64,000 nucleotides of DNA from Bryobacterales bacterium. Its GTDB lineage: Bacteria > Acidobacteriota > Terriglobia > Bryobacterales > UBA6623. Under the pieces are notes generated by a model. That model saw only the letters and a list, made by a program, of their open reading frames with translations, was not told the origin of the DNA and did no database searches. The position numbers were made by a program, and so were the translations under genes. This document shows positions 1 to 64,000 of this stretch, piece after piece. The stretch covers positions 497,846 to 561,845 of the forward strand of contig CBDCLH010000008.1 in the NCBI GenBank assembly GCA_965218615.1, written 5' to 3'. How positions within the stretch are numbered: position 1 is the first letter of the stretch; each line of letters opens with the position of its first letter.

Positions 1-1378
1 TGCTTTCTGCGGGCGCAAGAGGGCAGCGAGCGGAGCGCTCGCGCCTGCATGCGCTGGGCCGGCGCCGCCGTGGGTGTCGGCATTCTGTGCAAAGGGCTCG
101 TGGCCGCTGTGCTCCCCCTGAGAGCCGTCGGAGCCTACCTGCTGGCCGGTGGGAGCTGGCGTTCTCGAGACACCTGGCGGCGCCTTGGGTTGCGAGGCGC
201 CATGGCCATCGCCATCGCTGTCGCCGCTCCCTGGCACCTTCTCGCGATCCTACGTCATCCCCCCATTTTGGAGTTCACGCTGCAGAGCGGCCCGAGCCAG
301 TACCGCGGCTTCTTCTGGCGCTACTTCGTCAACGAACACCTATTGCGTTTCCTTGGGGCGCGCTATCCCCTGGATTAAGATCGGGTCCCGTTGCCGGCGT
401 TTTGGGCGGGGCATCTGGTTTGGCTCTTTCCGTGGAGCGGCCTGCTCGCCGCACATCCGCCGGCTTCAACTCGGAACAGCAGACCGCGCCGAGCGGACTC
501 GCCGGTTGATGCTGTGCTTCTGCGGCTTTACCCTGCTGTTCTTTTCGGCCTCGACCACCCAGGAGTATTACACCCTGCCCGCCTACGCACCCGCCATGCT
601 GCTGCTCGCCAGCACCGCGATAGCCTCGTCGCGATGGCTGACGATCGCTTGCAGGCTGGCCGGCTCCGTGTACGGCTTGGCATTCGCGGCCGCTGTCGTG
701 GTCCTGATCGCCGTGTGGCAGCTTCCGGCCGAAGGGGACATGGCGGTAGCGCTCACCAGCAATCCGGACGCCTACACGCTTGCGCTCGGCCACTTCCAGG
801 ATCTGACTCTCGAAGCGTTCGCGTATCTGCGGGGACCACTTCTGCTCGCGGTAGCCGCCTTCGCCATTGGCGTCACCGGGAGCTGGATGCTGTCGGGCCC
901 GCGCGCGGCCGCGAGCCTGGCCTGCGCCGCGGTGTTGTCCGTGCACGCCGCGCACTGGGCTAGGGCAGCGTTCGATCCCTACTTGTCTTCCCGGCCACTG
1001 GCCGACGCCTACCTGGGCTCTACTCCCGGAGAGCTGGTCTTGGACCACGAGTACTACGCGTTCTCCTCCCTGGCCCACTACACGAACCGGCCCGTGCTGC
1101 TGCTCAACGGAAGGAAAAACAACATCGAGTACGGCTCGCATGCTCCCGGCGCCCCGGACGTCTTCCTGGACGATGCGGCGCTGGTCGAACTGTGGCGCAG
1201 GGACGAGCCTGTCTACCTCGCAACGTACCGGCAGGACCGCTCCCGCTTTGAGGCCCTGCTAGGCAGCGAGCACGTCGAGGCGGTCGTTGCGAGCGGCGGC
1301 AAGATCCTACTCGCCAACAAGAACAGCGCCCCCTCCGACGCGGGACCGTCATCTTCCAATCCGAGCCCCGAGCGCTAG
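1..1378 (+). pseudogene. Glycosyltransferase family 39 (ArnT/PMT-like membrane glycosyltransferase). The 5' end is cut by the window edge and the gene is internally disrupted.
   Basis: Frame 1 is open from nt 1 (..[44 protein letters not shown]) and hits TAA at 376-378. The same frame continues [25 protein letters not shown]. The protein-like signal then moves to frame 2 around nt 440-470 (..RLMLCFCGFTLLFFSASTTQEYYTLPAYAPAMLLL.. to the stop at 1378). Confidence 0.7.
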
Positions 1379-1572
1379 GGTGGCCAGCGCCTAGCGGCTC
1401 TCACAACTCCCGGCGGGCGGGCGTCCGAGGGCCAGGCCCGGGAATGGGCAGACGGCCCCCCACACAAAGCCGATCCGGTCCAGTCCGCTATATTGAGAGG
1501 GGAGCCACAGGGCTGCACGGGCCCCGGGCCAAGCGTCCAGGAGACCGACTCGCGCTCTCCAAGGATCCAGCG

Positions 1573-1824
1573 ATGAAGAAAGACATCCATCCACAGAACT
1601 ACCGCGAGGTGGTCTTTCGCGACGTCACGACGAAGACCGAGTGGATCACCCGCTCCGTCGCCAAGACCGACAAGACAACCGAGATCGATGGCAAGCAGTA
1701 CCCCTTGTACGATCTCGCCATCTCATCGTCCTCGCATCCGTTCTATACCGGCAAGCGCAAGCTGGTGGACGCCGAAGGCCGCATCGAGCGTTTCAACAAG
1801 AAGTACGGCCGCAAGAGCAGCTAG
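1573..1824 (+). CDS. rpmE: 50S ribosomal protein L31, Cys-less (type B) form
   Basis: [36 protein letters not shown] at 1573 lies inside the listed ORF 1444..1824. No CxxC zinc motif is present. Confidence 0.9.
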
Positions 1825-1908
1825 CACTTACCCGTTCCGGAACCGCACTCTAGTTTGCGCACTCTTCCACCGCGGGGCGGCTGGGGATGGATATGTCGCG
1901 ACTGTCCC

Positions 1909-4197
1909 CTACCAGATTGTGCTGAGTCCGGCCGTGAAGCTGCGGCCCATTTCGGGGATGCGCTGCCTGGTGAATGGATTCAGCGAGTTGAGGTGCTCGT
2001 AATAGTACTTGTCACCGGCATTCTCGATCCCCAGGTGCAGAGCCGCGCCCTTCCACAAGTCCGATCCAAAGCGGACGCCGTGGAGCGTAAAGCCGGGTGA
2101 GGGCGTTTCCATCCGCGCCGCCGAGGTCCGCCGCTGGTCCCAGACGTTGCGCATCCCATATTCCGCCCAGAACCGCCTGGAGGGAGACAGGAAGCGGACC
2201 GCCGAGTCGACTTCCATGGGCGCGATGCCCAGAACCGGCTGGAACAACTCCCTGTCGTCCGCCATCGTCTTAGAGGCCTGCACGCGCAACTCGACGATGT
2301 CCATCGACCGGCGCACGCCGACATTCCAGCCCCGGAAGAACGCACCCTTGCCATTGACGTAGCGGAAGACTACCGGCGGGCTCAATGGCAGCCGCTTCGG
2401 CAGGGTCAGGTCAGGCAGGACCGTGATGTAATCCTCCAGGTTGCGTGCGTAGCCCCCGGCGTGGACGCGGAACTTGCCGACCTTCCACTCCAAGTTCAGG
2501 TCGCCCTGTAAGCTGGCCTCCGGACGGATTCCCGGCGTGCCCATGAACTCCGCGGCGACCTGGAAGCGTGTGCTGGGAAAGCGGTCCGAGTATCGTTCCA
2601 AGGCATTCGCCGTGCGGACCACACGGCCCACACCCCCCGCCAGCGTGAAGCCGCCTCCCAGGTCATAGCGCCCCGCCAAACTGAAGTTCGTGTGGGTCTC
2701 CCTGCGATTCAAATCCGTTCCGGAGTGCTGGCGAAAGAACTGGCTGGGCCGTCCGGCATCGCTGTGCACGAAATCGAACCGCACGGCAGCCTGGATCTCG
2801 CCTCGCTCGAAGCTGCGGCCAGCCTGGACGTACACACCCGTGTTGCGGAGCGATGTCCCCGCCCACACAGCGTCGCTGAAGAGCAGCATGCGGTTGCTCG
2901 CGCGCGCGATGAAGCGTTGGGCGTCCTGCTCCAGGCGAAACAGATCGAAGCCCGCCTGCACGCGCCAGGATTCGCCGGTGGAGAGTTCGACGCGCCCGGA
3001 TCCGCCCACCGTGTCCGCCTCGGCTGGCAGCGAGACGTCAAGCGCGAACGGCGGCCGCCGTCCCGGCATGTCCCGGGCCGTGGGCTTTTCCCTGTTGCTC
3101 ATGCGGTGGCTCTTCTTGTTGACGTACGCGTTGAACTTGAGCGCGGAGACCAGCTTGTCCGGCTGGGCCAGCCGGTAGCTCGCCCTCCAAGCGCGCAGCA
3201 GGAAGTGCTCGGCGGTCAGGAGCCTTCCCGGGTAGTCGACACCGGTCTGCTCGTCGTAGAAGCCGCCCAACAGAATCTCCTGCCCGTCAGACGGGTTGAA
3301 GCGCAGTTTGGCGCCCAGCTGGTGGGCGGAGGCATCGCCCGGTACGAGCGCCGCCGAAGGCCTGCCGCTGGCGCCGGCATCGTAGTCGTCCAACAGGTCC
3401 CCGGCTCCATGCAGGGTGAATCCGAAAGCGGAGTTGCCGGCATCCACGCGTGTTTGGCCGAGGCGTCCCGAACCGTTGCTCCGCCACCCCAAGCTCGCGC
3501 GGCCCGTCAAGCGCCAACCCTGCGGCCTGGGGATCGCGTCCGAGCGCACCAGAATCGCGCCCATCGCGCCGGCGCCCTCCGTCAGCGCATACGGGCCCGT
3601 GACCACTTCGACGCTGCGAACATTTCCGGGATCCACATGGCTCAGTTCCGAATCCATGCGAGCCGGGCCCGCCGCAAACGTCCGAGTACCGTCCACGACC
3701 ATCAACAGTTGGGTCTCGCGCAGGCCTTGCACCACGGGCTCGAAGTTGATCCCACCACGCCGCAGGACATGGACATGCGGTGCGGCGCGCAGGCTTTCGA
3801 CCAGGTCGGGTCTGGGCAAGCGATCCGGCTCGACCGCATCGACGGCGATCGGCGCCAGCATCTGGGGCGCCTCTTCCGCGATGTCGACGGCCTCTTGGAG
3901 GGGCGGCAACTCCAAGGAAACCGAGATCGACGGGCGGCCCCGTACCTTTGCCGTCGCGGTGCGGAACCCCTCGGCGGTCACCTCCGCGGAATCGGCTTCC
4001 TCCGCAAAGGGGGCCTCCCCTCCCGCCGAAGTCTCACCCCGCGCCAGGACCCTTCCAGACGCATCCAGAAGGACCACACGGGCCCCGGGCACGACGCTAC
4101 CCGTCGGATCGACGACACGAACGATCAACTCCGCCCGCGCCGCATGCGCAGCCATCAGCAAGAAACAGAGTGTCAGAACTCTCAACGGATACCTCAC
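1909..4197 (-). CDS. TonB-dependent outer-membrane receptor with N-terminal carboxypeptidase-regulatory-like domain
   Basis: Signal peptide RVLTLCFLLMAAHAARA, then ELIVRVVDPTGSVVPGARVVLLD (CarboxypepD_reg-like). Plug motif FEPVVQGLRETQLLMVVDG..VEVVTGPYAL. The C-terminal barrel ends ..GRSFTAGLSTIW. GTG at 4197 is preferred over the listed 4380 start. Confidence 0.85.
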   Translation of the reverse strand: MRYPLRVLTLCFLLMAAHAARAELIVRVVDPTGSVVPGARVVLLDASGRVLARGETSAGGEAPFAEEADSAEVTAEGFRTATAKVRGRPSISVSLELPPLQEAVDIAEEAPQMLAPIAVDAVEPDRLPRPDLVESLRAAPHVHVLRRGGINFEPVVQGLRETQLLMVVDGTRTFAAGPARMDSELSHVDPGNVRSVEVVTGPYALTEGAGAMGAILVRSDAIPRPQGWRLTGRASLGWRSNGSGRLGQTRVDAGNSAFGFTLHGAGDLLDDYDAGASGRPSAALVPGDASAHQLGAKLRFNPSDGQEILLGGFYDEQTGVDYPGRLLTAEHFLLRAWRASYRLAQPDKLVSALKFNAYVNKKSHRMSNREKPTARDMPGRRPPFALDVSLPAEADTVGGSGRVELSTGESWRVQAGFDLFRLEQDAQRFIARASNRMLLFSDAVWAGTSLRNTGVYVQAGRSFERGEIQAAVRFDFVHSDAGRPSQFFRQHSGTDLNRRETHTNFSLAGRYDLGGGFTLAGGVGRVVRTANALERYSDRFPSTRFQVAAEFMGTPGIRPEASLQGDLNLEWKVGKFRVHAGGYARNLEDYITVLPDLTLPKRLPLSPPVVFRYVNGKGAFFRGWNVGVRRSMDIVELRVQASKTMADDRELFQPVLGIAPMEVDSAVRFLSPSRRFWAEYGMRNVWDQRRTSAARMETPSPGFTLHGVRFGSDLWKGAALHLGIENAGDKYYYEHLNSLNPFTRQRIPEMGRSFTAGLSTIW

Positions 4198-4312
4198 CCA
4201 GAACTCCACACATCGATTGCGACCGACCGCCGTCCAGCGTTCCAACGCACACGGCGGCGGCGCATGTCCTCCGGGGCGCACGCCTAGGCAGCCCGTCAGG
4301 AGGAAAGCCAGC

Positions 4313-4744
4313 TCAGGTCGTGAGAGCCGTTCTGGGAGGGGGGACCGAGGGGGGATACGCGGCTGCGGGCAACGGGTCACGCGCGGTCACGGCCCACGAC
4401 GAGAGGTTGGACGGACTCGGCAGGACTGCCCACAGCGGAGCCAAGTAGGGCGGCTCCGGACTCCAGTGCAACGCGGTCTCGTCACCAGCGCAGCGTTTTT
4501 TTGCGCTGCACTTGGGCCGCGATTCCGACGCTTCTTGCGTACGATGGCACGCCGCCCCGGATTCGGCTGTTTCGACAGGCTGCGCCGCCGCCTTCAGCCT
4601 GCAGGCCTCCTGGCATTTCCGGATCGATCCGTACAAGGGGCATGCGCTTTGCGAGGGGGAAGCGATCGCCGCCGCGGCCTGCCACGGGAGCAGTATCAGT
4701 GCAGCCACCAGCGCGAGCGGACGATACTGGCGCAGACTTTGCAC
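4313..4744 (-). CDS. Hypothetical small secreted Cys-rich protein
   Basis: N-terminal signal-like PLALVAALILLPWQAAAA, with 6 Cys in the first 85 residues. It sits directly upstream of the TonB receptor. The C-terminal half is of low quality and there is no family match by eye. Confidence 0.3.
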   Translation of the reverse strand: MQSLRQYRPLALVAALILLPWQAAAAIASPSQSACPLYGSIRKCQEACRLKAAAQPVETAESGAACHRTQEASESRPKCSAKKRCAGDETALHWSPEPPYLAPLWAVLPSPSNLSSWAVTARDPLPAAAYPPSVPPPRTALTT

Positions 4745-5451
4745 GCACCCAGCCTTGTGGTCCTAGGATACGACACTGCAGCGTGCCTCACACCAAGGGC
4801 TCTGTTCTCAACGCCGCGACCGCTAACTCGGGATGGGCCGGTCCCTTCGCGCCTGCTCCTCTCCAATCCATCAAACCTTCCACTCTTCACGAAACGCCCT
4901 CGAAAACGAGATCCAGGGGCTTGGGCTCCGACCCGCGACTCCATGCAGGAACGAGGACGTTACGTGTGGCCGATGTGATGACCGTACGCGGCATTGTCGT
5001 CCAAGCACTCCGCGAAGTGGCGCAGAACGTTTGCGAGCGGTTGTGTTTCCTGCCGTTCTCGGATCTCGAACCACTCAGGTTGATCCTCTGAATCTCGGAC
5101 CTGAAGGCTGCACTGCAGGGTTCGACGCGTGCGTGGGCCCAACTCGGAATGGAACGTCGGGGGCGCGACGCGCACCCGGACAGTCGACAAGCTGTCAGAG
5201 GGACGCGCGACCCGGCACGCCAAGCCTAGGATGCAGAATCTCGTTGGCGCCGAGTGTAGCGCCTCGCGAGAGACCTGCGTGCGCGGGCGCCACGCAGCTC
5301 CCTGCTCCCCGCGCAACACTCTCCGCAATGCTCCAGCCCCGCTTTCCGTTTGAACGCGACCGACCTGTGGGTCCTCTGCTCCGGCCTCGGACGACTTCGC
5401 TCCAGACGGATTCTTGTGCAACACTCTTGGCGGGAGGATGCGCACGAGCTG

Positions 5452-5844
5452 ATGACCCGGCGTGACTGGATGACGGCGACCGCGCTCGCGTTGCAGGCCG
5501 CGGTCCCGCCGCACTCCGCCGGGCGCAAACCACAGGAACCGCAGGCCTTGCTCTTCGGCACCGTCTTCCAAGGTTCCTACCTGTCGTTGCCGGGCGCCAG
5601 GGTCGTTGCCTTCGACGAAGCCAAGCCGCGCAAGAAGTACAGGACGGTGACGAACTATCGCGGCGAATACAGGATCCGTGTGCCGGCCGGCGAGGCCACG
5701 TATGTCATCACCGCGACAGCCCCGAAGTTTGTCGAAGCGCGGCGCCGAGTACAGGTGTACGGCATCGACAAGACGACCGCGAACCTGATCCTCGAGCCCC
5801 GCAAACCGCGCAGGACCTCGGAAACCCGGGGAGAATCGCAGTAG
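5452..5844 (+). CDS. Small TAT-signal protein with carboxypeptidase-regulatory-like beta-sandwich
   Basis: MTRRDWMTATALALQAAV twin-arginine-like signal, then ..LFGTVFQGSYLSLPGARVVAFDE..YRTVTNYRGEYRIRVPAGEATYVITATAPKF. ATG at 5452 lies inside the listed ORF. Confidence 0.65.
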   Translation: MTRRDWMTATALALQAAVPPHSAGRKPQEPQALLFGTVFQGSYLSLPGARVVAFDEAKPRKKYRTVTNYRGEYRIRVPAGEATYVITATAPKFVEARRRVQVYGIDKTTANLILEPRKPRRTSETRGESQ

Positions 5845-5857
5845 GATAGGAAATACC

Positions 5858-6226
5858 ATGATCGTATCGCGTCGCCGCCTGATGCTGGCCGCCGCCACCC
5901 TGACGGCTCCGAGCGCCTGGCCGCAGTTCCTAGGCTTCGGCAAGAAGAAGAAAGAGAAGCCGTCGCGCTCGGTCAAGGGTCAGATCACCGACGAGTCCGA
6001 AGACGGCATTCGGGGCATCGTGCAGTTGAAGAACACACGCACCCTCGACGTCAAGTCGTTCCACACCACTGACGAAGGCGAGTACTACTTTCATGGGCTC
6101 GACTTGAACATCGATTATGAGATCAAGGCTCTGGCCGAGGGCAGGCGAAGCAGGACCCGCACGATCTCGAGCTTCGATAGCCGCACGGAACTGATCTACA
6201 ACTTCAAGCTGAAGTCCTCCGACTGA
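5858..6226 (+). CDS. Small TAT-signal protein with carboxypeptidase-regulatory-like beta-sandwich
   Basis: MIVSRRRLMLAAATLTAPSA signal, then VKGQITDESEDGIRGIVQLKNTRT..TTDEGEYYFHGLDLNIDYEIKA. It starts 13 nt after the previous gene. Confidence 0.7.
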   Translation: MIVSRRRLMLAAATLTAPSAWPQFLGFGKKKKEKPSRSVKGQITDESEDGIRGIVQLKNTRTLDVKSFHTTDEGEYYFHGLDLNIDYEIKALAEGRRSRTRTISSFDSRTELIYNFKLKSSD

Positions 6227-6370
6227 TCCGGGATTCGGACTCTCCGCGTCAGGGCCAGCGGCCGGAAAAGATCTCTCCAGCAGCCACCACCCGCGCGTGT
6301 GGCGTTACTATAAAGATGCTTCGCTATTGGGCTCGGCATCCGATCGGCGGGGCACGCGAGGAAGAGCACC

Positions 6371-7537
6371 ATGTACGACGCACGTCCAGTTCTGCACAAA
6401 GCCGTCTTCCTGATCGGAGTGCTGGCGTTTCTGGCCGTCGGATTCGCGCCGGCGCAGACGCAAGGTCCGATCGGCAAGCAGCCTCGGCGTCCCCTGCCCG
6501 ACAGAACCCGGCCCCCGGGAAGCGCGCCCGGTCCGGGTGAAGTTGAAGGGACGCAGCCCACCTTCCCGCCCATCGAGAGCCGTGCTCCGAGGCGAGCTCC
6601 GGAGCAGCAGCCGCTCTTCACCGCCGACACCAACGCCGTCACCGTCGACATCGCCGTGCTCGACGGCAAGGGCCAGTTCATCGGCAACATTCCCCCCGGA
6701 AACTTCCAGATCCTGGAAGACGACGTGCCGCAGAAGATCGTCAGCGTCGGCCAGACGCAGGCTCCGGCCACCGTCGCGCTGCTGATCGAGTTCAGCAACC
6801 GGTGGCAACAGTACTGGTCGGAGACCTGGTATCAGACCCTGACCGCGACCTACGGATTTGTGCAGACCCTGCGGCCGGAAGACTGGGTCGCCGTGATCGC
6901 GTACGATATGAGGTCGGAGATCCTGGCTGACTTTACCCAGGACCGCCGCGAAATCAACAACGCGCTACAGCGCCTACGTATCGCCGCCTACAGCGAGTCC
7001 AATCTCTTTGACGCCCTCACCGATACGGTCCAAAGGATGTCGGGGATCGAGGGCCGCAAGTCCGTCGTGCTGCTGTCCAGCGGCGAGGACACCTTCAGCC
7101 GGCTGAATTACGGCCAGGCGCGCAAGATCGTGCAGGAGGCGGGCGTCACCGTGCATGCGATCGGGCTGGGCCAGATGCTGAAGGAACTGCTGGATTCGTA
7201 CGGCCGTGTCGGCGGCATCACACGGATTGGCTGGCTGCAGGCCGAGAACCAATTGCGAACTTTCACCAAGGAGACAGGAGGCTTCTCCTTCTTCCCCCGC
7301 TTTTATGGACAGTTCCCGACGATTTTCCAGAGCTTGAACTACCTGATGCGCAACCAGTACACCGCCGTCTATCAGCCCTCGAACACCAAACGCGACGGCA
7401 CATTCCGCAAGATCACGGTGCGGCTCGTGAATCCCCAGACGAACAAGGAACTGCGCATCACCGGCAAGAAAAACAAGCGCATCAAGTACAGTATCGTCGC
7501 CCGCAGGGGCTACAGCGCCCCACGCGAGGTCGAATGA
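6371..7537 (+). CDS. von Willebrand factor A domain protein (acidobacterial VWFA-related type)
   Basis: Signal/TM helix, then FTADTNAVTVDIAVLDGKGQFIGNIPPGNFQILEDDVPQKI..VALLIEFSN..SVVLLSSGEDT..VTVHAIGLG..LRTFTKETGGFSFFP..YTAVYQPSN..FRKITVRL. Confidence 0.8.
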   Translation: MYDARPVLHKAVFLIGVLAFLAVGFAPAQTQGPIGKQPRRPLPDRTRPPGSAPGPGEVEGTQPTFPPIESRAPRRAPEQQPLFTADTNAVTVDIAVLDGKGQFIGNIPPGNFQILEDDVPQKIVSVGQTQAPATVALLIEFSNRWQQYWSETWYQTLTATYGFVQTLRPEDWVAVIAYDMRSEILADFTQDRREINNALQRLRIAAYSESNLFDALTDTVQRMSGIEGRKSVVLLSSGEDTFSRLNYGQARKIVQEAGVTVHAIGLGQMLKELLDSYGRVGGITRIGWLQAENQLRTFTKETGGFSFFPRFYGQFPTIFQSLNYLMRNQYTAVYQPSNTKRDGTFRKITVRLVNPQTNKELRITGKKNKRIKYSIVARRGYSAPREVE

Positions 7538-7668
7538 TCCATGGGAGACGCCGCTCCGGCGCCTACAGCACGGATTGCGCGATTTGTCAAGCTCTGGATT
7601 TCCCGCGATTCCAATAGCTTGCAACCGCGTTGACGAGTTTCTCGGCTCCTTGATAGCGTCTCCTTGCG

Positions 7669-8148
7669 ATGGGGAAGGAACGGGGCCGCCGCAGGATTCT
7701 CTTGATCGATGACAATCGGCAAGGCCTGATCGCAAGGAAGATCATTCTCGAGGACCTCGGATACGACGTCGAGACGGCCGAGACGGGCGAAGCAGGGCTC
7801 GCATGCTTCCGGGCCTGCGCCTCGGACGCACCGTTCAGCCTTGTGATCACGGACTACCGCATGCCCGGCATGCGCGGCGACGAGGTCATCGAGCAACTCC
7901 GCCAGCTCGCCCCCGCCGTACCGCTGGTCATGCTCTCCGGGTACGCCGGCCCGCTGGCGCTCACGCCGGAGTCGACAGGCGCCGACGTGGTGCTGGCCAA
8001 GGGCCCGCGCGAGCAATACGACTTGGCCGAGACGGTTGTCACACTGCTTCCCGACGGCGTGCGGAGACGAGGGAAGCCGCCCGCATTGGAACTGAACTCG
8101 GCGGCTGGGAAGCGCTTGGAAGCCCGCAGGCGTCGGCGGGCCGGGTGA
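7669..8148 (+). CDS. Stand-alone response regulator receiver protein (CheY-like)
   Basis: RILLIDDN acidic pocket, phospho-acceptor context LVITDYRMPGMRG, LVMLSG, VVLAKG. There is no output domain, only a basic C-terminal tail. Confidence 0.85.
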   Translation: MGKERGRRRILLIDDNRQGLIARKIILEDLGYDVETAETGEAGLACFRACASDAPFSLVITDYRMPGMRGDEVIEQLRQLAPAVPLVMLSGYAGPLALTPESTGADVVLAKGPREQYDLAETVVTLLPDGVRRRGKPPALELNSAAGKRLEARRRRRAG

Positions 8149-8184
8149 TACAATCGGGGCCGTCGCAAGGGCAGGCGAGAGGGG

Positions 8185-8883
8185 ATGACGAGGATCACTT
8201 GGCTGGGCCACTCCACGTTTCGTGCGGAAGTCGGCGAGGGTCCCACCATCCTGATCGACCCGTGGTTCACCGGCAATCCGTCCTACCCGCAAGGCTTCAG
8301 CCTGGAGCGCGTCGACCTGATGCTGATTACGCACGGGCATCCCGATCACATCGGGGACGTCCTGGCGGTCGCCAAACGTTTTCAACCCCAGATCGTCTGC
8401 AACTATGAGATCTCGCTCTGGCTGGGGTCCAAGGGCGTTGGCAACTGTGTCGGGATGAACAAGGGCGGCTGTCACCACACGGAGGGCGTCCGGATCTCGA
8501 TGACCCACGCGCAGCACAGCAGTTCCATTGCCGAGGACGGCCAACTGATCTACGCCGGAGAGCCAGCGGGATTCGTCGTGCGGCAGCCCGACGGACGGGC
8601 TTTTTTCCATGCGGGCGACACCAACGTCTTCAGCGACATGCAGCTGATCCGGCGCTTGTACGGACCCGAGCTGGCCTTCCTTCCGATCGGCGACCTGTTC
8701 ACGATGGGTCCGACGGAAGCGGCGCTGGCGTGCGAGTTCCTGCAGCCCAACATCGTCATCCCGATGCACTACGGAACATTCCCGGTGCTCACGGGGACGC
8801 CCGAGAAGCTGCGGGCTGAACTCGGCGAGGACTCTGCGGTCGTGGTGCCGACGCTCGCGCCGGGCGGCAGCTACGACTGGTAG
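8185..8883 (+). CDS. Metal-dependent hydrolase, MBL fold (UPF0173-like)
   Basis: MTRITWLGHSTF..ILIDPWF..DLMLITHGHPDHIGD..FHAGDT..IPMHYGTFP. Confidence 0.85.
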   Translation: MTRITWLGHSTFRAEVGEGPTILIDPWFTGNPSYPQGFSLERVDLMLITHGHPDHIGDVLAVAKRFQPQIVCNYEISLWLGSKGVGNCVGMNKGGCHHTEGVRISMTHAQHSSSIAEDGQLIYAGEPAGFVVRQPDGRAFFHAGDTNVFSDMQLIRRLYGPELAFLPIGDLFTMGPTEAALACEFLQPNIVIPMHYGTFPVLTGTPEKLRAELGEDSAVVVPTLAPGGSYDW

Positions 8884-8898
8884 GACTCTATCGGCTGC

Positions 8899-9330
8899 TC
8901 AGCGATTCGAGAGCCCTTCGTAGGTCTCGTCTTCGGCGGCCTCGGTCGTGACCGGGAGCCCTCGCGGCATCCAGCCGGGGTAGATCAGGTTTCCCATCCT
9001 GTCCGACTCCCCGTGGAACCCGCCGCGCATGTCGACGACATCGGAGAACCCGTTCTCGATCAGGATCTGCGCCGCCCGCATCGAGCGTCCTCCCTTCAGG
9101 CAGGCCGTGATGATCTTGGCATCCTTGCCGAGCGCCTGCTCGCAGACCGCCAGAAACTCGCCATTGGGCCGCATGCCCGCCGGCGTGCGGTGCAGCAATG
9201 GAACATTCTTCGCTCCGGGCGGATGCCCCGCCTCGAACTCGGGGATCGAGCGCACGTCTAGGTAGACGTAGCCCTCCTCGGCTTCCAAGAGGTCTCGGGC
9301 TTCCTCGGGTGAAATGCGTTGGAACTCCAT
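8899..9330 (-). CDS. Rhodanese-domain sulfurtransferase
   Basis: MEFQRISPEEARDLL..YVYLDVRSIPEFEAGHPPGAKNVP, with active-site loop ACLKGGRSMRAAQ (CxxGxR[ST]). ATG at 9330 lies inside the listed ORF. Confidence 0.85.
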   Translation of the reverse strand: MEFQRISPEEARDLLEAEEGYVYLDVRSIPEFEAGHPPGAKNVPLLHRTPAGMRPNGEFLAVCEQALGKDAKIITACLKGGRSMRAAQILIENGFSDVVDMRGGFHGESDRMGNLIYPGWMPRGLPVTTEAAEDETYEGLSNR

Positions 9331-9697
9331 GGCGCGTACCGCTCCACGCTCGCGCATCTGCGCCCCACTTGTCAAATCGTCGGTTTCGGCCCGCGGCCCG
9401 GCGCGCGCAAGCAGCCGCAAGAGAGTGGCCCTCGACAGGCGGGTGGATTGTGGATCGCATCACCGAAATTCACGGCGGAGCCCATGTCACTCGCGCATCG
9501 GACGAGGTGGCTGAGGGGACCCTGAGCAGCGATCCGGCGCCCACCAAGGGCCAAGCCGAGTCCGAGAAATTCCGCCTTCCGCCAAACAGGGACGGTTCTG
9601 AAATCGGACCTGCTGCGCGTCCAGAGCTTCCTCTCGAGGGCGGGCCGCCGCGTCGACCACGTCGGACCTCGTCTTGCCGCGACAAGTCCGACTCGCT

Positions 9698-10645
9698 ATG
9701 ATCGGCGTTTCTTCGGCTATGCCCACACCTCCGGAAGTCTCTGTCGTCATCCCGGTTCGCAACGAAGAGGGGACCGTGGCGGAACTGGCGCGGTGTTTGC
9801 GAGACACGCTGCCGCAGGCTCACGAGATCCTGTTTGTGGATGACGGCAGCAGCGACCGCACATGGCCGCGCCTCGTGCGGATCCACGAACCCGGCCGCGT
9901 GCGCCTGGTCAAGCTTCGCGCTCCGTACGGCAAGTCCGCTGCTCTGATGGCCGGCTTCGCCCGCTCGCGCGGGGCGATCGTCTTGACTCTCGACGGTGAT
10001 CTGCAAGACGATCCGGCTGAAATCCCGGCCTTTCTGGGCAAGCTTGAACAGGGCTACGACCTCGTGACAGGCTGGAAGAAGACACGGCGCGATCCCCTCC
10101 ACAAGGTAGCGGCCTCGCGGCTGTTCAACTTTCTGATGCGGCGCGTGACCGGCATCCCTCTGCACGACATGAACTGCGGATTCAAGTGCTTCCGCGGGGA
10201 GCTGGCGAGATCTCTTCGCCTCTATGGGGACCAGCACCGCTTCATTCCCGTCTTCGCGGTGCATCAGGGCTACCGCGTCGGCGAAATCGAGGTGCGCCAC
10301 CATCCACGCCGGCACGGCCGCTCGAAATATGGCTTCAGCCGTCTTTTCAAGGGCGTCCTCGACCTGGGCGCCGTCCTCCTGCGGACGCGTTTCCACGGCC
10401 GACCAGCGCACGCCTTCGGCCTCGCGGCGTGCGCCTTCCTGCTGGGCTCGGCCGTGCTGTTGGCGCTTTCCGCACCCCGCTTGCTGCCCCCGGCGCTCGC
10501 CGCGCTGGCCTTGCCGCTGGGTGTCGTGCTGGGCGGCGGCGCGTTCGTCTTCTTGGCGGCCGGCTGGCTTGCTGAAATTTGGCTCGACAGCGCTCCGCAC
10601 GAGGCATCGGCCTGCGCCCCTAGCGTCGAGGAAGCCCGTGACTAG
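9698..10645 (+). CDS. Glycosyltransferase family 2 (polyprenol-phosphate sugar transferase, DPM1/ArnC-like) with C-terminal TM helices
   Basis: VSVVIPVRNEEGTV..ILFVDDGSSDRT..GKSAALMAGF..VLTLDGDLQDDP..HDMNCGFKCFR..GDQHRFIP. The start could be ATG 9698 or TTG 9674. Confidence 0.85.
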   Translation: MIGVSSAMPTPPEVSVVIPVRNEEGTVAELARCLRDTLPQAHEILFVDDGSSDRTWPRLVRIHEPGRVRLVKLRAPYGKSAALMAGFARSRGAIVLTLDGDLQDDPAEIPAFLGKLEQGYDLVTGWKKTRRDPLHKVAASRLFNFLMRRVTGIPLHDMNCGFKCFRGELARSLRLYGDQHRFIPVFAVHQGYRVGEIEVRHHPRRHGRSKYGFSRLFKGVLDLGAVLLRTRFHGRPAHAFGLAACAFLLGSAVLLALSAPRLLPPALAALALPLGVVLGGGAFVFLAAGWLAEIWLDSAPHEASACAPSVEEARD

Positions 10646-11558
10646 GTGGGTCCTCCCGACCGTCAAAGTTGCCGTTCCGCTGATCCTGGCCTTCTTCATC
10701 GGCCGCATGATCTACGGCCACTGGCAACAGGTCCGCGCGGAGCCATGGCGGCTGGACGCCGCCTGGCTCGCGCTCTCGTTCGCCTTGGCGGCGGCCTGGT
10801 ATCTGCTCCGGCCCTTGGGCTGGACCCTGCTGATCCGGGGATTCGGCCATGACGTGCCCTACTGGGGAATCTACCGCGTCTACCGCCAATCGGAACTGAG
10901 CCGCTACGTGCCGGGTGGCGTCTGGCAGTTCGCGAGCCGGATCTACCTGACCCGGCGTTACGGAGTCGGAGCGCCCGCGTGCCTGGCGGCGACGGCGCTC
11001 GACATGGTGCTCGCCGCGCTCGCCGCCCTGGTTCCAGCGGCATGGCTGGCGGGCTCGGCCTCGACATCGCTCGGCGCCTGGCAAAGAGCCGCCCTACTCG
11101 CCTTCCCGTTGCTGACCTGCACGATGGTCTACCCGCGCGTCCTCAACGTTTGGGCGGAACCCCTCGCCCGCCTCCTCCGGCAGCCCTACCGACGGCTCGA
11201 GACCGGCGCCGTGCAGATCTTCGGGATCTGGGCCATCTACGTGGCGACCTGGATCCTTCTTGCGTTCGCCATGGCCGCCTTCGCGAGGGCGTTGCTGCCC
11301 GACATCGGAGGCAGTCAACTCGCCTACATCGGAGGGTGCTACGCCCTGGCCTGGCTGGCTGCTCTGCTCACGATGGTTGCCCCTGCCGGCGTCGGGATCC
11401 GCGAAGGCATCCTCGGGCTGCTGCTGGGCCAGACGGTGGCCGCAGGCACGGCGATGACGCTGGCGGTCGCCATGCGCCTCTGGATCGTGTGCATGGAGAT
11501 CGTCTGGTTCGCGGCCGGAACTCGAATGCCCCGGAAAGACCCGGAAAGCGCGGACTAG
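10638..11558 (+). CDS. Flippase-like / lysylphosphatidylglycerol-synthase TM-region family membrane protein (UPF0104-like)
   Basis: Polytopic membrane protein with ..SELSRYVPGGVWQFASRIYL..VAPAGVGIREGILGLLL. GTG at 10638 overlaps the GT2 stop by 8 nt. Confidence 0.7.
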   Translation: MTRWVLPTVKVAVPLILAFFIGRMIYGHWQQVRAEPWRLDAAWLALSFALAAAWYLLRPLGWTLLIRGFGHDVPYWGIYRVYRQSELSRYVPGGVWQFASRIYLTRRYGVGAPACLAATALDMVLAALAALVPAAWLAGSASTSLGAWQRAALLAFPLLTCTMVYPRVLNVWAEPLARLLRQPYRRLETGAVQIFGIWAIYVATWILLAFAMAAFARALLPDIGGSQLAYIGGCYALAWLAALLTMVAPAGVGIREGILGLLLGQTVAAGTAMTLAVAMRLWIVCMEIVWFAAGTRMPRKDPESAD

Positions 11559-12196
11559 AGTTCCCGCACGGCGATGTTGCGGAATCTGTGCTCCAGGCCG
11601 GGAGCGCAGCGCTCGCCGCCGTGGACCTGGACGGCGATGCTGCCTCGCATCGCGCCCCGTGGGAGACGGTTCTCGGTGTCCTGAAAGTCGACGATCCGAG
11701 CGCCATTCAGCGACACTTCGATGCGGGGAGCCTCGCCGCGGATGCGCACCCGGAGCGCGTTCCAATCGTCCCTGTTCCAGACCGTCTCCCAGCCCTCCGA
11801 AGGCTGGATCTCGAGGCCCGGCAGCCCTTCCCCGTAGATGCCACCGACGTTGCCGCCCTCCAGGTAGTCCAGCATCACCTGGTAGGCTTGGCCGCTGCCG
11901 CTGGAGCGCAGGAACAGGCCGCCCTCGCAGCCGAAGTCCGGCTTGATCTCCAGATAGACCTCAAAGTCCTCGAAGGATTCGTCCGTCAGCAGGATGCCGC
12001 CGTTGCCTTCCCGGTCCTGCTGGCCCACCAGGGCGCCCTCGTAGACGCGCCACTCCTTCGTGTCCCCGTGATGGTTCGTCAGACTCATATGCCAACCGGC
12101 CAGATTGCGGCCGTTGAAGATCGGGCGGAAGCCATCCGGCGCCTGCGCTGCGAGAAGGCAGGGAAGGAAAACCAGGAAGAGCCGTCGAGTCTGCAT
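11555..12196 (-). CDS. DUF1080 (3-keto-disaccharide hydrolase-like) secreted protein
   Basis: Signal MQTRRLFLVFLPCLLAAQA, then FRPIFNGRNLAGWH..W.VYEGALVG..ILLTDESFEDFEVYLEIK..NGGIY..LRVRIRG..VSLNG..IAVQVHG..FRNIAVREL. Confidence 0.8.
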   Translation of the reverse strand: MQTRRLFLVFLPCLLAAQAPDGFRPIFNGRNLAGWHMSLTNHHGDTKEWRVYEGALVGQQDREGNGGILLTDESFEDFEVYLEIKPDFGCEGGLFLRSSGSGQAYQVMLDYLEGGNVGGIYGEGLPGLEIQPSEGWETVWNRDDWNALRVRIRGEAPRIEVSLNGARIVDFQDTENRLPRGAMRGSIAVQVHGGERCAPGLEHRFRNIAVREL

Positions 12197-12288
12197 GCCG
12201 GAGCGAACCGTTCCGGTCAGGGTAGCACGGCCTGTTCCGGTTGTCTGGCTGCCCAGGATGGGCGAAATATCTGCTACGCTCTCCCCGT

Positions 12289-13533
12289 ATGGCCACGGAC
12301 GCAACGAGACGCCAGTTTCTGGGCGGCATCGCGACCGCGTCGGCGCTGGCCGCACGCCCGCCAGGGGTGCGCGCCGCCGACGCGGGCGAAGGGTACTGGC
12401 AACAGGTTCGCGAACAGTTCCCTTTTCGGGAAGAGCGGGTGCCGATGAACGCGGCGAATCTGTGCCCTTCACCCCAGATGGTCGCGGAAACGGTCACGGA
12501 GTTGACCCACTCGATCGACGTCGACTGCTCGTTTCAGAATCGTGCGCGCTTCGGGCGCGATCGCGAGACAGCGCGCACGCTGCTGGCGGGCCAGTTAGGC
12601 GCCGATGCGGATGAACTCGCGCTGGTTCGCAATACGAGCGAAGCGAACAACATCATCAACAACGGACTCGACCTCGGAGCCGACGACGAAGTCGTGATCT
12701 GGGATCAGAACCACCCGACCAACCACGTCGCCTGGACCGTGCGGGCCCAGCGGCGGGGATTCGTGGTGCAGGCTGTGACCGTTCCGACCCACCCTTCCGG
12801 TCCGGACGAGTTGATCCAGCCGTTTCGCCGCGCGCTCACGCCGAGGACCCGTGTGCTGGCGCTGACCCACGCGTCGAACATCAGCGGCATTCTGCTGCCG
12901 GTTCGCGATCTGTGCGAGATCGCCCACCGCTCGGGAATCCACGTCCACGTCGACGGCGCCCAGACCTGGGGGGCGCTCCAAGTCGATCTGCACGAACTCA
13001 GCTGTGACTCCTACGCCGCCAGCGCGCACAAGTGGTTCTGTGGACCGAAGGAGGTCGGCCTGCTCTACGTCCGCCGTGAACGGATCCGCGACATCTGGCC
13101 CAATACCGTAGCCCCGGGATGGGGCTCGACTGCGGACACGGAACTCGTGGGCGCCCGGAAGTTCGAGTCGATGGGACAAAGGGACGACGCCGCCCTCAGC
13201 GCACTCGGCGGAAGTGCGGAGTTCCACGCGTCGATTGGGAAGGCGCGGGTCGAAGCGCGGGTCCGGGAACTCGCTGCCCTGCTCAAGCAGTCTCTGCTTG
13301 CGGTCGGGGCCACGCTCGTCACACCGACGGAGCAGGCTCTGAGCGCAGGCGTGTGCATCGTGAATGTGCCGCCCGCGCAACGCCAGACGCTATTCGACGC
13401 AATGTACGAGGAATTCGGCATCGCGGGTTCGACAGCCGGAGGCTTCCGACTGTGCCCGCATATCTACAATACGCGCGAGCACGTCGAGAGGGCGGTGCGG
13501 GGCCTCGAGAAGCAGCGCAGCCTGTGGGCCTGA
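12289..13533 (+). CDS. Class V aminotransferase / cysteine-desulfurase-fold PLP enzyme with TAT signal
   Basis: MATDATRRQFLGGIATASALAA signal, ..MNAANLCPSP..RNTSEANN..HASNISG..HVDGAQ..SAHKWFCGPKEVG (PLP Lys). Confidence 0.8.
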   Translation: MATDATRRQFLGGIATASALAARPPGVRAADAGEGYWQQVREQFPFREERVPMNAANLCPSPQMVAETVTELTHSIDVDCSFQNRARFGRDRETARTLLAGQLGADADELALVRNTSEANNIINNGLDLGADDEVVIWDQNHPTNHVAWTVRAQRRGFVVQAVTVPTHPSGPDELIQPFRRALTPRTRVLALTHASNISGILLPVRDLCEIAHRSGIHVHVDGAQTWGALQVDLHELSCDSYAASAHKWFCGPKEVGLLYVRRERIRDIWPNTVAPGWGSTADTELVGARKFESMGQRDDAALSALGGSAEFHASIGKARVEARVRELAALLKQSLLAVGATLVTPTEQALSAGVCIVNVPPAQRQTLFDAMYEEFGIAGSTAGGFRLCPHIYNTREHVERAVRGLEKQRSLWA

Positions 13534-13641
13534 GGATCGACGAGCTGCAAGACTCTCCCGGGCTGTCCCGGGCGTCCAGACCGAGTGTCCTCTCAGAGGC
13601 GGCTCGAAGCGATGGAGCTTGACGTCGGCCGGCCGCGCCGG

Positions 13642-14242
13642 CAATGGCATTCGTATACATAAAGTCGGCAGATGTCCCGTGAGTGAAGCGATAAACCATC
13701 AGTTTTCAATAGAATACGCCCCCACAAGTTTTTTCTCCCGAAGCGCTTAACTTTCGCACCCCGGTTTGTCATCGTAGGTACGGAATACTGGCAAACCCTC
13801 TAGGGACCCGCTGATCGAGAACCTCAAGGCCACGACGCACGCCATGTGCAGGTACCTGCGGGCACAGGTCGCCCATTGCGGCCTGATTCTCATCACCAGG
13901 CTGTTCCCCAAGCACCGCGAGCAGAGATTCCGGCCCGGGCCCGGCCTGGCCGGCACCGCAGGCGGACTGCAGAAGCAGCCTGAGCAGCGTTCCGCGGCAC
14001 TTGGAATGGTTGTTTTCGGAGCACACGGCCACTGTGGGCCGGACTATCACCGGATCTTCGCCAGGATCGCCGGGTGCCGCCACAGATGGCACCCGCAACG
14101 CTCCTTCCGGAACCCCGCCCGCAACTGGAGGTCAGGTAAGGCAACCGCAACCGCAGCCTGAAGCGAGACAACCGGCCCGATACGCCGGAATTCCCCTTGC
14201 CCGCTTAAACGAATGCTGCAAAACGCTAAACGAATGCCATTG
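13642..14242. repeat. 13-bp inverted repeat pair plus an adjacent direct repeat sharing the core ACGAATGC
   Basis: CAATGGCATTCGT at 13642-13654 is the exact reverse complement of ACGAATGCCATTG at 14230-14242. TAAACGAATGC occurs twice in direct orientation, at 14206-14216 and 14227-14237 (21-nt period). Confidence 0.6.
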
Positions 14243-14547
14243 GCCGCGCCGAGGTGGGCCGGGCCTCGTGGGAGTGCGCCGGATCTGGTCGCTTTCCAAG
14301 AGAACTCGCGTGCGTCCCCTCGCCCGTCTCTCGAGGCGCAGACCCGGATGGAACTCCCGCCCTGGCTACACGAGGAGCGTGTCGAGAAGCCAAGGATCCA
14401 CGCACGAGACGGATGCGAATCGCGCCGATGGACTGCCTTCCACGCTCCACCTCGGCGCACCGCAGCGTGCGCCACCCCGCCGGCCGCGGCCGCGTATACT
14501 TGTCCACTGCGGCCGCCCGTGGCCGCCGCGAGAAAGGGTTCCAAACG

Positions 14548-14880
14548 ATGACCGGGTACTATCATGAAGACGACTTGCCGCGTTTCGCCGAGGTGGGCGC
14601 AGACGCTCCTGGACTGTGGCAGAGATTCAACGCTTGGTACGGCGCGGTGTTCGAAGCCGGTGCGCTGAGCGAACGAGAGAAGAGCCTGATTGCTTTAGCG
14701 GTGGCGCATGCCGTGCAGTGCCCCTACTGCATCGACGCCTACACGCAGAGCTGTCTTGAGAAGGGATCGAATCTGGAGCAGATGACGGAAGCCGTGCATG
14801 TCGCCTCGGCGATCAGGGGCGGAGCGGCCCTGGCGCACGGCCTGCAGATGCGAAACACAGCCGCCAGAATCAGCATCTAA
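14548..14880 (+). CDS. AhpD/carboxymuconolactone-decarboxylase-fold protein (arsenosugar biosynthesis-associated peroxidase-like type)
   Basis: MTGYYHEDDLPRFAE..REKSLIALAVAHAVQCPYCIDAYT (CxxC)..AIRGGAALAHG. RBS GAGAAAGGG precedes ATG 14548. Confidence 0.8.
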   Translation: MTGYYHEDDLPRFAEVGADAPGLWQRFNAWYGAVFEAGALSEREKSLIALAVAHAVQCPYCIDAYTQSCLEKGSNLEQMTEAVHVASAIRGGAALAHGLQMRNTAARISI

Positions 14881-14886
14881 CGGACC

Positions 14887-15936
14887 GTGGGACAAACTCT
14901 CCGAGCAGCGCAGCACCCTCTGGCTTCGCCACAGCAGCAGTTGCGGGTCCTCAACAACGGTGCGTCGCAGCGCCCGATCAAGCGGTTCGAGGACTCGCTG
15001 GCTGACTCCGGTCTCGAGCCGCTGCAGGCCCGTGCAATCGATGTCGTCCAGGTCAATGTGGGCAAGCTTTGCAATCAGACCTGCAAGCACTGCCATGTCG
15101 ATGCCGGCCCGGACCGCACCGAGGAGAACATGTCTCGCGAGACATTGCAGCACTGCCTCGACGCCATTCGGGGCATCGGCCGGCCGCAAGTCGACCTCAC
15201 CGGGGGCGCCCCGGAACTCCACCCCCATTTCCGCTGGTTTGTCAAACAGGTCCGCGCCCTCGGCTGCCATGTCATCGACCGCTGCAACCTGACTGTCCTG
15301 CGGCTGAGGCCGCAGCGCGGGCTCGCGCAGTTCCTCGCGGATCAGCGAGTCGAGGTCGTCGCTAGCTTGCCTTATTTTCTCGACCGGCGCACCGACGCCC
15401 AGCGCGGCGACGGTGTCTTCGACAAGTCCATCGAAGCCCTGCGCATGCTGAACGCGCTCGGATACGGTCGCGCGGGCAGCGGCCTGAGTCTCAACCTTGT
15501 CTACAATCCTACCGGCGCGTTTCTACCGCCCGCTCAAGCGGCTCTGGAAGCGGACTTTCGGCGCGAACTGCGAACCCGCCACGGAATCGAGTTCAACGCG
15601 CTCTTCACGATGACTAATATGCCCATCAGCCGCTTCCTGGAGTTCCTGCTGCGCAGCGGCAACTACCAGCGGTACATGGAGAAGCTGACCAACGCCTTCA
15701 ATCCAGCGGCTGCGGCGGGTTTGATGTGCCGGACGATGGTCTCGGTAGGATGGGACGGCAGGCTCTACGATTGCGACTTTAACCAGATGCTAGACCTCGA
15801 GCTGGGATTCGGGGCCCCGCGCCATATCCGCGAATTCGACCCCACGAAGCTGTCGAACCGCCGGATCGTCAGCGGTCAGCACTGCTACGGCTGCACCGCG
15901 GGCGCCGGATCGAGTTGCGGGGGCGCGACCGCCTGA
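14887..15936 (+). CDS. arsS: Radical SAM / Cys-rich C-terminus protein, ArsS (arsenosugar biosynthesis) type
   Basis: VQVNVGKLCNQTCKHCHVDAGP (CxxxCxxC)..DLTGGAPELHP..VASLPYF..LNLVYNP..TNMPI..VGWDGRLYDCDFNQ..GQHCYGCTAGAGSSCGGA. GTG start lies 6 nt after the previous stop. Confidence 0.8.
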   Translation: MGQTLRAAQHPLASPQQQLRVLNNGASQRPIKRFEDSLADSGLEPLQARAIDVVQVNVGKLCNQTCKHCHVDAGPDRTEENMSRETLQHCLDAIRGIGRPQVDLTGGAPELHPHFRWFVKQVRALGCHVIDRCNLTVLRLRPQRGLAQFLADQRVEVVASLPYFLDRRTDAQRGDGVFDKSIEALRMLNALGYGRAGSGLSLNLVYNPTGAFLPPAQAALEADFRRELRTRHGIEFNALFTMTNMPISRFLEFLLRSGNYQRYMEKLTNAFNPAAAAGLMCRTMVSVGWDGRLYDCDFNQMLDLELGFGAPRHIREFDPTKLSNRRIVSGQHCYGCTAGAGSSCGGATA

Positions 15937-16046
15937 GTGTGGGTTCAGCCGAGCCTCGCCAGCCAGTTCTTGGCGTCAGAGCGTGATGTACACTGAGTAC
16001 ACTTCGTCCTCGGCTCCTGGAAGCCGCTAGTCAGAAAGAACCCGCT

Positions 16047-16751
16047 ATGCCGATCAAGATCGTCCTTTTGCTCGTCGCGCCGTTGGCGCTGATGCTGCTG
16101 ACCCATTGCGGTGGGACCGAGCCTCCATCCGAATCCGCGCCCCCCGAGCCTCTGGAAGAAGTCGAAGCGCCTCCCGCGCCGGAACCCGAGCCCGAGCCGG
16201 AAGCGAAGGCCGAACCCGAACCCGAACCCGCACCGCCGCCCGAGCCTGCAGGGCCGCCCAAGGTGCGCATGGAAACCACCCAGGGCGCGATAGTTCTCGA
16301 ACTCTACCCGGATCGGGCGCCGGAAACCGTCGAGAATTTCCTGCAGTACGTCGACGACGAATTCTACGACGGGACGATCTTCCACCGCGTGATCCCGAAC
16401 TTCATGATCCAAGGCGGCGGCTTTACAACCGGCATGAGCGAGAAGAGCACGCGGACGGCGATCCAGAACGAATCCGACAACGCTCTCTCGAACCTGCGTT
16501 ACACGGTCGCGATGGCGCGCACGACGGATCCGCACAGCGCCACGGCGCAGTTCTTCATCAACCACGCCACCAACCAGGGGCTCGACAAGAGTCAGGCCCG
16601 CGACGGTTGGGGCTACTGCGTCTTCGGCAAGGTGGTCGAGGGAGCCGAGGTGGTTAACGCCATTGCCCAAGTCAAGACCGGCAACAAGGGCATGTACCAG
16701 AACGTCCCCAGCACGCCCGTCGTGATCCGCAGCGTCCGCCGGGCCGGTTGA
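16047..16751 (+). CDS. Cyclophilin-type peptidyl-prolyl cis-trans isomerase, lipoprotein-like with Pro/Glu linker
   Basis: Signal ends LLTHC, followed by an EP-rich linker. Core: [72 protein letters not shown]. Confidence 0.9.
16119..16259 (+). repeat. Low-complexity Glu/Pro (EP) coding repeat in the PPIase linker
   Basis: ..gaacccgagcccgagccggaagcgaaggccgaacccgaacccgaacccgca.. encodes [35 protein letters not shown]. Confidence 0.8.
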
Positions 16752-16827
16752 CGCTCCGCGAGCCGCCAGTCGCACGCCAGCGCCGCACGCCAAGTCGAAT
16801 TCGTCCAGCGAGAGCCGCGAGTCGCGC

Positions 16828-18087
16828 TCAGTCGCGGGGCTGGCGGGGCAAGAGCGCGATGGCCAGCGCGCCCAGGGCGGCCAGCCCGAATACGGCCCAA
16901 AGCGCCTGCGCGTACCCGCTCATCCTCGCCGCCAGCGAGGCGATGAAGCGTGGATTCCAGAACTGCGCAATCGTGTCGCTCGGCAGAATCGCGGACATCG
17001 CCTTGCCCAGCGAAGCCAAGCCGAACTGGTCCGCCGCCATCAGCGGGATCAGCATGTAATCGGCGCCCATCGCCAGTCCGAACACGACGGCGAACAGGTA
17101 CACCATGTTGGGCTGGTCCGGCGTGACCAGGAAGAGCAGCGGGATCGCCAGGGCGACGATCACATAGGTGGCGAGCATCACGTATTTGCGGGGCAGCCGG
17201 TCCGCAAGCCACCCCGCCAGCAGGCGGCCCGCGATGCTCGAAACCAGGTAGGTGAACGAGGCATCCCTCCAGATCGCGTTCCTGGTCGCCTGGTCCGTGA
17301 AACCCTGCTCCTCGTAGACGAACTTCATCAGGAAGTTCACCGACGCGATGGAGCCAATCGAGGCCGCGCTGCCAAGCAGCAGCAACCAGAACGCGCTTCG
17401 GCTGCACAGGTCACCGAAGGTCTTGGGAACTTCCTTCTTCTCGGCTGGCTGCAGTGTGACATCGGCCTCCGCATGCGCTTCGCCCGTGTCCCCGTCGGGC
17501 TGCTGGCCCATGTCCTCCGGTCTGTCTCGGATTACGAAAAATGCCAGCGGCCAGGCGATGACCATCAAGAAGCCCATCGTCCGCAAGGCTTCGGTGTAGT
17601 GCATGATGCTCGAGAGATATTGAGTGAGCAGATTGCAGAGTGCGCCGACGACCGCCACACCCACGTAGGTAATGCCCATCGCCGTGCCGCGCCGCCGCCT
17701 GTACCAGTTCGAAATGATGATCTGGTGCGGAATGGGTCCCGAAAGGAAGTACCCGGCCATGTAGAGGCACCAAGCTGCGTAGTACTCGTACTCATTGCCG
17801 CTGAGCCGCCCAAACCACTGAAAAGAGAGGAACGTCAGGAAGGTCCCAATCAGGATCAACTTGCGCGGAGAAACCTTCGGCACGATCACCGGACCGATCC
17901 AGATCGTCAGGAGCACGGCGATCGGCGCCCCGGTCGTCACCAGAACCTGAGTCCACGAGTGCCCGTCACGGAAATAGTCGAAAAAGAACGAAATGTTGTA
18001 GTAGGGAAAGCCCGTGGACAGGCCGAATGTCACGAAGCAGCAGGCGATGATCCAGGGTCCAAAGAACGACTTCCGCGATAAATCCAT
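16828..18087 (-). CDS. MFS transporter
   Basis: About 12 TM segments with a central hydrophilic loop (RDRPEDMGQQPDGD..). MFS-like motifs are RRRRGTAMGI and GRLLAGWLADRLPRK. ATG at 18087 is preferred. Confidence 0.8.
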   Translation of the reverse strand: MDLSRKSFFGPWIIACCFVTFGLSTGFPYYNISFFFDYFRDGHSWTQVLVTTGAPIAVLLTIWIGPVIVPKVSPRKLILIGTFLTFLSFQWFGRLSGNEYEYYAAWCLYMAGYFLSGPIPHQIIISNWYRRRRGTAMGITYVGVAVVGALCNLLTQYLSSIMHYTEALRTMGFLMVIAWPLAFFVIRDRPEDMGQQPDGDTGEAHAEADVTLQPAEKKEVPKTFGDLCSRSAFWLLLLGSAASIGSIASVNFLMKFVYEEQGFTDQATRNAIWRDASFTYLVSSIAGRLLAGWLADRLPRKYVMLATYVIVALAIPLLFLVTPDQPNMVYLFAVVFGLAMGADYMLIPLMAADQFGLASLGKAMSAILPSDTIAQFWNPRFIASLAARMSGYAQALWAVFGLAALGALAIALLPRQPRD

Positions 18088-18233
18088 GCTGTGTATCCTT
18101 CCCAACTGAAACAGACAGTGTACCCGACGCGCGCGGCGTGCGGAGGGTCCTCCGCCAAGCAGTATGCTGAAGAGAAGAAGATTGCTGTCCGGCGGCCAAG
18201 GCTGCGCCAGGCAGCCCTTTCGAGTTCTCAGGG

Positions 18234-19271
18234 ATGGGCGAGCGGAGTTCCAGCGCCGGCTACCGGGTTCTTGTCATCGCCGCGCTCGTCATCGCCGTGG
18301 CCGGGATTCGAGCCGCTTCTGACATCGTCATCCCCTTCCTGCTCTCCGTATTCATCGCCATCCTGTGCGGACCCGCGGTCTTCTGGCTCCATCGCCGCGG
18401 CATCCCGAAGGCGATCGCCATTCTGATCGTGGTGGTCGCGGTGATGGGAGGCCTGACGCTGATTGGCAGCATCGCCCTCACTTCGCTGCAGGAGTTCACC
18501 GGACAAGTGCCTGTCTATCAGGAACGTCTGGAGATCATGCTGCAAACCACAGCGGGCCGGCTGCAGGATCTCCTCGAGCCCTTGGGCCTCACCATCGCCT
18601 ATACCGACCTCTGGGCCAACTTCGACTTGAACTCCGCGGTCGGCTTTGCCGGAACCACGTTGCTGCAGTTCGGCAGCGTGCTCACCAAGACCTTGCTGGT
18701 CTTTCTCACGGTCCTGTTCATGTTGCTGGAGGCCTCCCGGTTCCCGGCGAAGCTCTCCGCCGCGCTGGGCCCGTCCAACACCGCTTGGTCGGGCTTTCGG
18801 CAGTTCGCCGACAGCATCAAGAACTACCTCGCCATCAAGACCGCGACCAGCCTGGCGACCGGACTCTGCGCGGGGCTTTGGCTCTGGATTCTAGGCGTGG
18901 ACAACGCCTTCTTTTGGGGTCTGCTGGCGTTCTTGTTCAACTATATCCCCAACATCGGTTCGATCCTCGCCGCCGTCCCGCCGTGTCTGATGGCTCTCTT
19001 GCAGAATGGCGTCACGAGCGCCCTGCTGGTCGCCCTTGGCTACGTCCTCATCAATGTCGTCATCGGGAGCCTCGTCGAACCGAACTTCATGGGCGACGGC
19101 CTCGGCCTGTCTCCCCTGATCGTGTTCATTTCCCTCGTCTTCTGGGGCTGGCTGCTCGGCGGGGCTGGAATGCTGCTGTCCACCCCTCTGACCATGAGCG
19201 TCAAGATCGCTCTTGAGAACAATGCTGAAACGCGTTGGATCAGCATCTTGATGGGATCCGGAAAGTCCTGA
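18234..19271 (+). CDS. AI-2E family transporter (PerM/UPF0118)
   Basis: ..FLLSVFIAIL..GIPKAIAILIV..FLFNYIPNIGSILAAVPP..GSLVEPNFMGDGLGLSPLIVFISLVFWGWLLG..GMLLSTPLT. Confidence 0.85.
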   Translation: MGERSSSAGYRVLVIAALVIAVAGIRAASDIVIPFLLSVFIAILCGPAVFWLHRRGIPKAIAILIVVVAVMGGLTLIGSIALTSLQEFTGQVPVYQERLEIMLQTTAGRLQDLLEPLGLTIAYTDLWANFDLNSAVGFAGTTLLQFGSVLTKTLLVFLTVLFMLLEASRFPAKLSAALGPSNTAWSGFRQFADSIKNYLAIKTATSLATGLCAGLWLWILGVDNAFFWGLLAFLFNYIPNIGSILAAVPPCLMALLQNGVTSALLVALGYVLINVVIGSLVEPNFMGDGLGLSPLIVFISLVFWGWLLGGAGMLLSTPLTMSVKIALENNAETRWISILMGSGKS

Positions 19272-19294
19272 CCCCGGCCGACTGGGCTACAATC

Positions 19295-21295
19295 ATGCCG
19301 GAGGTCATGGCCCCCATGCGACGCACCCTAGTCCTGGCGTTGCTGGCGGTTGCCGTGCTCCGAACCGCTGAATACAGCGACCGGGAACGCGCATACTGGG
19401 CCTTCCAGCCCCGCGCCGACGTTCCGATCCCCGCGACCCGTTCCTCCTGGGTGCGCAATCCGGTGGACGCCTTCATCCTGCAGCAACTCGAGATCAGGGG
19501 CCTGCATCCCGCGCCCCAGGCCGACCGCGCCACGCTGGCCCGGCGCGTCCACTTTGACGTGACCGGGCTGCCTCCGACGCCCGCCGAGCTCGGCGCCTTC
19601 CTCAGGGACACCGCCCCTGGAGCCTCGGAGCGGCTCGTCGACCGCCTTCTGGCGAGTCCGCGATATGGCGAGCGCGGGGCGCAGCACTGGCTGGACGTCG
19701 TGCGCTACGCCGAAACAGAGGGGTTCGAGTACGACCGCTACCTTCCGGGGCTGTGGCGCTACCGCGACTACGTGATCGAATCGCTGAATCAGGATAGGCC
19801 CTACGATCAGTTTGTCCGACAGCAGCTCGCTGGGGACGAAATGGTCCGCGGCGAGCCGACCCTGGAATCGAACCACGATCTGCTGGCCGCCGCGGGCCTG
19901 CACCGCCTGGGCCCGGTCCGGCGCAATGCCGGCAACCAGGAGGTCGCCTCCAGCCGCAACGAAGTCCTGACGGAACGCACCGACCTCATCGGCGCGGCCT
20001 TCCTCGGTCTGACGGTCGGTTGCGCCCGCTGCCACGACCACAGGTTCGATCCGATCCGGCAGGTTGACTACTACCGCCTCCAAGCGTACTTCGGCGCGGC
20101 CCACGAGCAGAACGTGGTTTTCGAGGGCGAGACCACGATCGAGGAGTGGCGGAAGCGCACCAAGGAAATCTCCGGCGAGATGAAGACCTTGCGCGGCCGC
20201 ATCAAGCTCGCGCAAGGGGAGGAGCGCGGCCGTCTCCAAGCCGAGCACGACGAACTCGAGGCCCAGCGGCCCGAGCCGCCATCGACTCTAGCGACCTTGC
20301 GGAATGATGCCGAGGACGCCACGCGCATCCACGTGCTCAGCCGGGGCGACCACACCAAGCCCCTGCAACCCGTCAACCCGCGTCCCCTGGGCGTGCTGTT
20401 GCCCGAAGACGCTCCCGCGCTCCCTCCGGACATCCAGAATCCTCGTTCGCGGCTCGCCGACTGGATCACGGATCCGGACCATCCGCTCAGCGCCCGGGTT
20501 CTCGTCAACCGCCTCTGGCTGGGCCACTTCGGACGGGGTATCGTCGAAACGCCCAACGACTTCGGGTTCATGGGCGGCAGGCCGAGCCATCCGCAGTTGC
20601 TCGACTTCCTGGCCAACGAGCTGGTCCGGGGAGGTTGGAGGCTGAAACGCATCCACCGCATGATTCTGACTAGCAGCACCTACCGCCAAGCCTCCAGGAA
20701 CCCCGATGCCGACACGCGGGGCATGCAGACGGACGCGGGTAACCGCCTGCTGTGGCGCGGCCCGCTGCGCCGGCTGAGCGCCGAAGAGGTTCGGGACGCC
20801 ATGCTGGCCGCCTCGGGGGAGCTGAATCTGGGCTACGGCGGGAAGAGCGTCATGCTGCCGGCGGAGGAGGCACTCGTGGACCTGCTCTACGACCCGACGC
20901 AATGGCGTGTGGCGGACGACCCCGCGCAGCACCGCCGCCGGTCCGTGTACCTGATCGCCAAGCGCAACCTGCGGCTGCCATTCATGGAGGTGTTCGACCA
21001 GCCGGCCCTGCTGACCAGCTGCGCGCGCCGTGAGACGAGCACGCATGCGCCCCAATCGTTGGAACTGCTCAACGGATCCCTGGCGAACGAACTCGCCGAA
21101 CGCTTCGCCGCGCGCCTCCAACTCGAAGCCGGAGACGGCCTGGAGCAGCTCATCGAGCGGGCCTACCTGCTGGCGGCCAGCCGCCGGCCCACCGCCAGAG
21201 AGTTCCATTTGGCGCACGAGTTTCTCGCGGGGAATCCACTGCGTGAATTCGCCTTGGCGATGTTCAACCTCAACTCCTTCCTCTACGTCCACTGA
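19295..21295 (+). CDS. DUF1549/DUF1553 domain protein (PSD1-like)
   Basis: WAFQP..NPVDAFILQQLE..GL.PAP.ADRATLARRV.FD.TGLPPTP.E...F..SPRYGERGAQHWLDVVRYAETEGFEYD..CARCHDHRFDPI.Q.DYYRL.AYF..NRLW..FG.GIV.T.NDFG. The start is ambiguous among ATG 19295, 19307 and 19316. Confidence 0.8.
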   Translation: MPEVMAPMRRTLVLALLAVAVLRTAEYSDRERAYWAFQPRADVPIPATRSSWVRNPVDAFILQQLEIRGLHPAPQADRATLARRVHFDVTGLPPTPAELGAFLRDTAPGASERLVDRLLASPRYGERGAQHWLDVVRYAETEGFEYDRYLPGLWRYRDYVIESLNQDRPYDQFVRQQLAGDEMVRGEPTLESNHDLLAAAGLHRLGPVRRNAGNQEVASSRNEVLTERTDLIGAAFLGLTVGCARCHDHRFDPIRQVDYYRLQAYFGAAHEQNVVFEGETTIEEWRKRTKEISGEMKTLRGRIKLAQGEERGRLQAEHDELEAQRPEPPSTLATLRNDAEDATRIHVLSRGDHTKPLQPVNPRPLGVLLPEDAPALPPDIQNPRSRLADWITDPDHPLSARVLVNRLWLGHFGRGIVETPNDFGFMGGRPSHPQLLDFLANELVRGGWRLKRIHRMILTSSTYRQASRNPDADTRGMQTDAGNRLLWRGPLRRLSAEEVRDAMLAASGELNLGYGGKSVMLPAEEALVDLLYDPTQWRVADDPAQHRRRSVYLIAKRNLRLPFMEVFDQPALLTSCARRETSTHAPQSLELLNGSLANELAERFAARLQLEAGDGLEQLIERAYLLAASRRPTAREFHLAHEFLAGNPLREFALAMFNLNSFLYVH

Positions 21296-21343
21296 TGGAC
21301 CGGCCCGGCCCTCGTCGGCGCTGATACAATCGCGGGACGATCC

Positions 21344-22867
21344 GTGTTCCGGAAAATTCTCATCGCCAATCGCGGCGAGATCGCGGTCCGTGTGATCCGG
21401 ACTTGCCGCGAGATGGGCATCCGGACCGTCGCGGTGTATTCGGATCCTGACCGCGGGGCCACCCACGTGCGATTGGCCGATGAGGCCTACCCCATCGGCC
21501 CTGCCCCAGCGGTGGACAGCTACCTCAACATGGACCGCGTTCTCGCCGAGGCGGCCCGGGCTGGCGCTGACGCCGTCCATCCGGGCTACGGCTTCCTGAG
21601 TGAAAACGCGGACTTCGCAGATGCCTGCGCCCATGCAGGCATCAAGTTCATCGGCCCCTCCGCGAGTGCGATCCGCTCCATGGGCATCAAGACCCGAGCC
21701 CGGGAGTTGATGGCCGAAGCCGGCGTCGCGGTCATTCCTGGAACAGCTTTCGCCGTACACGCAGGGCCGCAAGCCGCCGCCTGCGCTCAGGAGATCGGCT
21801 ACCCGGTTATGCTCAAGGCCGCCGCAGGCGGAGGTGGAAAGGGCATGCGCCTCGTCGAGGACGCCGGCTCTCTAGACGCTGCGCTGCGCCGGGCGCAGAG
21901 TGAGGCCCAGCAGGCCTTTGGGGACGATGCCGTTTACATGGAGAAGGCGATCGTCAGGCCCCGCCACATCGAGGTCCAGCTCCTCGCCGACGAGCACGGA
22001 GCCGTCGTTCACCTCGGCGAACGCGAATGTAGCCTGCAGCGCCGTCACCAGAAAATCGTGGAAGAGACCCCCTCTCCACTAGTCGAGGCCCATCCACACG
22101 TGCGGGAGGCGCTTTGCGCCGCAGCCGTCGCGGCCGCCCGCGCCGTCGGGTACGCGAACGCCGGCACGGTCGAATTCCTCATGGACGCCGACTGCCGCTT
22201 CTACTTCCTCGAGATGAACACCCGCTTGCAGGTCGAGCACCCCGTTACCGAACTTGTCACGGGGATCGACCTCGTCAAAGAGCAGATCCTGGTCGCCTCA
22301 GGCGAGCGGCTCCGCTACGGGCCTGGCGACATTCGCCCCCGCGGCCATGCGATGGAATGCCGGATCTACGCCGAAGATCCCGATGCGAACTTCCTGCCTT
22401 CTCCCGGCCGCATCGAGTCCTTGACTTGGTCCTCCGCGCCCGGCATTCGCGTGGACTCTGGCGCCGAGCAGGGCTGGACGGTCCCGCTGGAGTACGATCC
22501 GCTGATCGCCAAGTTGTGCGCCTGGGCGCCAACCCGCCAGGAAGTGATCGCCAAGCTGCGTCAAGCTCTGCGGGAATCCGCCATCGGCGGGATTACCACC
22601 ACATTGGGATTCTTTCGCCAGCTCGTCGAGGATCGCCGCTTCCAGGATGGCGACATCGATACCGGATTCCTGGCGAGCGGCTTCCACGCTGCGGCGAGGG
22701 CGCGTGCGGCTCCGTCCACGGGCGCGCAACTCGCCGCCATGATCGCGGCCGCGCACGCCGCGGGCAGCGCCCAGAACACACGCGCGTCCGCTTCGGACCG
22801 GCCGCCCTCTCGCTGGAAGGCGCACGGCCGCCTCGCGGTGACGGCCGGGCGCGGAGTCAACCATTGA
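21344..22867 (+). CDS. accC: Biotin carboxylase (acetyl/acyl-CoA carboxylase BC component) with C-terminal extension
   Basis: FRKILIANRGEIAVRVIRTCREMGI..HPGYGFLSEN..MLKAAAGGGGKGMR..EKAIVRPRHIEVQ..ECSLQRRHQKIVEE..VEFL..YFLEMNTRLQVEHPVTE. GTG start. Confidence 0.9.
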   Translation: MFRKILIANRGEIAVRVIRTCREMGIRTVAVYSDPDRGATHVRLADEAYPIGPAPAVDSYLNMDRVLAEAARAGADAVHPGYGFLSENADFADACAHAGIKFIGPSASAIRSMGIKTRARELMAEAGVAVIPGTAFAVHAGPQAAACAQEIGYPVMLKAAAGGGGKGMRLVEDAGSLDAALRRAQSEAQQAFGDDAVYMEKAIVRPRHIEVQLLADEHGAVVHLGERECSLQRRHQKIVEETPSPLVEAHPHVREALCAAAVAAARAVGYANAGTVEFLMDADCRFYFLEMNTRLQVEHPVTELVTGIDLVKEQILVASGERLRYGPGDIRPRGHAMECRIYAEDPDANFLPSPGRIESLTWSSAPGIRVDSGAEQGWTVPLEYDPLIAKLCAWAPTRQEVIAKLRQALRESAIGGITTTLGFFRQLVEDRRFQDGDIDTGFLASGFHAAARARAAPSTGAQLAAMIAAAHAAGSAQNTRASASDRPPSRWKAHGRLAVTAGRGVNH

Positions 22868-23352
22868 AGCGCTACGAACTGCTCGTCGACGGCAAGCCGA
22901 AATGCCTGGAGTTGGGCCAAAACGCATGTCGCTACGACGGCCGGGACACGAGCGTGGATCTCGTCGATCTGGGCGGGGGCATCTACTCGGTGGTCTGCGA
23001 GGGCGCCCAATATGCAGCCCATCTGGCGCATGTGGAAAGCGGCCGGTTCGAGGTCTCGGTCGAGGGAGTGAAGCTCACCATCGAGGTGCGCGATCGGAGG
23101 CGCCTGTCCCGTCGGCGCCAGCAGGCAGCCGCGTCGGGTGCGCAGGAGATCCGCGCTCCCATGCCCGGCAAGGTTCTGGCCGTGCACGCCGCGGCCGGAG
23201 ACCAAGTGCAACGTGGTCAGGGGCTTCTGGTGGTCGAGGCGATGAAGATGCAGAACGAGCTCTACGCTCCGCGCTCCGGCCGCGTCACGGTCGTCCGGGT
23301 CAAAGCAGGCGATTCCGTGGCGGCTGGCGCCACGCTCCTTGCGATCGAATAG
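22864..23352 (+). CDS. Biotin/lipoyl-attachment (BCCP-like) protein
   Basis: C-terminal IRAPMPGKVLAV..GDQVQRGQGLLVVEAMKMQNELYAPRSGRV. (AMKM biotinylation motif). TTG at 22864 overlaps the accC stop (22865-22867). Confidence 0.8.
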   Translation: MKRYELLVDGKPKCLELGQNACRYDGRDTSVDLVDLGGGIYSVVCEGAQYAAHLAHVESGRFEVSVEGVKLTIEVRDRRRLSRRRQQAAASGAQEIRAPMPGKVLAVHAAAGDQVQRGQGLLVVEAMKMQNELYAPRSGRVTVVRVKAGDSVAAGATLLAIE

Positions 23353-23378
23353 GATAGAGCAGACGGGGTAATTGCAGG

Positions 23379-24149
23379 GTGTCCGTTTCCGTCCAGTGTC
23401 CGACCTGCCAAGATACCGGCTGGGCTCAGGTCGAAACACCCCGTGGCCTCGCTGCGAAGCGTTGCGACTGCTTCCGCCAGCAAGAGCACGACGGCCGCTA
23501 CCGGCAGATCGGTGTGCCGACCCGCTTCCTCAGCGCGAGCCTCGACAACTTCAGCGCGGGCAGCTTCCGCAAGAACAAGGCCGAGTACAACGCCCTGACG
23601 GCCGCGATGAAGACCGCCAAGAGCTTTGGGGACGAGTTTCCGGTCTGCCGGCGGAGGGGCCTCCTGTTTCACGGCGGATCCACCACCAAGAGAACGCACC
23701 TCGCCGTCGCGACGCTGAAATTGCTGGCCGACCGCGGTTTCACGTGCTTGTTCTGCGATTACTATCAGCTGCTGCAGACGCTTCGGGAACGCAGCGACCA
23801 GGATCCGGCGCTGGTCGAGCAGAGCAAGGAAACCAACCGCCAAGTCTTCGAGGCGGACATCCTTCTCCTGGACTCTCTGGGAGAACACCGCCGGACTGAC
23901 TGGGCGGTCGACACCATCGCCGGTATCATCAAGCACCGCTACAACGAAGACAAGGGCTTGATCGTCACGACCAATCTCCCTCTCGGGAACGAGGCGCGGA
24001 AGCGCTCCGGGGGCGCCCCCGAAATGCGCGCCTATGCGCCTGTGCCCGACACCCTGGCCAACCGCATTGGGGACGACAGCGTCTCGAGGCTACGCGATCA
24101 CTGCGCGGCGGTAGCGCTTCCGAAACCCGCTGCCGAGCCCTCCAATTAG
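23379..24149 (+). CDS. DnaC/DnaI-like AAA+ helicase-loader paralog with N-terminal zinc-ribbon and degenerate Walker motifs
   Basis: CPTCQDTGW..KRCDC, then IGVPTRFLSASLDNF, GLLFHGGSTTKRTHLAVA (P-loop position), ADILLLDSLGEHRRTDW (Walker B position), IIKHRYNEDKGLIVTTNL. Confidence 0.7.
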   Translation: MSVSVQCPTCQDTGWAQVETPRGLAAKRCDCFRQQEHDGRYRQIGVPTRFLSASLDNFSAGSFRKNKAEYNALTAAMKTAKSFGDEFPVCRRRGLLFHGGSTTKRTHLAVATLKLLADRGFTCLFCDYYQLLQTLRERSDQDPALVEQSKETNRQVFEADILLLDSLGEHRRTDWAVDTIAGIIKHRYNEDKGLIVTTNLPLGNEARKRSGGAPEMRAYAPVPDTLANRIGDDSVSRLRDHCAAVALPKPAAEPSN

Positions 24150-25108
24150 CCCTGGCCTCCAGCGGCCGGCCAGGCCCGACGGCTCGCTGCGGTAAGGGAT
24201 TCGCGGTGACGTTCCGCGATTAATCCGGCTACCTCGCCACGGAACAAGCTCCGGCGCCGCACCACCAAGCCCACGGCCTGGGCCGCCCCGCCCAGCACCG
24301 CCTCGCGCGGCGTGCCGCCTCTGCGCAACTCGCGCACCGCAGGCACTCTCTGCTTCTTGCTCAGCTTGTCGCCCGCCGGGTCGCGCACGAGCGGGTGATG
24401 GAAGTAGAACGGCGCCTGGCTCCGCCCCAGGATCCGCGCCAGCCGCAGCTGGCGCCCAGTCGACTCCAAAAGATCCTCGCCTCGGACGACCCAATCCACG
24501 TCCTGGCGGAAATCGTCCACGGTCACGGTGAACTGGTAGCTCCACTGCCCAGTTCGGTCGCGCAGCAGCAGGTCGCCGCACTGCCGTTCGGGCCTCTGGA
24601 CTTGCGGCCCCAGGAGGCCGTCGGTGAAGCGTTCCGGTGGCATGTCCTGCTCCCAGGCGAGGCGGAGGCCATGGGGCACTCCGGCGGGGTGATGCGCCGC
24701 CCTGCAGTGTCCGGGATAGACTCGCTCGCCGTGCGCCCCTGGCCCCGCTTCGCCCGCCAGGCTCTTGCGGCTGCAGACGCAGCGATAGACTTGTCGAGTG
24801 CGAGACAGAGCCCGCAGCGCCTCCTCATAGACGGCGCCGCAGTCGCTCTGGCGATAGTCGCTGGCGCCTTCGCAGATCGGATTCGTCGGCTCGAATCCCA
24901 GCCAATCCAGGTCCTCGAGGATCGCCGCTTCGTATTGCGGCCGGCAGCGCTGCCGGTCGTGGTCCTCGATGCGCACAAGGACTTCGGCCCCCAGGAGTTC
25001 GGCGAGCCCCCACACGTACAGCATGTGAGCCACGTGGCCAAGATGCAGGTAGCCCGTGGGGCTCGGAGCGAAGCGCGTAAGCGACCTCTTGGATCCTGAG
25101 CGAACCAC
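24146..25108 (-). CDS. gluQ: Glutamyl-Q tRNA(Asp) synthetase
   Basis: TRFAPSPTGYLHLGH (HIGH), VRIEDHD, YRQS, YRCVCSRK, YPGHC, LLRDRTG.WSYQFTVTVDD, VVRGEDLL.ST.RQ, DKLSKKQ. About 320 aa with no anticodon-binding domain. GTG start. Confidence 0.85.
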   Translation of the reverse strand: MVRSGSKRSLTRFAPSPTGYLHLGHVAHMLYVWGLAELLGAEVLVRIEDHDRQRCRPQYEAAILEDLDWLGFEPTNPICEGASDYRQSDCGAVYEEALRALSRTRQVYRCVCSRKSLAGEAGPGAHGERVYPGHCRAAHHPAGVPHGLRLAWEQDMPPERFTDGLLGPQVQRPERQCGDLLLRDRTGQWSYQFTVTVDDFRQDVDWVVRGEDLLESTGRQLRLARILGRSQAPFYFHHPLVRDPAGDKLSKKQRVPAVRELRRGGTPREAVLGGAAQAVGLVVRRRSLFRGEVAGLIAERHRESLTAASRRAWPAAGGQG

Positions 25109-25189
25109 GTCCCGGAAAACGCACCCCCGTAACCGCAGGCCGTCCGTGCGCCGTGGGCAGTCCGGAGTTCTCGCAGCGGCCGCCAGCGT

Positions 25190-27430
25190 TCAGTTCAATT
25201 GCAGCGAGACGGAGTTGGACGCGCCCAATCCGTTCGCCGCGCTCACCGACAGGCTGCTGAGGTCCTCGAACGCGCCCTCGTCCAAAGTGAATTCCACCGT
25301 GGCAGTGAACTGGCTGCCGAAGGCGGCCGATTGGTTCCCGCCGTAATAGGTGCTGAAGCTCGACCCAACGTCCGCCTCAAGGCTGGGCGTGGTCAGATGG
25401 GAACCCGAGACGCCCGAGAACGAGAAGGAAAGCGAATCGACCGTACGAGACGTCGCGTAGCCGGTGATTGCCACGCTGAACCGGCCCTGTCCTGTCGAGC
25501 CGAGCGCCGCCCTCTGCAGAACGGGCGCAGCTTCCAGGACCTCGAAGCGTAGTTCGGGTTCGGTGTCGGGTGTGATGTCGACGCCTCCAGACTGCCCGTC
25601 CGCGTTGCCTTGGCCGCCAGGGGCTGCGCTCGAGCCAGTTCTCGTGTCCACGAAGAACTGAGCCGTCACAGTGATCCCACCCGCGACGGTGCCGGTCTGG
25701 AAGGTGTTCGTCGAAGCGTTGCCGGCGAACACCGCTTTGGTTTCGCCGGCCGGAATCTCGAAGACCGCCTGCCGACCTCCAGTTGCCCACTGGATCGCCG
25801 GATCGTTCGTGAACGCCCGCGTTTCGAACACGAGAAGCAAGACGCCCACAATGTCGGTGGGATACGGCTGCTCCAAGCCCACCTCGAGCGGGATCTGCTC
25901 CGCCGAACTCACCACCCCGCCCGCCTCCGAGAACCGAACCTCCGGCAAATCCACGATCTCCACCCGAAACCGCAACTCTGGCGCCGGGTCGGGTGTAATG
26001 TCAATCGCCCATAGCTCGATGGTGAACCGCGCCGTGACCGTGATCTCACCTACCGCCCGCGCCGTCTGGAAGTCGGTCATGGCGGCGCCACTCGCGAATA
26101 CCGCCGCTGTCTCTCCGGCCGGAATCCGGAAGCTGGTTCGCGGGCCACCCCCCGCCCACTGCGCGCCGGGGTCACTCCCTAATTCCTGCGGCTCGAAATC
26201 AAATTGCAAGGTTCCCGCGATATCCGACGGATACGGCCGCGCCAAGCTCAACCCCAATGGGACTTGCTCAGCCGGCCCCACGACGCCGCCCGCCTCGGAG
26301 AACAGCACCCCCGGCAACTCCGGCACGTCCGCACGGAGCGGAAAGAACGCGTCGCCGATCAGCAGTTCGCCGCTCAGTTCGCCCAGGGCGCCGGCGACCG
26401 GCGCAATCCGGACGCTGAAGCTCTCACCCGGCTCCACGTTGTAGGGGAAATTGGGGCTCTCCACGATCCGAAAATCTCCCGTCAGACGGATGGCGTCGAT
26501 GCGTTGCACGCTCTGGCGGATGTTCCGGGCGACGATCTCGATCGTCGCATCCTGGCCACCAAAGACGACGACGTCGCCGGACTGCACATCTCGTGTAGGA
26601 CCGACCGTGGAGGCGTCTTGGTACGAGACGAGCCGGTACCGCAGGAGGTCGCCCCCCACGCCGGCCAGGACGAACTGCTGGAGGCCGACGCCGAACTCGA
26701 GGCGCAACTCGCCTTGATACGCCGCAGTCCGGGTGGGTTCGAACGCCAGCTCGAAACTCAGGTCCTGGCCTGGCTGCAGCTTCGCCGGAAGCGTCGGCGG
26801 GCTCGCGATCGCGAACGGAGATCCACCGTCGATCCGCACGGAGCGCAGCGTTCCCGGCCCGCTGCCCGTGTTGGACAGGATCAATGTCGCCGCCGTGGCG
26901 CGCGCGACAGGCCTGTGCCCGAAGTCCAGCACGCCCCCCGGGGCCACGCCGCGCTGGGTCGCGCCCGGCAGCACATAACTGAGCGAGTACGCCGGAACCC
27001 GACCGAGCAGCTGAATGTTGTAGACGAGCTCTTCGGGCTCGTCCTCGAAATCCGTTTGGCGCACCGTCAGTTCGAGCGTCGCCCGGAAAGGACCGGGCCC
27101 AGTCGGAAGGAATAAGATCAGCATCTCGTAAGTGATCGTGTTTCGGATCAAGATAGGCAGTTTCGAGGTCTCTAGGTCGTACGAGAATTCGGACGAGCCC
27201 CTGATTCGCACCGTGCGTAGGGAGATCGTTCTGTCAGCTGGTGGGTCGAAAGTCAGACGCAAACGCTTGGCGACACGCCGCCCAACCCCTTCGGAGTCGA
27301 GGATCAGCGTCTCTCCCAGGGAGGAGGCGTCCTCCACGTCTTCCACACTGAGGGTCAGTTGGGCGCCAAGCGGCACGATCGAAAACGCCCCGAGGAGCAG
27401 GGTTGCAATCGATTGGGAAACCGTCTTCAT
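25190..27430 (-). CDS. Secreted multi-domain beta-sandwich (Ig-like / ASH-choice-of-anchor-D-like) protein, 746 aa
   Basis: Signal IATLLLGAFSIVPLGAQ. Repeated modules of the pattern LDFG..ATLILSNTGSGPGTLRSVRIDG.SPF..L.PGQ..SFELAFEP. There are two tandem ~125-aa repeats and a distinct C-terminal domain. I see no catalytic motif. Confidence 0.75.
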   Translation of the reverse strand: MKTVSQSIATLLLGAFSIVPLGAQLTLSVEDVEDASSLGETLILDSEGVGRRVAKRLRLTFDPPADRTISLRTVRIRGSSEFSYDLETSKLPILIRNTITYEMLILFLPTGPGPFRATLELTVRQTDFEDEPEELVYNIQLLGRVPAYSLSYVLPGATQRGVAPGGVLDFGHRPVARATAATLILSNTGSGPGTLRSVRIDGGSPFAIASPPTLPAKLQPGQDLSFELAFEPTRTAAYQGELRLEFGVGLQQFVLAGVGGDLLRYRLVSYQDASTVGPTRDVQSGDVVVFGGQDATIEIVARNIRQSVQRIDAIRLTGDFRIVESPNFPYNVEPGESFSVRIAPVAGALGELSGELLIGDAFFPLRADVPELPGVLFSEAGGVVGPAEQVPLGLSLARPYPSDIAGTLQFDFEPQELGSDPGAQWAGGGPRTSFRIPAGETAAVFASGAAMTDFQTARAVGEITVTARFTIELWAIDITPDPAPELRFRVEIVDLPEVRFSEAGGVVSSAEQIPLEVGLEQPYPTDIVGVLLLVFETRAFTNDPAIQWATGGRQAVFEIPAGETKAVFAGNASTNTFQTGTVAGGITVTAQFFVDTRTGSSAAPGGQGNADGQSGGVDITPDTEPELRFEVLEAAPVLQRAALGSTGQGRFSVAITGYATSRTVDSLSFSFSGVSGSHLTTPSLEADVGSSFSTYYGGNQSAAFGSQFTATVEFTLDEGAFEDLSSLSVSAANGLGASNSVSLQLN
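25535..26326 (-). repeat. Internal tandem duplication of a ~125-140-aa domain inside the 746-aa protein
   Basis: Copy 1 (aa ~369-491): LPGVLFSEAGGVVGPAEQVPLGLSLARPYPSDIAGTL..AQWAGGGPRTSFRIPAGETAAVFASGAA..ITVTARF..DITPDPAPELRFRV. Copy 2 (aa ~494-632): LPEVRFSEAGGVVSSAEQIPLEVGLEQPYPTDIVGVL..IQWATGGRQAVFEIPAGETKAVFAGNAS..ITVTAQF..DITPDTEPELRFEV. Confidence 0.8.
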
Positions 27431-27485
27431 GGCTTTTCTTTCGCGATTGTCCTGGGAACGCCCGGGCCGTTTGGCAGACGCCTCG

Positions 27486-28064
27486 TCAGCGCGGCGGCGA
27501 GACCCCCACAGAGCCTAGCCGGATGGTCGTCGGCGTGACGCTATCCGACTCGCTCCGCAAGGCAGCCGCCACGATCGCGATCGTCGCTGCGGCGCTGATC
27601 GCGGCGATCATCTTCCAACCGATGCCCCGGCGCTTCGGCTTCGGCTCGCCCGGAGCGACTGCGTTGGACTGCGTGATCGCCGTTCCCGCCGACATGTTGT
27701 TGAATTCCGCCTCCACCTCGATCTGGAAGGCGCCCTCGAGTGTATTCGGCAGCATTCCGGAAACGCGGACCCGGCCCTCCTCGTCCGTGGTCATGGTGGC
27801 CACGCGCGACGCGCCGAAGAACGTAACGCTGGGGCCCGATGCCGGCGCGCGCAGTGTCACCGTAGCCTTCGGGATCGGTTGGCCCGCGGAATCGACAACC
27901 TCGATCAGCAGTTCGACAGCCACGTTTCTGTTGATGTTGTTGATCCCGCCGTCGCCCGCCAGAATCCGGATCTGGATCGCGCTGTCCACGCCTCGCACGA
28001 CCGGCGGGAAGGCCAAAAGGACGCTCAGAGCGACAGCCAGGATCTGGTAGAAGGACTGAACCAT
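27486..28064 (-). CDS. Signal-peptide, single Ig-like (Big-like) domain protein with C-terminal TM anchor, 192 aa
   Basis: Signal ILAVALSVLLAFPPVVRG. Domain: IEVVDSAGQPIPKATVTLRAP..VTFFGASRVATMTTDEEGRVRV..GAFQIEVEA. TM helix WKMIAAISAAATIAIVAAAL. SD GGAGG lies 5 nt before the ATG. Confidence 0.7.
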   Translation of the reverse strand: MVQSFYQILAVALSVLLAFPPVVRGVDSAIQIRILAGDGGINNINRNVAVELLIEVVDSAGQPIPKATVTLRAPASGPSVTFFGASRVATMTTDEEGRVRVSGMLPNTLEGAFQIEVEAEFNNMSAGTAITQSNAVAPGEPKPKRRGIGWKMIAAISAAATIAIVAAALRSESDSVTPTTIRLGSVGVSPPR

Positions 28065-28215
28065 GAAACCTCCGGGCCAGCGGTGCCGCCCCCGAGATGC
28101 GCGGCCTCAACGAATACAGTCTTGGACCGGCCTCGCAGGCCTTGCAGTACTGAAATCATAGAGACGAGAAGACCGGAAGTGGGGTTACAGTCCCGGCAGG
28201 ACTGCGCAGCGGCCG

Positions 28216-29409
28216 CTACGCTCCTGCGGCCACGGCCTGCCCCACCCTGCGGAAGCCGAGATCCTCGAGCAGGTCGGCGATATCTTCGTCCGTCAGCCCC
28301 TTGCGCCGGTCGGCCAAGCGGGTGAAGGCCTCGTACACGGTGCGGGTCTGTTGCCTGTCCAGGTCCCCGTACCCCAGATCTGCGACCCGCTGATGCAACG
28401 CGTGCCGGCCGCTGTGCTTGCCGAGGATCAACTCCGAAGCCGGCACACCGACCGATTCCGGGGTCATGATCTCGTACGTCGTAGGGTGCTTGAGATAGCC
28501 GTCCTGATGGATCCCGGCTTCGTGCGCAAACGCATTGCGGCCTACGATCGCCTTGTTCGGCTGCGGCCCGAACGCGATGCACGCGCTCAGCGTGCGGCTC
28601 GCATCGTACAGCTTCGTCGCGTCGATCCCGCAGTGGAACGGCACGCGGTCCGAGCGGACCTTCATGATCGCCACCACTTCCTCGAGGGAGCAATTACCGG
28701 CACGCTCGCCGATGCCGTTGATCGCGCACTCGATCTGGCGCGCACCGGCATGCAGCGCCGCGATCGAGTTGGCGACCGCCAGCCCGAGGTCGTCGTGGGT
28801 GTGGACGCTCACCTCCGCGCGCCCCTCCACCGCGTCCACGACCTCCGCGATCGTCTCCGCGTAGTCGTCCGGTGTCATGTAGCCCACGGTATCCGGGATG
28901 TTCACCACATTGGCGCCCGCCTCCACGGCCGCCCGGGAGACCCGGCACAGGTAGTCCATCTCGGTGCGCGTCGCATCCTCTGCGGAGAATTCCACATCAT
29001 CCACAAAGCGCTTGGCAAGTTCGACAGCTTGCACGGCCTCCTCCAGAACCTGCTCCTGACTCTTGTTGAACTTGTACCTCAGGTGGATCTCGCTCGTGGC
29101 GATGAAGCAGTGGATGCGAGGACGAGGATGGCCGTCAAGCGACGCCGCAGCCCGCTCAATGTCGATCGGCACCGCCCGAGCCAAGGCCGCGATATGCGCC
29201 CCGGGATGCTCACGGCAGACCGCCCGGACCGCGTCGAAGTCTCCCTCCGATGCGATCGGGAACCCGGCTTCGATCAGATCGACGCCCATCTCGACGAGCG
29301 ACCGGGCTACGCTCAGCTTTTCGGGTGTCGTCATGCTGCAGCCCGGCGACTGCTCGCCGTCCCGCAGCGTGGTGTCAAAAATGTGGACCTGTTCGGACAC
29401 GCGATTCAA
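28216..29409 (-). CDS. 2-isopropylmalate synthase / homocitrate synthase family enzyme, short form (no LeuA C-terminal regulatory domain)
   Basis: VHIFDTTLRDGEQSPG..IEAGFP..IHCFIATSEIH..VEFSAEDATRT..VNIPDTVGY..VHTHDDLGLAVANS..ECAINGIGERAGN..FAHEAGIHQDG. It is 397 aa with a TTG start. Confidence 0.8.
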   Translation of the reverse strand: MNRVSEQVHIFDTTLRDGEQSPGCSMTTPEKLSVARSLVEMGVDLIEAGFPIASEGDFDAVRAVCREHPGAHIAALARAVPIDIERAAASLDGHPRPRIHCFIATSEIHLRYKFNKSQEQVLEEAVQAVELAKRFVDDVEFSAEDATRTEMDYLCRVSRAAVEAGANVVNIPDTVGYMTPDDYAETIAEVVDAVEGRAEVSVHTHDDLGLAVANSIAALHAGARQIECAINGIGERAGNCSLEEVVAIMKVRSDRVPFHCGIDATKLYDASRTLSACIAFGPQPNKAIVGRNAFAHEAGIHQDGYLKHPTTYEIMTPESVGVPASELILGKHSGRHALHQRVADLGYGDLDRQQTRTVYEAFTRLADRRKGLTDEDIADLLEDLGFRRVGQAVAAGA

Positions 29410-29441
29410 CCTCTAGGCCCTAGTAGAGCGTATCCGCCAGA

Positions 29442-29456
29442 ATAAAGCAAATTTAT
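29442..29456. promoter_or_regulatory. LysR-type T-N11-A dyad in the AT-rich divergent intergenic region
   Basis: ATAAAGCAAATTTAT (ATAAA-N5-TTTAT) lies between the divergent IPMS-like gene (start 29409) and the LysR gene (start 29486). It overlaps a TATAAT hexamer at 29454-29459. Confidence 0.5.
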
Positions 29457-29485
29457 AATATTTGGAGATGAGATAACATTCAGAA

Positions 29486-30394
29486 ATGGATCTTGCGCTC
29501 CTGCGCCTGTTCGAAACGGTCGCGGACGAGGGTAGCTTCTCCCGCGCGGGGCAGAAGCTGCGGCGGTCGCAGCCAGCCATCTCGTTGGCCCTCAAGCGCC
29601 TCGAAGAGGACCTCGGAGTGCAGCTGATCGACCGCTCGTCCCGCACGCTACGCCTGACCGATGCCGGCCGGGAGATCTCTGGCTACGCGAAGCAGTTCCT
29701 GGGGCTCGAACGGAAGATGCGCGTCGCCCTGTCGGAACTGCGCGACTTGCAGGCCGGCAAGCTCACGGTAGGGGCCAATGAGTCGACCGCGCTGTACTTG
29801 CTCGGACACGTCGAAGCCTTCCGCCGACGGTACCCGGGCATCCAGGTCGAGCTGCGCCGGAGCCTGTCCAGCCGCATCCCCGAAGCCGTCCACGAGGGTT
29901 CGCTGGAACTCGGCGCGATCAGCTACGACCCGGGCGATCCCAAGCTGCGGATCTTTCACTTGTATGAGGACCGGCTGACGTTCGTCGTGTCCCCGCAGCA
30001 CCGCCTGGCCGGGCGCCGCAGGATCAGCATCACGGAACTCGGCGAGGAGACCTTCATCGCCCACAACGTGGTGTCGCCATACCGCGCCAGGGTGATTGAA
30101 ACTTTCCGTCGGCACCAAGTGCCACTCAACATGGCGATTGAAATGCCGACCGTCGAGACCATTCGGCGTCTGGTGCAGCGCAACCTTGGCGTCGCGTTCC
30201 TGCCCAAGATGTGTGTCGAGCAGCAGATCCGCAGCGGCGCCTTGCGGGAAGTGGGGGTGCGCGAGCTGGTCCTCGAACGGACCATTCGGCTCATCTACCC
30301 GGCTCGCAGGACGCTCTCCCAGGCGTCCCGAGCGTTCCTCGAACTGGTGGGCGAGGCGGTGCCACCCGCCTCCGGAGCGTCTCCCGACGGCTGA
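29486..30394 (+). CDS. LysR family transcriptional regulator
   Basis: N-terminal wHTH LRLFETVADEGSFSRAGQKLRRSQPAISLALKRLEEDLGVQLIDR, plus a LysR substrate-binding domain. Confidence 0.9.
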   Translation: MDLALLRLFETVADEGSFSRAGQKLRRSQPAISLALKRLEEDLGVQLIDRSSRTLRLTDAGREISGYAKQFLGLERKMRVALSELRDLQAGKLTVGANESTALYLLGHVEAFRRRYPGIQVELRRSLSSRIPEAVHEGSLELGAISYDPGDPKLRIFHLYEDRLTFVVSPQHRLAGRRRISITELGEETFIAHNVVSPYRARVIETFRRHQVPLNMAIEMPTVETIRRLVQRNLGVAFLPKMCVEQQIRSGALREVGVRELVLERTIRLIYPARRTLSQASRAFLELVGEAVPPASGASPDG

Positions 30395-30483
30395 CGGCGA
30401 TCGCATTCCGCCCGCTTCGGGGTTTGCGGCCGCTGTGCTAGGATGAGCGCCGAACCGCGGCCTGGGCTCAGGCTGCGAAGTCT

Positions 30484-31662
30484 ATGCGAGTCTGCTATCT
30501 GGACTGCTTCTCGGGCATTGCCGGCGACATGCTGCTCGGTGCTCTGGTCGACGCGGGCCTGGACGTGTCCCTGCTGCAGGCCGAGATCGCCAAGCTGCAG
30601 TTGGACAAGCTCGCGATCCGCGCGGAACCGGCGCGGCGAGGCGGACTGGCGGCCACCAAAGTGCATGTCGACACGCCGCACGAGCACGCGCATCGCACAC
30701 TCGCGACGATCGAGCGGATCCTCGACGAATCTGCTCTGGAAGAGCCGGTCAAGGACGCCAGCCGCCGGGTCTTCCGGCGCCTGGGCGAGGTCGAGGCTCG
30801 GGCCCACGGCATTTCCATCGAGAAGGTCCACTTCCACGAGGTGGGCGCCCTGGACTCCATCGCCGACATCGTCGGCGCGTGCGCCGCGTTCCGCGCCTTG
30901 GGCGTGGAGCGCATCTGCTGCTCTCCTATCAATCTCGGCAGCGGGACGGTCGAGGCCGCCCACGGCACGATGCCTGTACCCGCCCCGGCGACCGCGCGCC
31001 TGGTGGAAGGGATCCCCACGTACTCGGAGGGCCCCCGCGCAGAGCTGACGACCCCCACGGGCGCCGCGCTGGCCGTCACGCTGAGCAGCGCCTTCGGGGC
31101 GCTGCCCGCCATGCGCATCGCGGCCAGCGGCTATGGGGCGGGCTCCAACGATTTCCCGGAGCGGGCGAATCTGCTGCGCGTCCTGATTGGGGAGACGGAG
31201 GACGAGGACACGCCACCCGAGCAGATCTGGGTGCTCGAGGCGAGCATCGACGACATGACGCCGCAGATGGCCGGCTACGCGATGGAGCGCCTGCTCGACG
31301 CCGGCGCCCTCGACGTAACGTTGACGCCCGTGTACATGAAGAAGAACCGGCCCGGCTTCAAGGTGACCGTGCTGGCCGCCCCCGAGGACCGCGCCGCCTT
31401 GGGTGACCTGATCTTCGCCGAGACGACCACCATCGGGATCCGCGAGGCGCCCGCGCGCCGACGCACGCTCAAGCGAGCGTGGCAACACGTCCGCACGCGC
31501 TACGGCACGGTGCGCATCAAGACCGCGGGCCGCGAGGGAGACTCGGCGAACTTCGCGCCCGAGTACGAGGACTGCCGCCGACTCGCGCGCGAGCACGGCG
31601 TGCCATTTCAACGAGTCTGGCAGCAGGCCAACCAGGAGTACCTGCGCGGCAAGGAGTCCTGA
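30484..31662 (+). CDS. larC: Nickel-pincer cofactor biosynthesis protein LarC (DUF111 family)
   Basis: YLDCFSGIAGDMLLGALVDAG..HFHEVGALDSIADIVG..SPINLGSGTV..AHG.MPVPAPAT..ELTTPTGAAL..LEA.IDDM.PQ..TPV.MKKNRPG. Confidence 0.85.
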   Translation: MRVCYLDCFSGIAGDMLLGALVDAGLDVSLLQAEIAKLQLDKLAIRAEPARRGGLAATKVHVDTPHEHAHRTLATIERILDESALEEPVKDASRRVFRRLGEVEARAHGISIEKVHFHEVGALDSIADIVGACAAFRALGVERICCSPINLGSGTVEAAHGTMPVPAPATARLVEGIPTYSEGPRAELTTPTGAALAVTLSSAFGALPAMRIAASGYGAGSNDFPERANLLRVLIGETEDEDTPPEQIWVLEASIDDMTPQMAGYAMERLLDAGALDVTLTPVYMKKNRPGFKVTVLAAPEDRAALGDLIFAETTTIGIREAPARRRTLKRAWQHVRTRYGTVRIKTAGREGDSANFAPEYEDCRRLAREHGVPFQRVWQQANQEYLRGKES

Positions 31663-31747
31663 CCTTCCTGAGTCCGCCGGACCCAGCCGGATTCGGGCGT
31701 ATTCTAGCTCCCGCACGCCGTGCGAGACTAGGAGAAAGTCCGGGACG

Positions 31748-33703
31748 ATGTCCAAGTTCTATCTCTCGACGCCGATCTACTACGTCAACGCTGCGCCCCA
31801 CATCGGACACGCCTACACGACCATCGTGGCGGACACGATCAAGCGGATCCGGCGCATGCTTGGCGACGAGGCCTACCTGACCACGGGCTCCGACGAGCAC
31901 GGCCAGAAGGTTGCCAAGTCGGCCAGCGATGCCGGACTCGAACCCAAGCAGTTCACCGACCGCATCTCAGCCGCGTTCCGCAAGGAATGGGACGCCCTAG
32001 GACTGGAGTACGACTTCTTCCGGCGCACAAGCGATCCCCGGCACGCCCTCGCCGTGCGGAAGATCTTCCAGCGATGCCTGGACAACGGCGCGATTTACAA
32101 GGACTCCTACAGCGGGAAATATCATCTCGGCGATGAGGCCTTCGTCTCCGAGGAGGAAGCCGCCCAGGCCGACCCGGCCATGATCACCACCGTGACCGAG
32201 GAGAACTACTTCTTCCGCCTCTCGGACTACCAGCAGAGGTTGATCGACCTGTATGAATCCCAGCCGAACTTCGTCCAGCCCGACTCGCGGCGCAACGAGG
32301 TCCTCGCGTTCGCGCGCGGCGGGCTGAGGGATCTCTCGATCAGCCGCTCGAGCCTGCGCTGGGGCATCCCCTTGCCGAACGACCCGGAGCATGTCTTTTA
32401 TGTCTGGTTCGACGCTCTGACGACCTACATGAGCGCAGTTGGGTACGGCGAGGAGGCAAGGGAGGCAACCGAGTACAAGCGTCTTTGGCCCATCGACGTC
32501 CACCTTGTCGGCAAAGAGATCGTCCGCTTTCACGCCGTGTACTGGCCCGCTTTCCTGATGGCGGCCGGACTGCCTCTGCCGAAGCAAGTCTGGGCGCACG
32601 GCTGGCTGATCTTCCAGGGCGGCAAGATGTCGAAGACCAAGGGCAACATCGTCCGCGCTCTGCCCATCAAGGAGGTCGTTGGCGTGGACGGGCTGCGCTA
32701 CTACCTGCTGCGCGAGATTGTGTTCGGACAGGATGGCAATTTCTCGTACGAAGCGCTGGTCGTGCGCTACAACGCCGACCTCGCCAATGGCTTCGGCAAT
32801 CTCGCGAGCCGCACGGCCTCGATGCTCTCGCGCTACTGCGACGGGAAGGTCCCCGAGGCCAGCGGCGGCGACAACGGAGGTCTCCCCGAACTCGCCGAGC
32901 AGTGTGTCGCCAAGGCGATCGAGCACTACGAGAACTTCGCGTTCTCGCGTGCTCTTGAATCCATCTGGGCGCTGCTCGGGCGCACCGACAAATACATCGT
33001 CGAGCACAGGCCGTGGGTGCTGGCCAAGGCCGGCGGCGGCGACGCCCGCGAGCAGCTGGAGGCCACCCTCTACAACACAGCTGAAGCGCTGCGCGTCGCC
33101 TGTGTGCTGCTGGCGCCCGTCATTCCAGCGGCGGCGCAAAAGGTTTGGTCGCTGCTGGGATTGGAAGGATCCGTCGCGCAGCAGCGCCTCGACCATCTGC
33201 GCTGGGGCGGTCTGCGCGAGGGCACCGCAGTGGGCCGGCAGGAAGCGGTGTTTCCGCGTCTGGAGGTGGCCAAGGCCGTGGCGCAGATGGAAGCACTGGA
33301 GGAAGAGGCGCTCGCGGAGCAGGCTCAGCTGATGGGCCAGCAAGCGGGTGCGGAAGGCCTCACCATCGACACGCCCACCATCGAAATCGGAGATTTCGCC
33401 CGGGTCGACATGCGTGTAGGACTGATTCAGGCAGCCGAGAAAGTCGACAAGTCGGACAAGCTGCTGCAGCTACAAGTCGACATCGGCGAAGGGCAACCGC
33501 GCACGATCCTAGCCGGCATCGCTGAAGCCTATGGGCCCGAGGAACTCGTCGGGCAGAGGATCGCTGTGGTCGCCAACCTCCAGCCGCGCAAGATGATGGG
33601 CAGGATCTCGCAGGGGATGATCGTGGCCGCGTCGCTGGGACGCGGCCAGCCGTACCTGGCCGGCTTCCCGGATGGCACGCCGGTCGGCTCCCGCCTGGGG
33701 TGA
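31748..33703 (+). CDS. metG: Methionine--tRNA ligase with C-terminal tRNA-binding (EMAP-like) domain
   Basis: YLSTPIYYVNAAPHIGHAYT (HIGH), GKMSKTKGN (KMSKS), C-terminal ..VGLIQAAEKVDKSDKLLQLQVDIGE..RTILAGI. Confidence 0.95.
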   Translation: MSKFYLSTPIYYVNAAPHIGHAYTTIVADTIKRIRRMLGDEAYLTTGSDEHGQKVAKSASDAGLEPKQFTDRISAAFRKEWDALGLEYDFFRRTSDPRHALAVRKIFQRCLDNGAIYKDSYSGKYHLGDEAFVSEEEAAQADPAMITTVTEENYFFRLSDYQQRLIDLYESQPNFVQPDSRRNEVLAFARGGLRDLSISRSSLRWGIPLPNDPEHVFYVWFDALTTYMSAVGYGEEAREATEYKRLWPIDVHLVGKEIVRFHAVYWPAFLMAAGLPLPKQVWAHGWLIFQGGKMSKTKGNIVRALPIKEVVGVDGLRYYLLREIVFGQDGNFSYEALVVRYNADLANGFGNLASRTASMLSRYCDGKVPEASGGDNGGLPELAEQCVAKAIEHYENFAFSRALESIWALLGRTDKYIVEHRPWVLAKAGGGDAREQLEATLYNTAEALRVACVLLAPVIPAAAQKVWSLLGLEGSVAQQRLDHLRWGGLREGTAVGRQEAVFPRLEVAKAVAQMEALEEEALAEQAQLMGQQAGAEGLTIDTPTIEIGDFARVDMRVGLIQAAEKVDKSDKLLQLQVDIGEGQPRTILAGIAEAYGPEELVGQRIAVVANLQPRKMMGRISQGMIVAASLGRGQPYLAGFPDGTPVGSRLG

Positions 33704-33743
33704 AGAGGGCGGGGGCGCGTAGCCGTCCGCGAAGGGCCAGCGC

Positions 33744-34568
33744 ATGCTCGTCGATTCCCATTGCCACCTGGACGGCGCCGTCTTTGACGACGATCGCGAG
33801 CAGGTGATCGCGCGTGCGCGCGCGGCCGGGGTCTCGTTCATGCTGGCCATCGGAACGGGCGACGGGCCTCCCGACCTCGAGGCGGCCATTCGGATCGCGG
33901 AGACCCACGCGGACATCGGGGCGACCGTCGGCGTCCATCCCCACGACGCCCATAGGTTCGATCCAGGGACGGCCGACAGGCTGGAGGCTCTCTGCGCGCA
34001 CCCCACCGTGCTCGCCGTCGGGGAGATCGGGCTCGACTACCACTACGACAACTCGCCCCGTGAGACGCAGAGGCGGGTCTTTCTCCAGCAGATGGAGATC
34101 GCTGCCGGAACCCGCAAGCCGATCGCCATTCATACGCGCGACGCCTGGGACGACACCTTGGACTTGCTCCGGCTGCACTGGTCCGGCTACGGATTGGGCG
34201 GCATCATGCACTGCTTCAGCGGGAGCTCCGAGCAGGCGCTGCAGTGCCTGGAGATGGGCTTCCTGCTGTCGTTCGCCGGCGTGCTGACCTTCCCGCGCTC
34301 CTCGGAGCTGCGCGCGACCGCGCGCTGGACACCGCTCGACCGTGTGCTTGTCGAAACCGACGCGCCGTACCTGACCCCGGCGCCGCACCGCAAGATCCGG
34401 CGCAACGAGCCGCGCTTCGTAGTTGAGACCGCGCGCGCGCTCGCCGCAGTCAAGGGCCTCGAATTCGAGGAACTGGCGGGGCGCACAAGCGCCAATTTCC
34501 GCCAACTCTTCGGGCTCGAACCGCCGGCTACCCAGGCCGAATCCGGTCAGGGGATCTCCGCGACGTAG
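33744..34568 (+). CDS. TatD-family metal-dependent hydrolase/DNase
   Basis: MLVDSHCHLD..VGVHPH..VAVGEIGLDYHY..Q..F..Q...A....P..IHTRDA..GIMHCFSG..ETDAPYL.P.P.R..RNEP. Confidence 0.9.
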   Translation: MLVDSHCHLDGAVFDDDREQVIARARAAGVSFMLAIGTGDGPPDLEAAIRIAETHADIGATVGVHPHDAHRFDPGTADRLEALCAHPTVLAVGEIGLDYHYDNSPRETQRRVFLQQMEIAAGTRKPIAIHTRDAWDDTLDLLRLHWSGYGLGGIMHCFSGSSEQALQCLEMGFLLSFAGVLTFPRSSELRATARWTPLDRVLVETDAPYLTPAPHRKIRRNEPRFVVETARALAAVKGLEFEELAGRTSANFRQLFGLEPPATQAESGQGISAT

Positions 34569-35659
34569 ACCTGCGTACAGCCCGACATGTCGCTCGCGAA
34601 CACCACCATCGTCTCGTCCCGGGAGAACGACGGGTGCGGGTGCGTCCACTGCGGACCGTAGACGCGATCCGCAGCCATCTCCATCCAACTCAGCGAGCGC
34701 TTCTTCTCGGCGGCGCTGCGGGCCCGCTCCCAATCCTCGGCAACCGCATAGCGCGACAGACGCCACTGGCTTCCCTGCGAACTGGCGCCGGAACGGCAGA
34801 CCATGGTTCGCTCACCCGTCGCGACATCGACCAACTGCAGTCCGATGTCCGGATGCGCGGTATCGCACACAATTCGCGTCCCCGCTCGATTCGGCGTGAT
34901 GTGCTATGCGTTGAACGCGCTGATCGTGCGAATCTCCCGCGTCCCCCAATCCAACCGCCGCACGGCGAAGGGCCACACGGAGAACACCAAGTGCTCGCTC
35001 GCTCCCAGGAACGTCTCGTGCACGATGAACTCGTCGTTCCCATGCTCGTACAGGCACTCGAGGCCGCTGCCGTCCCGTCGTACGCGATGCATGCGGGGAG
35101 CCGGGTCACCTGCGAACTCAATCCACTCCGGATCGACCGGGTTGAACTGCGGGTGAATGATCGTGCGAGGGAATTCAATAAAGCCCGTCTCGCTGCGGTC
35201 GACCCTGCCTACGAGCAACCCCCAGCCGTTCTCCCGCTTGCAGGCCGCGACGTACCAGTCTCCGGCGGGCGTCAGCGAGCACTCGCCGAGCTGCCCGCCG
35301 CTGGCCACGATCTCGCTCTCTTCCAGCGTGTCGCGCTCAATGCGCCAGATACTGCCCCCTCGCACGAACAACACTGCCCCGTCCGGCGCCAGAAGCGCGG
35401 AAAAAGGATGAATCGGATCGCCGCCCGTCAATTGACGGATGCCGCCGTCCGGAAAACCGGCCTCGTAGAGTTGAGCCGAACCGCTGCGGTAACCGGTGAA
35501 CACGACGTGTTCCTGGTCGACCGTGAAAGAGCACTGCAGGAAGTAGGTCGGATGGCTGATCGAGGGATGGTTGGTCAACCGGTGCATGACGGCGCCGGTT
35601 TCCGGTTCGATCCAGCCGGCATGTTCGGAGGCGCCCCGCGCTCCTTTCGACCACCGCAT
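34547..35659 (-). pseudogene. Oligogalacturonide-lyase-like / TolB-like beta-propeller protein interrupted by an in-frame TAG
   Basis: Listed ORFs 34904..35659 and 34547..34870 are in the same frame. Reading through TAG (34904-34906) gives ..IRTISAFNA*HITPNRAGTRIVCDTAHPDIGLQL.. and the end ..THPHPSFSRDETMVVFASDMSGCTQVYVAEIP. Confidence 0.65.
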
Positions 35660-35679
35660 CGAAATGCCCCGCTACCCAC

Positions 35680-37284
35680 CTACCACAGGGCCTCGGAGAG
35701 CACTCGAGTGTCGTGCTCCAGCGGCATCTCCAAGCCGAGGATCGCGCCCAGCGAGGGCGCCCCGTCTTCGGGACCTGCCGGCCCATCGTAGCGACCCGAC
35801 GCGATCCCCGATCCGCTGAGCAGAACCGGGACCCTGCGTTCGTAGGCATGGGCGCCGCCATGACCCGCGCCACGTGGTTCCCCTGAATACAGAAACTCGC
35901 GCAAGTGGACTTGCACGTGCGCCGAGCGTCGCTCGAAGAAGGCATTCTCGAAGAGCACCGCGACCCCATCGCCGCCTCTGGCGGCCAGCTGCTCCGAGGT
36001 GAAGACGCCCTTCAACCCAGGCTGTTGCCGCAGCCAGCGCGCAAGGCAGTCGCTGATCGCGCCGCGGCTCATCCTTCGTTCGCGTAGCGCCTCCTCGCTC
36101 CAATACAACTGCGTGCCGCTCGCTTGCGCGACAAGGCCACTTGCGGAACCAGACCCGCACGCCTCGATCGCCTTCCGGGCGCGCTCCCAGAGCGCCCTGC
36201 TGTCGAAACGCTCGGCCTGGATGCCGCGTGCTCGCAACTCTTCCACGAGGGGGATGGCGCCATGGTCCGCGGACAGGGCAACCACCACGAAGTCCAAACC
36301 GACCAGCTCGTCAATCGCGTCGAAGAACGCGCCGAGCATCCGGTCGAAACGCAAGTGATGATCCATCGCCTCCTGGCTGAAAGGACCGGAACGGTGGCCG
36401 ATCGAGTCCGTTGCGGAAAGGCCGAGAGCCAGCAGGTCGGGCTCGCTATCTGCGCCGATCTCGCCGGAACGCAGCGCCGCCAGCGCCGCTTCCAAGGTGA
36501 TCTCATCCGAATAGGGGGTCGAGGCAAGCTCCGACTCGAAGCCCTCCCGCGGCAGGCAGTGCGGAAAGACCGTATCCACCCCGTTCCACTCGGTCGGAAA
36601 ATCATCCTTCCTGGCCAGCTTCTCGTAGAGTTCCTCGTCCTCGAGGAGTGGGGTCCACTCACGTCCGGCGTACTCTGCCGCCGACTGTCCGGCATTGAAC
36701 TGGGCCAACCACTCCGGAAGCGCCTCGCCGTAATAGTCCGAGCCGAGCAGGCATCCGCATCCGGGCTCGTACCACAATGCGCCGTCGGCCTTGTGTCCCG
36801 CGAGAAGGATCGCAGCGCGGTCCTTGGCCAAAAAGGCATACACCTTCGAGCCGCTGTGCTTGCTCTTCAGCGCGGCGCCCAGAGTGCCGGCCAGCAGAGC
36901 GCGCGGAGACGCGCCCTTCCCGGGCCCGCCGACGGCGGCGTGCCGCTCGTCCTCCACACAGTAGACTCGGCCCCTTGCGCTCTCTCGCCAGAAATTGCCC
37001 ACCACGCCATGGGTCGCCGGATGCAGGCCCGTCGCCAGGGTCGCATGGCCCGCGCCGGTCACCGTGGCCGCATGGCGGTAGGCGGCGTTCGCAAAGCACG
37101 CGCCGTTCTCGAGCAGCCAGCGCAAGCCGCCCTCGTACTGCGTCCGGAAGCGCGCGAGGTAGTCCGTGCGCAACTGATCGACCGCCAGCAGAGCGACCAG
37201 TCTGGGCGGCTGCGGCCGACCGGCAGGCAGGAACACCGTCGCCAGCAGAGCCAGCCAAGCCAGCCGTTGCAGCCGCGGCGTCAC
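35680..37284 (-). CDS. Alkaline-phosphatase-superfamily nucleotide pyrophosphatase/phosphodiesterase-like protein
   Basis: Signal LAWLALLATVFLPAG, then LVALLAVDQLRTDYL..ATVTGAGHATLATGLHP..HGVVGN.W..SATDSIGHRSGP..VVALSADHG. GTG start overlaps the upstream gene's stop. Confidence 0.8.
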   Translation of the reverse strand: MTPRLQRLAWLALLATVFLPAGRPQPPRLVALLAVDQLRTDYLARFRTQYEGGLRWLLENGACFANAAYRHAATVTGAGHATLATGLHPATHGVVGNFWRESARGRVYCVEDERHAAVGGPGKGASPRALLAGTLGAALKSKHSGSKVYAFLAKDRAAILLAGHKADGALWYEPGCGCLLGSDYYGEALPEWLAQFNAGQSAAEYAGREWTPLLEDEELYEKLARKDDFPTEWNGVDTVFPHCLPREGFESELASTPYSDEITLEAALAALRSGEIGADSEPDLLALGLSATDSIGHRSGPFSQEAMDHHLRFDRMLGAFFDAIDELVGLDFVVVALSADHGAIPLVEELRARGIQAERFDSRALWERARKAIEACGSGSASGLVAQASGTQLYWSEEALRERRMSRGAISDCLARWLRQQPGLKGVFTSEQLAARGGDGVAVLFENAFFERRSAHVQVHLREFLYSGEPRGAGHGGAHAYERRVPVLLSGSGIASGRYDGPAGPEDGAPSLGAILGLEMPLEHDTRVLSEALW

Positions 37285-37529
37285 TCGTCCTCCCAGTCGG
37301 CCTCCTGCACGGCGTCCTGGAGCAGGGCCCGCACCTCATCCGCCTGGGACTCCAAGACCTTGATCAGCACGTTGCCGACCGGCTGCTGGATGACGTTTTC
37401 CCGCGCCAGCCAGCAATCGATACCCGCGGATGCCAGCAGAGAGTGGATCACTTCCGCCTCGACGTTGGCCAAATGGCTGCGGGACGAGAAGACCGTGACG
37501 AGCTCCTCGTCGTTGTGATAGCTCTGCAT
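37281..37529 (-). CDS. DUF2007-like small protein (putative signal-transducing fold)
   Basis: MQSYHNDEELVTVFSS.SHLANVEAEVIHSLLASAGIDCWL..VLIKVLESQADEVRALL. ATG at 37529. Its stop overlaps the start of the downstream phosphodiesterase gene. Confidence 0.6.
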   Translation of the reverse strand: MQSYHNDEELVTVFSSRSHLANVEAEVIHSLLASAGIDCWLARENVIQQPVGNVLIKVLESQADEVRALLQDAVQEADWEDE

Positions 37530-37626
37530 CGGCTTCTTCGGAAGTCTACCAGACTGGGATGTGAACTCTGGGCCCCTCCCCGAAACCGGCGGCTGTGGAA
37601 TACTGGGACTCGCGGGGAAACCTCTC

Positions 37627-38454
37627 ATGGTCCGTTTCGTTGTATTGCTTTCGCTTCTGGTTCTTGCGGCCGCGATCCCGTGCGCGGCGGACAGCCACCA
37701 GCAGTACCCGACCGGCTATACCGATACGCCCTTCCTACCCGGCGGCCGCTGGCGGGTCCACGACGACGCCCGCCCTCGCCCTCGGATCGTCGAACCCGGG
37801 GCGGCCAGCACGCCCAGCCAGCCCGACACGCCGCCCGCGGATGCGGTCGTGCTTTTCGACGGCATCGATCTCCGCCAGTGGGTGCGGCGCGGCCAGGGCG
37901 GCAAAATCCTGGAGCCCGCCTGGAAGGTCGAGAACGGCTACATGGAAATCGTGCCCGGCACGGGCAGCCACAGGACCAAGGAGGCCTTCGGGGACGTGCA
38001 GCTCCACATCGAGTGGGCGACGCCGAGCCAACTGCATGGCGCCAGTCAAGCCCGTGGTAACAGTGGCGTGATGTTCATGGAACTCTATGAGATTCAGGTT
38101 CTGGACTCCGACGACAACATCAGCTACGCCGATGGCCAGGCCGGCGCGATCTACGGGCAGTATCCACCTCTCGTGAACGCCTCCCGCAAGCCAGGCGAGT
38201 GGCAGACCTACGACATCGTCTTCGAAGCGCCGCGCTTCGACGGAGACAAGCTCCAAAAGCCCGCCTATATCACTGTCTTCCACAATGGCGTTCTGCTCCA
38301 CCACCGCCAGGAGATGATGGGGCCGATGCGCCACAAAGTTCCGAGCGAGTACTCCTCCCACGCCGCGGAACTGCCGTTGCTGCTGCAAGCCCACGACAAT
38401 CCGGTGCGGTATCGCAACATCTGGGCGCGGCGCCTGACACTACGCGACCCGTAG
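37627..38454 (+). CDS. DUF1080 (3-keto-disaccharide hydrolase-like) secreted protein
   Basis: Signal MVRFVVLLSLLVLAAAIPCAA, then ..DAVVLFDG.DL..W..W.VENGYMEI..T.EAFGDVQLHIEW..NSGV..YEIQVLDS..DGQAGAIYGQ.PP..W.TYDIVF.AP..TVFHNGVL. Confidence 0.8.
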   Translation: MVRFVVLLSLLVLAAAIPCAADSHQQYPTGYTDTPFLPGGRWRVHDDARPRPRIVEPGAASTPSQPDTPPADAVVLFDGIDLRQWVRRGQGGKILEPAWKVENGYMEIVPGTGSHRTKEAFGDVQLHIEWATPSQLHGASQARGNSGVMFMELYEIQVLDSDDNISYADGQAGAIYGQYPPLVNASRKPGEWQTYDIVFEAPRFDGDKLQKPAYITVFHNGVLLHHRQEMMGPMRHKVPSEYSSHAAELPLLLQAHDNPVRYRNIWARRLTLRDP

Positions 38455-39150
38455 CGCAAGCACCGCCAGCGGCAGCGCCAATCCGAGGACGAGATCCCAG
38501 GCGCTGGACTGTCTCGCCCTCAGCCGTGGGAATTCGCCCCGAAAACCGCGCACCAGCATCGCTTGCGCCACGCGCTCGGCGCGCTCCCAACCGCGCACGA
38601 ACACCATTGCGACCTGATTCGCCCACACGCGGATCCGGCCACTCCTGATGCGGCCGCCGGTGCGGCACTCGCGCGCCCGCGCGATGCGGCGCCACTCTTC
38701 AAGCAGCACAAAGAGATAGCGGTGCATCAGGATCGCCGTCAGCGCCAGTCCCCGCGGCGCCCCGAGGCGTCGCAGGGACTCGACGATGTCCTCGATCGGC
38801 GTCGTCGCGGCGAGCAGCGACAGCAGCAAGATCGCCGAGTAAGCCTTGAGGACGACGGTCAATGCGAGACGATACGCGTCCGGCGCGGCGGACGCCAACG
38901 GAAGCAGCGCCGCCATCCCGATGAATGGCGTGGCCGCCAACAATCGCCGCGACAGGTAGCGGAGCGGAACGCGGGACAAGACCCACAACCCGGCCAGCAT
39001 GGCCAGCGCAGCCGGGAATCTCCACCCGGCCGCAGCCGGAAACGTCGAGATCGCCAGCACGGCGCCGAGCGCCCCGCACAGTTTGGCCGACGAATCCATC
39101 CGGGCGAGGGGCGAGTGTGGCGCCGCGACCGGGCCGTCGAAGTCTCTCAT
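38440..39150 (-). CDS. cbiQ: ECF-type cobalt/nickel transporter transmembrane (T) component CbiQ
   Basis: ..MDSSAKL..TPFIGMAALL..LKAYSAILLLSLLAATTP..IVESLRRLG.P..L.L...HRY.F.L.EE..RI..A...R. ATG at 39150 forms an ATGA overlap with the upstream stop. Confidence 0.75.
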   Translation of the reverse strand: MRDFDGPVAAPHSPLARMDSSAKLCGALGAVLAISTFPAAAGWRFPAALAMLAGLWVLSRVPLRYLSRRLLAATPFIGMAALLPLASAAPDAYRLALTVVLKAYSAILLLSLLAATTPIEDIVESLRRLGAPRGLALTAILMHRYLFVLLEEWRRIARARECRTGGRIRSGRIRVWANQVAMVFVRGWERAERVAQAMLVRGFRGEFPRLRARQSSAWDLVLGLALPLAVLALRVA

Positions 39151-39587
39151 GCGGCTGTCCGGCGCCGTCGCAGCGCGTGCAGCGCGAGGATCAGCAGCGC
39201 GAGGACCAGCGCCGCCAAGCCCAGCGATCCGGAGATCCCGCTCCAAGGATCCCTCTCCGGAACTCGCGCGATGCCGTTGTCGTCGACAGCCACTGTCAGT
39301 TGGGTCCGGTGGCCCATCCCATCGTCCACGACGACGCGCCACTCGCCCGAGGCATCCGGGACGAAAGTCGCCCGACCGTGCACGTCGGTGCGTTGCCGCT
39401 GGTAGCTCCGGTTGGGCTCGGCCGGCGAGTAGACCAGCACCTCCGCGTCGGCCGGCTCACCGTCCGTATAGACGCAGCGCAGCGCCACTACGGGCGCTTG
39501 CAATTCCAACTGCGCCTGCAGTCCGTGCGCCTGCGCTAGCAGAGGCACGCCCAACCAGAGCGCGGCGACATGGGCCCAGCTCCGCAT
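39147..39587 (-). CDS. Accessory protein at the CbiN/NikK position: signal peptide, transthyretin/CarboxypepD_reg-like beta domain, C-terminal TM helix
   Basis: MRSWAHVAALWLGVPLLAQA, then ..CVYTDGEPADAEVLVYSP..RTDVHGRATFVPDASGEWRVVVDDGMGHRTQLTV, then TM GSLGLAALVLALLILAL + RRRR. ATGA overlaps occur at both ends. Confidence 0.6.
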   Translation of the reverse strand: MRSWAHVAALWLGVPLLAQAHGLQAQLELQAPVVALRCVYTDGEPADAEVLVYSPAEPNRSYQRQRTDVHGRATFVPDASGEWRVVVDDGMGHRTQLTVAVDDNGIARVPERDPWSGISGSLGLAALVLALLILALHALRRRRTAA

Positions 39588-40174
39588 CAGACGACGGAAG
39601 GCGCCAGGATCTCAGGCTTGGCGCGTCGCAGGAACCCAACGGCCGCCGCTGTGACGGCAGCCTCCAGGGCCGCAACCAACGCGTACAGCGTAGCCACCAC
39701 ATAGAAGCCGCGGCCGTAATCCGCCAGCTCAAACTCCCAGGCCAGTAGCAGCGCCGGCAGCAATGCGCCCAACAGGCCCGCCACCAGAGCGCGGTGCGTG
39801 TCGCCCAGAGGCAGCAGCCTCCAGATCCACCAGCCCGCATAAGCCCCCAGCCCCATGTTGAGCGTATTCACGCCCAATGAGAGGAGCCCACCATGCTGCA
39901 GCAGAAGGGATTGGAACAGCAGGCAGACGTAGAGGACCGGGAATGCTCTCTTGCCCAGCAAGATCCCCAGCAAGCCGTACAGCCCGAGGTGCGCCGGCAA
40001 GCCTGCGATCGGGAACTGGATGGTCGACACCACAAAGGCGGCAGCCGACGCGAGGCCCATTTTGGAAGCCTCCGCCACCTGCACCTTGCGGCACGTGCCA
40101 AAAAGGCACGCGCCGGTCACCAGATGCGCCGCGATACAGCCGCTGACAGGGAAGATGCCGTCCGCGATATGCAC
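39587..40174 (-). CDS. cbiM: ECF-type cobalt/nickel substrate-capture component CbiM/NikM
   Basis: N-terminus M-H-I-A-D-G (Met-His metal-ligand N-terminus typical of CbiM/NikM), with 5-6 TM segments and ..STIQFPI..HLGLYGLLGILLG... GTG start at 40174. Confidence 0.75.
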   Translation of the reverse strand: MHIADGIFPVSGCIAAHLVTGACLFGTCRKVQVAEASKMGLASAAAFVVSTIQFPIAGLPAHLGLYGLLGILLGKRAFPVLYVCLLFQSLLLQHGGLLSLGVNTLNMGLGAYAGWWIWRLLPLGDTHRALVAGLLGALLPALLLAWEFELADYGRGFYVVATLYALVAALEAAVTAAAVGFLRRAKPEILAPSVV

Positions 40175-40722
40175 GGGAGATGGGAGTATATCACGGGGCT
40201 GTCACGGCAAAGAGGAGAAACGGACCGACCAGGCGCCGCCGGAGACCACGCGAACAGGGTGGTTGGAATCGGGCGTCTCGAAACGGCCAAGGATAGCCTG
40301 GCCACTTCGTCGAGCAGACGGCTTCGTCGTGGAAAGCGCCAGTCGGGACCTGCTCTGTGATTGATGACTGGCCGCCGACCAAACCGCCGCACGGATCTCT
40401 CAGGCCCCCTGTACGCGGCGAATCAGGCCGCGCCCAGCGCCGCGGCGGCCGGAGGGACTCACCAAGTGTGCAAGGGAAACCAGCGGATCGATTAAGGTCC
40501 CGGCTGGCCAACTGCGGCGGGCTACACGACCTGGAGGTCGCATTCGGCCGGTGCAGAGAGGCCGACCTGGGATTCCCCTGGACTGGCTCTGATGCGCGCC
40601 GTGTTTCGGCCCGTGTAATCGTTCGCTGACGGGTCAACGGCGGCGGACCCAACTACGAGCAGGAGTGCGAACAGTGCGGCGGAAAGAGAGGGCCTTTCTG
40701 TCGGCGCCCCGCCGTCTGCGGT

Positions 40723-41802
40723 CTAGTTGCCGAGCCCGTGCTCGGCGGCGATCCCTTCCGCTAGGTGGTTTCGGATCCGGGCCCGGTTGCGCTCGATCTC
40801 GTAGTACGCCGAACGCAGCAGCTGTTCCTTGCGGTTGGCCAGCACGTCCCGGATGGACTTCCGGACGCCCGGGTCGTCAAACTTCCTCTGCCCTGCGGAT
40901 TCAATCGCGATCAGGCGCAGGATGCGGAATTCGCCATCCGTCTCCACAACCGGCGAAAACTGGCCTGGCTGCAAGGAAACCAACGCGCGCCGCAAGCGGA
41001 CATCCGCCTTCTCCAGAGCCGACTGCGGGATGAAGCCCATGTCGCCGCCGTTCGCAGCGTGGACGGGATCCTCCGAGTAGTGCAGCGCCAACTGCCCGAA
41101 GTCCGCGCCGTCCTCGAGTTTCTCGTGAATCCGCAGGATCTTCCGCCGAGCCGAGTCCGGATCCGTCGCGTCGTCGTTGCCAAGGTTCGGGATCGGCGAC
41201 ACTTCCGCTTCGGTGACCAGGATTTGCGCCAAGTGCACCTGCTGTTCGGGCAGAGTGAAGGCGGCCAGGTTCTTGTCGTAGTACTCCCGCAGCTCGCCTT
41301 CCCCGACCACGACGCGGGATGAGATCTCCCGGTTCAGCAGCTTCTCGACAGTCAACTGCCGCCGCAGCTCGGTGCGCAACTCCCGCAACGAGATGCCGGA
41401 GCTGTGGAGCGAGTCCTCAAACGCCTCAGCCGTCTCGTACGGGTGACGCAAGCGCTCCAGGATCGCGTCGACCTCGCGGTCCGCAACCGCCAAGCCCAAC
41501 GCGTCCGCCCTCTGCAGCAACAAGCGCTGGTCGATGAGTTCGCGCAGCAGGTTCAGGCGCTGCAGCTGCTCCAGCTGGGGGTCCAGAGCGCGCGCATTGT
41601 CTGGCGCATCTTGCAGCCGCGAGGCCGCATAGCGTTCCAGATCCGCATTCGTGATCCGTTCGCCGTTGACCGAGGCCGCCAGTTGCGCACCGTCCCGCTC
41701 GGCGCAGGCAGCGCCCGCGAGCAGAGCACTCAAGGCTACCGCCCGCCATGCCCGCGCCGAGCGGCGCTCGCGCGGCAAGACCTGGCATCCCAAGGTCGGC
41801 AA
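40723..41802 (-). CDS. SurA-N plus parvulin-type peptidyl-prolyl isomerase (SurA/PpiD-like periplasmic chaperone)
   Basis: ..VNGE.IT..DLE......L.., then rotamase region VHLAQILV..DPDSARRKI..I.EKLEDGADFGQLALHYSEDP..A.NGGDMGFI....L. TTG start lies 5 nt after the rplQ stop (alternative TTG 24 nt downstream). Confidence 0.75.
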   Translation of the reverse strand: MPTLGCQVLPRERRSARAWRAVALSALLAGAACAERDGAQLAASVNGERITNADLERYAASRLQDAPDNARALDPQLEQLQRLNLLRELIDQRLLLQRADALGLAVADREVDAILERLRHPYETAEAFEDSLHSSGISLRELRTELRRQLTVEKLLNREISSRVVVGEGELREYYDKNLAAFTLPEQQVHLAQILVTEAEVSPIPNLGNDDATDPDSARRKILRIHEKLEDGADFGQLALHYSEDPVHAANGGDMGFIPQSALEKADVRLRRALVSLQPGQFSPVVETDGEFRILRLIAIESAGQRKFDDPGVRKSIRDVLANRKEQLLRSAYYEIERNRARIRNHLAEGIAAEHGLGN

Positions 41803-41807
41803 CCCGG

Positions 41808-42296
41808 CTACTTCTCGTCCAGTTCGGCTGTTTCGTCGGAGCCGGATTCCGTCGCGGCCGCTTGGCGCTGTTCCTCGGCCTGTTCCCGCTGCATGCGCCC
41901 TTCCCGGCGCTTCCTTTTGTCTTCGGCCTTCTTGGCGAGCCGCGTTCCCAGCAGTTCCAGGATCGCCGTCTCGGCGCCGTCGCCCTGCCGTGGACCCACG
42001 CGGACGATACGCGTGTACCCCCCGGCGCGCTCCGCGAACCGGGGTCCGATGCTGTCGAAGAGCTTCTTGACCGCCGCGGGCTCGAACAGGTAGGCGGCCG
42101 CCTGACGCCTGGCATGCAGCGTGTCACGCTTCGCCAGGGTGATCACGCGCTCGACCTGCGGGCGAACCGCCTTGGCCTTCGTGACCGTGGTCTGGATTCG
42201 CTCGTGCAGGATCACGCTCGTCGTCAGACCCCGCAGCAGGGCGCGCCGCGCAGAGGGGTCTCGCTGCAGCTTGTAGCCGCCCTTTCGATGCCTCAT
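41808..42296 (-). CDS. rplQ: 50S ribosomal protein L17 with acidic/basic C-terminal tail
   Basis: MRHRKGGYKLQRDPSARRALLRGLTTSVILHERIQTTVTKAKAVRP.VE..ITLAK..GGYTRI. Confidence 0.95.
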   Translation of the reverse strand: MRHRKGGYKLQRDPSARRALLRGLTTSVILHERIQTTVTKAKAVRPQVERVITLAKRDTLHARRQAAAYLFEPAAVKKLFDSIGPRFAERAGGYTRIVRVGPRQGDGAETAILELLGTRLAKKAEDKRKRREGRMQREQAEEQRQAAATESGSDETAELDEK

Positions 42297-42310
42297 CGCC
42301 CTCGCGCCCC

Positions 42311-43309
42311 CTAGACCTGCTCGCCGCCGGATTGCCTTGCAATCAGGCGGCCATGCTCGTCCTGGCGCATGCCGAACTGCAGGCCCATCGTCTCCAGGAT
42401 GTCCTTGATCTCAATCAGCGACTTGCGTCCGAAGTTCTTCGTCTTCAGCATGTCGGACTCCGTCCGCACGACCAGATCGCCGATCGTCTGGATGTTGGCA
42501 TTCTTCAGGCAGTTGTATGAGCGAACCGACAGTTCGAGATCCTCCACCGACTTGTTGAGGTGTTCGGTGTAGCGGTCTCCCTGCAACTCCGCGTGCACTT
42601 CCTCGACGACCGCTTCCTCCTCGAAGTTGATGAAGATCTGCATGTGGTCCTTCATCAGCTTCGCGGCCAGTCCAATCGCATCCTGCGGCGTCACCGCACC
42701 GTTCGTCCACAACTCCAGCGTCAGCTTCTCATAGTCCGTCATCTGCCCGAGACGTGCCGATTCGACGCCGTATTGAACCCGGTGCACCGGCGAGTGGACC
42801 GAGTCGATCGGGATGTAGCCCAACGCCAAGCCCTCGTCGAAGTTCTTCTCCGCCGAGACGTAGCCCCGGCCGAGCTTCACCCGCATCTCGACGTCCAGAA
42901 TGCCGTCGTCACTGACCGTTGCGATGTAGACATCCGGGTTCAGGATGGTCACGTCCGAGTCGGCCTCGATCGCCGAGCTGTAGACCTCGCCGGGCTCGGT
43001 CGCCCGCAGGCGTATCGTCCGAGTGCCCTCGCCGTGCAACTGCAGCGGGATCTGCTTCAGGTTCAGAATGATGTCCGTAGCATCCTCGACTACGCCCGGG
43101 ATGGGGCTGAACTCGTGCGAGATGGCCTCGATCCGCACAGCGCTGATGGCCGCTCCCTCAATCGAACTCAGCAGCGCGCGGCGCAGCGAGTTGCCGATTG
43201 TCGTGCCGAATCCGCGCTCGAAGGGCTGGGCGCTGAAGCGCCCGTAAGTGTCCTGCAGGGACTCCGAGTCGACGGCCAGCCGCTTGGGCTTCTGGAATCC
43301 TGTCCACAT
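42311..43309 (-). CDS. rpoA: DNA-directed RNA polymerase alpha subunit
   Basis: ..[34 protein letters not shown]....[41 protein letters not shown]...E.DML...NFG.KSL.EIK. ATG at 43309 lies inside the listed ORF. Confidence 0.95.
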
Positions 43310-43368
43310 GCGATGTCTGCCTTCTCTCTGCTCTCCAGGGCCGCGGATCGTTGGCGGTCCAGCGGGAA

Positions 43369-43986
43369 CTACCGCGAATACAACTCCACGATCAACTGCG
43401 CGTTGATCTGCGTGGTCTGCAGGTCCTCCTTGGTCGGCATGCTCAGCACGCGGCCGCGGAACTGCACGGGCGCCTGCTCCAGCCAACCCGGCGCCGCCGG
43501 CAGCACGGGCACTTCGAGGGCCAACTGGATCCCTCCGTGTTCCCGGCTCTTCTCCCGAATCTCAACAACGTCCCCCGTTTGCACCAAGTAGGAGGGGATA
43601 TCGACCTTCCCGCCGTTCACCTGCACGTGACCGTGGTTGACGATCTGGCGCGCCTGCCGCCGCGAGACGGCAAAGCTCAGCCGGAACACGACATTGTCGA
43701 GACGACGCTCCAACAGGCTGAGCAGGTTGTCGCCCACCACGCCCTGCATCCGGGTCGCCCGCTTGTAGTAGTTGCGGAACTGACGCTCTAATACATCATA
43801 CATGAAGCGAGCGCGCTGCTTTTCCTGCACCTGCAGGGCGTAGCCGATCATCTTCCTCGGCCTCTGCGTCTTGCCGTGCTGGCCCGGCGCATACGGACGC
43901 CTGTCCAGCAGCCGCTCCGACTTCGGGTCGAGCGCCATACCCAAGCGCCGCGAGCGGCGCAGCATCGGTCCCCGGTTTCGTGCCAT
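43369..43986 (-). CDS. rpsD: 30S ribosomal protein S4
   Basis: [30 protein letters not shown]+..F.Y...E.QF..YY..A...G..G..LL.LLE.RLDNVV+R..FA.SR.QARQ.V.HGH..VNG. Confidence 0.95.
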
Positions 43987-44001
43987 CGTTCTCTCCGCTT
44001 C

Positions 44002-44403
44002 TCAGACGCGACGCTTCTTCGGCGGACGGCAGCCGTTGTGCGGCATTGGCGTCACGTCCCTGATGTGCGTCACTTGGATTCCGGCCGTGGCGAGCGCCCG
44101 GATGGCCGACTCGCGCCCCCCGCCGGGGCCTTTCACGCGGACGGTGACCCTCTGGACTCCATGCTCCTTGGCCCCATTCGCGGCCGTCAAGCTCGCCTGT
44201 TGCGCCGCGAAGGGAGTGCCTTTTTGCGACCCACGGAAACCGAGCGAGCCGGCGCTGGACCAGGAGATCGTCCCGCCTTCCAGGTCGGTGATCGTGACGA
44301 TCGTGTTGTTGAAGGTCGCCTTCACATGGACAACTCCGACCGGTATATTCTTCTTCTGCCGGCTCTTAAACCGCTTCTTGTCCTTACCTTTGGGTTTCGC
44401 CAT
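44002..44403 (-). CDS. rpsK: 30S ribosomal protein S11
   Basis: ..[47 protein letters not shown]...[17 protein letters not shown]...[16 protein letters not shown]+RRV. Confidence 0.97.
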
Positions 44404-44421
44404 CGTCCCACTCTCCAGGAA

Positions 44422-44802
44422 TTACTTGGTCGCCTTCTTCTTGTTCGCGATCTGGCCGCGCCGCGCGCCCTTGCGGCTGCGAGCATTCGTGTGTGTTCTC
44501 TGGCCCCGCACCGGCAGGCCGCGCCGATGCCGCAGGCCGCGGTAGCAGCCGATCTCCATCAAGCGGCGGACATTCATGGCGACCTCCTTGCGCAGGTCGC
44601 CCTCCACCGCGCGCTCCTCCTCGAGCAGGTTGCGCAGGGCTGTGATCTCCTGGTCGCCCAGGTCGCCCATGCGCTTGCCGAAGTCGATGCCAGCGCGGTA
44701 TAGCAGCGAGCGCGCCCGGGCGACGCCAATGCCATACAGGTACGTCAGTGAGACTTCCGCCCGTTTGGTGTCCGGGATGTCCACGCCTTCGAATCTCGCC
44801 AT
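44422..44802 (-). CDS. rpsM: 30S ribosomal protein S13
   Basis: [24 protein letters not shown]...A......AGI.....+..DL...E...+R........VEGDLR.EV..N++[13 protein letters not shown]+[13 protein letters not shown]+RKG. Confidence 0.97.
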
Positions 44803-44817
44803 TTCGTCTCCTCGCGC

Positions 44818-44931
44818 CTAACCCTGGCGCTGCTTGTGCTTGGGGTTGCTGCAAATCACGCGCACGACGCCGCGGCGTCGGACGATCTTGCAGTGGGCGC
44901 AAAGCTTCTTCACTGATGCCCGTACTTTCAT
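44818..44931 (-). CDS. rpmJ: 50S ribosomal protein L36
   Basis: Not in the ORF track (37 aa). Manual translation gives [40 protein letters not shown] at 44931 forms an ATGA overlap with the infA stop. Confidence 0.95.
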
Positions 44932-45182
44932 CCCTTGGCCCGTCCTAAGATCCTAGCGCGCGTCGCATCCCGCGGCGAGAGGCGCAGCCGCACCCGGTCG
45001 CCCGGGAGCAGTCGCAAAAAGTCCAGCGCATGCCGACCCGTCGCCGCCGCTCCCACGACATGTCCGCTCTCGAGCCGGACTCGGAACAGCAGGTTCGGCA
45101 ACTCCTCCAGGACCGTCCCGGTGGCTTCCTGCACCGACACGCCGCCGCGTCCATCCGCTCCCTGCTCGCTCACCATGCTCAT
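44928..45182 (-). CDS. infA: Translation initiation factor IF-1, unusually divergent
   Basis: The position is canonical (map-infA-rpmJ) and the S1-fold skeleton is kept: [23 protein letters not shown]...G.......LLPGDRV...LSP.D.TR.RI..R. The basic segment is replaced (see findings). Confidence 0.7.
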
Positions 45183-45196
45183 CCGCCATCCACCCG

Positions 45197-45967
45197 TTAA
45201 ATCGCCGTCAACAGGCGCGGCCCGTCGTGCGTCACCGCAACGCAGTGTTCATAGTGCGCAGCGTTCGAACCGTCGTGCGTGACCGCCGTGAAGTGGTCCC
45301 GCAAGATACGCGTGCGGGGGTCGCCAGCCGCAACCATCGGCTCGATCGCGAGGACCATCCCGACCCGTAAACGCACGTTGCGCATCTTCGGATCGACATG
45401 GTTCGGCACCTGCGGCTCCTCGTGCAGCTGCCTCCCAATGCCGTGGCCGACGAACTCCTTCACGATCGAGAAGCCGTTGCCCTCGACATGGCGCTGCACC
45501 GCCCCGCTGACATCGAACAGCCGGTGGCCCTCGACCATCTGCGCCACTGCAAGGTCCAGCGATTCCCGCGTCACCCGGAGCAGCCGCTCGGTCTCCTCGG
45601 AAATCCGTCCCACGGGGATCGTCGTCGCCGAGTCGCCGTAATAGCCGTCGAGCAGGACGCCGCAGTCGACCTTCACGATATCGCCCTCGCGCAGCACCCG
45701 CCGGCGAGATGGGATGCCGTGCACCACTTCGTCGTTCACCGAGGTGCACAGCGCCGAGGGAAATCGTCGTCGCACGGCAGGCACGTAGTAGCCTTTGAAG
45801 GCCGCCTGCGCGCCGGCCTCATGGATCATCCACACTGCCTTCTCTTCAAGATCCATGGTTGTGACGTCCGGTGCGACAGCCGCGCGCAACTGCGCCAGGA
45901 TGCGCGCCACCAGCTGCCCGCTGGCGTGCATCTTCTCGATCTCCAGGGGACTCTTGCGCACGATCAT
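45197..45967 (-). CDS. map: Methionine aminopeptidase type I
   Basis: MIVRKSPLEIEKMHASGQL..SVNDEVVHGIP..L.EGDIVKVDCG....GYYGDSA.T..VG..HGIGR.LHEEPQVP..G.VLAIEPM..T.D....AHYEH.VAVT..G. ATG 45967 is preferred over GTG 45979. Confidence 0.93.
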   Translation of the reverse strand: MIVRKSPLEIEKMHASGQLVARILAQLRAAVAPDVTTMDLEEKAVWMIHEAGAQAAFKGYYVPAVRRRFPSALCTSVNDEVVHGIPSRRRVLREGDIVKVDCGVLLDGYYGDSATTIPVGRISEETERLLRVTRESLDLAVAQMVEGHRLFDVSGAVQRHVEGNGFSIVKEFVGHGIGRQLHEEPQVPNHVDPKMRNVRLRVGMVLAIEPMVAAGDPRTRILRDHFTAVTHDGSNAAHYEHCVAVTHDGPRLLTAI

Positions 45968-46008
45968 ACCGAATTCCACCTAGCCACCATCCGACCGGGT
46001 CCGCCTCC

Positions 46009-47390
<1,382 letters not shown>

Positions 47391-47394
<4 letters not shown>

Positions 47395-47855
47395 GATTGC
47401 TTGGCCGTCTCCTCGGCTCCCACCAGCAGCGCCGTGCCGCCCGCCCGCTCGATCTTCTCGCGCGCCCCCACCGAGAACTTGTGCGCCACGACGCGGATCG
47501 GCCGGCTGATCTCGCCGTTGCCCAGGATCTTCAAGCCGTCCCGCAGGCTACTCAGTGCGCCCCTGGCGAGCAGCGTCTGCGGCGTGAACTCGGCGCCTTC
47601 CAACTCCTCGAAGCGCCCGACATTCAGCACGGCGTATTCGGTGCGGCCCGGATTGTGGAAGCCGCGCTTCGGCACCCGCCGGATCAGAGGCATCTGGCCG
47701 CCTTCGAAGCCGCGCCGCGTGCGATGACCCGAACGGGACTTCTGGCCTTTTTCACCACGCCCGGCAGTCACGCCCAAGCCCGAGCCCGGGCCCCGCCCTG
47801 GGCGCTTGCGCGGTCGGCGCGAGCCGGCGGGCGGATGCAGTTCGCTGAGGTTCAT
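47391..47855 (-). CDS. rplO: 50S ribosomal protein L15
   Basis: MNLSEL.P..GS.R.RKR.GRG.GSG.G.T.GRG.KGQKSRSG......FEGGQMPL.RR.PKRGF. Confidence 0.95.
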
Positions 47856-47867
47856 CGTTCCACCCGC

Positions 47868-48047
47868 CTACTCCACGACTTCCACGAGATGGGGCACCTT
47901 GGCCACCATGCCGCGCGTGGCCGGGTCGTCGGGACGCTCGACCACTTGACCGATGCGGCGCAAACCTAAGCCGCGCACCACCTTCTTGAGCTTGGACGGC
48001 GCGCTGATCGTGCTGCGCTTCAGCCGGATCCTGATTCTCGCGTCCAT
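47868..48047 (-). CDS. rpmD: 50S ribosomal protein L30
   Basis: [62 protein letters not shown] at 48047 forms an ATGA overlap with the rpsE stop (the listed ORF starts at TTG 48050). Confidence 0.93.
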   Translation of the reverse strand: MDARIRIRLKRSTISAPSKLKKVVRGLGLRRIGQVVERPDDPATRGMVAKVPHLVEVVE

Positions 48048-48565
48048 CAACCACCGCCTCGGATCGCTTGGACATCCTTGCCCCGCAGCCGCGCAACCTC
48101 TTCATGATGACGCAGCTGCCCCAGAGCATCGAACGTCGCCTTGATGACATTGTGGGGATTCTTCGAGCCGATCGACTTGGTCAGCACGTTCTGGATCCCC
48201 GCCGCTTCGACGATGGCGCGGACCGCGCCACCAGCGATCGTGCCTTTGCCTTCCCGGGCAGGCTTCAACAGGACTCGCCCGGCTCCGTACACCCCCAGCA
48301 CCTCGTGGGGAATCGTGGGGCCCAGCACGTGCACCTGGATCAGATTCTTCTTGGCCTTCTCAACGGCCTTGCGAATCGCCGATGGCACTTCCTTGGCCTT
48401 GCCCTTGGCATAGCCGACGACATGCCGCTCGGCATCGCCGACCACGACAAGCGCCGAAAAACTCAGGTTCTTGCCGCCCTTGACGACCTTCGTCACGCGG
48501 TTGATCGCAACGACTTGGTCCGTCAGTTGCAGTTCCGCTTGCTCGATGCTCTGGCTTGACTCCAT
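48047..48565 (-). CDS. rpsE: 30S ribosomal protein S5
   Basis: ..[12 protein letters not shown]+[11 protein letters not shown]...HVGYG.GKAKEVP.AI+KA...AKKNLI.V......T.PH.V.G..GA..VLLKPA..G.G.IAGG.VRA..E.AGI.NVL.KS.GS.NP.N...AT. Confidence 0.97.
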
Positions 48566-48571
48566 ACGTCC

Positions 48572-48967
48572 CTACTTCTCCTGCCCGCGGCCGGTGCGCG
48601 CGCGCGTCGGAGGGAGGAGTCCGGCCCGCTGCACCTCCTCCGCCAAGGCTTTCACCCGGCCGTGGTAGTTGTGTCCGCCGCGGTCGAAGACGACGCGCTC
48701 AATCCCGGCTGTGCGGACGCGGTCCGCGATCACTGCGCCGACCCGCCTAGCCGCGGCTACATTGCCCCCGGACTCCGGAAAACCGTTCCCAGCCGTCGAG
48801 GCAGCCACCAGCGTCCGCTGCGCGTCGTCGTCGATCACTTGCGCGTAGATGTGCTTCAACGAGCGGAAAACCGCGAGCCGCGGGAGCGCGGCCGTGCCGT
48901 GCATCCTCTTGCGGATGCGCACATGCACATGCCGGCGGCGTTCGTTGCGATTGGGCCGTGAAACCAT
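48572..48967 (-). CDS. rplR: 50S ribosomal protein L18 (with ~14-aa C-terminal extension)
   Basis: ..R.R.R.+..[21 protein letters not shown]....TLVAAST..G....A...VG..IA.R....[19 protein letters not shown]..+.AGL. Confidence 0.93.
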
Positions 48968-48995
48968 GGTTGCCTCGTATCGTCTTCCCAGGCGA

Positions 48996-49529
48996 CTAGC
49001 TCGCGCCGCTCTTGCCTTCCTTGCTGCGGAGCCGCTCGCCTTCGTAGCGGACTCCCTTCTGCTTGTAAGGATCCGGCTTGCGCAAACCGCGGATGTTGGC
49101 GGCCGTCTGCCCTACGAGTTGTTTGTCGATCCCCGAAACCACGATGCGCGTATTGCCATCCACGCTGGCCTCGATACCCTCGGGCAGCAGAACTTCAATC
49201 GGATGCGAGTAGCCCAGCTGCAGCACCAAGACCCGTCCGACCTTCTGCGCGCGGTAGCCGACCCCGACGATCTGCAGGCGCTTCGTGAAGCCGTCCGTCA
49301 CGCCGGTAACACAGTTGTTGGCCAGCGCCCGCGTGAGGCCCTGCAGCGCTCTCCGCGCTCCGTCGGCGCAGGTGATGCGCAGGACTCCGTCCTCGAGTTG
49401 CGCGGCCACGCCCTCGGGGACAGGGACGTTCAACTCGCCCTTCGGTCCGCGCACGTTCAGCAGCCCCGGCTCGATCCCCACGGTGGCCCCCTCGGGCAAC
49501 CGGATCGGCAAGTCTCCTATCCTCGACAT
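48996..49529 (-). CDS. rplF: 50S ribosomal protein L6
   Basis: MSRIG..PI..P.G.......G.L.V+GPKGEL......GV......L.......RR.....[22 protein letters not shown]...G..L.L.LGYSHP. Confidence 0.96.
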
Positions 49530-49557
49530 CGTCTCCCCCCCGGCCGCAGCGTCCGGC

Positions 49558-49953
49558 TCAGTACACCGTGCATAGCACCTCGCCGCCGACGCCCCGTTCG
49601 CGCGCCTGTTTGCCGGTCATGACCCCCTTCGACGTGGTCACGACGCAGACCCCCATGCCGCCGATCACCCGCGGGATGTTCTGCGAGTCCACGTAGACCC
49701 TGCGGCTCGGCTTGGACACGCGCGTCAGTCGCGTGATCACGGGCTTGCGGTCTGGGCGGTACTTCAAGTACACCTTCAAGACCTGCTTGTTCTCGTCCTG
49801 CGCCACCCGGTAGTTGGCGACGTAGCCCTCCTCCTTGAGGATGCGCGCCACTTCGATCTTGACCTTCGAACCGGGGACATCGACCTTGCTGTGGTGCGCC
49901 GCCAGCCCGTTGCGGATGCGGGTCAGCATGTCGGCGATGGGATCGCTGTGCAT
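49558..49953 (-). CDS. rpsH: 30S ribosomal protein S8
   Basis: MHSDPIADMLTRIRNGLAAHHSKVDVPGSK.K.E.A+ILKEEGY...Y..........LKVYLKY....PVI..L.RVSKPSRRVY.....IP.V..G.G..VV.TSKGVMT...AR..GVGGEVLC.V. ATG at 49953 lies inside the long listed ORF. Confidence 0.96.
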   Translation of the reverse strand: MHSDPIADMLTRIRNGLAAHHSKVDVPGSKVKIEVARILKEEGYVANYRVAQDENKQVLKVYLKYRPDRKPVITRLTRVSKPSRRVYVDSQNIPRVIGGMGVCVVTTSKGVMTGKQARERGVGGEVLCTVY

Positions 49954-49961
49954 CTCGCCTC

Positions 49962-50147
49962 CTACCAACTGCTCTTCACGACGCCCGGCAGCTCCCCGCT
50001 TAGCGCCAGATTCCGGAAGCAGATGCGGCACAACTCGAACTTGCGCATGTAGCCGCGCGGCCGACCGCACCGGCGACAGCGGTTGCGGTAGCGCACGCGA
50101 AATTGCAGATTTTTGCGCTCTCGCGCGATCTTCGCTTTCGTCGCCAT
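49962..50147 (-). CDS. rpsN: 30S ribosomal protein S14, zinc-binding type Z
   Basis: [61 protein letters not shown] (CxxC..CxxC, 61 aa). Confidence 0.96.
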
Positions 50148-50174
50148 GGTTCTCTTCGCAATCCTTCCCCGCGC

Positions 50175-50807
50175 CTACGCGCGGAACGGCATGCCCAACA
50201 GCCTGAGCAGCTCGTAGCCCTCGCGGTCCGTGCGGGCCGTCGTCATGACCGTGACGTTGAGACCCTTCACGACCTCGACCTTCGTGTAGTCGATCTCCGG
50301 GAAAACGGTGTGTTCCTGGATCCCCAGGGTGTAGTTGCCCCGCCCGTCGAGCTTGGGCGAGACACCCTGAAAATCTCGCACGCGCGGCAGCGAAATCGCA
50401 ATCAAGCGGTCGAGGAACTCCCACATCCGCGCGCCGCGCAAGGTGACCGTGCAGCCGACCGGCATGCCGGCGCGCAGGTTGAAGCCCGCGATCGGCCGCT
50501 TGGCCAGCGAGACGACCGGCTTCTGACCGGCGATCGCCGCCAACTCCTGCACCGCGTTGTCCACGACGCGCTGGTTGACGGCCGTCCGTTTCCCGCCGCC
50601 CTGCTTGCCGGCCCCCTTGTCGGCAGCCTTCCTGACACCCTTCTTCTTGCTCTCGTCCTGCTTCTGCAGGATCTTCTTGCCGATGCCCATATTCAGCTTG
50701 ATCGCCACAATCCTGGGCACAGCCATGGTCGAGGCGTAGCCGAACTCAGTCTTGAGGGCCGACACGACATCGCCCAAATACTTGTCTTTCAAGCGCAATG
50801 TCGCCAT
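50175..50807 (-). CDS. rplE: 50S ribosomal protein L5 carrying a ~30-aa Lys/Gly-rich insertion
   Basis: ..VPRIVAIKLNMGIG[KKILQKQDESKKKGVRKAADKGAGKQGGGKRT]AVNQRVVDNAVQELAAIAGQKP...AKR.IAGF.LR.GMPVGC.VTLRG.RMWEFLDRLI...LPR.RDF.G.S....DGRGNY.LG..E...FPEIDY.KV. ATG at 50807 forms an ATGA overlap with the rplX stop. Confidence 0.93.
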   Translation of the reverse strand: MATLRLKDKYLGDVVSALKTEFGYASTMAVPRIVAIKLNMGIGKKILQKQDESKKKGVRKAADKGAGKQGGGKRTAVNQRVVDNAVQELAAIAGQKPVVSLAKRPIAGFNLRAGMPVGCTVTLRGARMWEFLDRLIAISLPRVRDFQGVSPKLDGRGNYTLGIQEHTVFPEIDYTKVEVVKGLNVTVMTTARTDREGYELLRLLGMPFRA

Positions 50808-51076
50808 CACGCACCCACCAGTTTCACGTTCGAGAGATCCAGCGCCGCCTCGCGGTCGGCGATGCCTCCCTTGATCTGTTTCTGCGGATTCGGCCGCACG
50901 TGCTTCTTGACCATGTTCGCGCCTTCGACCAAGACCCGGCTGCGCTTGCGGTCCACTTCGAGCACGCGCCCGCGCAGGCCCTTGCTGCGCCCGGCCAGCA
51001 CCTCCACCGTGTCGTCCTTGCGGATCTTCGTCTTGGACATCGCCAACGGCTTTCTCTGTCTGCGCATCTGGGGCAT
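50807..51076 (-). CDS. rplX: 50S ribosomal protein L24
   Basis: ..KIRKDDTVEVLAGRSKG.RG.VL.V......V.VEG.NMVKKHV+PN......GGI...EA....SNV. ATG at 51076 forms an ATGA overlap with the rplN stop (alternative ATG 51040). Confidence 0.9.
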   Translation of the reverse strand: MPQMRRQRKPLAMSKTKIRKDDTVEVLAGRSKGLRGRVLEVDRKRSRVLVEGANMVKKHVRPNPQKQIKGGIADREAALDLSNVKLVGA

Positions 51077-51444
51077 CAGAGCACCTCCGGAGCGAGCGAG
51101 ACGATCTTCATATAGCGCTTTTCGCGCAGTTCCCGGGCGACGGGACCGAACACGCGCGTGCCGACCGGCTCGCCGCTCTCGTTGACCAACACCGCCGCGT
51201 TCTCGTCGAATCGGATGTAGGTTCCGTCCTTGCGGCGGGTCTCCTTGCGCATGCGCACGATCACGGCCCGCACGACTGCGCCCTTCTTGACGTTCGAATC
51301 CGGCACGGCCTCCTTGACGGACGCCATCACGACATCCCCTAGCCCCGCCTTGCTGCCCGTCGTGCCGCCACGCGGCAGGATGCACATCAGGCGCCGGGCG
51401 CCGGAGTTGTCGGCAACCGCCAGCTTGGTCTGCATGCCGATCAT
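51076..51444 (-). CDS. rplN: 50S ribosomal protein L14
   Basis: [24 protein letters not shown]......A.LGDVV.ASVKEA.P...VKKG.VV+AV.VR...[16 protein letters not shown]....[16 protein letters not shown]..+[11 protein letters not shown]. Confidence 0.97.
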
Positions 51445-51470
51445 GCTGTCAGCCTCCCCATCGCTCAGCG

Positions 51471-51776
51471 CTAGGCGTTCTTCGCCTTGCGTCTCCGGCG
51501 AACCTTGATCTCGACTTGGGTCGATTTCAGGACGACTTCCTCGAGTAGCCAGCGCTTGCGCTTCGAGAGCGGGCGGCATTCGACGATGCGCACGCGGTCG
51601 CCCTTCTTGGCCGCGCCGTGCTCGTCGTGCGCCATGAACTTCTTCTTGCGCGTGATGTAGCGACGGTACAACCGGTGCGGCACGCGCCGGCTGACCTCGA
51701 CGACAATCGTCTTTTCCGTTTTCGTCGAGACCACCACGCCGATCTTGCGGTTCTTGTGGCCTTGCTGCTCAGCCAT
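51471..51776 (-). CDS. rpsQ: 30S ribosomal protein S17
   Basis: ..+KIGVVVS.K.EKTIVV.V.RRV.H.LY.RYI.+.KKFMAHDE...AK.GD.V.I.ECRPLSK.KRW.L. Confidence 0.95.
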
Positions 51777-52002
51777 TCCCGCCTCCCTGCTCCAGCGACA
51801 CGGCTCCAGCTTGCTGCCGCCGCTTCTCGGTGACGACCGTCAGGATCCGAGCGAGGTCCTTGCGGGTCGCGCGGAATTTGCGGATGCCTTCCGCCTGCCC
51901 CATCGAGATCTGAAAACGCAGTTTGAACATCTGCTCGCGGGCCTCAGCTTCCTTGCGCTCGAGTTCGTCGAGCGTCAGATCCCGGTACTCGGCGGCCTTC
52001 AT
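51769..52002 (-). CDS. rpmC: 50S ribosomal protein L29
   Basis: [59 protein letters not shown] at 52002 forms an ATGA overlap with the rplP stop. Confidence 0.9.
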
Positions 52003-52421
52003 AGCAGGCCTCCTCCGAAGCGGCTGACGAACTTCACCGGGATCGGCAGCTTCTGCGCGGCGAGATCCATGGCGCGCCGGGCGGTCGTCTCGTCGACGCC
52101 CTCGACCTCGAACATCATGCGGCCGGGCTTGACGACGGCCACCCACTGCTCGGGCGCGCCCTTGCCCTTGCCCATGCGGGTTTCGGCGGGCTTCTTGCTG
52201 ATCGCCTTGTCCGGGAAGATGCGGATCCAGAGCTTGCCGCCCCGTTTCACGTGGCGGCTAATGGCAACACGCGCCGCCTCGATCTGGCGGTCGGTAATCC
52301 AAGCCGGTTCCAGAGCCTTCAGTCCGAAGTCTCCGAAGTCGAGGCCCGAACCGCGCCAAGCCTTGCCGCGGCGGTTGCCGCGCTGCATCTTGCGGTATCT
52401 GGTCTTCTTCGGCATCAACAT
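51999..52421 (-). CDS. rplP: 50S ribosomal protein L16
   Basis: [22 protein letters not shown]....[38 protein letters not shown].+[30 protein letters not shown]. Confidence 0.97.
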
Positions 52422-52424
52422 GCG

Positions 52425-53333
52425 CTATCCCTCCTCGACCTTCACGTCGGCGTCCCCACCGCCGTCCGCTGCGGTCCCGGGCGCCAAGGGCGGCCGGAAC
52501 GGCGCCTCCGCGCCGGCGGGCGGCTCCGCAGCCGCGGCTGGAGGTCTCGGCGGCTCGACGGCCGGCGCGGCCTCTACGCCCGGCTCCGCGGCCGACTCGA
52601 AGGGTTTGCGCAGGCGGTCGCGCTCGTGCTCGGCCTGCGTACGCGCCTCCCGGCGGCGCGCCGGCTCGGGCTCCTCGCGTCCCGTCTTGCGAATCGCAGC
52701 CCCGCGGGGATCGATGATCTCGCCCTTGTAGATCCAGCACTTGACCCCGATCACCCCGTAGGTCGTGTGGGCCTCGCTGAAACCATAGTCGATATCCGCC
52801 CGCAGCGTCTGCAGGGGCAGGCGGCCACGAAGGTGCCACTCGCTACGTGCAATCATCTTGCCGTTGAGCCGGCCCGCCACCCAAATCTTGATCCCCTTGC
52901 AGCCGAAGCGCTGGGCGAAATCGACCGCCTTGCGCATGGCGCGCCGGAAGCTCACCCTCTTCTCGATCTGGATCGCCACCGACTCGGAGACGAGTTGGGC
53001 GTCGAGCTCCGGACGGTGAACCTCCTGGATGTCGATATAGATCTCGCGCTTGGTCTTCTCCTGCAACTCCACCTTCAGCTTCTCGATCTCGGCCCCGCGT
53101 TTTCCGATAATGATGCCCGGCCGCGCCGTCCGGATCGCGATGCGCAGCTTGTTGCCAGGGCGGTCCAGTTCAATGGAGCTGATGCCGGCCGCCTTCAGGC
53201 GCTTGCGCAAGTCCTCCTTGAGCTCGATATCCTCGTTTATCAGATTGGCGTAGCCCTTCTGGGCGTACCAGCGCGAACGCCAGACCTTCGTGTAGCCCAG
53301 GCGGAAGCCATACGGATGTACTTTCTGACCCAT
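52425..53333 (-). CDS. rpsC: 30S ribosomal protein S3 with ~90-aa Pro/Ala/Glu-rich C-terminal extension
   Basis: [13 protein letters not shown]....W.SRWYA...Y......D..++..+.......GIS.IE..R......[18 protein letters not shown]...L..........[25 protein letters not shown]+. Confidence 0.96.
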
Positions 53334-53369
53334 GGTGTCTCCTCTGCGGTCTTGCTCTAGAACCTAGGC

Positions 53370-53732
53370 TCAGCCGGACTCCTCGAGCCCGTCCTCTTCG
53401 TCCTTGCCGTCCGATAGCGTCACGACGATGTGCGCGAGGCGGTGGACATACGGCGCCGGCCGGCCCCGCGCGGCGGCCCGCATCCGCTTCATGCGCGGGC
53501 CGTCGTTCACAACGATGGACGCAACCACCAGCTCATCGGCGTCGCCTCCGAGGTCGTCGGCGTTGGCGACGGCCGACTGCAGCACTTTGCGGATCTGCCC
53601 CGCCGCGCGTTTGTTGGCGCGGTCGAGCACGGCCAGGGCATCGTCCACAGGCAGGCCGCGGACCTGGTCGGCGACCAAGCGCGCCTTCTGGGGCGACACC
53701 CGCACATAGTTCCACTTGGCGACGGCCTGCAT
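53370..53732 (-). CDS. rplV: 50S ribosomal protein L22
   Basis: MQAVAKWNYVRVSPQKARLVADQVRG.PV..AL..L....K+AA..I.KVL.SAVANA........D.L.V....V+.GP.MKR...AARGR......R..HI.V.L. ATG at 53732. Confidence 0.95.
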   Translation of the reverse strand: MQAVAKWNYVRVSPQKARLVADQVRGLPVDDALAVLDRANKRAAGQIRKVLQSAVANADDLGGDADELVVASIVVNDGPRMKRMRAAARGRPAPYVHRLAHIVVTLSDGKDEEDGLEESG

Positions 53733-53736
53733 GCTG

Positions 53737-54018
53737 CTACGCCCCCCGCCCTGATTTCGCACTCCCCGCGTGGCCCCGGAACGTGCGGGTCATGGCGAAC
53801 TCGCCCAGCTTGTGGCCCACCATGTTCTCTGTGATGAACACGGGGATGAACTTCCGGCCGTTGTGGACGGCGATGGTGTGGCTGACCCACTCCGGCAGCA
53901 CCGTCGATCGGCGCGACCAGGTCTTGATCACACGTTTCTTGCCGGATGCGTTCATCGCCTCGAGCTTGCGGTTCAGGCGCTCGTCGAAGAACGGACCCTT
54001 GCGTACCGAACGACCCAT
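53737..54018 (-). CDS. rpsS: 30S ribosomal protein S19
   Basis: [16 protein letters not shown]......[50 protein letters not shown]+GH. Confidence 0.97.
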
Positions 54019-54029
54019 CTCAATGCCCT

Positions 54030-54866
54030 CTAACCCTTCTTCTTGCCACCGCGGCGCGCCACGATGTAGCGATCGGTACGCGGATTGCTGCGCGTCTTGT
54101 AGCCGCGCGTGGGCTTGCCCCAGGGAGTGACCGGATGGCGCCCACCGGAACTGCGGCCCTCGCCGCCGCCGTGCGGGTGGTCGACCGGGTTCATCGTCAC
54201 GCCGCGGTTGTGCGGCCGCCTTCCGAACCAGCGCCGGCGGCCCGCCTTGCCGAGCTCGACGTTGCCGTGATCGACATTGCCGACCCGCCCGACAGTCGCT
54301 ATGCAGTCCTCCAGGACGCGGCGCACCTCGCCCGATGGCAAGCGCAACAGAGCGTAGCCGCCCTCCCGTGAGACCAGTCGGATCTCCGCCCCCGCGGCGC
54401 GCGCCATCTGGCCGCCCTTACCAGGGCGCAGCTCGACATTATGGACCAGGGTGCCCGGCGGGATGCGCTTGAGCGGCAGGGCGTTGCCAACCAGGATGTC
54501 CGCGGTGTCGCCCGAGACGACCTGCATGCCGACCGCCAAGCCGACCGGCTGCAAGATGTAGCGCTTGTCGCCGTCCGCATAGTGCAGCAGAGCGATGTTG
54601 GCGGACCGGTTCGGATCGTATTCGACCGCGGCGACCTTGGCCGGGATGCCGTGCTTTTGCCGCTTGAAGTCGATCTCGCGGTAGTTGCGTTTCGCCCCGC
54701 CGCCGCGGAAGCGGATGCAGATGTGTCCCTTGTTGTTGCGCCCGCCGTGGTTGTGCTTGCCCCGGACGAGAGCCTTTTCCGGACGCCCGCGAGTGAGTTC
54801 CTCGCGGGTCGTGCTGGTTTGGAAGCGCCGTGTCGGCGTCGTTGGCCTGTATGTCTTGATCGGCAT
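54030..54866 (-). CDS. rplB: 50S ribosomal protein L2
   Basis: [13 protein letters not shown]......+.E.T.......L......+.GGRNN.G.I..R.RGGG.K+.YR.IDFKR...[45 protein letters not shown]...HNVEL.PGKG. Confidence 0.97.
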
Positions 54867-54898
54867 GGACCGCGTTCCCTAGATTCTTCCGCTCTCTG

Positions 54899-55186
54899 TC
54901 AGACCTGCGTATATTCGACCGGCTTCTGGCCCGCCTTGAGCTTGACGTACGCCTTCTTCCAAGCGGGCCGCCGTCCGCGGAATCGGCCTTGGCGGCGCAT
55001 CTTGCCGACGTAGCGCGCGGTGCGCACGCTGTCCACATCGACCTGGAAGATCGAGTGCACGGCGTTCCGGACGTCCGTCTTGGTCGCCTGGGGATGGACC
55101 CGGAAGCAGAGCGTCTCCTCCTGCACCCGGCCGAATTCGGCCTTCTCGGTGACCAGAGGGCCCAGTATGACTTCGTATGGACTCAT
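54899..55186 (-). CDS. rplW: 50S ribosomal protein L23
   Basis: [16 protein letters not shown].......+...F.V.P.ATK..V+.AV...F.V.V.SV.T.....K.+R.G...G+...WKKAYV.L. ATG at 55186 forms an ATGA overlap with the rplD stop. Confidence 0.93.
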   Translation of the reverse strand: MSPYEVILGPLVTEKAEFGRVQEETLCFRVHPQATKTDVRNAVHSIFQVDVDSVRTARYVGKMRRQGRFRGRRPAWKKAYVKLKAGQKPVEYTQV

Positions 55187-55818
55187 GCCAGCGCCTCGCA
55201 GCAGGTCCCGGCGGCCTGGACGGAGATCAGAATGCGCTTGTGGCCCAGCACGATGTAGGGATGAAGTTGGGAACTCGTCACCAGCCGCACGCCGCGCAGG
55301 TTGCGGCTGGAGCGCTCCAAGTTCTCGTTGGATCCGTTCTCCACGATCAGCACGCTTTCGCCGGGCCCGCTCGGGGCCCCGAGCTCCGTGAGCGCGGCGG
55401 AGAACTCCTTCGTCTTGTGGCTGGAGAGCTCGAAATCGCGGACGACGGTGATGCAGCTGTCGCGTAGGCGGGCCGAGAGCGCGGAGCGCAGAGCGGCCAA
55501 CAGCATCTTGCGAGGCAGCTTCTGGGCGTAGCTGCGCGGCTGCGGCCCGTGCACCACGCCGCCGCCGCGCCACAGAGGCGAGCGCCGCGAGCCGGCGCGC
55601 GCGCGCCCGATCCCCTTCTGCCGCCACGGCTTGCGGCCGGAACCCGCCACCTCGCCCCGCCCTTTGGCCTTGTGCGTGCCGGCCCGCAGACCCGCGCGGT
55701 AGGCCACCACCGTCTGGTGGATCAGGTTCGAATTGAGGGGCGCGTCGAAGACGCTCTCGGATAGCTCGAGCTCGTCCACCTTCTGGTTGCGCAAATCGAC
55801 AACGTCCACCGTCGGCAT
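55183..55818 (-). CDS. rplD: 50S ribosomal protein L4
   Basis: ..VFDAP.N..L+HQ.VVAY.A..RAGTH..K.RGEV.GSG+KPWRQKG.GRAR.GS.RSP.WRGGG.V.GP.PR.Y..KLP+KM...AL+SALS. Confidence 0.96.
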
Positions 55819-55824
55819 GGCCAG

Positions 55825-56454
55825 CTACCTCGCTCTGCGGATCGTCACGTATCCGCCTCGGGCTCCCGGCACGGCGCCGCGCACCAAGATGACGTTCTCA
55901 TCGGGCTGCACGTCAACGATCACCAGGCCGCGGACCGTGACGCGCTTGCCGCCCATGCGGCCGGGCAAGCGCACGCCCTTGAACACGCGGGCGGGGTCGG
56001 CGCTCTGGCCGATCGAGCCCGGCGCGCGGTGGAACATGGAGCCGTGCGTGGCGCCTCCACCCCGGAAGTTGTGCCGCTTGACGACGCCCTGGAACCCTTT
56101 ACCCTTGCTAGAGCCGATCACGTCGACCTTTTCGTTCGGCCGGAAGTCCTGCGCCAGGATACGGTCCCCCGGCTGGAACGTGTCGGCGTCCCCATCGAGC
56201 CGGAACTCGCGCAGGAAGCGCACCGGCTCCACGCCTGCCTTGGCGAAATGCCCGCGCGCCGGCTTGTTGACGAGCTTGTCCCGCAGGAAGTCCACCAAGC
56301 CCACTTGGATGGCGTCGTAGCCGTCCCTCGCAGCGCTCTTGCGCTGCACGATGACGCACGGTCCGGCCTGCAGCACCGTGACCGGCACCACACGCCCTTC
56401 TTCGTCGAAGCGCTGCGTCATGCCAATTTTCTTTCCTAGGATCCCGGGCGCCAT
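55825..56454 (-). CDS. rplC: 50S ribosomal protein L3
   Basis: ..[25 protein letters not shown].+VQ.K....DGY.A.Q.G.......[18 protein letters not shown].......+..G......F.....VDV.G.SKGKGF.GV+KRHNF.GG.A.HGS...R.PGSIG. Confidence 0.97.
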
Positions 56455-56503
56455 GGCGTCATGTTCTCCTGCAGCTGCCTGCCTCGTCCCCTCGACTGCG
56501 CGC

Positions 56504-56821
56504 CTACGAACCGAAGGCCTTGATCTCGACGTCCACGCCGGCAGGCAGGTCGAGGCGCATGAGCGCGTCGACCGTATCCTGCGTCGGCTTCAGAATGTCC
56601 AGCAGCCGTTTGTGCGTGCGGATCTCGAACTGCTCCCGGGAGCGCTTGTCGGCGTGCACCGAGCGCAACACCGTGTACTTGTTCTTGACGGTCGGCAACG
56701 GGATCGGCCCCGCGATTTCGGCGCCCGTCCGCAGCGCCGTCCCAACGATCTCGCCGGTCGATTGATCGAGTACGCGGTAATCGTACGCCTTCAGGCGGAT
56801 CCGGATTCTTTCCTTCGGCAT
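56504..56821 (-). CDS. rpsJ: 30S ribosomal protein S10
   Basis: ..+[14 protein letters not shown]...IV.TA.RTGA...GPIPLPT....YTVLRS.H.DK.SREQFE.RTHKRL+DI..PT..TVDALM+[12 protein letters not shown]. Confidence 0.97.
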
Positions 56822-56861
56822 CGCTGTCGGTGTCCTTCCAATTCCCGCGTCCTGGTCCGGG

Positions 56862-58049
<1,188 letters not shown>

Positions 58050-58087
58050 CTTCGTGTGTCCTCGTTGTGCTGCGAACCCTGACGGCC

Positions 58088-60175
58088 TCAACGGACCGCC
58101 TTGCCGCGCATGCGGCTGACGATTTCCTCCTGCACCGCGGCAGGCGCCTGTTCGTAGGCGCTCAGGTGCATGGTGTAGCTGCCCCGGCCCTGGGTGCGTG
58201 ACCGCAAATCCGTGGCGTATCCAAACATCTCCGCCAGCGGCACGAAGCCCTTGATCACCTGGGTGGAACCACGTAGATCCATGCCCTCGATCCGGCCGCG
58301 TCGGGTATTGATATCGGCGATCACATCGCCCATGTACTCTTCCGGAACCACGACTTCAATGGCCATGACGGGCTCCAGCAGCGCAGGCTTGGCGCGGCCC
58401 ACAGCATGCTTCCAGGCCATCGAGCCGGCCACCTTGAAGGCGACCTCGGAACTGTCCACCTCGTGGTAGCTGCCATCGTAGACGGCGATCCGGACGCCCA
58501 CCGTCTCGTAGCCGGCTAGCACGCCATTGGCGAGGGCCTCCCGGACGCCCTTCCGAACCGCCGGCAGGAACTCCTTGGGGATAGCGCCGCCGAAGATCTC
58601 GTCGACGAACTCAACCGTGTCGCCTTCCAGAGGCTCGACGCGGATTTTGCAGTGCCCGTACTGACCGCGGCCGCCGGACTGCCGCACAAAGCGGCCCTCG
58701 CCCTCCGCGGCCCGGCGAATCGTTTCGCGGTAGGCGACTTGCGGCCGGCCAATGTCCGCAGCGACCTGGAACTCACGCAGCAGGCGGTCGACCAGGATCT
58801 CGAGGTGTAACTCGCCCATGCCCGAAAGAATGGTCTGCCCGGTCTCGGCGTCCGACTCCACCCGAAAGGTGGGATCCTCCTGGGCCAGCCTCGCGAGAGC
58901 CATGCCGATCTTCTGCTGATCGGCCTTTGTCTTGGGCTCGATCGCCAGCGACAGGACGGGGTTGGGGAACTCGATTTGCTCGAGCATGATCGGCTCGGAG
59001 GCGTCGCAGATCGTGTCGCCCGTCTGGACGGTCTTGAGCCCGACCACCGCCACGATGTCCCCGGCCTGCGCGTCCCGCAGGTCCTCGCGCTTGTTCGCGT
59101 GCATGCGCAGCAGCCTGCCGACGCGCTCGCGCCGGCGCCTGAACACGTTGAAGACGGAGCCGCCAGCCCGGAAGGCGCCGGAGTAGACCCGCACGAAGGC
59201 CAGTTGACCGACGAAGGGATCGGTCAGAATCTTGAACACCAGCGCCGAAAAGGGCGCCTCGTCGCGAGCCTCGCGAGTCAATGCGCGCCCCCCGTCCAGC
59301 GCGGAACCCTGGACCGGAGGCACGTCGAGCGGCGCCGGCAGATAATCCACGACCGCATCGAGGAGCCGTTGCACGCCCTTGTACTTGAAGGCGGACCCGC
59401 ACAGCACCGGCGTGATCCGCATGGCGATCGTGGCGCGCCGGATCGCCGCTTGCAACTCGTCCTTCCCGATCGCACCGCCATCGACGTAACGCTCGAAGAG
59501 CGCCTCGTCCTCCTCGGCGACCTTTTCGATCATCTTCTCGCGGCGGTCGCGAGCTTCCTCACGCAACTCGTCCGGGATCTCACCGACATCGTATTCCGCG
59601 CCAAGCGTCCCATCCTTCCAGAAGATCCCCCGCATCTCGACCAAGTCAACGACGCCGCGCAGGCGGTCCTCGGCGCCGATCGGCAACTGGATGGCGACCG
59701 GGTTGGCCTTGAGGCGGCCGATCATGGTTTGGACGGCGTAGTCGAAGTTCGCCCCCACGCGGTCCATCTTGTTGATAAAAGCTACCCGCGGAACGCGGTA
59801 CTTGTCCGCCTGGCGCCAAACAGTCTCGGACTGCGTCTGCACGCCGGCAACCGCGTCGAACAAGGCGATGGCGCCGTCGAGCACGCGCAGGGAGCGTTCC
59901 ACCTCGGCCGTAAAGTCAACGTGGCCAGGGGTGTCAATGATGTTGATCTGGTGATCGCGCCAGTAGCAGGTCGTCGCGGCCGAGGTAATGGTAATGCCGC
60001 GCTCCTGCTCCTGCTCCATGTAGTCCATGGTGGCGGTGCCGTCGTGCACTTCTCCCATGCGGTGCAGACGCCCGGTGTAGTAGAGGATGCGCTCGGTGGT
60101 CGTCGTCTTGCCGGCATCGATATGGGCGGCGATGCCGATGTTGCGGTACTGCGCGAGCGGGACTTGGCGGGGCAT
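58088..60175 (-). CDS. fusA: Elongation factor G
   Basis: [27 protein letters not shown]+.[28 protein letters not shown].+..[25 protein letters not shown]....[27 protein letters not shown]. Confidence 0.98.
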
Positions 60176-60208
60176 AGGACCTTCCTGGGTTGCTGTCTCT
60201 CGCCGCCC

Positions 60209-60679
60209 TCACCAACGGAAGTGCGCGAAGGCCTTGTTGGCCTCCGCCATGCGGTGGACGTCGTCCTTCCTCTTGATCGTGCTGCCGCGCCCATGGGCCG
60301 CTTCGAGCAGCTCGGTGCCCAGGCGCTCCTCCATGCGGTGCTCGCTACGCGACCGGGCGTTGCCGATCAGCCAGCGCAACGCGAGCGACTGGCGGCGGTT
60401 GGGTCGGACTTCAACCGGGACCTGGTAGTTGGCGCCGCCCACGCGCCGGGATTTGACCTCGACGACCGGCTTGGCGTTCTCCACGGCCTTCTTGAAAATC
60501 GGCAGCGGATCCTCGCCAGTCCGCTCGCGGATGGAGTCCATCGCCCGATAGAAAATCTTCTCCGAGACGGACTTCTTGCCGTTCCACATCATGCAGTTGA
60601 TGAACTTCGACACGAGGGTCGAGTTGTAGACCGGGTCGGGGACCGGCTCCCGGACAGGAACTTCTCGTCTGCGCGGCAT
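60209..60679 (-). CDS. rpsG: 30S ribosomal protein S7
   Basis: MPRRREV..R...PDPVYNS.LVSKFIN.MM..GKKSV+EKI.Y.A.......+TGE.PL..F.KA+[28 protein letters not shown]+...AR.R.E..M...L..EL+.AA...G...KK+.D.HRMAEAN+AFAH+RW. Confidence 0.97.
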
Positions 60680-60693
60680 GCCTTCTCCCGGCC

Positions 60694-61071
<378 letters not shown>

Positions 61072-61285
61072 TGTCTCGATCCCTCTCGTCGCTCCGATCC
61101 CGATACCCGCTACTGCCGTCCGCGGACCGCGAAGAGCCACACGCGCCCCTAGGGACGCGAAAGCCCCCACTTCCGCAAAGCTCCGTTGAGCCCCGCGCCC
61201 TCTGCCATAACGGACCCCAGCAGGGATCTTTTCGGCATCGGCGTACGCGGAGCGGCGACCCCCGGAATCCGTTGCAGGATCCCGT

Positions 61286-63334
61286 TCAACTACCGGCTTC
61301 CAGCAACCCCGACCGCGACGGCTTCGCCGGCGAAGCTCTGGAACGACACGAGCGCCAGCCCCGCCTGCGCTCCCATCCGGTAGCCGGGAGACAGGGCGGG
61401 CCGACGCACCGATTCTGCAAGCCATCATAGGCGATCCCAAGGGGATTGTCAAGCGCCGTTTGTACCCGGGTTTGCACCCGTTGCCAGCGATACGACGACC
61501 CCGATCGCCCTTCCGTTGAGAGGCGACGGGGGCCCGGATCCTTGGGCTGGAAAGCCCGGGCCAGGGGGCCTTCGGCGACCGCCACCAGACCCAGGGTCCG
61601 CAGTCGCGGATCGACGGCTCTTGCCGCAATCGCTTCCAGGCGGTCCAGATCCGGGTCCGCCGACATCGAGAGCCGGCGAACGACGTCCTCGAAACTTGCG
61701 CCAGGCGCGTTGGGGGGCGGAAGGTGGAAATATCGGCGTAGCCCACCGTGTGTGATCTGCGAGGCCACTTCGCCCCGTGCGGAGACGCTTACGGAGAGAG
61801 TCTGGCCCGGGCGTTCATTGGGCGGGCGGGCTGCGTTCAACGCCTGCGAAGCGAGCTCGAGCGCCAGAAGAGGTTCCTCGGATCGGCCGGTGAAAGCCAG
61901 GACGCGAGCGATGGCGAGTCGCGCATGCGGACGAACGCTCTCGATGACGGCTTCCGGCGCGCCGCGCGCGAGCTGGACGAACTCGACAGCAGCACCGTCA
62001 ACCTCCGCAGCGGGGGAGCCGGCATCCGTGGACGGATCCCCGTAGGCGTATGCCCGGCTCAGGGCCGCAAGGACTCGGTGAAGATCTGCGCGGAGCGCCG
62101 CCAGACTGCGACGAGCCGCCCCGAGATCACCGCTCGCGATCGCCGCACTGGTCCGCTTCAGATCGAGGATATCCATCAGGGGCCGGCGAAGCTCGCTCGC
62201 CAGTTCCTCGACGAGGGTTCGCGCTCGCTGGAAATCCGCGCTGTGGATCCGATAGGCGGCCAGTCTGAACAGGAGCCCGGTCTTGGTTCGCTCATCGATC
62301 GCGGAATCCAACCGCTCCTCGAGCCGCGCGAAGTAGTCGCCCGAGACGGGCTGGAGGCGCGATCGAATCTGCGCCAGGCGCCCGTCTTGGGACAATCGGG
62401 CGCTGCGGGGCGCCAAGACGGATTCAAATAACGGCGCTTGGCTCGGCGCGTTTGTGTGCGCCCAAGAAGCCAGCTGCCGACCCAGTGCGAACGCAATGGC
62501 ATCTTGGCCTGCGCGTCCTGTAGCGCCGGAGACCCTGTCCGCAGAGACTGCCAAGTAGAGGTTCGCCAACTCCCGGGGAAGGCCTGACCGCATCTCGGAA
62601 AAGATGTGCGCCCGGCCCGCGGGCATGGGCATCACTCCGACCTCATCGGGCGCCGCCAACGGCAGGCCAAAGATTTAGTTCCCGAGCGCGTAGAGATCTG
62701 CGAGCGTGCCCGACGATGCGACTCCCAGCAGGGCACGCTGAAACAGTGCGTCGGCTTCGGCCGGCAGCTTTCGCCGAAGCCTATGCAGTCCCCCGACGAA
62801 TGCGAGTTGGCGCTGGTTGGCCAGGCTCTAAAAATGATCCGCAACGCCTTGCGCGAATCCTGCGGCCGCGCGCGGATCCGTCGTCATGCTATCCAGAGCG
62901 GCGCGAACGCTCGCACGAGGCCCGAGTTCCGACGAGCCCGAGCGGGGCTTCAGGGCTCGCGAGCCGAACTCCGGGCGACACCTCGACGCTGCGGCGGCCA
63001 GCCGAGCAAGCGTGCTGATGGACAACTCATCGTTCAAGTCGCAGTCAACCCGAGACTCAATCCAATACGCCGTCTCGAAGACCCGAACACCGAGTTTCGG
63101 ATCATACCGAGACGCAGCGTCCCCGGGTTTCGACAGAGCGTTGACAACAAGAGCATCCCACCGCATACACCGCGGCTGGCCTACGAGCCGGTCGACTCGA
63201 TCGACAGCCCGTGCCTGTTCGCGCGTGGAGCGACCCTCCGCGCGGTCGACGTCGGGCTCTTGCCCATGCACGCGCAGAGCCGAAGCGAAGAGTAGGCCGA
63301 CCAGTACGATCGGCGCAGCGCGAAGTCTTTCCAT
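61286..63334 (-). pseudogene. Large secreted, mostly alpha-helical hypothetical protein reading frame interrupted by two in-frame stops
   Basis: Listed ORFs 62828..63334 (signal peptide APIVLVGLLFASALRVHG) and 61286..62659 share one frame. The 56 codons between them (SLANQRQLAFVGGLHRLRRKLPAEADALFQRALLGVASSGTLADLYALGN) are protein-like. The stops are TAG 62828-62830 and TAA 62675-62677. The 3' tail (about 61286-61560) is low quality and overlaps the rpsL promoter. Confidence 0.45.
61424..61452 (-). promoter_or_regulatory. Near-consensus sigma-70 promoter upstream of the rpsL super-operon
   Basis: The minus strand reads gcgcTTGACAatccccttgggatcgccTATGATggcttgc. The -35 is TTGACA (61447-61452), the spacer is exactly 17 nt, and the -10 is TATGAT (61424-61429). 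It lies about 345 nt upstream of the rpsL GTG. Confidence 0.6.
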
Positions 63335-63565
63335 TCTTCTCCGCCCTGATTCACGCCGACCGGCTGCCCAAAGTCAAGATCCGAATCGGCCCGATCGCCA
63401 AGCCTCTTGACGGGCGGTTTGGCGCGGCCCATCCGGTTCTCCCCCCCTTGAGACTCGTGCGAGCCGGCTCGAGCGAAAAAACGGATTCACACCGCTCGAA
63501 TCCGAAAAGCGGAATGGAGGGACTTGGCGCTACGGCGCCGGCGGGCGTTCGCCTTGGGGTGCGAA

Positions 63566-64000
63566 CTACTCCTCGAAGTGGCCGTCGATCACGATGCCCA
63601 CGACCGTGTCCGCGACCTCCAGATCCAGCACCCAGTGCTCGTAGTCGTTCTCCCAAAGGTGCGGTCCTTGCTCGCCCTCCGGCAGTTCCAGGCGAGCCAC
63701 CGTGGGATGCGGGTTGCCCACTTTGCTGGTCAGCTCCACGAGGTCCTCGAAGCTGTAGTTCCTCGTGACTTCCAGGTCTTGGTCGACGGGTGAGAGGAGC
63801 GCGAAATCGCGGCTCGCCGCGACACCCATGTGGTCCCCGTCTTCCGGATGCAGTCCGAAGCGCAAGGTATAGATCCCGGAGGGGATCGATTGGTCGCGGT
63901 AGTCCGAGCCCCTGTCCGTGAAGTGCGCCACGCCGAGGAATGCGCCCTCGGGAATGTTGTCGTAGCGCACGCCGAAGGCGCTGACCGGCTCGCCCTCGAA
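63566..64000 (-). CDS. Hypothetical protein, 5'-partial (reading frame open to the window edge)
   Basis: The frame is open from nt 64000 (FEGEPVSAFGVRYDNIPEGAFLGVAHFTDRGSDYRDQSIPSGIYTLRFGLHPEDGDHMGV..WVLDLEVADTVVGIVIDGHFEE*). The composition looks beta-rich and I see no family match by eye. Confidence 0.5.
   Translation of the reverse strand, partial: FEGEPVSAFGVRYDNIPEGAFLGVAHFTDRGSDYRDQSIPSGIYTLRFGLHPEDGDHMGVAASRDFALLSPVDQDLEVTRNYSFEDLVELTSKVGNPHPTVARLELPEGEQGPHLWENDYEHWVLDLEVADTVVGIVIDGHFEE

Follow-up and report, generated by a model that had tools for sequence, protein, structure and literature searches.

A conserved gene pair of Bryobacterales, the two-gene form of a possible envelope tethering and display cassette

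The window, by which we mean the whole 64-kb stretch of Bryobacterales DNA that was analysed, contains two adjacent genes on the minus strand, with leuA-like and gluQ-like genes as their neighbours. The small gene (27486..28064) encodes a protein of 192 aa and the large gene (25190..27430), which follows it after 55 nt (27431–27485), a protein of 746 aa. A check of the open reading frames thus bears out the first-pass annotation of this DNA, which had described two co-directional genes with a 55-nt gap. The GGAGG Shine-Dalgarno sequence that it had reported before the small gene is located at 28069–28073, 4 nt before the ATG.

Promoters recognised by ECF sigma factors carry a −35 element with AAC and a −10 element with CGT, 16–17 nt apart, upstream of the gene. 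The motif TGTAAC-N17-CGTC (28163..28189, minus strand) has this pattern. It lies ∼125 nt upstream of the small-gene ATG and 27 nt past the stop codon of the upstream leuA-like gene, and occurs once in the 64-kb window, where 0.01 occurrences are expected. In 14 aligned orthologous upstream regions neither hexamer of the motif shows any variation, in contrast to the freely varying 17-nt spacer; the motif is carried by 30 of 49 related loci, at −124 to −128. Judging from the ECF consensus it may function as a promoter, and transcription of the genes would probably be controlled by a sigma factor of this envelope-stress type. The leader between the motif and the ATG (28065..28162, minus strand) is likewise conserved (mean column identity of 72% in 14 species) and includes, besides the Shine-Dalgarno sequence, two hairpins predicted by RNAalifold (GGCCU..AGGCC and GCCGCGC..GCGCGGC) with little covariation (covariation term −0.2). 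An Rfam search over positions 24000–29600 returned no match, a sigma-70 scan found no promoter-like site, and a terminator scan gave only weak terminator-like sites within genes.

The product of the small gene is predicted to consist of a signal peptide (∼aa 1–25), a beta-sandwich of the CarboxypepD_reg/MG type (aa 30–134, nt 27663–27977; pLDDT 70–89 in the AF2 model), a basic linker (KPKRRG), a transmembrane (TM) helix (aa 150–169, nt 27558–27617) in which the AF2 helix coincides with the hydrophobic peak (KD 2.04), and a 23-aa tail ending in VGVSPPR, for which the family consensus is VGxPR-COOH. The N-terminus is hydrophobic at aa 4–27, and homologues display AXA-like sites in this region. 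Hydropathy, sequence pattern and the secondary structure of the AF2 models were the basis of the signal-peptide and TM calls for both proteins, and by these measures the terminal hydrophobic segments that had been claimed for the two proteins are present. The sandwich had been called 'Big/invasin-like'. At the level of fold this holds, given that the AF2 model and Foldseek confirm the likeness to CarboxypepD_reg/invasin-type sandwiches. At the family level it does not: the score against Pfam Big_1 (PF02369) was 23.4, with a cut-off of 34.9, and CarboxypepD_reg (PF13620) was also missed (30.8; cut-off 32.3). The sole formal pass among the models tested was MG4 (PF17789; 26.1, cut-off 24.7). Since these scores are merely near threshold, the description is correct at the fold level only.

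Across Bryobacterales the small protein is 62–91% identical and better conserved than the neighbouring gluQ-like gene. Distant homologues, 26–33% identical, retain all four parts, from the signal peptide and sandwich to the TM helix and the tail, and the C-terminal PR is found in 34 of 41 homologues. The membrane topology is less straightforward. A basic cluster precedes the helix, the net charge being +3.7 before and ∼0 after it in 115 homologues, a pattern opposite to what the positive-inside rule demands of the assumed topology. The latter would also put the conserved VGxPR tail in the cytoplasm, on the other side of the membrane from the secreted partner. In addition, homologues without a large partner exist (L046, L049–52 and L048); those of the L046 type have no tail, yet the one at L048 (P0165) does, and the correlation between tail and partner is therefore not clean.

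The first-pass annotation had counted about six beta-sandwich modules in the large protein, and six domains are indeed resolved in its AF2 model (mean pLDDT 80.3): D1 (aa 24–145), D2 (146–259), D3 (260–367), R1 (368–490), R2 (491–631) and C-dom (632–746). Nucleotides 26330..27430 (all on the minus strand) encode the predicted signal peptide (aa 1–24; the N-terminus is hydrophobic at aa 7–29) and the passenger D1–D3 (aa 25–367). They are followed by R1 (25961..26329) and by a conserved C-terminal module composed of R2 and C-dom (25193..25960), with the stop codon at 25190–25192. R1 and R2 form a tandem repeat (52% identical) that was absent from the earlier description; R2 contains a low-complexity insert at aa 598–614, and R1 represents a spacer repeat of which orthologues have between 1 and ∼8 copies, with protein lengths that step by ∼122 aa. 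The protein is devoid of cysteines and of a C-terminal hydrophobic segment, ending in SNSVSLQLN.

Matches of the large protein to Pfam and NCBIfam families were limited to D2 (aa 163–245). This domain passed the thresholds for Cep192_D4 (PF22073; 37.8, threshold 35.5) and for the HYDIN/CFA65/VesB-like Ig family (PF22544; 33.4, threshold 25.5), both at aa 167–245; the choice-of-anchor D model NF012200 missed its cut-off of 45 with 42.2 bits (E 9e-11, aa 163–245), and ASH (PF15780) scored 18.7 against a threshold of 27. D1 and D3 show a weak likeness to D2 (BLAST E of 0.02 to 1e-4). D1–D3 are all regarded as ASH/choice-of-anchor-D-like sandwiches, of which the first-pass annotation had likewise proposed three. 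Foldseek comparison of the model with the PDB gave ciliary ASH-domain proteins as top matches. Identity in the passenger is only 29–53% between orthologues, and relatives bear other Ig types in this position.

The C-terminal module is quite different in this respect. Identity within C-dom is 58–77% among orthologues, and the motifs DDPAIQFxTGGR, QTGTVAG, TGYSTxR and FGSQF are conserved in the module. A profile of the module (∼250 aa) matched 2,264 clusters at 50% identity, 385 of them at E ≤ 1e-30, and the window protein was matched at aa 490–746 of 746 (E 8e-156). In all of the 150 matches listed, at most a few residues follow the module before the protein ends. The passengers ahead of it include arrays of ASH/choice-of-anchor D domains, He_PIG (5–18 copies), PPC, DUF11/fn3, TIG and, again among adhesin-type passengers, PKD. 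In the AF2 model aa 491–746 form two separate units of ∼9 and ∼7 strands, not one barrel. The module of the window protein and of distant relatives had no match in Pfam or NCBIfam, a profile search against PDB sequences gave chance matches only (RuBisCO small chain, E 0.018), and a search of a plasmid collection gave no match. It had been suggested that the large protein has no sorting signal. The known signals are absent, with no match at E ≤ 1 in Pfam/NCBIfam to PEP-CTERM, LPXTG, the T9SS Por_Secre_tail CTD or GlyGly-CTERM, but a sorting-type feature is not lacking, as a conserved and strictly C-terminal module is present. We consider this module the best candidate for an anchoring or recognition element.

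In order to be counted, Bryobacterales loci had to extend far enough downstream and to encode a homologue of the small protein with 49% identity or more, and metagenomic loci had to include at least 2 kb of upstream DNA. In 44 of 44 of the former the small gene is immediately followed by the large one, and this number includes loci with different flanks (L005–7 and L045). Of the 39 metagenomic loci, 36 have a homologue of the small protein (E 1e-36 to 1e-74) upstream on the same strand; at one of the three exceptions a transposase-like ORF is found instead. In at least one case (L054) the protein that comes after the small-protein homologue is of the He_PIG type. The number of metagenomic loci confirmed in one scan was 511. 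The conserved co-occurrence on which the earlier proposal of a two-gene module depended is thus observed, and since the pair persists with different flanks and at distant loci, it is not a matter of local synteny. The proposal that the two genes belong together, as a real pair kept by selection, is supported.

At ∼29 of the metagenomic loci with a small-protein homologue upstream a third gene, for a beta-propeller-like protein of ∼300 aa, is inserted between the small and the large gene; it is absent nearby in the window and at other Bryobacterales loci. The window pair has the terminal module, the small gene upstream, and in the latter a TM helix with a tail ending in PR. It is a reduced two-gene form of what is usually a three-gene cassette (small, beta-propeller-like, large). 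Mean pairwise distances among orthologues are 0.27 for the small protein, 0.39 for C-dom and 0.53 for the passenger, and in a mirror-tree comparison the small protein gave a low partial correlation with C-dom (0.21) and a higher one with the passenger (0.51); co-evolution by this measure does not single out C-dom as the partner. TonB-dependent receptors (CarboxypepD_reg + OMP_b-brl_4) are encoded nearby at loci of the wider family, which is only a hint that the latter belongs to Acidobacteriota.

A cluster for exopolysaccharide (EPS) export accompanies part of the relatives. A Wza-like gene is present near the cassette in 14 of 57, being directly downstream in 10 (gap of 0–59 nt). Wzc-like, Bac_transf, DegT and Polysacc_synt_2 genes come next, closely spaced or overlapping. 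No EPS genes are found nearby in the window or at other Bryobacterales loci.

The cassette probably marks an unrecognised means of holding proteins at the cell envelope. More specifically, we tentatively favour, at slightly less than an even chance, the interpretation that the pair is the two-gene form of a widespread, undescribed envelope tethering or display cassette in which the C-terminal module docks with the small protein. The latter would be a Sec-exported beta-sandwich held in the cytoplasmic membrane by its C-terminal helix and ending in an almost invariant VGxPR tail. The large protein would be a Sec-exported Ig-like rod built of a fast-evolving passenger, spacer repeats and the ∼250-aa module, which may serve as the docking or recognition element attended by the small membrane protein, in most lineages with the assistance of the beta-propeller-like protein. 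The rod may then be tethered at, or passed to, the envelope, its variable end presumably facing away from the membrane. Docking appears to be the most likely mechanism because only the small protein and the C-terminal module remain constant while the passengers are swapped. Against this interpretation speak the mirror-tree values, the charge distribution around the TM helix, the small-protein homologues without a partner, and the lack of EPS genes and of the third gene in the window and at other Bryobacterales loci. The position of the Wza/Wzc cluster directly after the cassette in relatives suggests that the cassette helps to organise or attach surface polysaccharide or matrix, or functions in adhesion. 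Both proteins have Sec-type signals only and the host is a diderm; as neither an outer-membrane translocation route nor a known sorting signal was identified for either protein, the surface location suggested in the first-pass annotation is putative, and so is passage across the outer membrane. A stalk-like role of the small protein, also suggested there, is hypothetical. A broader version of this interpretation, in which the module, the VGxPR protein and the beta-propeller-like protein constitute an undescribed anchoring or sorting system of Acidobacteriota-type diderms that is coupled to Wza/Wzc and would accept many different Ig-repeat passengers, is possible, though doubtful.

The same EPS neighbourhood could be read differently. 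Instead of displaying a passenger, the two proteins might have an accessory function in Wza/Wzc-type polysaccharide export or in the attachment of a capsule, as positional analogues of gfcABCD that act on the polymer (its assembly, length or surface retention). Adjacency to Wza-like and subsequent EPS genes is far above chance for a family with few copies per genome. However, EPS genes are missing from the vicinity of the cassette at three quarters of the sampled loci, in the window and at every Bryobacterales locus. Passenger swapping and variation in spacer copy number fit a displayed protein better than a fixed export accessory, and neither protein resembles Gfc, Wzi or any other known accessory protein in sequence; we regard this explanation as unlikely. 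Rather unlikely, too, is a purely periplasmic complex of an inner-membrane sandwich protein and a soluble ASH chain, with a function in stress protection, scaffolding or chaperoning. The detection of Sec-type N-terminal signals without known outer-membrane targeting signals, the putative ECF promoter and the PapD-like chaperone fold shared by ASH domains (Pfam, and Foldseek matches to the PapD-like domains of CEP192 and HYDIN) are all compatible with it. Nevertheless, a change from 1 to ∼8 spacers would, by the usual size of Ig-like domains, shift the length of the rod by tens of nanometres, to which a periplasm of fixed width is ill suited, and fast-evolving, swappable adhesin-type passengers (He_PIG, PKD, DUF11, TIG) are typical of exposed proteins.

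Cysteine-free, acidic proteins rich in Thr, Ser, Gly and Ala are associated with S-layers, and the mature large protein has this composition, with a net charge of −37. Foldseek also retrieved the Ig chains of EA1 (8opr) and SbsC (5ftx) among many multi-Ig matches. These matches are generic, though, with TM-scores of 0.10–0.25 and ranks below the ciliary ASH proteins, and the inner-membrane anchor of a diderm cannot keep an S-layer in place outside the outer membrane; an S-layer-type or matrix lattice formed by the large protein, with the small one as its membrane or envelope attachment factor, is consequently improbable. Finally, the tatD-metG-larC-lysR-leuA-like ... gluQ-dnaC-like-accBC neighbourhood is syntenic across Bryobacterales, as would be expected if the two proteins were functionally unrelated and their adjacency a frozen gene order of the clade. 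This reading is refuted by the loci with other flanks and by the 36 very distant ones, where the neighbourhoods are entirely different, and its probability is close to nil.

Other identities were rejected. An alpha-2-macroglobulin-type thioester protein is incompatible with the lack of cysteines in both proteins, and thus of a CxEQ thioester motif, and with the lack of a multi-MG architecture. Type V secretion (autotransporter or two-partner) would call for a C-terminal beta-barrel of 12–16 strands, seen neither in the AF2 model nor by Pfam, or for a TpsB/Omp85 neighbour, which was not found. Binding of nickel or another metal, as might be envisaged from the nearby larC and from fold matches to CrdA, FixG and CARDB, is at odds with the absence of conserved His, Cys and Met motifs.

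Acidobacteriota are among the most abundant bacteria of soil, and to our knowledge the ways in which their envelope is built and decorated have hardly been described. The family defined here is large (>2,200 clusters at 50% identity). Its three conserved components have neither a Pfam/NCBIfam model nor a solved relative: for the two proteins and their distant relatives these databases returned passenger-domain and fold-level matches only, and for the third protein no match. Foldseek searches of the PDB with both AF2 models gave generic Ig/MG-fold matches and no informative bacterial system. The first-pass annotation had assigned neither protein to a characterised system, and with Pfam, NCBIfam, PDB sequence and Foldseek searches yielding generic Ig-folds this remains so. 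We found no description of the cassette in the literature on choice-of-anchor D, DUF1573 and Wza/Wzc/Ig-like proteins of Acidobacteria. Should the module serve for docking or sorting, this would account for the retention of a whole class of choice-of-anchor D and He_PIG-type proteins, and thousands of hypothetical proteins could be annotated by means of it. The module would also link the display of surface proteins to EPS export and ECF-type envelope signalling in the phylum. The Bryobacterales two-gene form, being the minimal version, is therefore a convenient test case.

Among characterised proteins, D2 resembles the choice-of-anchor D/ASH-HYDIN-VesB Ig families (NF012200, PF22544, PF22073, PF15780), and relatives with the same C-terminal module pass NF012200 with 3–4 copies at 94–136 bits, compared to the 42.2 of the window protein. 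The choice-of-anchor D domain occurs in secreted proteins with differing C-terminal anchors; these families cover the passenger only, not the C-terminal module or the partner gene. The best Foldseek matches of the small protein include MG domains of complement C3/C5, but its single MG-like domain with a TM anchor and no bait region resembles alpha-2-macroglobulin at the fold level only. In E. coli the group-4 capsule genes gfcABCD (and yjbEFGH) lie upstream of wza/wzc homologues, and in Vibrio cholerae the rbm matrix-protein genes are located inside the vps cluster; the products are small envelope proteins, lipoproteins or beta-sandwich proteins whose functions are poorly understood. Some 25% of the cassette relatives are similarly placed beside polysaccharide export genes, whereas their architectures differ, no sequence similarity was detected and the window is free of EPS genes. 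The closest parallels in logic are PEP-CTERM/exosortase, LPXTG/sortase and T9SS CTD/PorU-PorV, all of which combine diverse passengers with a shared C-terminal element and a nearby membrane partner; PEP-CTERM/exosortase, like the relatives of the cassette, is in addition recurrently linked to Wza/Wzc exopolysaccharide loci. Unlike in these systems, the element of the cassette is not a short motif with a TM segment and a basic tail but two folded sandwiches of ∼250 aa, and its partner is a bitopic sandwich protein of 192 aa without protease or transpeptidase features. Cleavage or covalent attachment is not implied by any of the observations. If the broader version of our interpretation is correct, the module system would rank beside PEP-CTERM/exosortase or the T9SS CTD as a new 'choice of anchor'.

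The two genes look ordinary but are truly uncharacterised, and they belong to a large, so far undescribed family of cassettes. Both open reading frames lie on the minus strand, the small gene at 27486–28064 (192 aa) and the large gene at 25190–27430 (746 aa), with a gap of 55 nt between them and a GGAGG visible in the sequence 4 nt 5' of the small gene ATG, just as the first-pass annotation had placed them. The small protein has a hydrophobic N-terminus (AXA-like cleavage contexts are found in homologues), a single beta-sandwich (aa 30–134; AF2, pLDDT 70–89), a basic linker, a strongly hydrophobic helix (aa 150–169) and a 23-residue tail, so that hydropathy and the AF2 model agree with the signal-like N-terminus, one sandwich and C-terminal TM-like helix described earlier. 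The 'Big/invasin-like' label given to the sandwich holds at the fold level but not at the family level, where Big_1 scored 23.4 against a cut-off of 34.9; the other Pfam scores, likewise near threshold, were 30.8 for CarboxypepD_reg (cut-off 32.3) and 26.1 for MG4 (24.7), and the likeness to CarboxypepD_reg/MG sandwiches is one of fold only. The linker, KPKRRG, lies N-terminal of the TM helix (27558–27640, minus strand; aa 142–169), and over 115 homologues the net charge was +3.7 across 15 aa there and about zero in the tail, the opposite of the positive-inside rule for a signal peptide, ectodomain and stop-transfer topology.

Among Bryobacterales the small protein is 62–91% identical and nearly always 191–193 aa long. 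Two distant homologues (loci L053 and L054; 26–33% identical) keep the full architecture with a tail ending in VGAPR, and 34 of the 41 homologues from metagenomes have PR at the C-terminus. P0164 (L046:5980–6519; also L049–L052), a paralogue or orthologue of 179 aa that is 41% identical, stands alone without a large partner and is missing the PT..V..VGxPR tail; its neighbours are an arginine decarboxylase gene on one side and a convergently oriented MATE transporter gene on the other. In a further solo homologue, P0165 (L048), the tail is kept, and a TolC-like gene comes next. The database versions P0149 (253 aa) and P0152 (252 aa) run into Arg-rich nonsense after about aa 130–145, and look like frameshift errors of long-read assemblies rather than true variants.

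The large protein has a signal-like N-terminal segment and zero cysteine, and its AF2 model (mean pLDDT 80.3) contains six beta-sandwich domains, in line with the 'about six' counted from the sequence. Three of these had been likened to ASH/choice-of-anchor-D modules. Significant matches in Pfam and NCBIfam were confined to the second domain (Cep192_D4, HYDIN/VesB-like Ig, and choice_anch_D at 42.2 with a cut-off of 45), and domains 1 and 3 are weakly similar to it; at the domain level the protein groups with ASH/HYDIN-VesB-type Ig proteins, passing PF22544 and PF22073 and just missing NF012200. Domains 4 and 5 form a tandem repeat, 52% identical. Large proteins of Bryobacterales are 41–55% identical, and their lengths step by ~122 aa (746, ~865, ~990, ~1110, 1234 and so on) because the repeat copy number ranges from 1 to about 8. 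The last repeat of the window protein carries a Gly/Ser/Ala/Gln-rich low-complexity insert, DTRTGSSAAPGGQGNADGQSGG (aa 598–614; 25589–25639, minus strand), with pLDDT below 50; it is restricted to this protein and its closest relatives, other orthologues having a different ~20-aa segment there. In substance, the open reading frames, AF2 models and Pfam/NCBIfam scans bear out the earlier description of both proteins.

The last repeat and the C-terminal domain (C-dom), hereafter together the C-terminal module, were made into a profile (alignment A5, 254 positions) that was searched exhaustively against 1.84 billion cluster representatives. The profile matched 2,264 proteins at E≤1e-3 and 385 at E≤1e-30, and in all 150 matches listed the match stops within a few residues of the protein C-terminus. 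The module, whose conserved motifs include DDPAIQFxTGGR, QTGTVAG, TGYSTxR and FGSQF, has no Pfam-A or NCBIfam model and, by PDB sequence search, no sequence relative in that database. Its commonest setting is a ~590–730-aa protein with three or four ASH/choice-of-anchor-D domains; other passengers ahead of it are He_PIG (5–18 copies), PPC, DUF11/Ig_7/fn3 and TIG. In L056 (532–4728) and L058 (42–3042) two genes in tandem both end in the module, a hint that a single cassette may have several 'client' proteins.

Scanning metagenomes with the module as seed confirmed 511 loci, 80 of which were retrieved for analysis. Wherever at least 2 kb was available upstream of the large gene, a small-protein homologue was encoded there on the same strand in 36 of 39 loci (E 1e-36 to 1e-74). 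The two genes adjoin in 6–7 distant loci (gap 2–9 nt), the arrangement seen in the window; in about 29 they are separated by a ~305–370-aa open reading frame. Members of this mid family, found in 41 loci, start with a signal peptide or a lipobox and show faint beta-propeller signals of the SGL/lactonase kind. The three exceptions include L126, which retains the mid gene, and L055, where a transposase-like open reading frame (L055:201–1307) lies directly upstream of the large gene and the cassette is probably disrupted. Neither the window nor any of the Bryobacterales loci examined has the mid gene, and the window cassette is thus a reduced, two-gene form.

Homologues of the two proteins were found in metagenome-assembled genomes of Bryobacterales/Terriglobia. 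In a tblastn survey of 47 loci, the large gene lay directly 3' of the small gene in every locus where the downstream DNA sufficed and the small-protein homologue was at least 49% identical. The flanking order tatD-metG-larC-lysR / leuA-like-[pair]-gluQ / dnaC-like-accB-accC is itself syntenic, and this adjacency, taken alone, could therefore be frozen gene order. Mere synteny is nevertheless excluded as the cause of the pairing, since the pair is kept amid unrelated flanks in L005–7 and L045 (a peptidase M10 gene in one case; aldose epimerase, RraA-like and glycosyltransferase genes in the other) as well as in the 36 of 39 distant loci. Conservation of the neighbourhood, proposed as a check on the first-pass annotation, accordingly came out in its favour; its reading of an anchor with a secreted multi-Ig partner stands as to a conserved, uncharacterised pairing, and is extended to a large cassette family that mostly includes a mid gene. 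Mean pairwise distances over 29 orthologous loci were 0.17 for the leuA-like protein, 0.27 for the small protein, 0.38 for the gluQ-like protein, 0.39 for C-dom and 0.53 for the N-terminal passenger, and a mirror-tree comparison of these orthologues did not single out C-dom as the partner of the small protein.

Of the flanking genes, that upstream (28216–29409, minus strand) encodes a 397-aa HMGL-like/HCS_D2 protein of the 2-isopropylmalate/homocitrate/citramalate synthase type, 78–87% conserved and presumably too short, against the LeuA length, to hold the C-terminal LeuA regulatory domain. In every case it stands divergent to a LysR regulator, beyond which lie larC (Ni insertion), metG and tatD. 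On the other side, the gluQ-like gene (24146–25108, minus strand) and a DnaC/IstB-like AAA gene (23379–24149, plus strand) converge with a 4-nt overlap (24146–24149) that is kept in related loci.

Over 14 species, the ~125 nt 5' of the small gene show 72% conservation. They contain TGTAAC-N17-CGTC (28163–28189, minus strand), which occurs nowhere else in the 64-kb window (0.01 expected) and recurs at −124 to −128 from the ATG in 30 orthologous Bryobacterales loci with invariant hexamers and a freely varying spacer, the signature of a bipartite promoter. ECF-sigma promoters have the consensus AAC-N16/17-CGT, and the match makes this a putative promoter of that type on sequence grounds. A more distant subclade, in which a methyltransferase gene has been inserted upstream, is without it. 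The conserved ~95-nt leader (28065–28162, minus strand) has two hairpins, conserved with little covariation, and gave no match in an Rfam search.

Recurrent neighbours in the wider family were found by clustering all open reading frames of 82 distant loci. Of the 57 loci with 1.2 kb or more of downstream sequence, 14 had a Wza-like Poly_export/SLBB gene, which in 10 came immediately 3' of the large gene (gap 0–59 nt). After it lay Wzc-like (Wzz/GNVR/AAA_31), Bac_transf, DegT and Polysacc_synt_2 genes. Other distant loci have DUF4384 and Peptidase_C14-TPR genes, or TonB-dependent receptors of the CarboxypepD_reg + OMP_b-brl_4 type. The P0314 locus and L054:3072–6619, with He_PIG or TIG passengers, are both accompanied by a pair of DUF4384 genes and by a Peptidase_C14 (caspase-like)-TPR gene, and one of the two cassettes is next to a type VI secretion cluster (IcmF/DotU/VasE/ImpE). 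The window and the Bryobacterales loci were free of Wza, Wzc, Bac_transf, CapD and DegT homologues.

Across very large distances the small protein and the C-terminal module are constant, usually together with the mid protein, while passenger and spacer length vary freely. The simplest mechanism fitting this pattern would be a dedicated tethering or hand-over system, in which the membrane-anchored small protein would recognise the C-terminal module, leaving the variable Ig rod to extend away from it. The link to Wza/Wzc loci and the putative ECF-type promoter tie the system to envelope and surface-polymer biology, and we rate the locus as one that encodes an Ig-repeat protein of the surface or envelope together with its dedicated partner. 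That the locus represents a new protein anchoring or sorting system is a tentative proposal, about which we are more doubtful than confident. The charge bias around the TM helix runs against the positive-inside rule for the topology that tethering assumes.

An accessory role in polysaccharide export, set beside the Wza-like neighbours of distant cassettes and their absence from the Bryobacterales loci, seems unlikely. With no outer-membrane translocation route evident for the large protein, the pair might instead act as a purely periplasmic scaffold or chaperone, which we consider slightly less probable still given the free variation of passenger and spacer beside a fixed module. That the large protein is of the S-layer or matrix type, with the small protein as the factor that attaches it, is the least probable of these readings, and quite improbable.

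Among known systems, gfc/yjb and rbm are precedents for envelope proteins encoded beside polysaccharide export genes, and their analogy to the cassette is positional only. PEP-CTERM/exosortase, the T9SS CTD and sortase are the closest system-level analogues, each with C-terminal sorting and a cognate partner, and the wider cassette family shares with PEP-CTERM an association with EPS loci. None of the features that define membership of these three systems was found by Pfam, NCBIfam, the AF2 model or sequence features. Unlike them, the cassette has a partner, the small protein, without enzyme features, and its C-terminal element is a folded two-domain unit of ~250 aa.

Follow-up and report, generated by a model that had tools for sequence, protein, structure and literature searches.

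The window analysed here is a 64-kb stretch of DNA from a soil bacterium of the Bryobacterales (Acidobacteriota). Three overlapping genes were called on its minus strand in the order nikM-nikL-nikQ, with overlapping stop and start codons (Table 1), and the coordinates and sizes given for them in the first-pass annotation were borne out by the ORF calls. The same annotation had described ATGA overlaps at both junctions. This holds for the nikL/nikQ junction, where ATGA occupies 39150-39147, but not for the nikM/nikL junction, which reads TGATG and shares 1 base at 39587. Downstream of nikQ, the DUF1080 gene ends at 38454 and overlaps the nikQ stop convergently by 15 nt; therefore, a downstream cbiO has no room, as had been proposed. 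The DUF1080 gene is the operon boundary and lies outside the transporter, and a convergent DUF1080 neighbour was seen in all Bryobacterales loci with an inspected gene table. The locus type, a NikM-NikL-NikQ nickel/cobalt uptake system, is already known, and the only odd feature is the absence of an ATPase gene from the neighbourhood.

Table 1. Genes and sequence features of the nikM-nikL-nikQ region (positions in the window)
Feature	Position	Strand	Description
nikM/cbiM	39587..40174	(-)	195 aa, GTG start, N-terminus MHIADG; S component; Pfam CbiM
nikL (NikL2 type)	39147..39587	(-)	146 aa; replaces NikN/CbiN
nikQ/cbiQ	38440..39150	(-)	236 aa from the ATG overlapping the nikL stop; T (scaffold) component
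DUF1080 / 3-keto-disaccharide-hydrolase-like gene	37561..38454	(+)	Pfam PF06439 (3keto-disac_hyd), 4.2e-40
larC, nickel-pincer cofactor nickel-insertion protein	30442..31662	(+)	Pfam Ni_insertion, 2.1e-149
Extended -10-like box TGATATACT	40185..40193	(-)	TGnTAnAnT pattern conserved upstream of nikM

The box TGATATACT ends 10 nt upstream of the nikM GTG, and 26 of the 28 distinct Bryobacterales loci have the pattern TGnTAnAnT 9-11 nt before the nikM start codon. We infer a putative promoter role for this box, and its spacing from the GTG suggests that the nikM transcript probably has little or no leader. A two-hexamer promoter scan upstream of nikM gave no match because there is no -35 box. When the whole window was searched with Rfam at the gathering threshold, no riboswitch or other RNA was detected; a cobalamin riboswitch in particular was absent upstream of the operon and throughout the window (Rfam, together with a permissive scan of the 548-nt spacer). 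A glycine-riboswitch-like match on the opposite strand of this spacer scored 21.7 bits, below the gathering score of 32 (E 0.09), and was dismissed as a chance match.

The S and T components

NikM matched Pfam CbiM (PF01891) over residues 2-189 of 195 with an E-value of 1.9e-38 (132.8 bits, cutoff 23.1). GTG is the earliest possible start in the nikM ORF, and the product begins with MHIADG, in agreement with the earlier description of a CbiM/NikM-like S component with this N-terminus. NikM scored below every cutoff of the NCBIfam CbiM equivalogs (best 111 versus 173) and therefore represents a divergent subfamily. The ligand and loop-holding roles of the NikM residues have been defined in TtNikM2 (PMC3945884). 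In the alignment, Met1-His2, His62, Gln88, Gly95-Gly96, and Asn103 were kept in all Bryobacterales copies and matched Met1, His2, His67, Gln94, Gly101/102, and Asn109 of TtNikM2, respectively, so that NikM has the Met1-His2, His67-equivalent, and Gln/Gly-Gly/Asn residues, as do TtNikM2 and the R. capsulatus CbiMNQO. His62, located within ..LPAHLG.., was conserved in 28/28 Bryobacterales sequences and in all outgroup sequences. The first-pass annotation had named a NikM devoid of metal ligands as an outcome that would speak against its reading; Met1-His2 and His62 are both retained, and the metal ligands are thus intact.

However, NikM differs from TtNikM2 in one respect. The equivalent of His190/His194, which stabilises the planar metal site in TtNikM2 and RcNik(MN) through a hydrogen-bond network with Glu198/202 (PMC3945884), is missing from NikM through a 4-residue deletion, and the Glu198/202 equivalent is present (..ALEAAVT..). 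The same His-removing deletion is common to O-linked relatives from the Zixibacteria and Gemmatimonadaceae; the NikM relatives of the Clostridia and Kiritimatiellae retain the His190/194 equivalent.

NikQ exceeded the cutoff of NCBIfam TIGR02454 (ECF_T_CbiQ; 115.7 bits versus 111.8) and matched Pfam CbiQ at 1e-28 (100.9 bits, cutoff 25), which confirms the earlier call of a CbiQ-like T component. The X-Arg-X signatures of the T component are its coupling sites to A units (PMC3246461; PMC6828968). Like the canonical CbiMNQO/NikMNQO systems, NikQ carries both of these cytoplasmic signatures, Cys-Arg163-Thr and Val-Arg201-Gly. All 28 Bryobacterales sequences have Arg163 and Arg201, which the O-linked outgroups also conserve, and the two signatures rank among the best-conserved parts of NikQ.

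NikL in the place of CbiN

The middle protein had been annotated as something other than CbiN and, further, as a NikK/CbiK-like accessory protein fused into the CbiN position. The former claim stood. At E <= 1, neither Pfam nor NCBIfam gave a CbiN match for the 146-aa protein, and it has a 94-residue beta domain instead of a short loop; CbiN was rejected on both grounds. The latter claim was not sustained. In the HMM comparison that had been suggested against CbiN, NikK/NikL, and DUF4198 models, the protein matched NCBIfam NF058648 'NikL family', the HI1622 equivalog (E 2.4e-11; 43.9 bits, below its curated cutoff of 100), and the Pfam models DUF4198 and CarboxypepD_reg matched weakly. NF058648 was matched by 135/135 family representatives (best E 9.6e-23), and DUF4198 weakly by 92/135. 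Furthermore, BLASTP aligned the protein with NikL2 at E 3e-10 and with NikL1 at E 4e-4, and hhalign of the 135-sequence family profile against the cyanobacterial NikL2 ZP_01622756.1 gave a probability of 99.3% (E 7e-21, 138 columns). The two share the ..AHG.., VYSP, TD..G.F.F.PD, G.W, and GH motifs. A novel NikK fusion in the N position was therefore rejected, the protein belonging to the NikL family, which comprises 1609 cluster representatives at E <= 1e-3. These model scores place the family of the window protein beside the HI1622 type as a sister group and outside the equivalog itself.

NikL has long been known as the replacement of NikN in NikKMLQO/NikLMQO systems (PMC2667541). On its profile matches, the 146-aa protein is accordingly classed as a NikL2-type subunit, an established NikN/CbiN substitute and not a new one, and its gene deserves the name NikL rather than hypothetical. 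Compared with the NikL2 type of the NikLMQO/NikKMLQO systems (Rodionov et al. 2006; PMC2667541; e.g., Lawsonia intracellularis NikL2MQO), the locus has the same kinds of M and Q and an equally tight gene linkage; it differs in the gene order M-L-Q and in the absence of nikO from the operon and from +-10 kb around it. Compared with CbiMNQO/NikMNQO, the partner is a NikL with a periplasmic beta domain instead of the two-TM CbiN/NikN, and, with the O gene absent, the locus falls short of a complete group I set.

The AlphaFold2 model of NikL (pLDDT 82.8) consists of a helix (residues 4-17), a seven-strand sandwich (23-101), and a second helix (115-145). The transthyretin/CarboxypepD_reg-like beta domain described earlier is supported by this sandwich and by the weak Pfam matches. 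The TM-loop-TM topology described with it is less probable: residues 1-20 are more likely a Sec signal peptide with predicted cleavage between ..LLAQA and HG, followed by a periplasmic beta-sandwich (approximately 21-105 in the model) and a single C-terminal TM anchor (predicted at 115-145) with an RRRR tail. NikL proteins are predicted to have two hydrophobic segments, and the N-terminal segment and the C-terminal TM helix found here fit this pattern. A PDB sequence search with NikL detected no relative among the solved structures, and Foldseek of the model returned weak generic Ig/FN3/transthyretin-like matches and Zcp, none at E <= 1e-3.

Across 135 representatives, His21, Asp68, Gly71, Phe75, Gly81, Trp83, Gly92, and His93 of NikL were invariant, and His21 is the predicted mature N-terminus. 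In the distantly related DUF4198 family, an N-terminal His freed by signal-peptide cleavage binds Ni2+ (PMC12537917). Like the DUF4198 proteins (the NikK-like IsDUF4198, PMC12537917; Zcp, PMC12663993), NikL is a beta-sandwich protein with a Sec signal ending in ..A-H-G, the cleavage of which would leave His as mature residue 1; unlike them, it is half as large and membrane-anchored, and its matches to the DUF4198 model stay below threshold and are confined to the C-terminal third of that model. The invariant N-terminal His offers a testable idea of how L subunits, which are still poorly understood, may work.

Absence of nikO from the Bryobacterales loci

No ORF of the 64-kb window was hit by an HMM made with nine nikO genes from related loci, and none contained a Walker A motif together with an LSGGQ signature. 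These empty screens and the DUF1080 overlap downstream uphold the earlier statement that no ATPase gene is adjacent. Related loci were screened by a relaxed motif and then by the HMM from the nine nikO ORFs; the strict pattern (Walker A G..G.GK[ST] plus LSGGQ) misses nikO in distant relatives. By the HMM, nikO was absent within +-10 kb at 33/33 Bryobacterales loci (680 kb in all), and tblastn over the same 680 kb revealed no nikO remnant. In contrast, nikO adjoins nikQ in every non-Bryobacterales M/L/Q locus with DNA extending past nikQ, the nikO-linked relatives being found in Zixibacteria, Gemmatimonadaceae, Kiritimatiellae, Desulfovibrio cuneatus, Clostridia, and an Acidobacteriota contig (L038). 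The survey of O-less M-X-Q loci proposed earlier thus yielded the 33 Bryobacterales loci without nikO and nikO-linked relatives outside this order. The linkage to nikO has been lost throughout the sampled Bryobacterales, and its absence beside the operon is real. Two nikO-seeded protein searches were uninformative: among the best 120 matches listed, other taxa dominated and none lay on a contig matching those of the Bryobacterales loci. Two matches of these searches were inspected and proved to be ordinary M-Q-O loci of other organisms.

The median dN/dS over 129 pairs, which reach a dS of 1.5, was 0.17 for nikM, 0.34 for nikL, and 0.24 for nikQ, values that indicate purifying selection on each of the three. 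The order-wide loss of nikO linkage combined with purifying selection is what is new beyond the first-pass annotation. The missing-ATPase architecture itself has precedents among the entries of the 2009 catalogue considered here (PMC2667541): its supplement lists CbiMNQ without O in Clostridium botulinum and Thermosinus carboxydivorans, and Nik(MN1) with NikO at a separate location in Pelobacter carbinolicus. In these O-less loci, as here, the S and T genes are clustered (or S stands alone) with no adjoining A gene; however, they are single-genome entries with CbiN/NikN, whereas here NikL is the partner and the lack of O is conserved order-wide, with purifying selection alongside.

Energization and metal of the transporter

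The explanation that we favour, with moderate confidence, is a working group I ECF Ni(/Co) importer NikM-NikL-NikQ, the ATPase of which is encoded elsewhere and supplied in trans. NikL would be exported and held in the membrane by its C-terminal helix, and its beta-sandwich would capture the metal in the periplasm, probably via the N-terminal His21 and His93. The metal may then be passed from NikL to a square-planar four-nitrogen site in NikM, formed by the Met1 amino group, His2, and His62; these ligands are present in the sequence. NikM would dock on the scaffold NikQ, topple, and free the metal into the cytoplasm, a cycle whose canonical driver would be a NikO ATPase dimer on the two NikQ Arg signatures. 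Since NikQ and its docking arginines are under purifying selection, an ECF-type ATPase acting in trans is the likeliest driver.

An operon that lost nikO could instead be a decaying, nonfunctional remnant on its way to a pseudogene. Damage was indeed seen in relatives: a reverse-transcriptase gene stands in place of nikQ and the downstream synteny in L006, a frameshift splits nikQ in L008, and IS elements lie upstream of nikM in L004 and L007. However, several of the damaged loci come, judging from their contig names, from long-read assemblies, in which the frameshifts may be sequencing errors. Of the 33 Bryobacterales loci, 31 carry complete ORFs for M, L, and Q, and conservation extends to the start codon, the promoter box, the metal ligands, and the Arg signatures. 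Moreover, dN/dS values of 0.17-0.34, at dS up to 1.5, are well below 1, and on this ground the pseudogene remnant was rejected as exceedingly improbable.

The remaining alternatives concern the source of energy. NikQ-NikML may borrow the ATPase of a Nik(MN)QO, CbiMNQO, or BioMNY of the same genome, which would make it a hybrid of the dedicated (group I) and the shared (group II) ECF types. We see in this a narrower version of the trans-ATPase explanation, possible but tentative. It agrees with the conserved ATPase-docking arginines of NikQ. Solibacter usitatus is presumably a member of the Bryobacterales. Among the catalogue entries considered, this species has a Nik(MN1)QO, O included, and the separately located NikO of P. 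carbinolicus points in the same direction (PMC2667541); however, group II ECF transporters, in the account drawn on here, share A and T together, not A alone (PMC3246461). We regard it as unlikely that nikO was truly lost and that NikM and NikL import alone via cytoplasmic sinks or the membrane potential, with NikQ kept as a scaffold that aids toppling or stability. Such a transporter would be in keeping with the basal metal uptake by M and N without Q and O (in published assays cited in PMC3945884), with the O-less CbiMNQ and solitary Nik(MN) among the catalogue entries considered (PMC2667541), with the lack of nikO or a remnant in 680 kb at 33 loci, and with purifying selection on an operon without nikO. 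The NikQ Arg signatures should nevertheless drift without an ATPase, yet they are invariant. Furthermore, we know of no ATPase-independent role for any T component, which counts against this possibility.

If the ATPase is encoded elsewhere, as we favour, the system amounts to an ordinary nickel importer whose genes are split, and the matter is mainly one of annotation: pipelines that demand the full M, N, Q, and O set would overlook nickel uptake throughout an order of abundant soil Acidobacteria. Two independent points would go further, namely, that the Bryobacterales have no ECF-type ATPase for this system, which we consider improbable, and that NikL may have a histidine-brace-like site. In the former case, NikM-NikL-NikQ would be a natural ATPase-free S+T module, selected across an order, and its T component would work independently of ATP hydrolysis or recruit an unrelated energizer. 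It would then be a natural test case for the contribution of the T component to S toppling without ATP hydrolysis, a question that, to our knowledge, still occupies the ECF field. In the latter case, the mature N-terminal His and His93 may form the site on a membrane-tethered beta-sandwich feeding Ni to NikM.

As to the metal, Ni2+ is the likeliest substrate and Co2+ is less likely. Nickel is favoured because no cobalamin riboswitch lies upstream of the operon or in the window, because NikL-type loci in the catalogue are mostly annotated as nickel systems, and because larC occurs in conserved synteny. Among the entries considered, NikL2MQO, NikL2M-permease-O, and NikML1K1QO are annotated Ni and one NikK1ML1QO is unassigned (UN); against this, the NikK1ML1QO of five proteobacteria is predicted there to import Co (PMC2667541). 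The identical metal ligands of NikM and CbiM likewise count against choosing Ni over Co. No DUF4198/NikK gene was found among the subset of window ORFs scanned or in the gene tables of nine loci (L001-L009). NikL2 occurs only with NikK2/K3 in the 2009 survey, and NikL2MQO without K is also catalogued there (PMC2667541). The larC gene lies ~7 kb from the transporter operon, of which it is not a part, and takes the same relative place in six further loci (L002-L005, L008, and L009); from this position, LarC is a possible nickel consumer that may be functionally linked to the transporter.

Composition of the operon and identity of the middle protein

Three minus-strand ORFs were found where the first-pass annotation had placed a cbiM-X-cbiQ module. 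The ATGA overlap claimed for both junctions was seen at X/Q, whereas the M/X junction is TGATG with a one-base overlap. The nikQ stop lies in a convergent overlap with a plus-strand DUF1080/3-keto-disaccharide-hydrolase-like gene, as described before; the overlap spans 15 nt and that gene ends at 38454. Pfam assigned the nikM product to CbiM (1.9e-38) and the nikQ product to CbiQ (1e-28); the latter also passed TIGR02454 (ECF T component CbiQ; 115.7 bits vs a cutoff of 111.8), in agreement with the proposed CbiQ-like T component.

Features of the nik locus and its surroundings in the window
Feature	Position	Strand	Remarks
nikM/cbiM	40174..39587	-	195 aa; GTG start; N-terminus MHIADG
Middle gene (nikL)	39587..39147	-	146 aa
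nikQ/cbiQ	39150..38440	-	236 aa
Extended -10-like box	40185-40193	-	Equivalent position in related loci L002-L036
larC (nickel-pincer cofactor nickel-insertion protein)	30442-31662	+	Pfam Ni_insertion 2.1e-149
LysR regulator	29477-30394		Follows larC
Second DUF1080 paralogue	11555-12493	-	No obvious transporter link
DUF1549/DUF1553 (PSCyt2/PSD1) protein	19229-21295	+	No obvious transporter link
TonB-dependent receptor, N-terminal CarboxypepD_reg domain	1909-4386	-	No obvious transporter link

The 146-aa protein matched no CbiN model in Pfam or NCBIfam, and it is thus not a typical CbiN, as had been suspected. NCBIfam NF058648 ("NikL family nickel/cobalt ECF transporter subunit", HI1622 type) matched residues 10-104 (E 2.4e-11), although under its equivalog cutoff (43.9 vs 100 bits). 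With a profile built from 21 close relatives, 1609 cluster representatives were retrieved at E <= 1e-3, 636 of them also at E <= 1e-10; almost all are 140-190 aa long. Among the representatives tested, 135/135 matched the NikL model, while weak matches to DUF4198 and CarboxypepD_reg were seen in 92/135 and 67/135, respectively. Zhang et al. 2009 give reference sequences in their supplement and list Lawsonia with NikL2MQO (PMC2667541). The family profile aligned with NikL2 ZP_01622756.1 over 138 columns (hhalign probability 99.3%, E 7e-21); in BLASTP, the window protein alone reached E 3e-10 to NikL2 and E 4e-4 to NikL1. By sequence, the protein belongs to the known NikL family, L2 type, rather than being a non-canonical N-position protein. 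The locus is a NikM-NikL(L2)-NikQ nickel/cobalt ECF importer operon, a known kind of system, and the earlier interpretation was supported in part.

Absence of a linked ATPase gene

The absence of an ATPase gene from the module was borne out. No ORF of the 64-kb window combined a Walker A motif with an ABC signature, and none (1-64000) matched a nikO/ABC ATPase HMM built from nine nikO ORFs of related loci (E <= 1e-3). A survey of M-X-Q loci showed an ABC ATPase ORF in 0/33 Bryobacterales loci (+-10 kb), and tblastn detected no nikO remnant in 680 kb. Outside Bryobacterales, nikO adjoins nikQ in all M/L/Q loci for which there is sequence beyond nikQ (HMM), in the orders M-L-Q-O, L-M-Q-O and Q-O-M-L; an Acidobacteriota contig (L038) is among these O-linked loci. 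Therefore, nikO linkage was lost at the base of the sampled Bryobacterales group. The notable feature of the locus is this order-wide, selectively maintained absence of a linked ATPase gene.

Operon decay was rejected, since 31/33 loci have full-length M, L and Q and dN/dS is low. The median pairwise values (129 pairs) were 0.17, 0.34 and 0.24 for M, L and Q, and those of the closest pair (window vs L002) were 0.06, 0.36 and 0.14. NikQ keeps both X-Arg-X signatures (Arg163 and Arg201), the contacts of T units with A-unit ATPases (PMC3246461; PMC6828968); neither arginine varies among 28 Bryobacterales sequences, and both are also conserved in outgroups. Since these docking arginines are preserved, we argue that NikQ would still meet an ATPase encoded elsewhere in the genome. 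Alternatively, the operon products may take up metal independently of an ATPase, for which M+N units offer an experimental precedent (cited in PMC3945884); however, the retention of NikQ with its coupling motifs is then left unexplained. An ATPase supplied from elsewhere is thus the reading we prefer.

In the 2009 catalogue (PMC2667541), CbiMNQ without O is listed for Clostridium botulinum and Thermosinus carboxydivorans, solitary NikMN2 and Nik(MN3) also occur, Pelobacter carbinolicus has Nik(MN1) with a separate NikO, and Solibacter usitatus has Nik(MN1)QO. From these entries, an M-x-Q locus without O is already on record, though rare; the partner in the two CbiMNQ cases is N, whereas here it is NikL. 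The lack of any ABC ATPase over 64 kb had seemed notable for a soil bacterium.

Metal site, NikL and substrate

NikM and NikQ are intact by alignment. The Met-His N-terminus of NikM was confirmed, and Met1-His2, His62, Gln88, Gly95-Gly96 and Asn103 are conserved, equivalent to Met1, His2, His67, Gln94, Gly101/102 and Asn109 of T. tengcongensis NikM2 (TtNikM2), where Met1, His2 and His67 supply the four nitrogen ligands of a square-planar Ni site (PMC3945884). Unlike TtNikM2, however, the window NikM lacks the His190/194 stabiliser through a 4-residue deletion (residues ~160-175; ~39650-39700, minus strand). In the model system, mutation of this His (TtNikM2 His190 / RcNik(MN) His194) severely reduces Ni uptake; stabilisation of the metal site must work in another way in this NikM subfamily. 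Bryobacterales share the deletion with the O-linked relatives from Zixibacteria and Gemmatimonadaceae, which makes it a trait of the subfamily with no bearing on the ATPase question.

An AlphaFold2 model of NikL (pLDDT 82.8) comprises a helix (4-17), seven strands (23-101) and a long helix (115-145). By inspection, ..LLAQA|HG at the end of the N-terminal segment is a standard AxA signal-peptidase site. Mature NikL would then consist of a beta-sandwich in the periplasm, held by a single C-terminal anchor with RRRR after it, and His21 would be its first residue. Across 135 distant relatives, His21, Asp68, Gly71, Phe75, Gly81, Trp83, Gly92 and His93 are invariant. Signal peptides of the distantly related, NikK-like DUF4198 proteins also end in ..AHG and expose an N-terminal His, which binds Ni2+ with a second conserved His (Kd 18 nM; PMC12537917); Zcp, another DUF4198 protein, binds Zn, Co, Ni and Cu (PMC12663993). 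By analogy, we propose that NikL captures metal via His21 and His93 and then delivers it to NikM. The fold matches of NikL were weak and generic, and no sequence relative was found among solved structures.

Nickel is favoured as the metal because no cobalamin riboswitch was detectable upstream of the operon or within the window, most of the NikL-type loci looked up in the catalogue carry a Ni annotation (NikL2MQO, NikL2M-permease-O, NikML1K1QO; one NikK1ML1QO carries no metal assignment), and larC lies in conserved synteny. Cobalt is possible by analogy with the NikK1ML1QO systems of five proteobacteria, predicted Co importers in the main text of the same source (PMC2667541).

Start region and neighbourhood

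A near-invariant extended -10-like box, TGnTATACT, ends 9-11 nt upstream of the nikM start in 26/28 distinct Bryobacterales loci. Since a Shine-Dalgarno leader would not fit in between, the nikM mRNA probably has little or no leader; function requires the exact Met1-His2 N-terminus, which may explain the tight spacing. Most loci start nikM with GTG, whereas L029, L030 and L032 use ATG. A sub-threshold glycine-riboswitch-like match in the surA-nikM spacer (40319-40426, plus strand, opposite to the operon; 21.7 bits vs a gathering score of 32, E 0.09) is probably due to chance.

Scanning one genome per species gave 44 loci, ~31 of them in MAGs that carry the label Bryobacterales (Acidobacteriota). 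The others belong to Zixibacteria, Gemmatimonadaceae, Kiritimatiellae, a PVC-group MAG, Desulfovibrio cuneatus, another Desulfovibrionaceae, Clostridia/Peptococcaceae/Syntrophomonadaceae, a Halalkalibacter and an unclassified Acidobacteriota contig. The window is thus part of a Bryobacterales genome. Close relatives of the 146-aa protein occur in only one syntenic context, rpoA - rplQ - surA-like - M - X - Q, followed by DUF1080 - DUF2007 - PafA-like phosphatase - ... - tatD - metG - larC. The larC gene, whose product is a possible nickel consumer, lies ~7 kb from the transporter, with synteny kept in L002-L005, L008 and L009; housekeeping tatD and metG stand between, and an operon link is absent.

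Some relatives show damage or mobile elements at the locus. L006 has a reverse-transcriptase gene, possibly a group II intron, in place of nikQ and of the synteny downstream (8447-10362), and nikQ is split by a frameshift in L008 (8426-9140). The surA-nikM spacers of L004 (7267-9138) and L007 (3014-5842) carry insertions of transposase genes that are paired with a DruA-domain gene.
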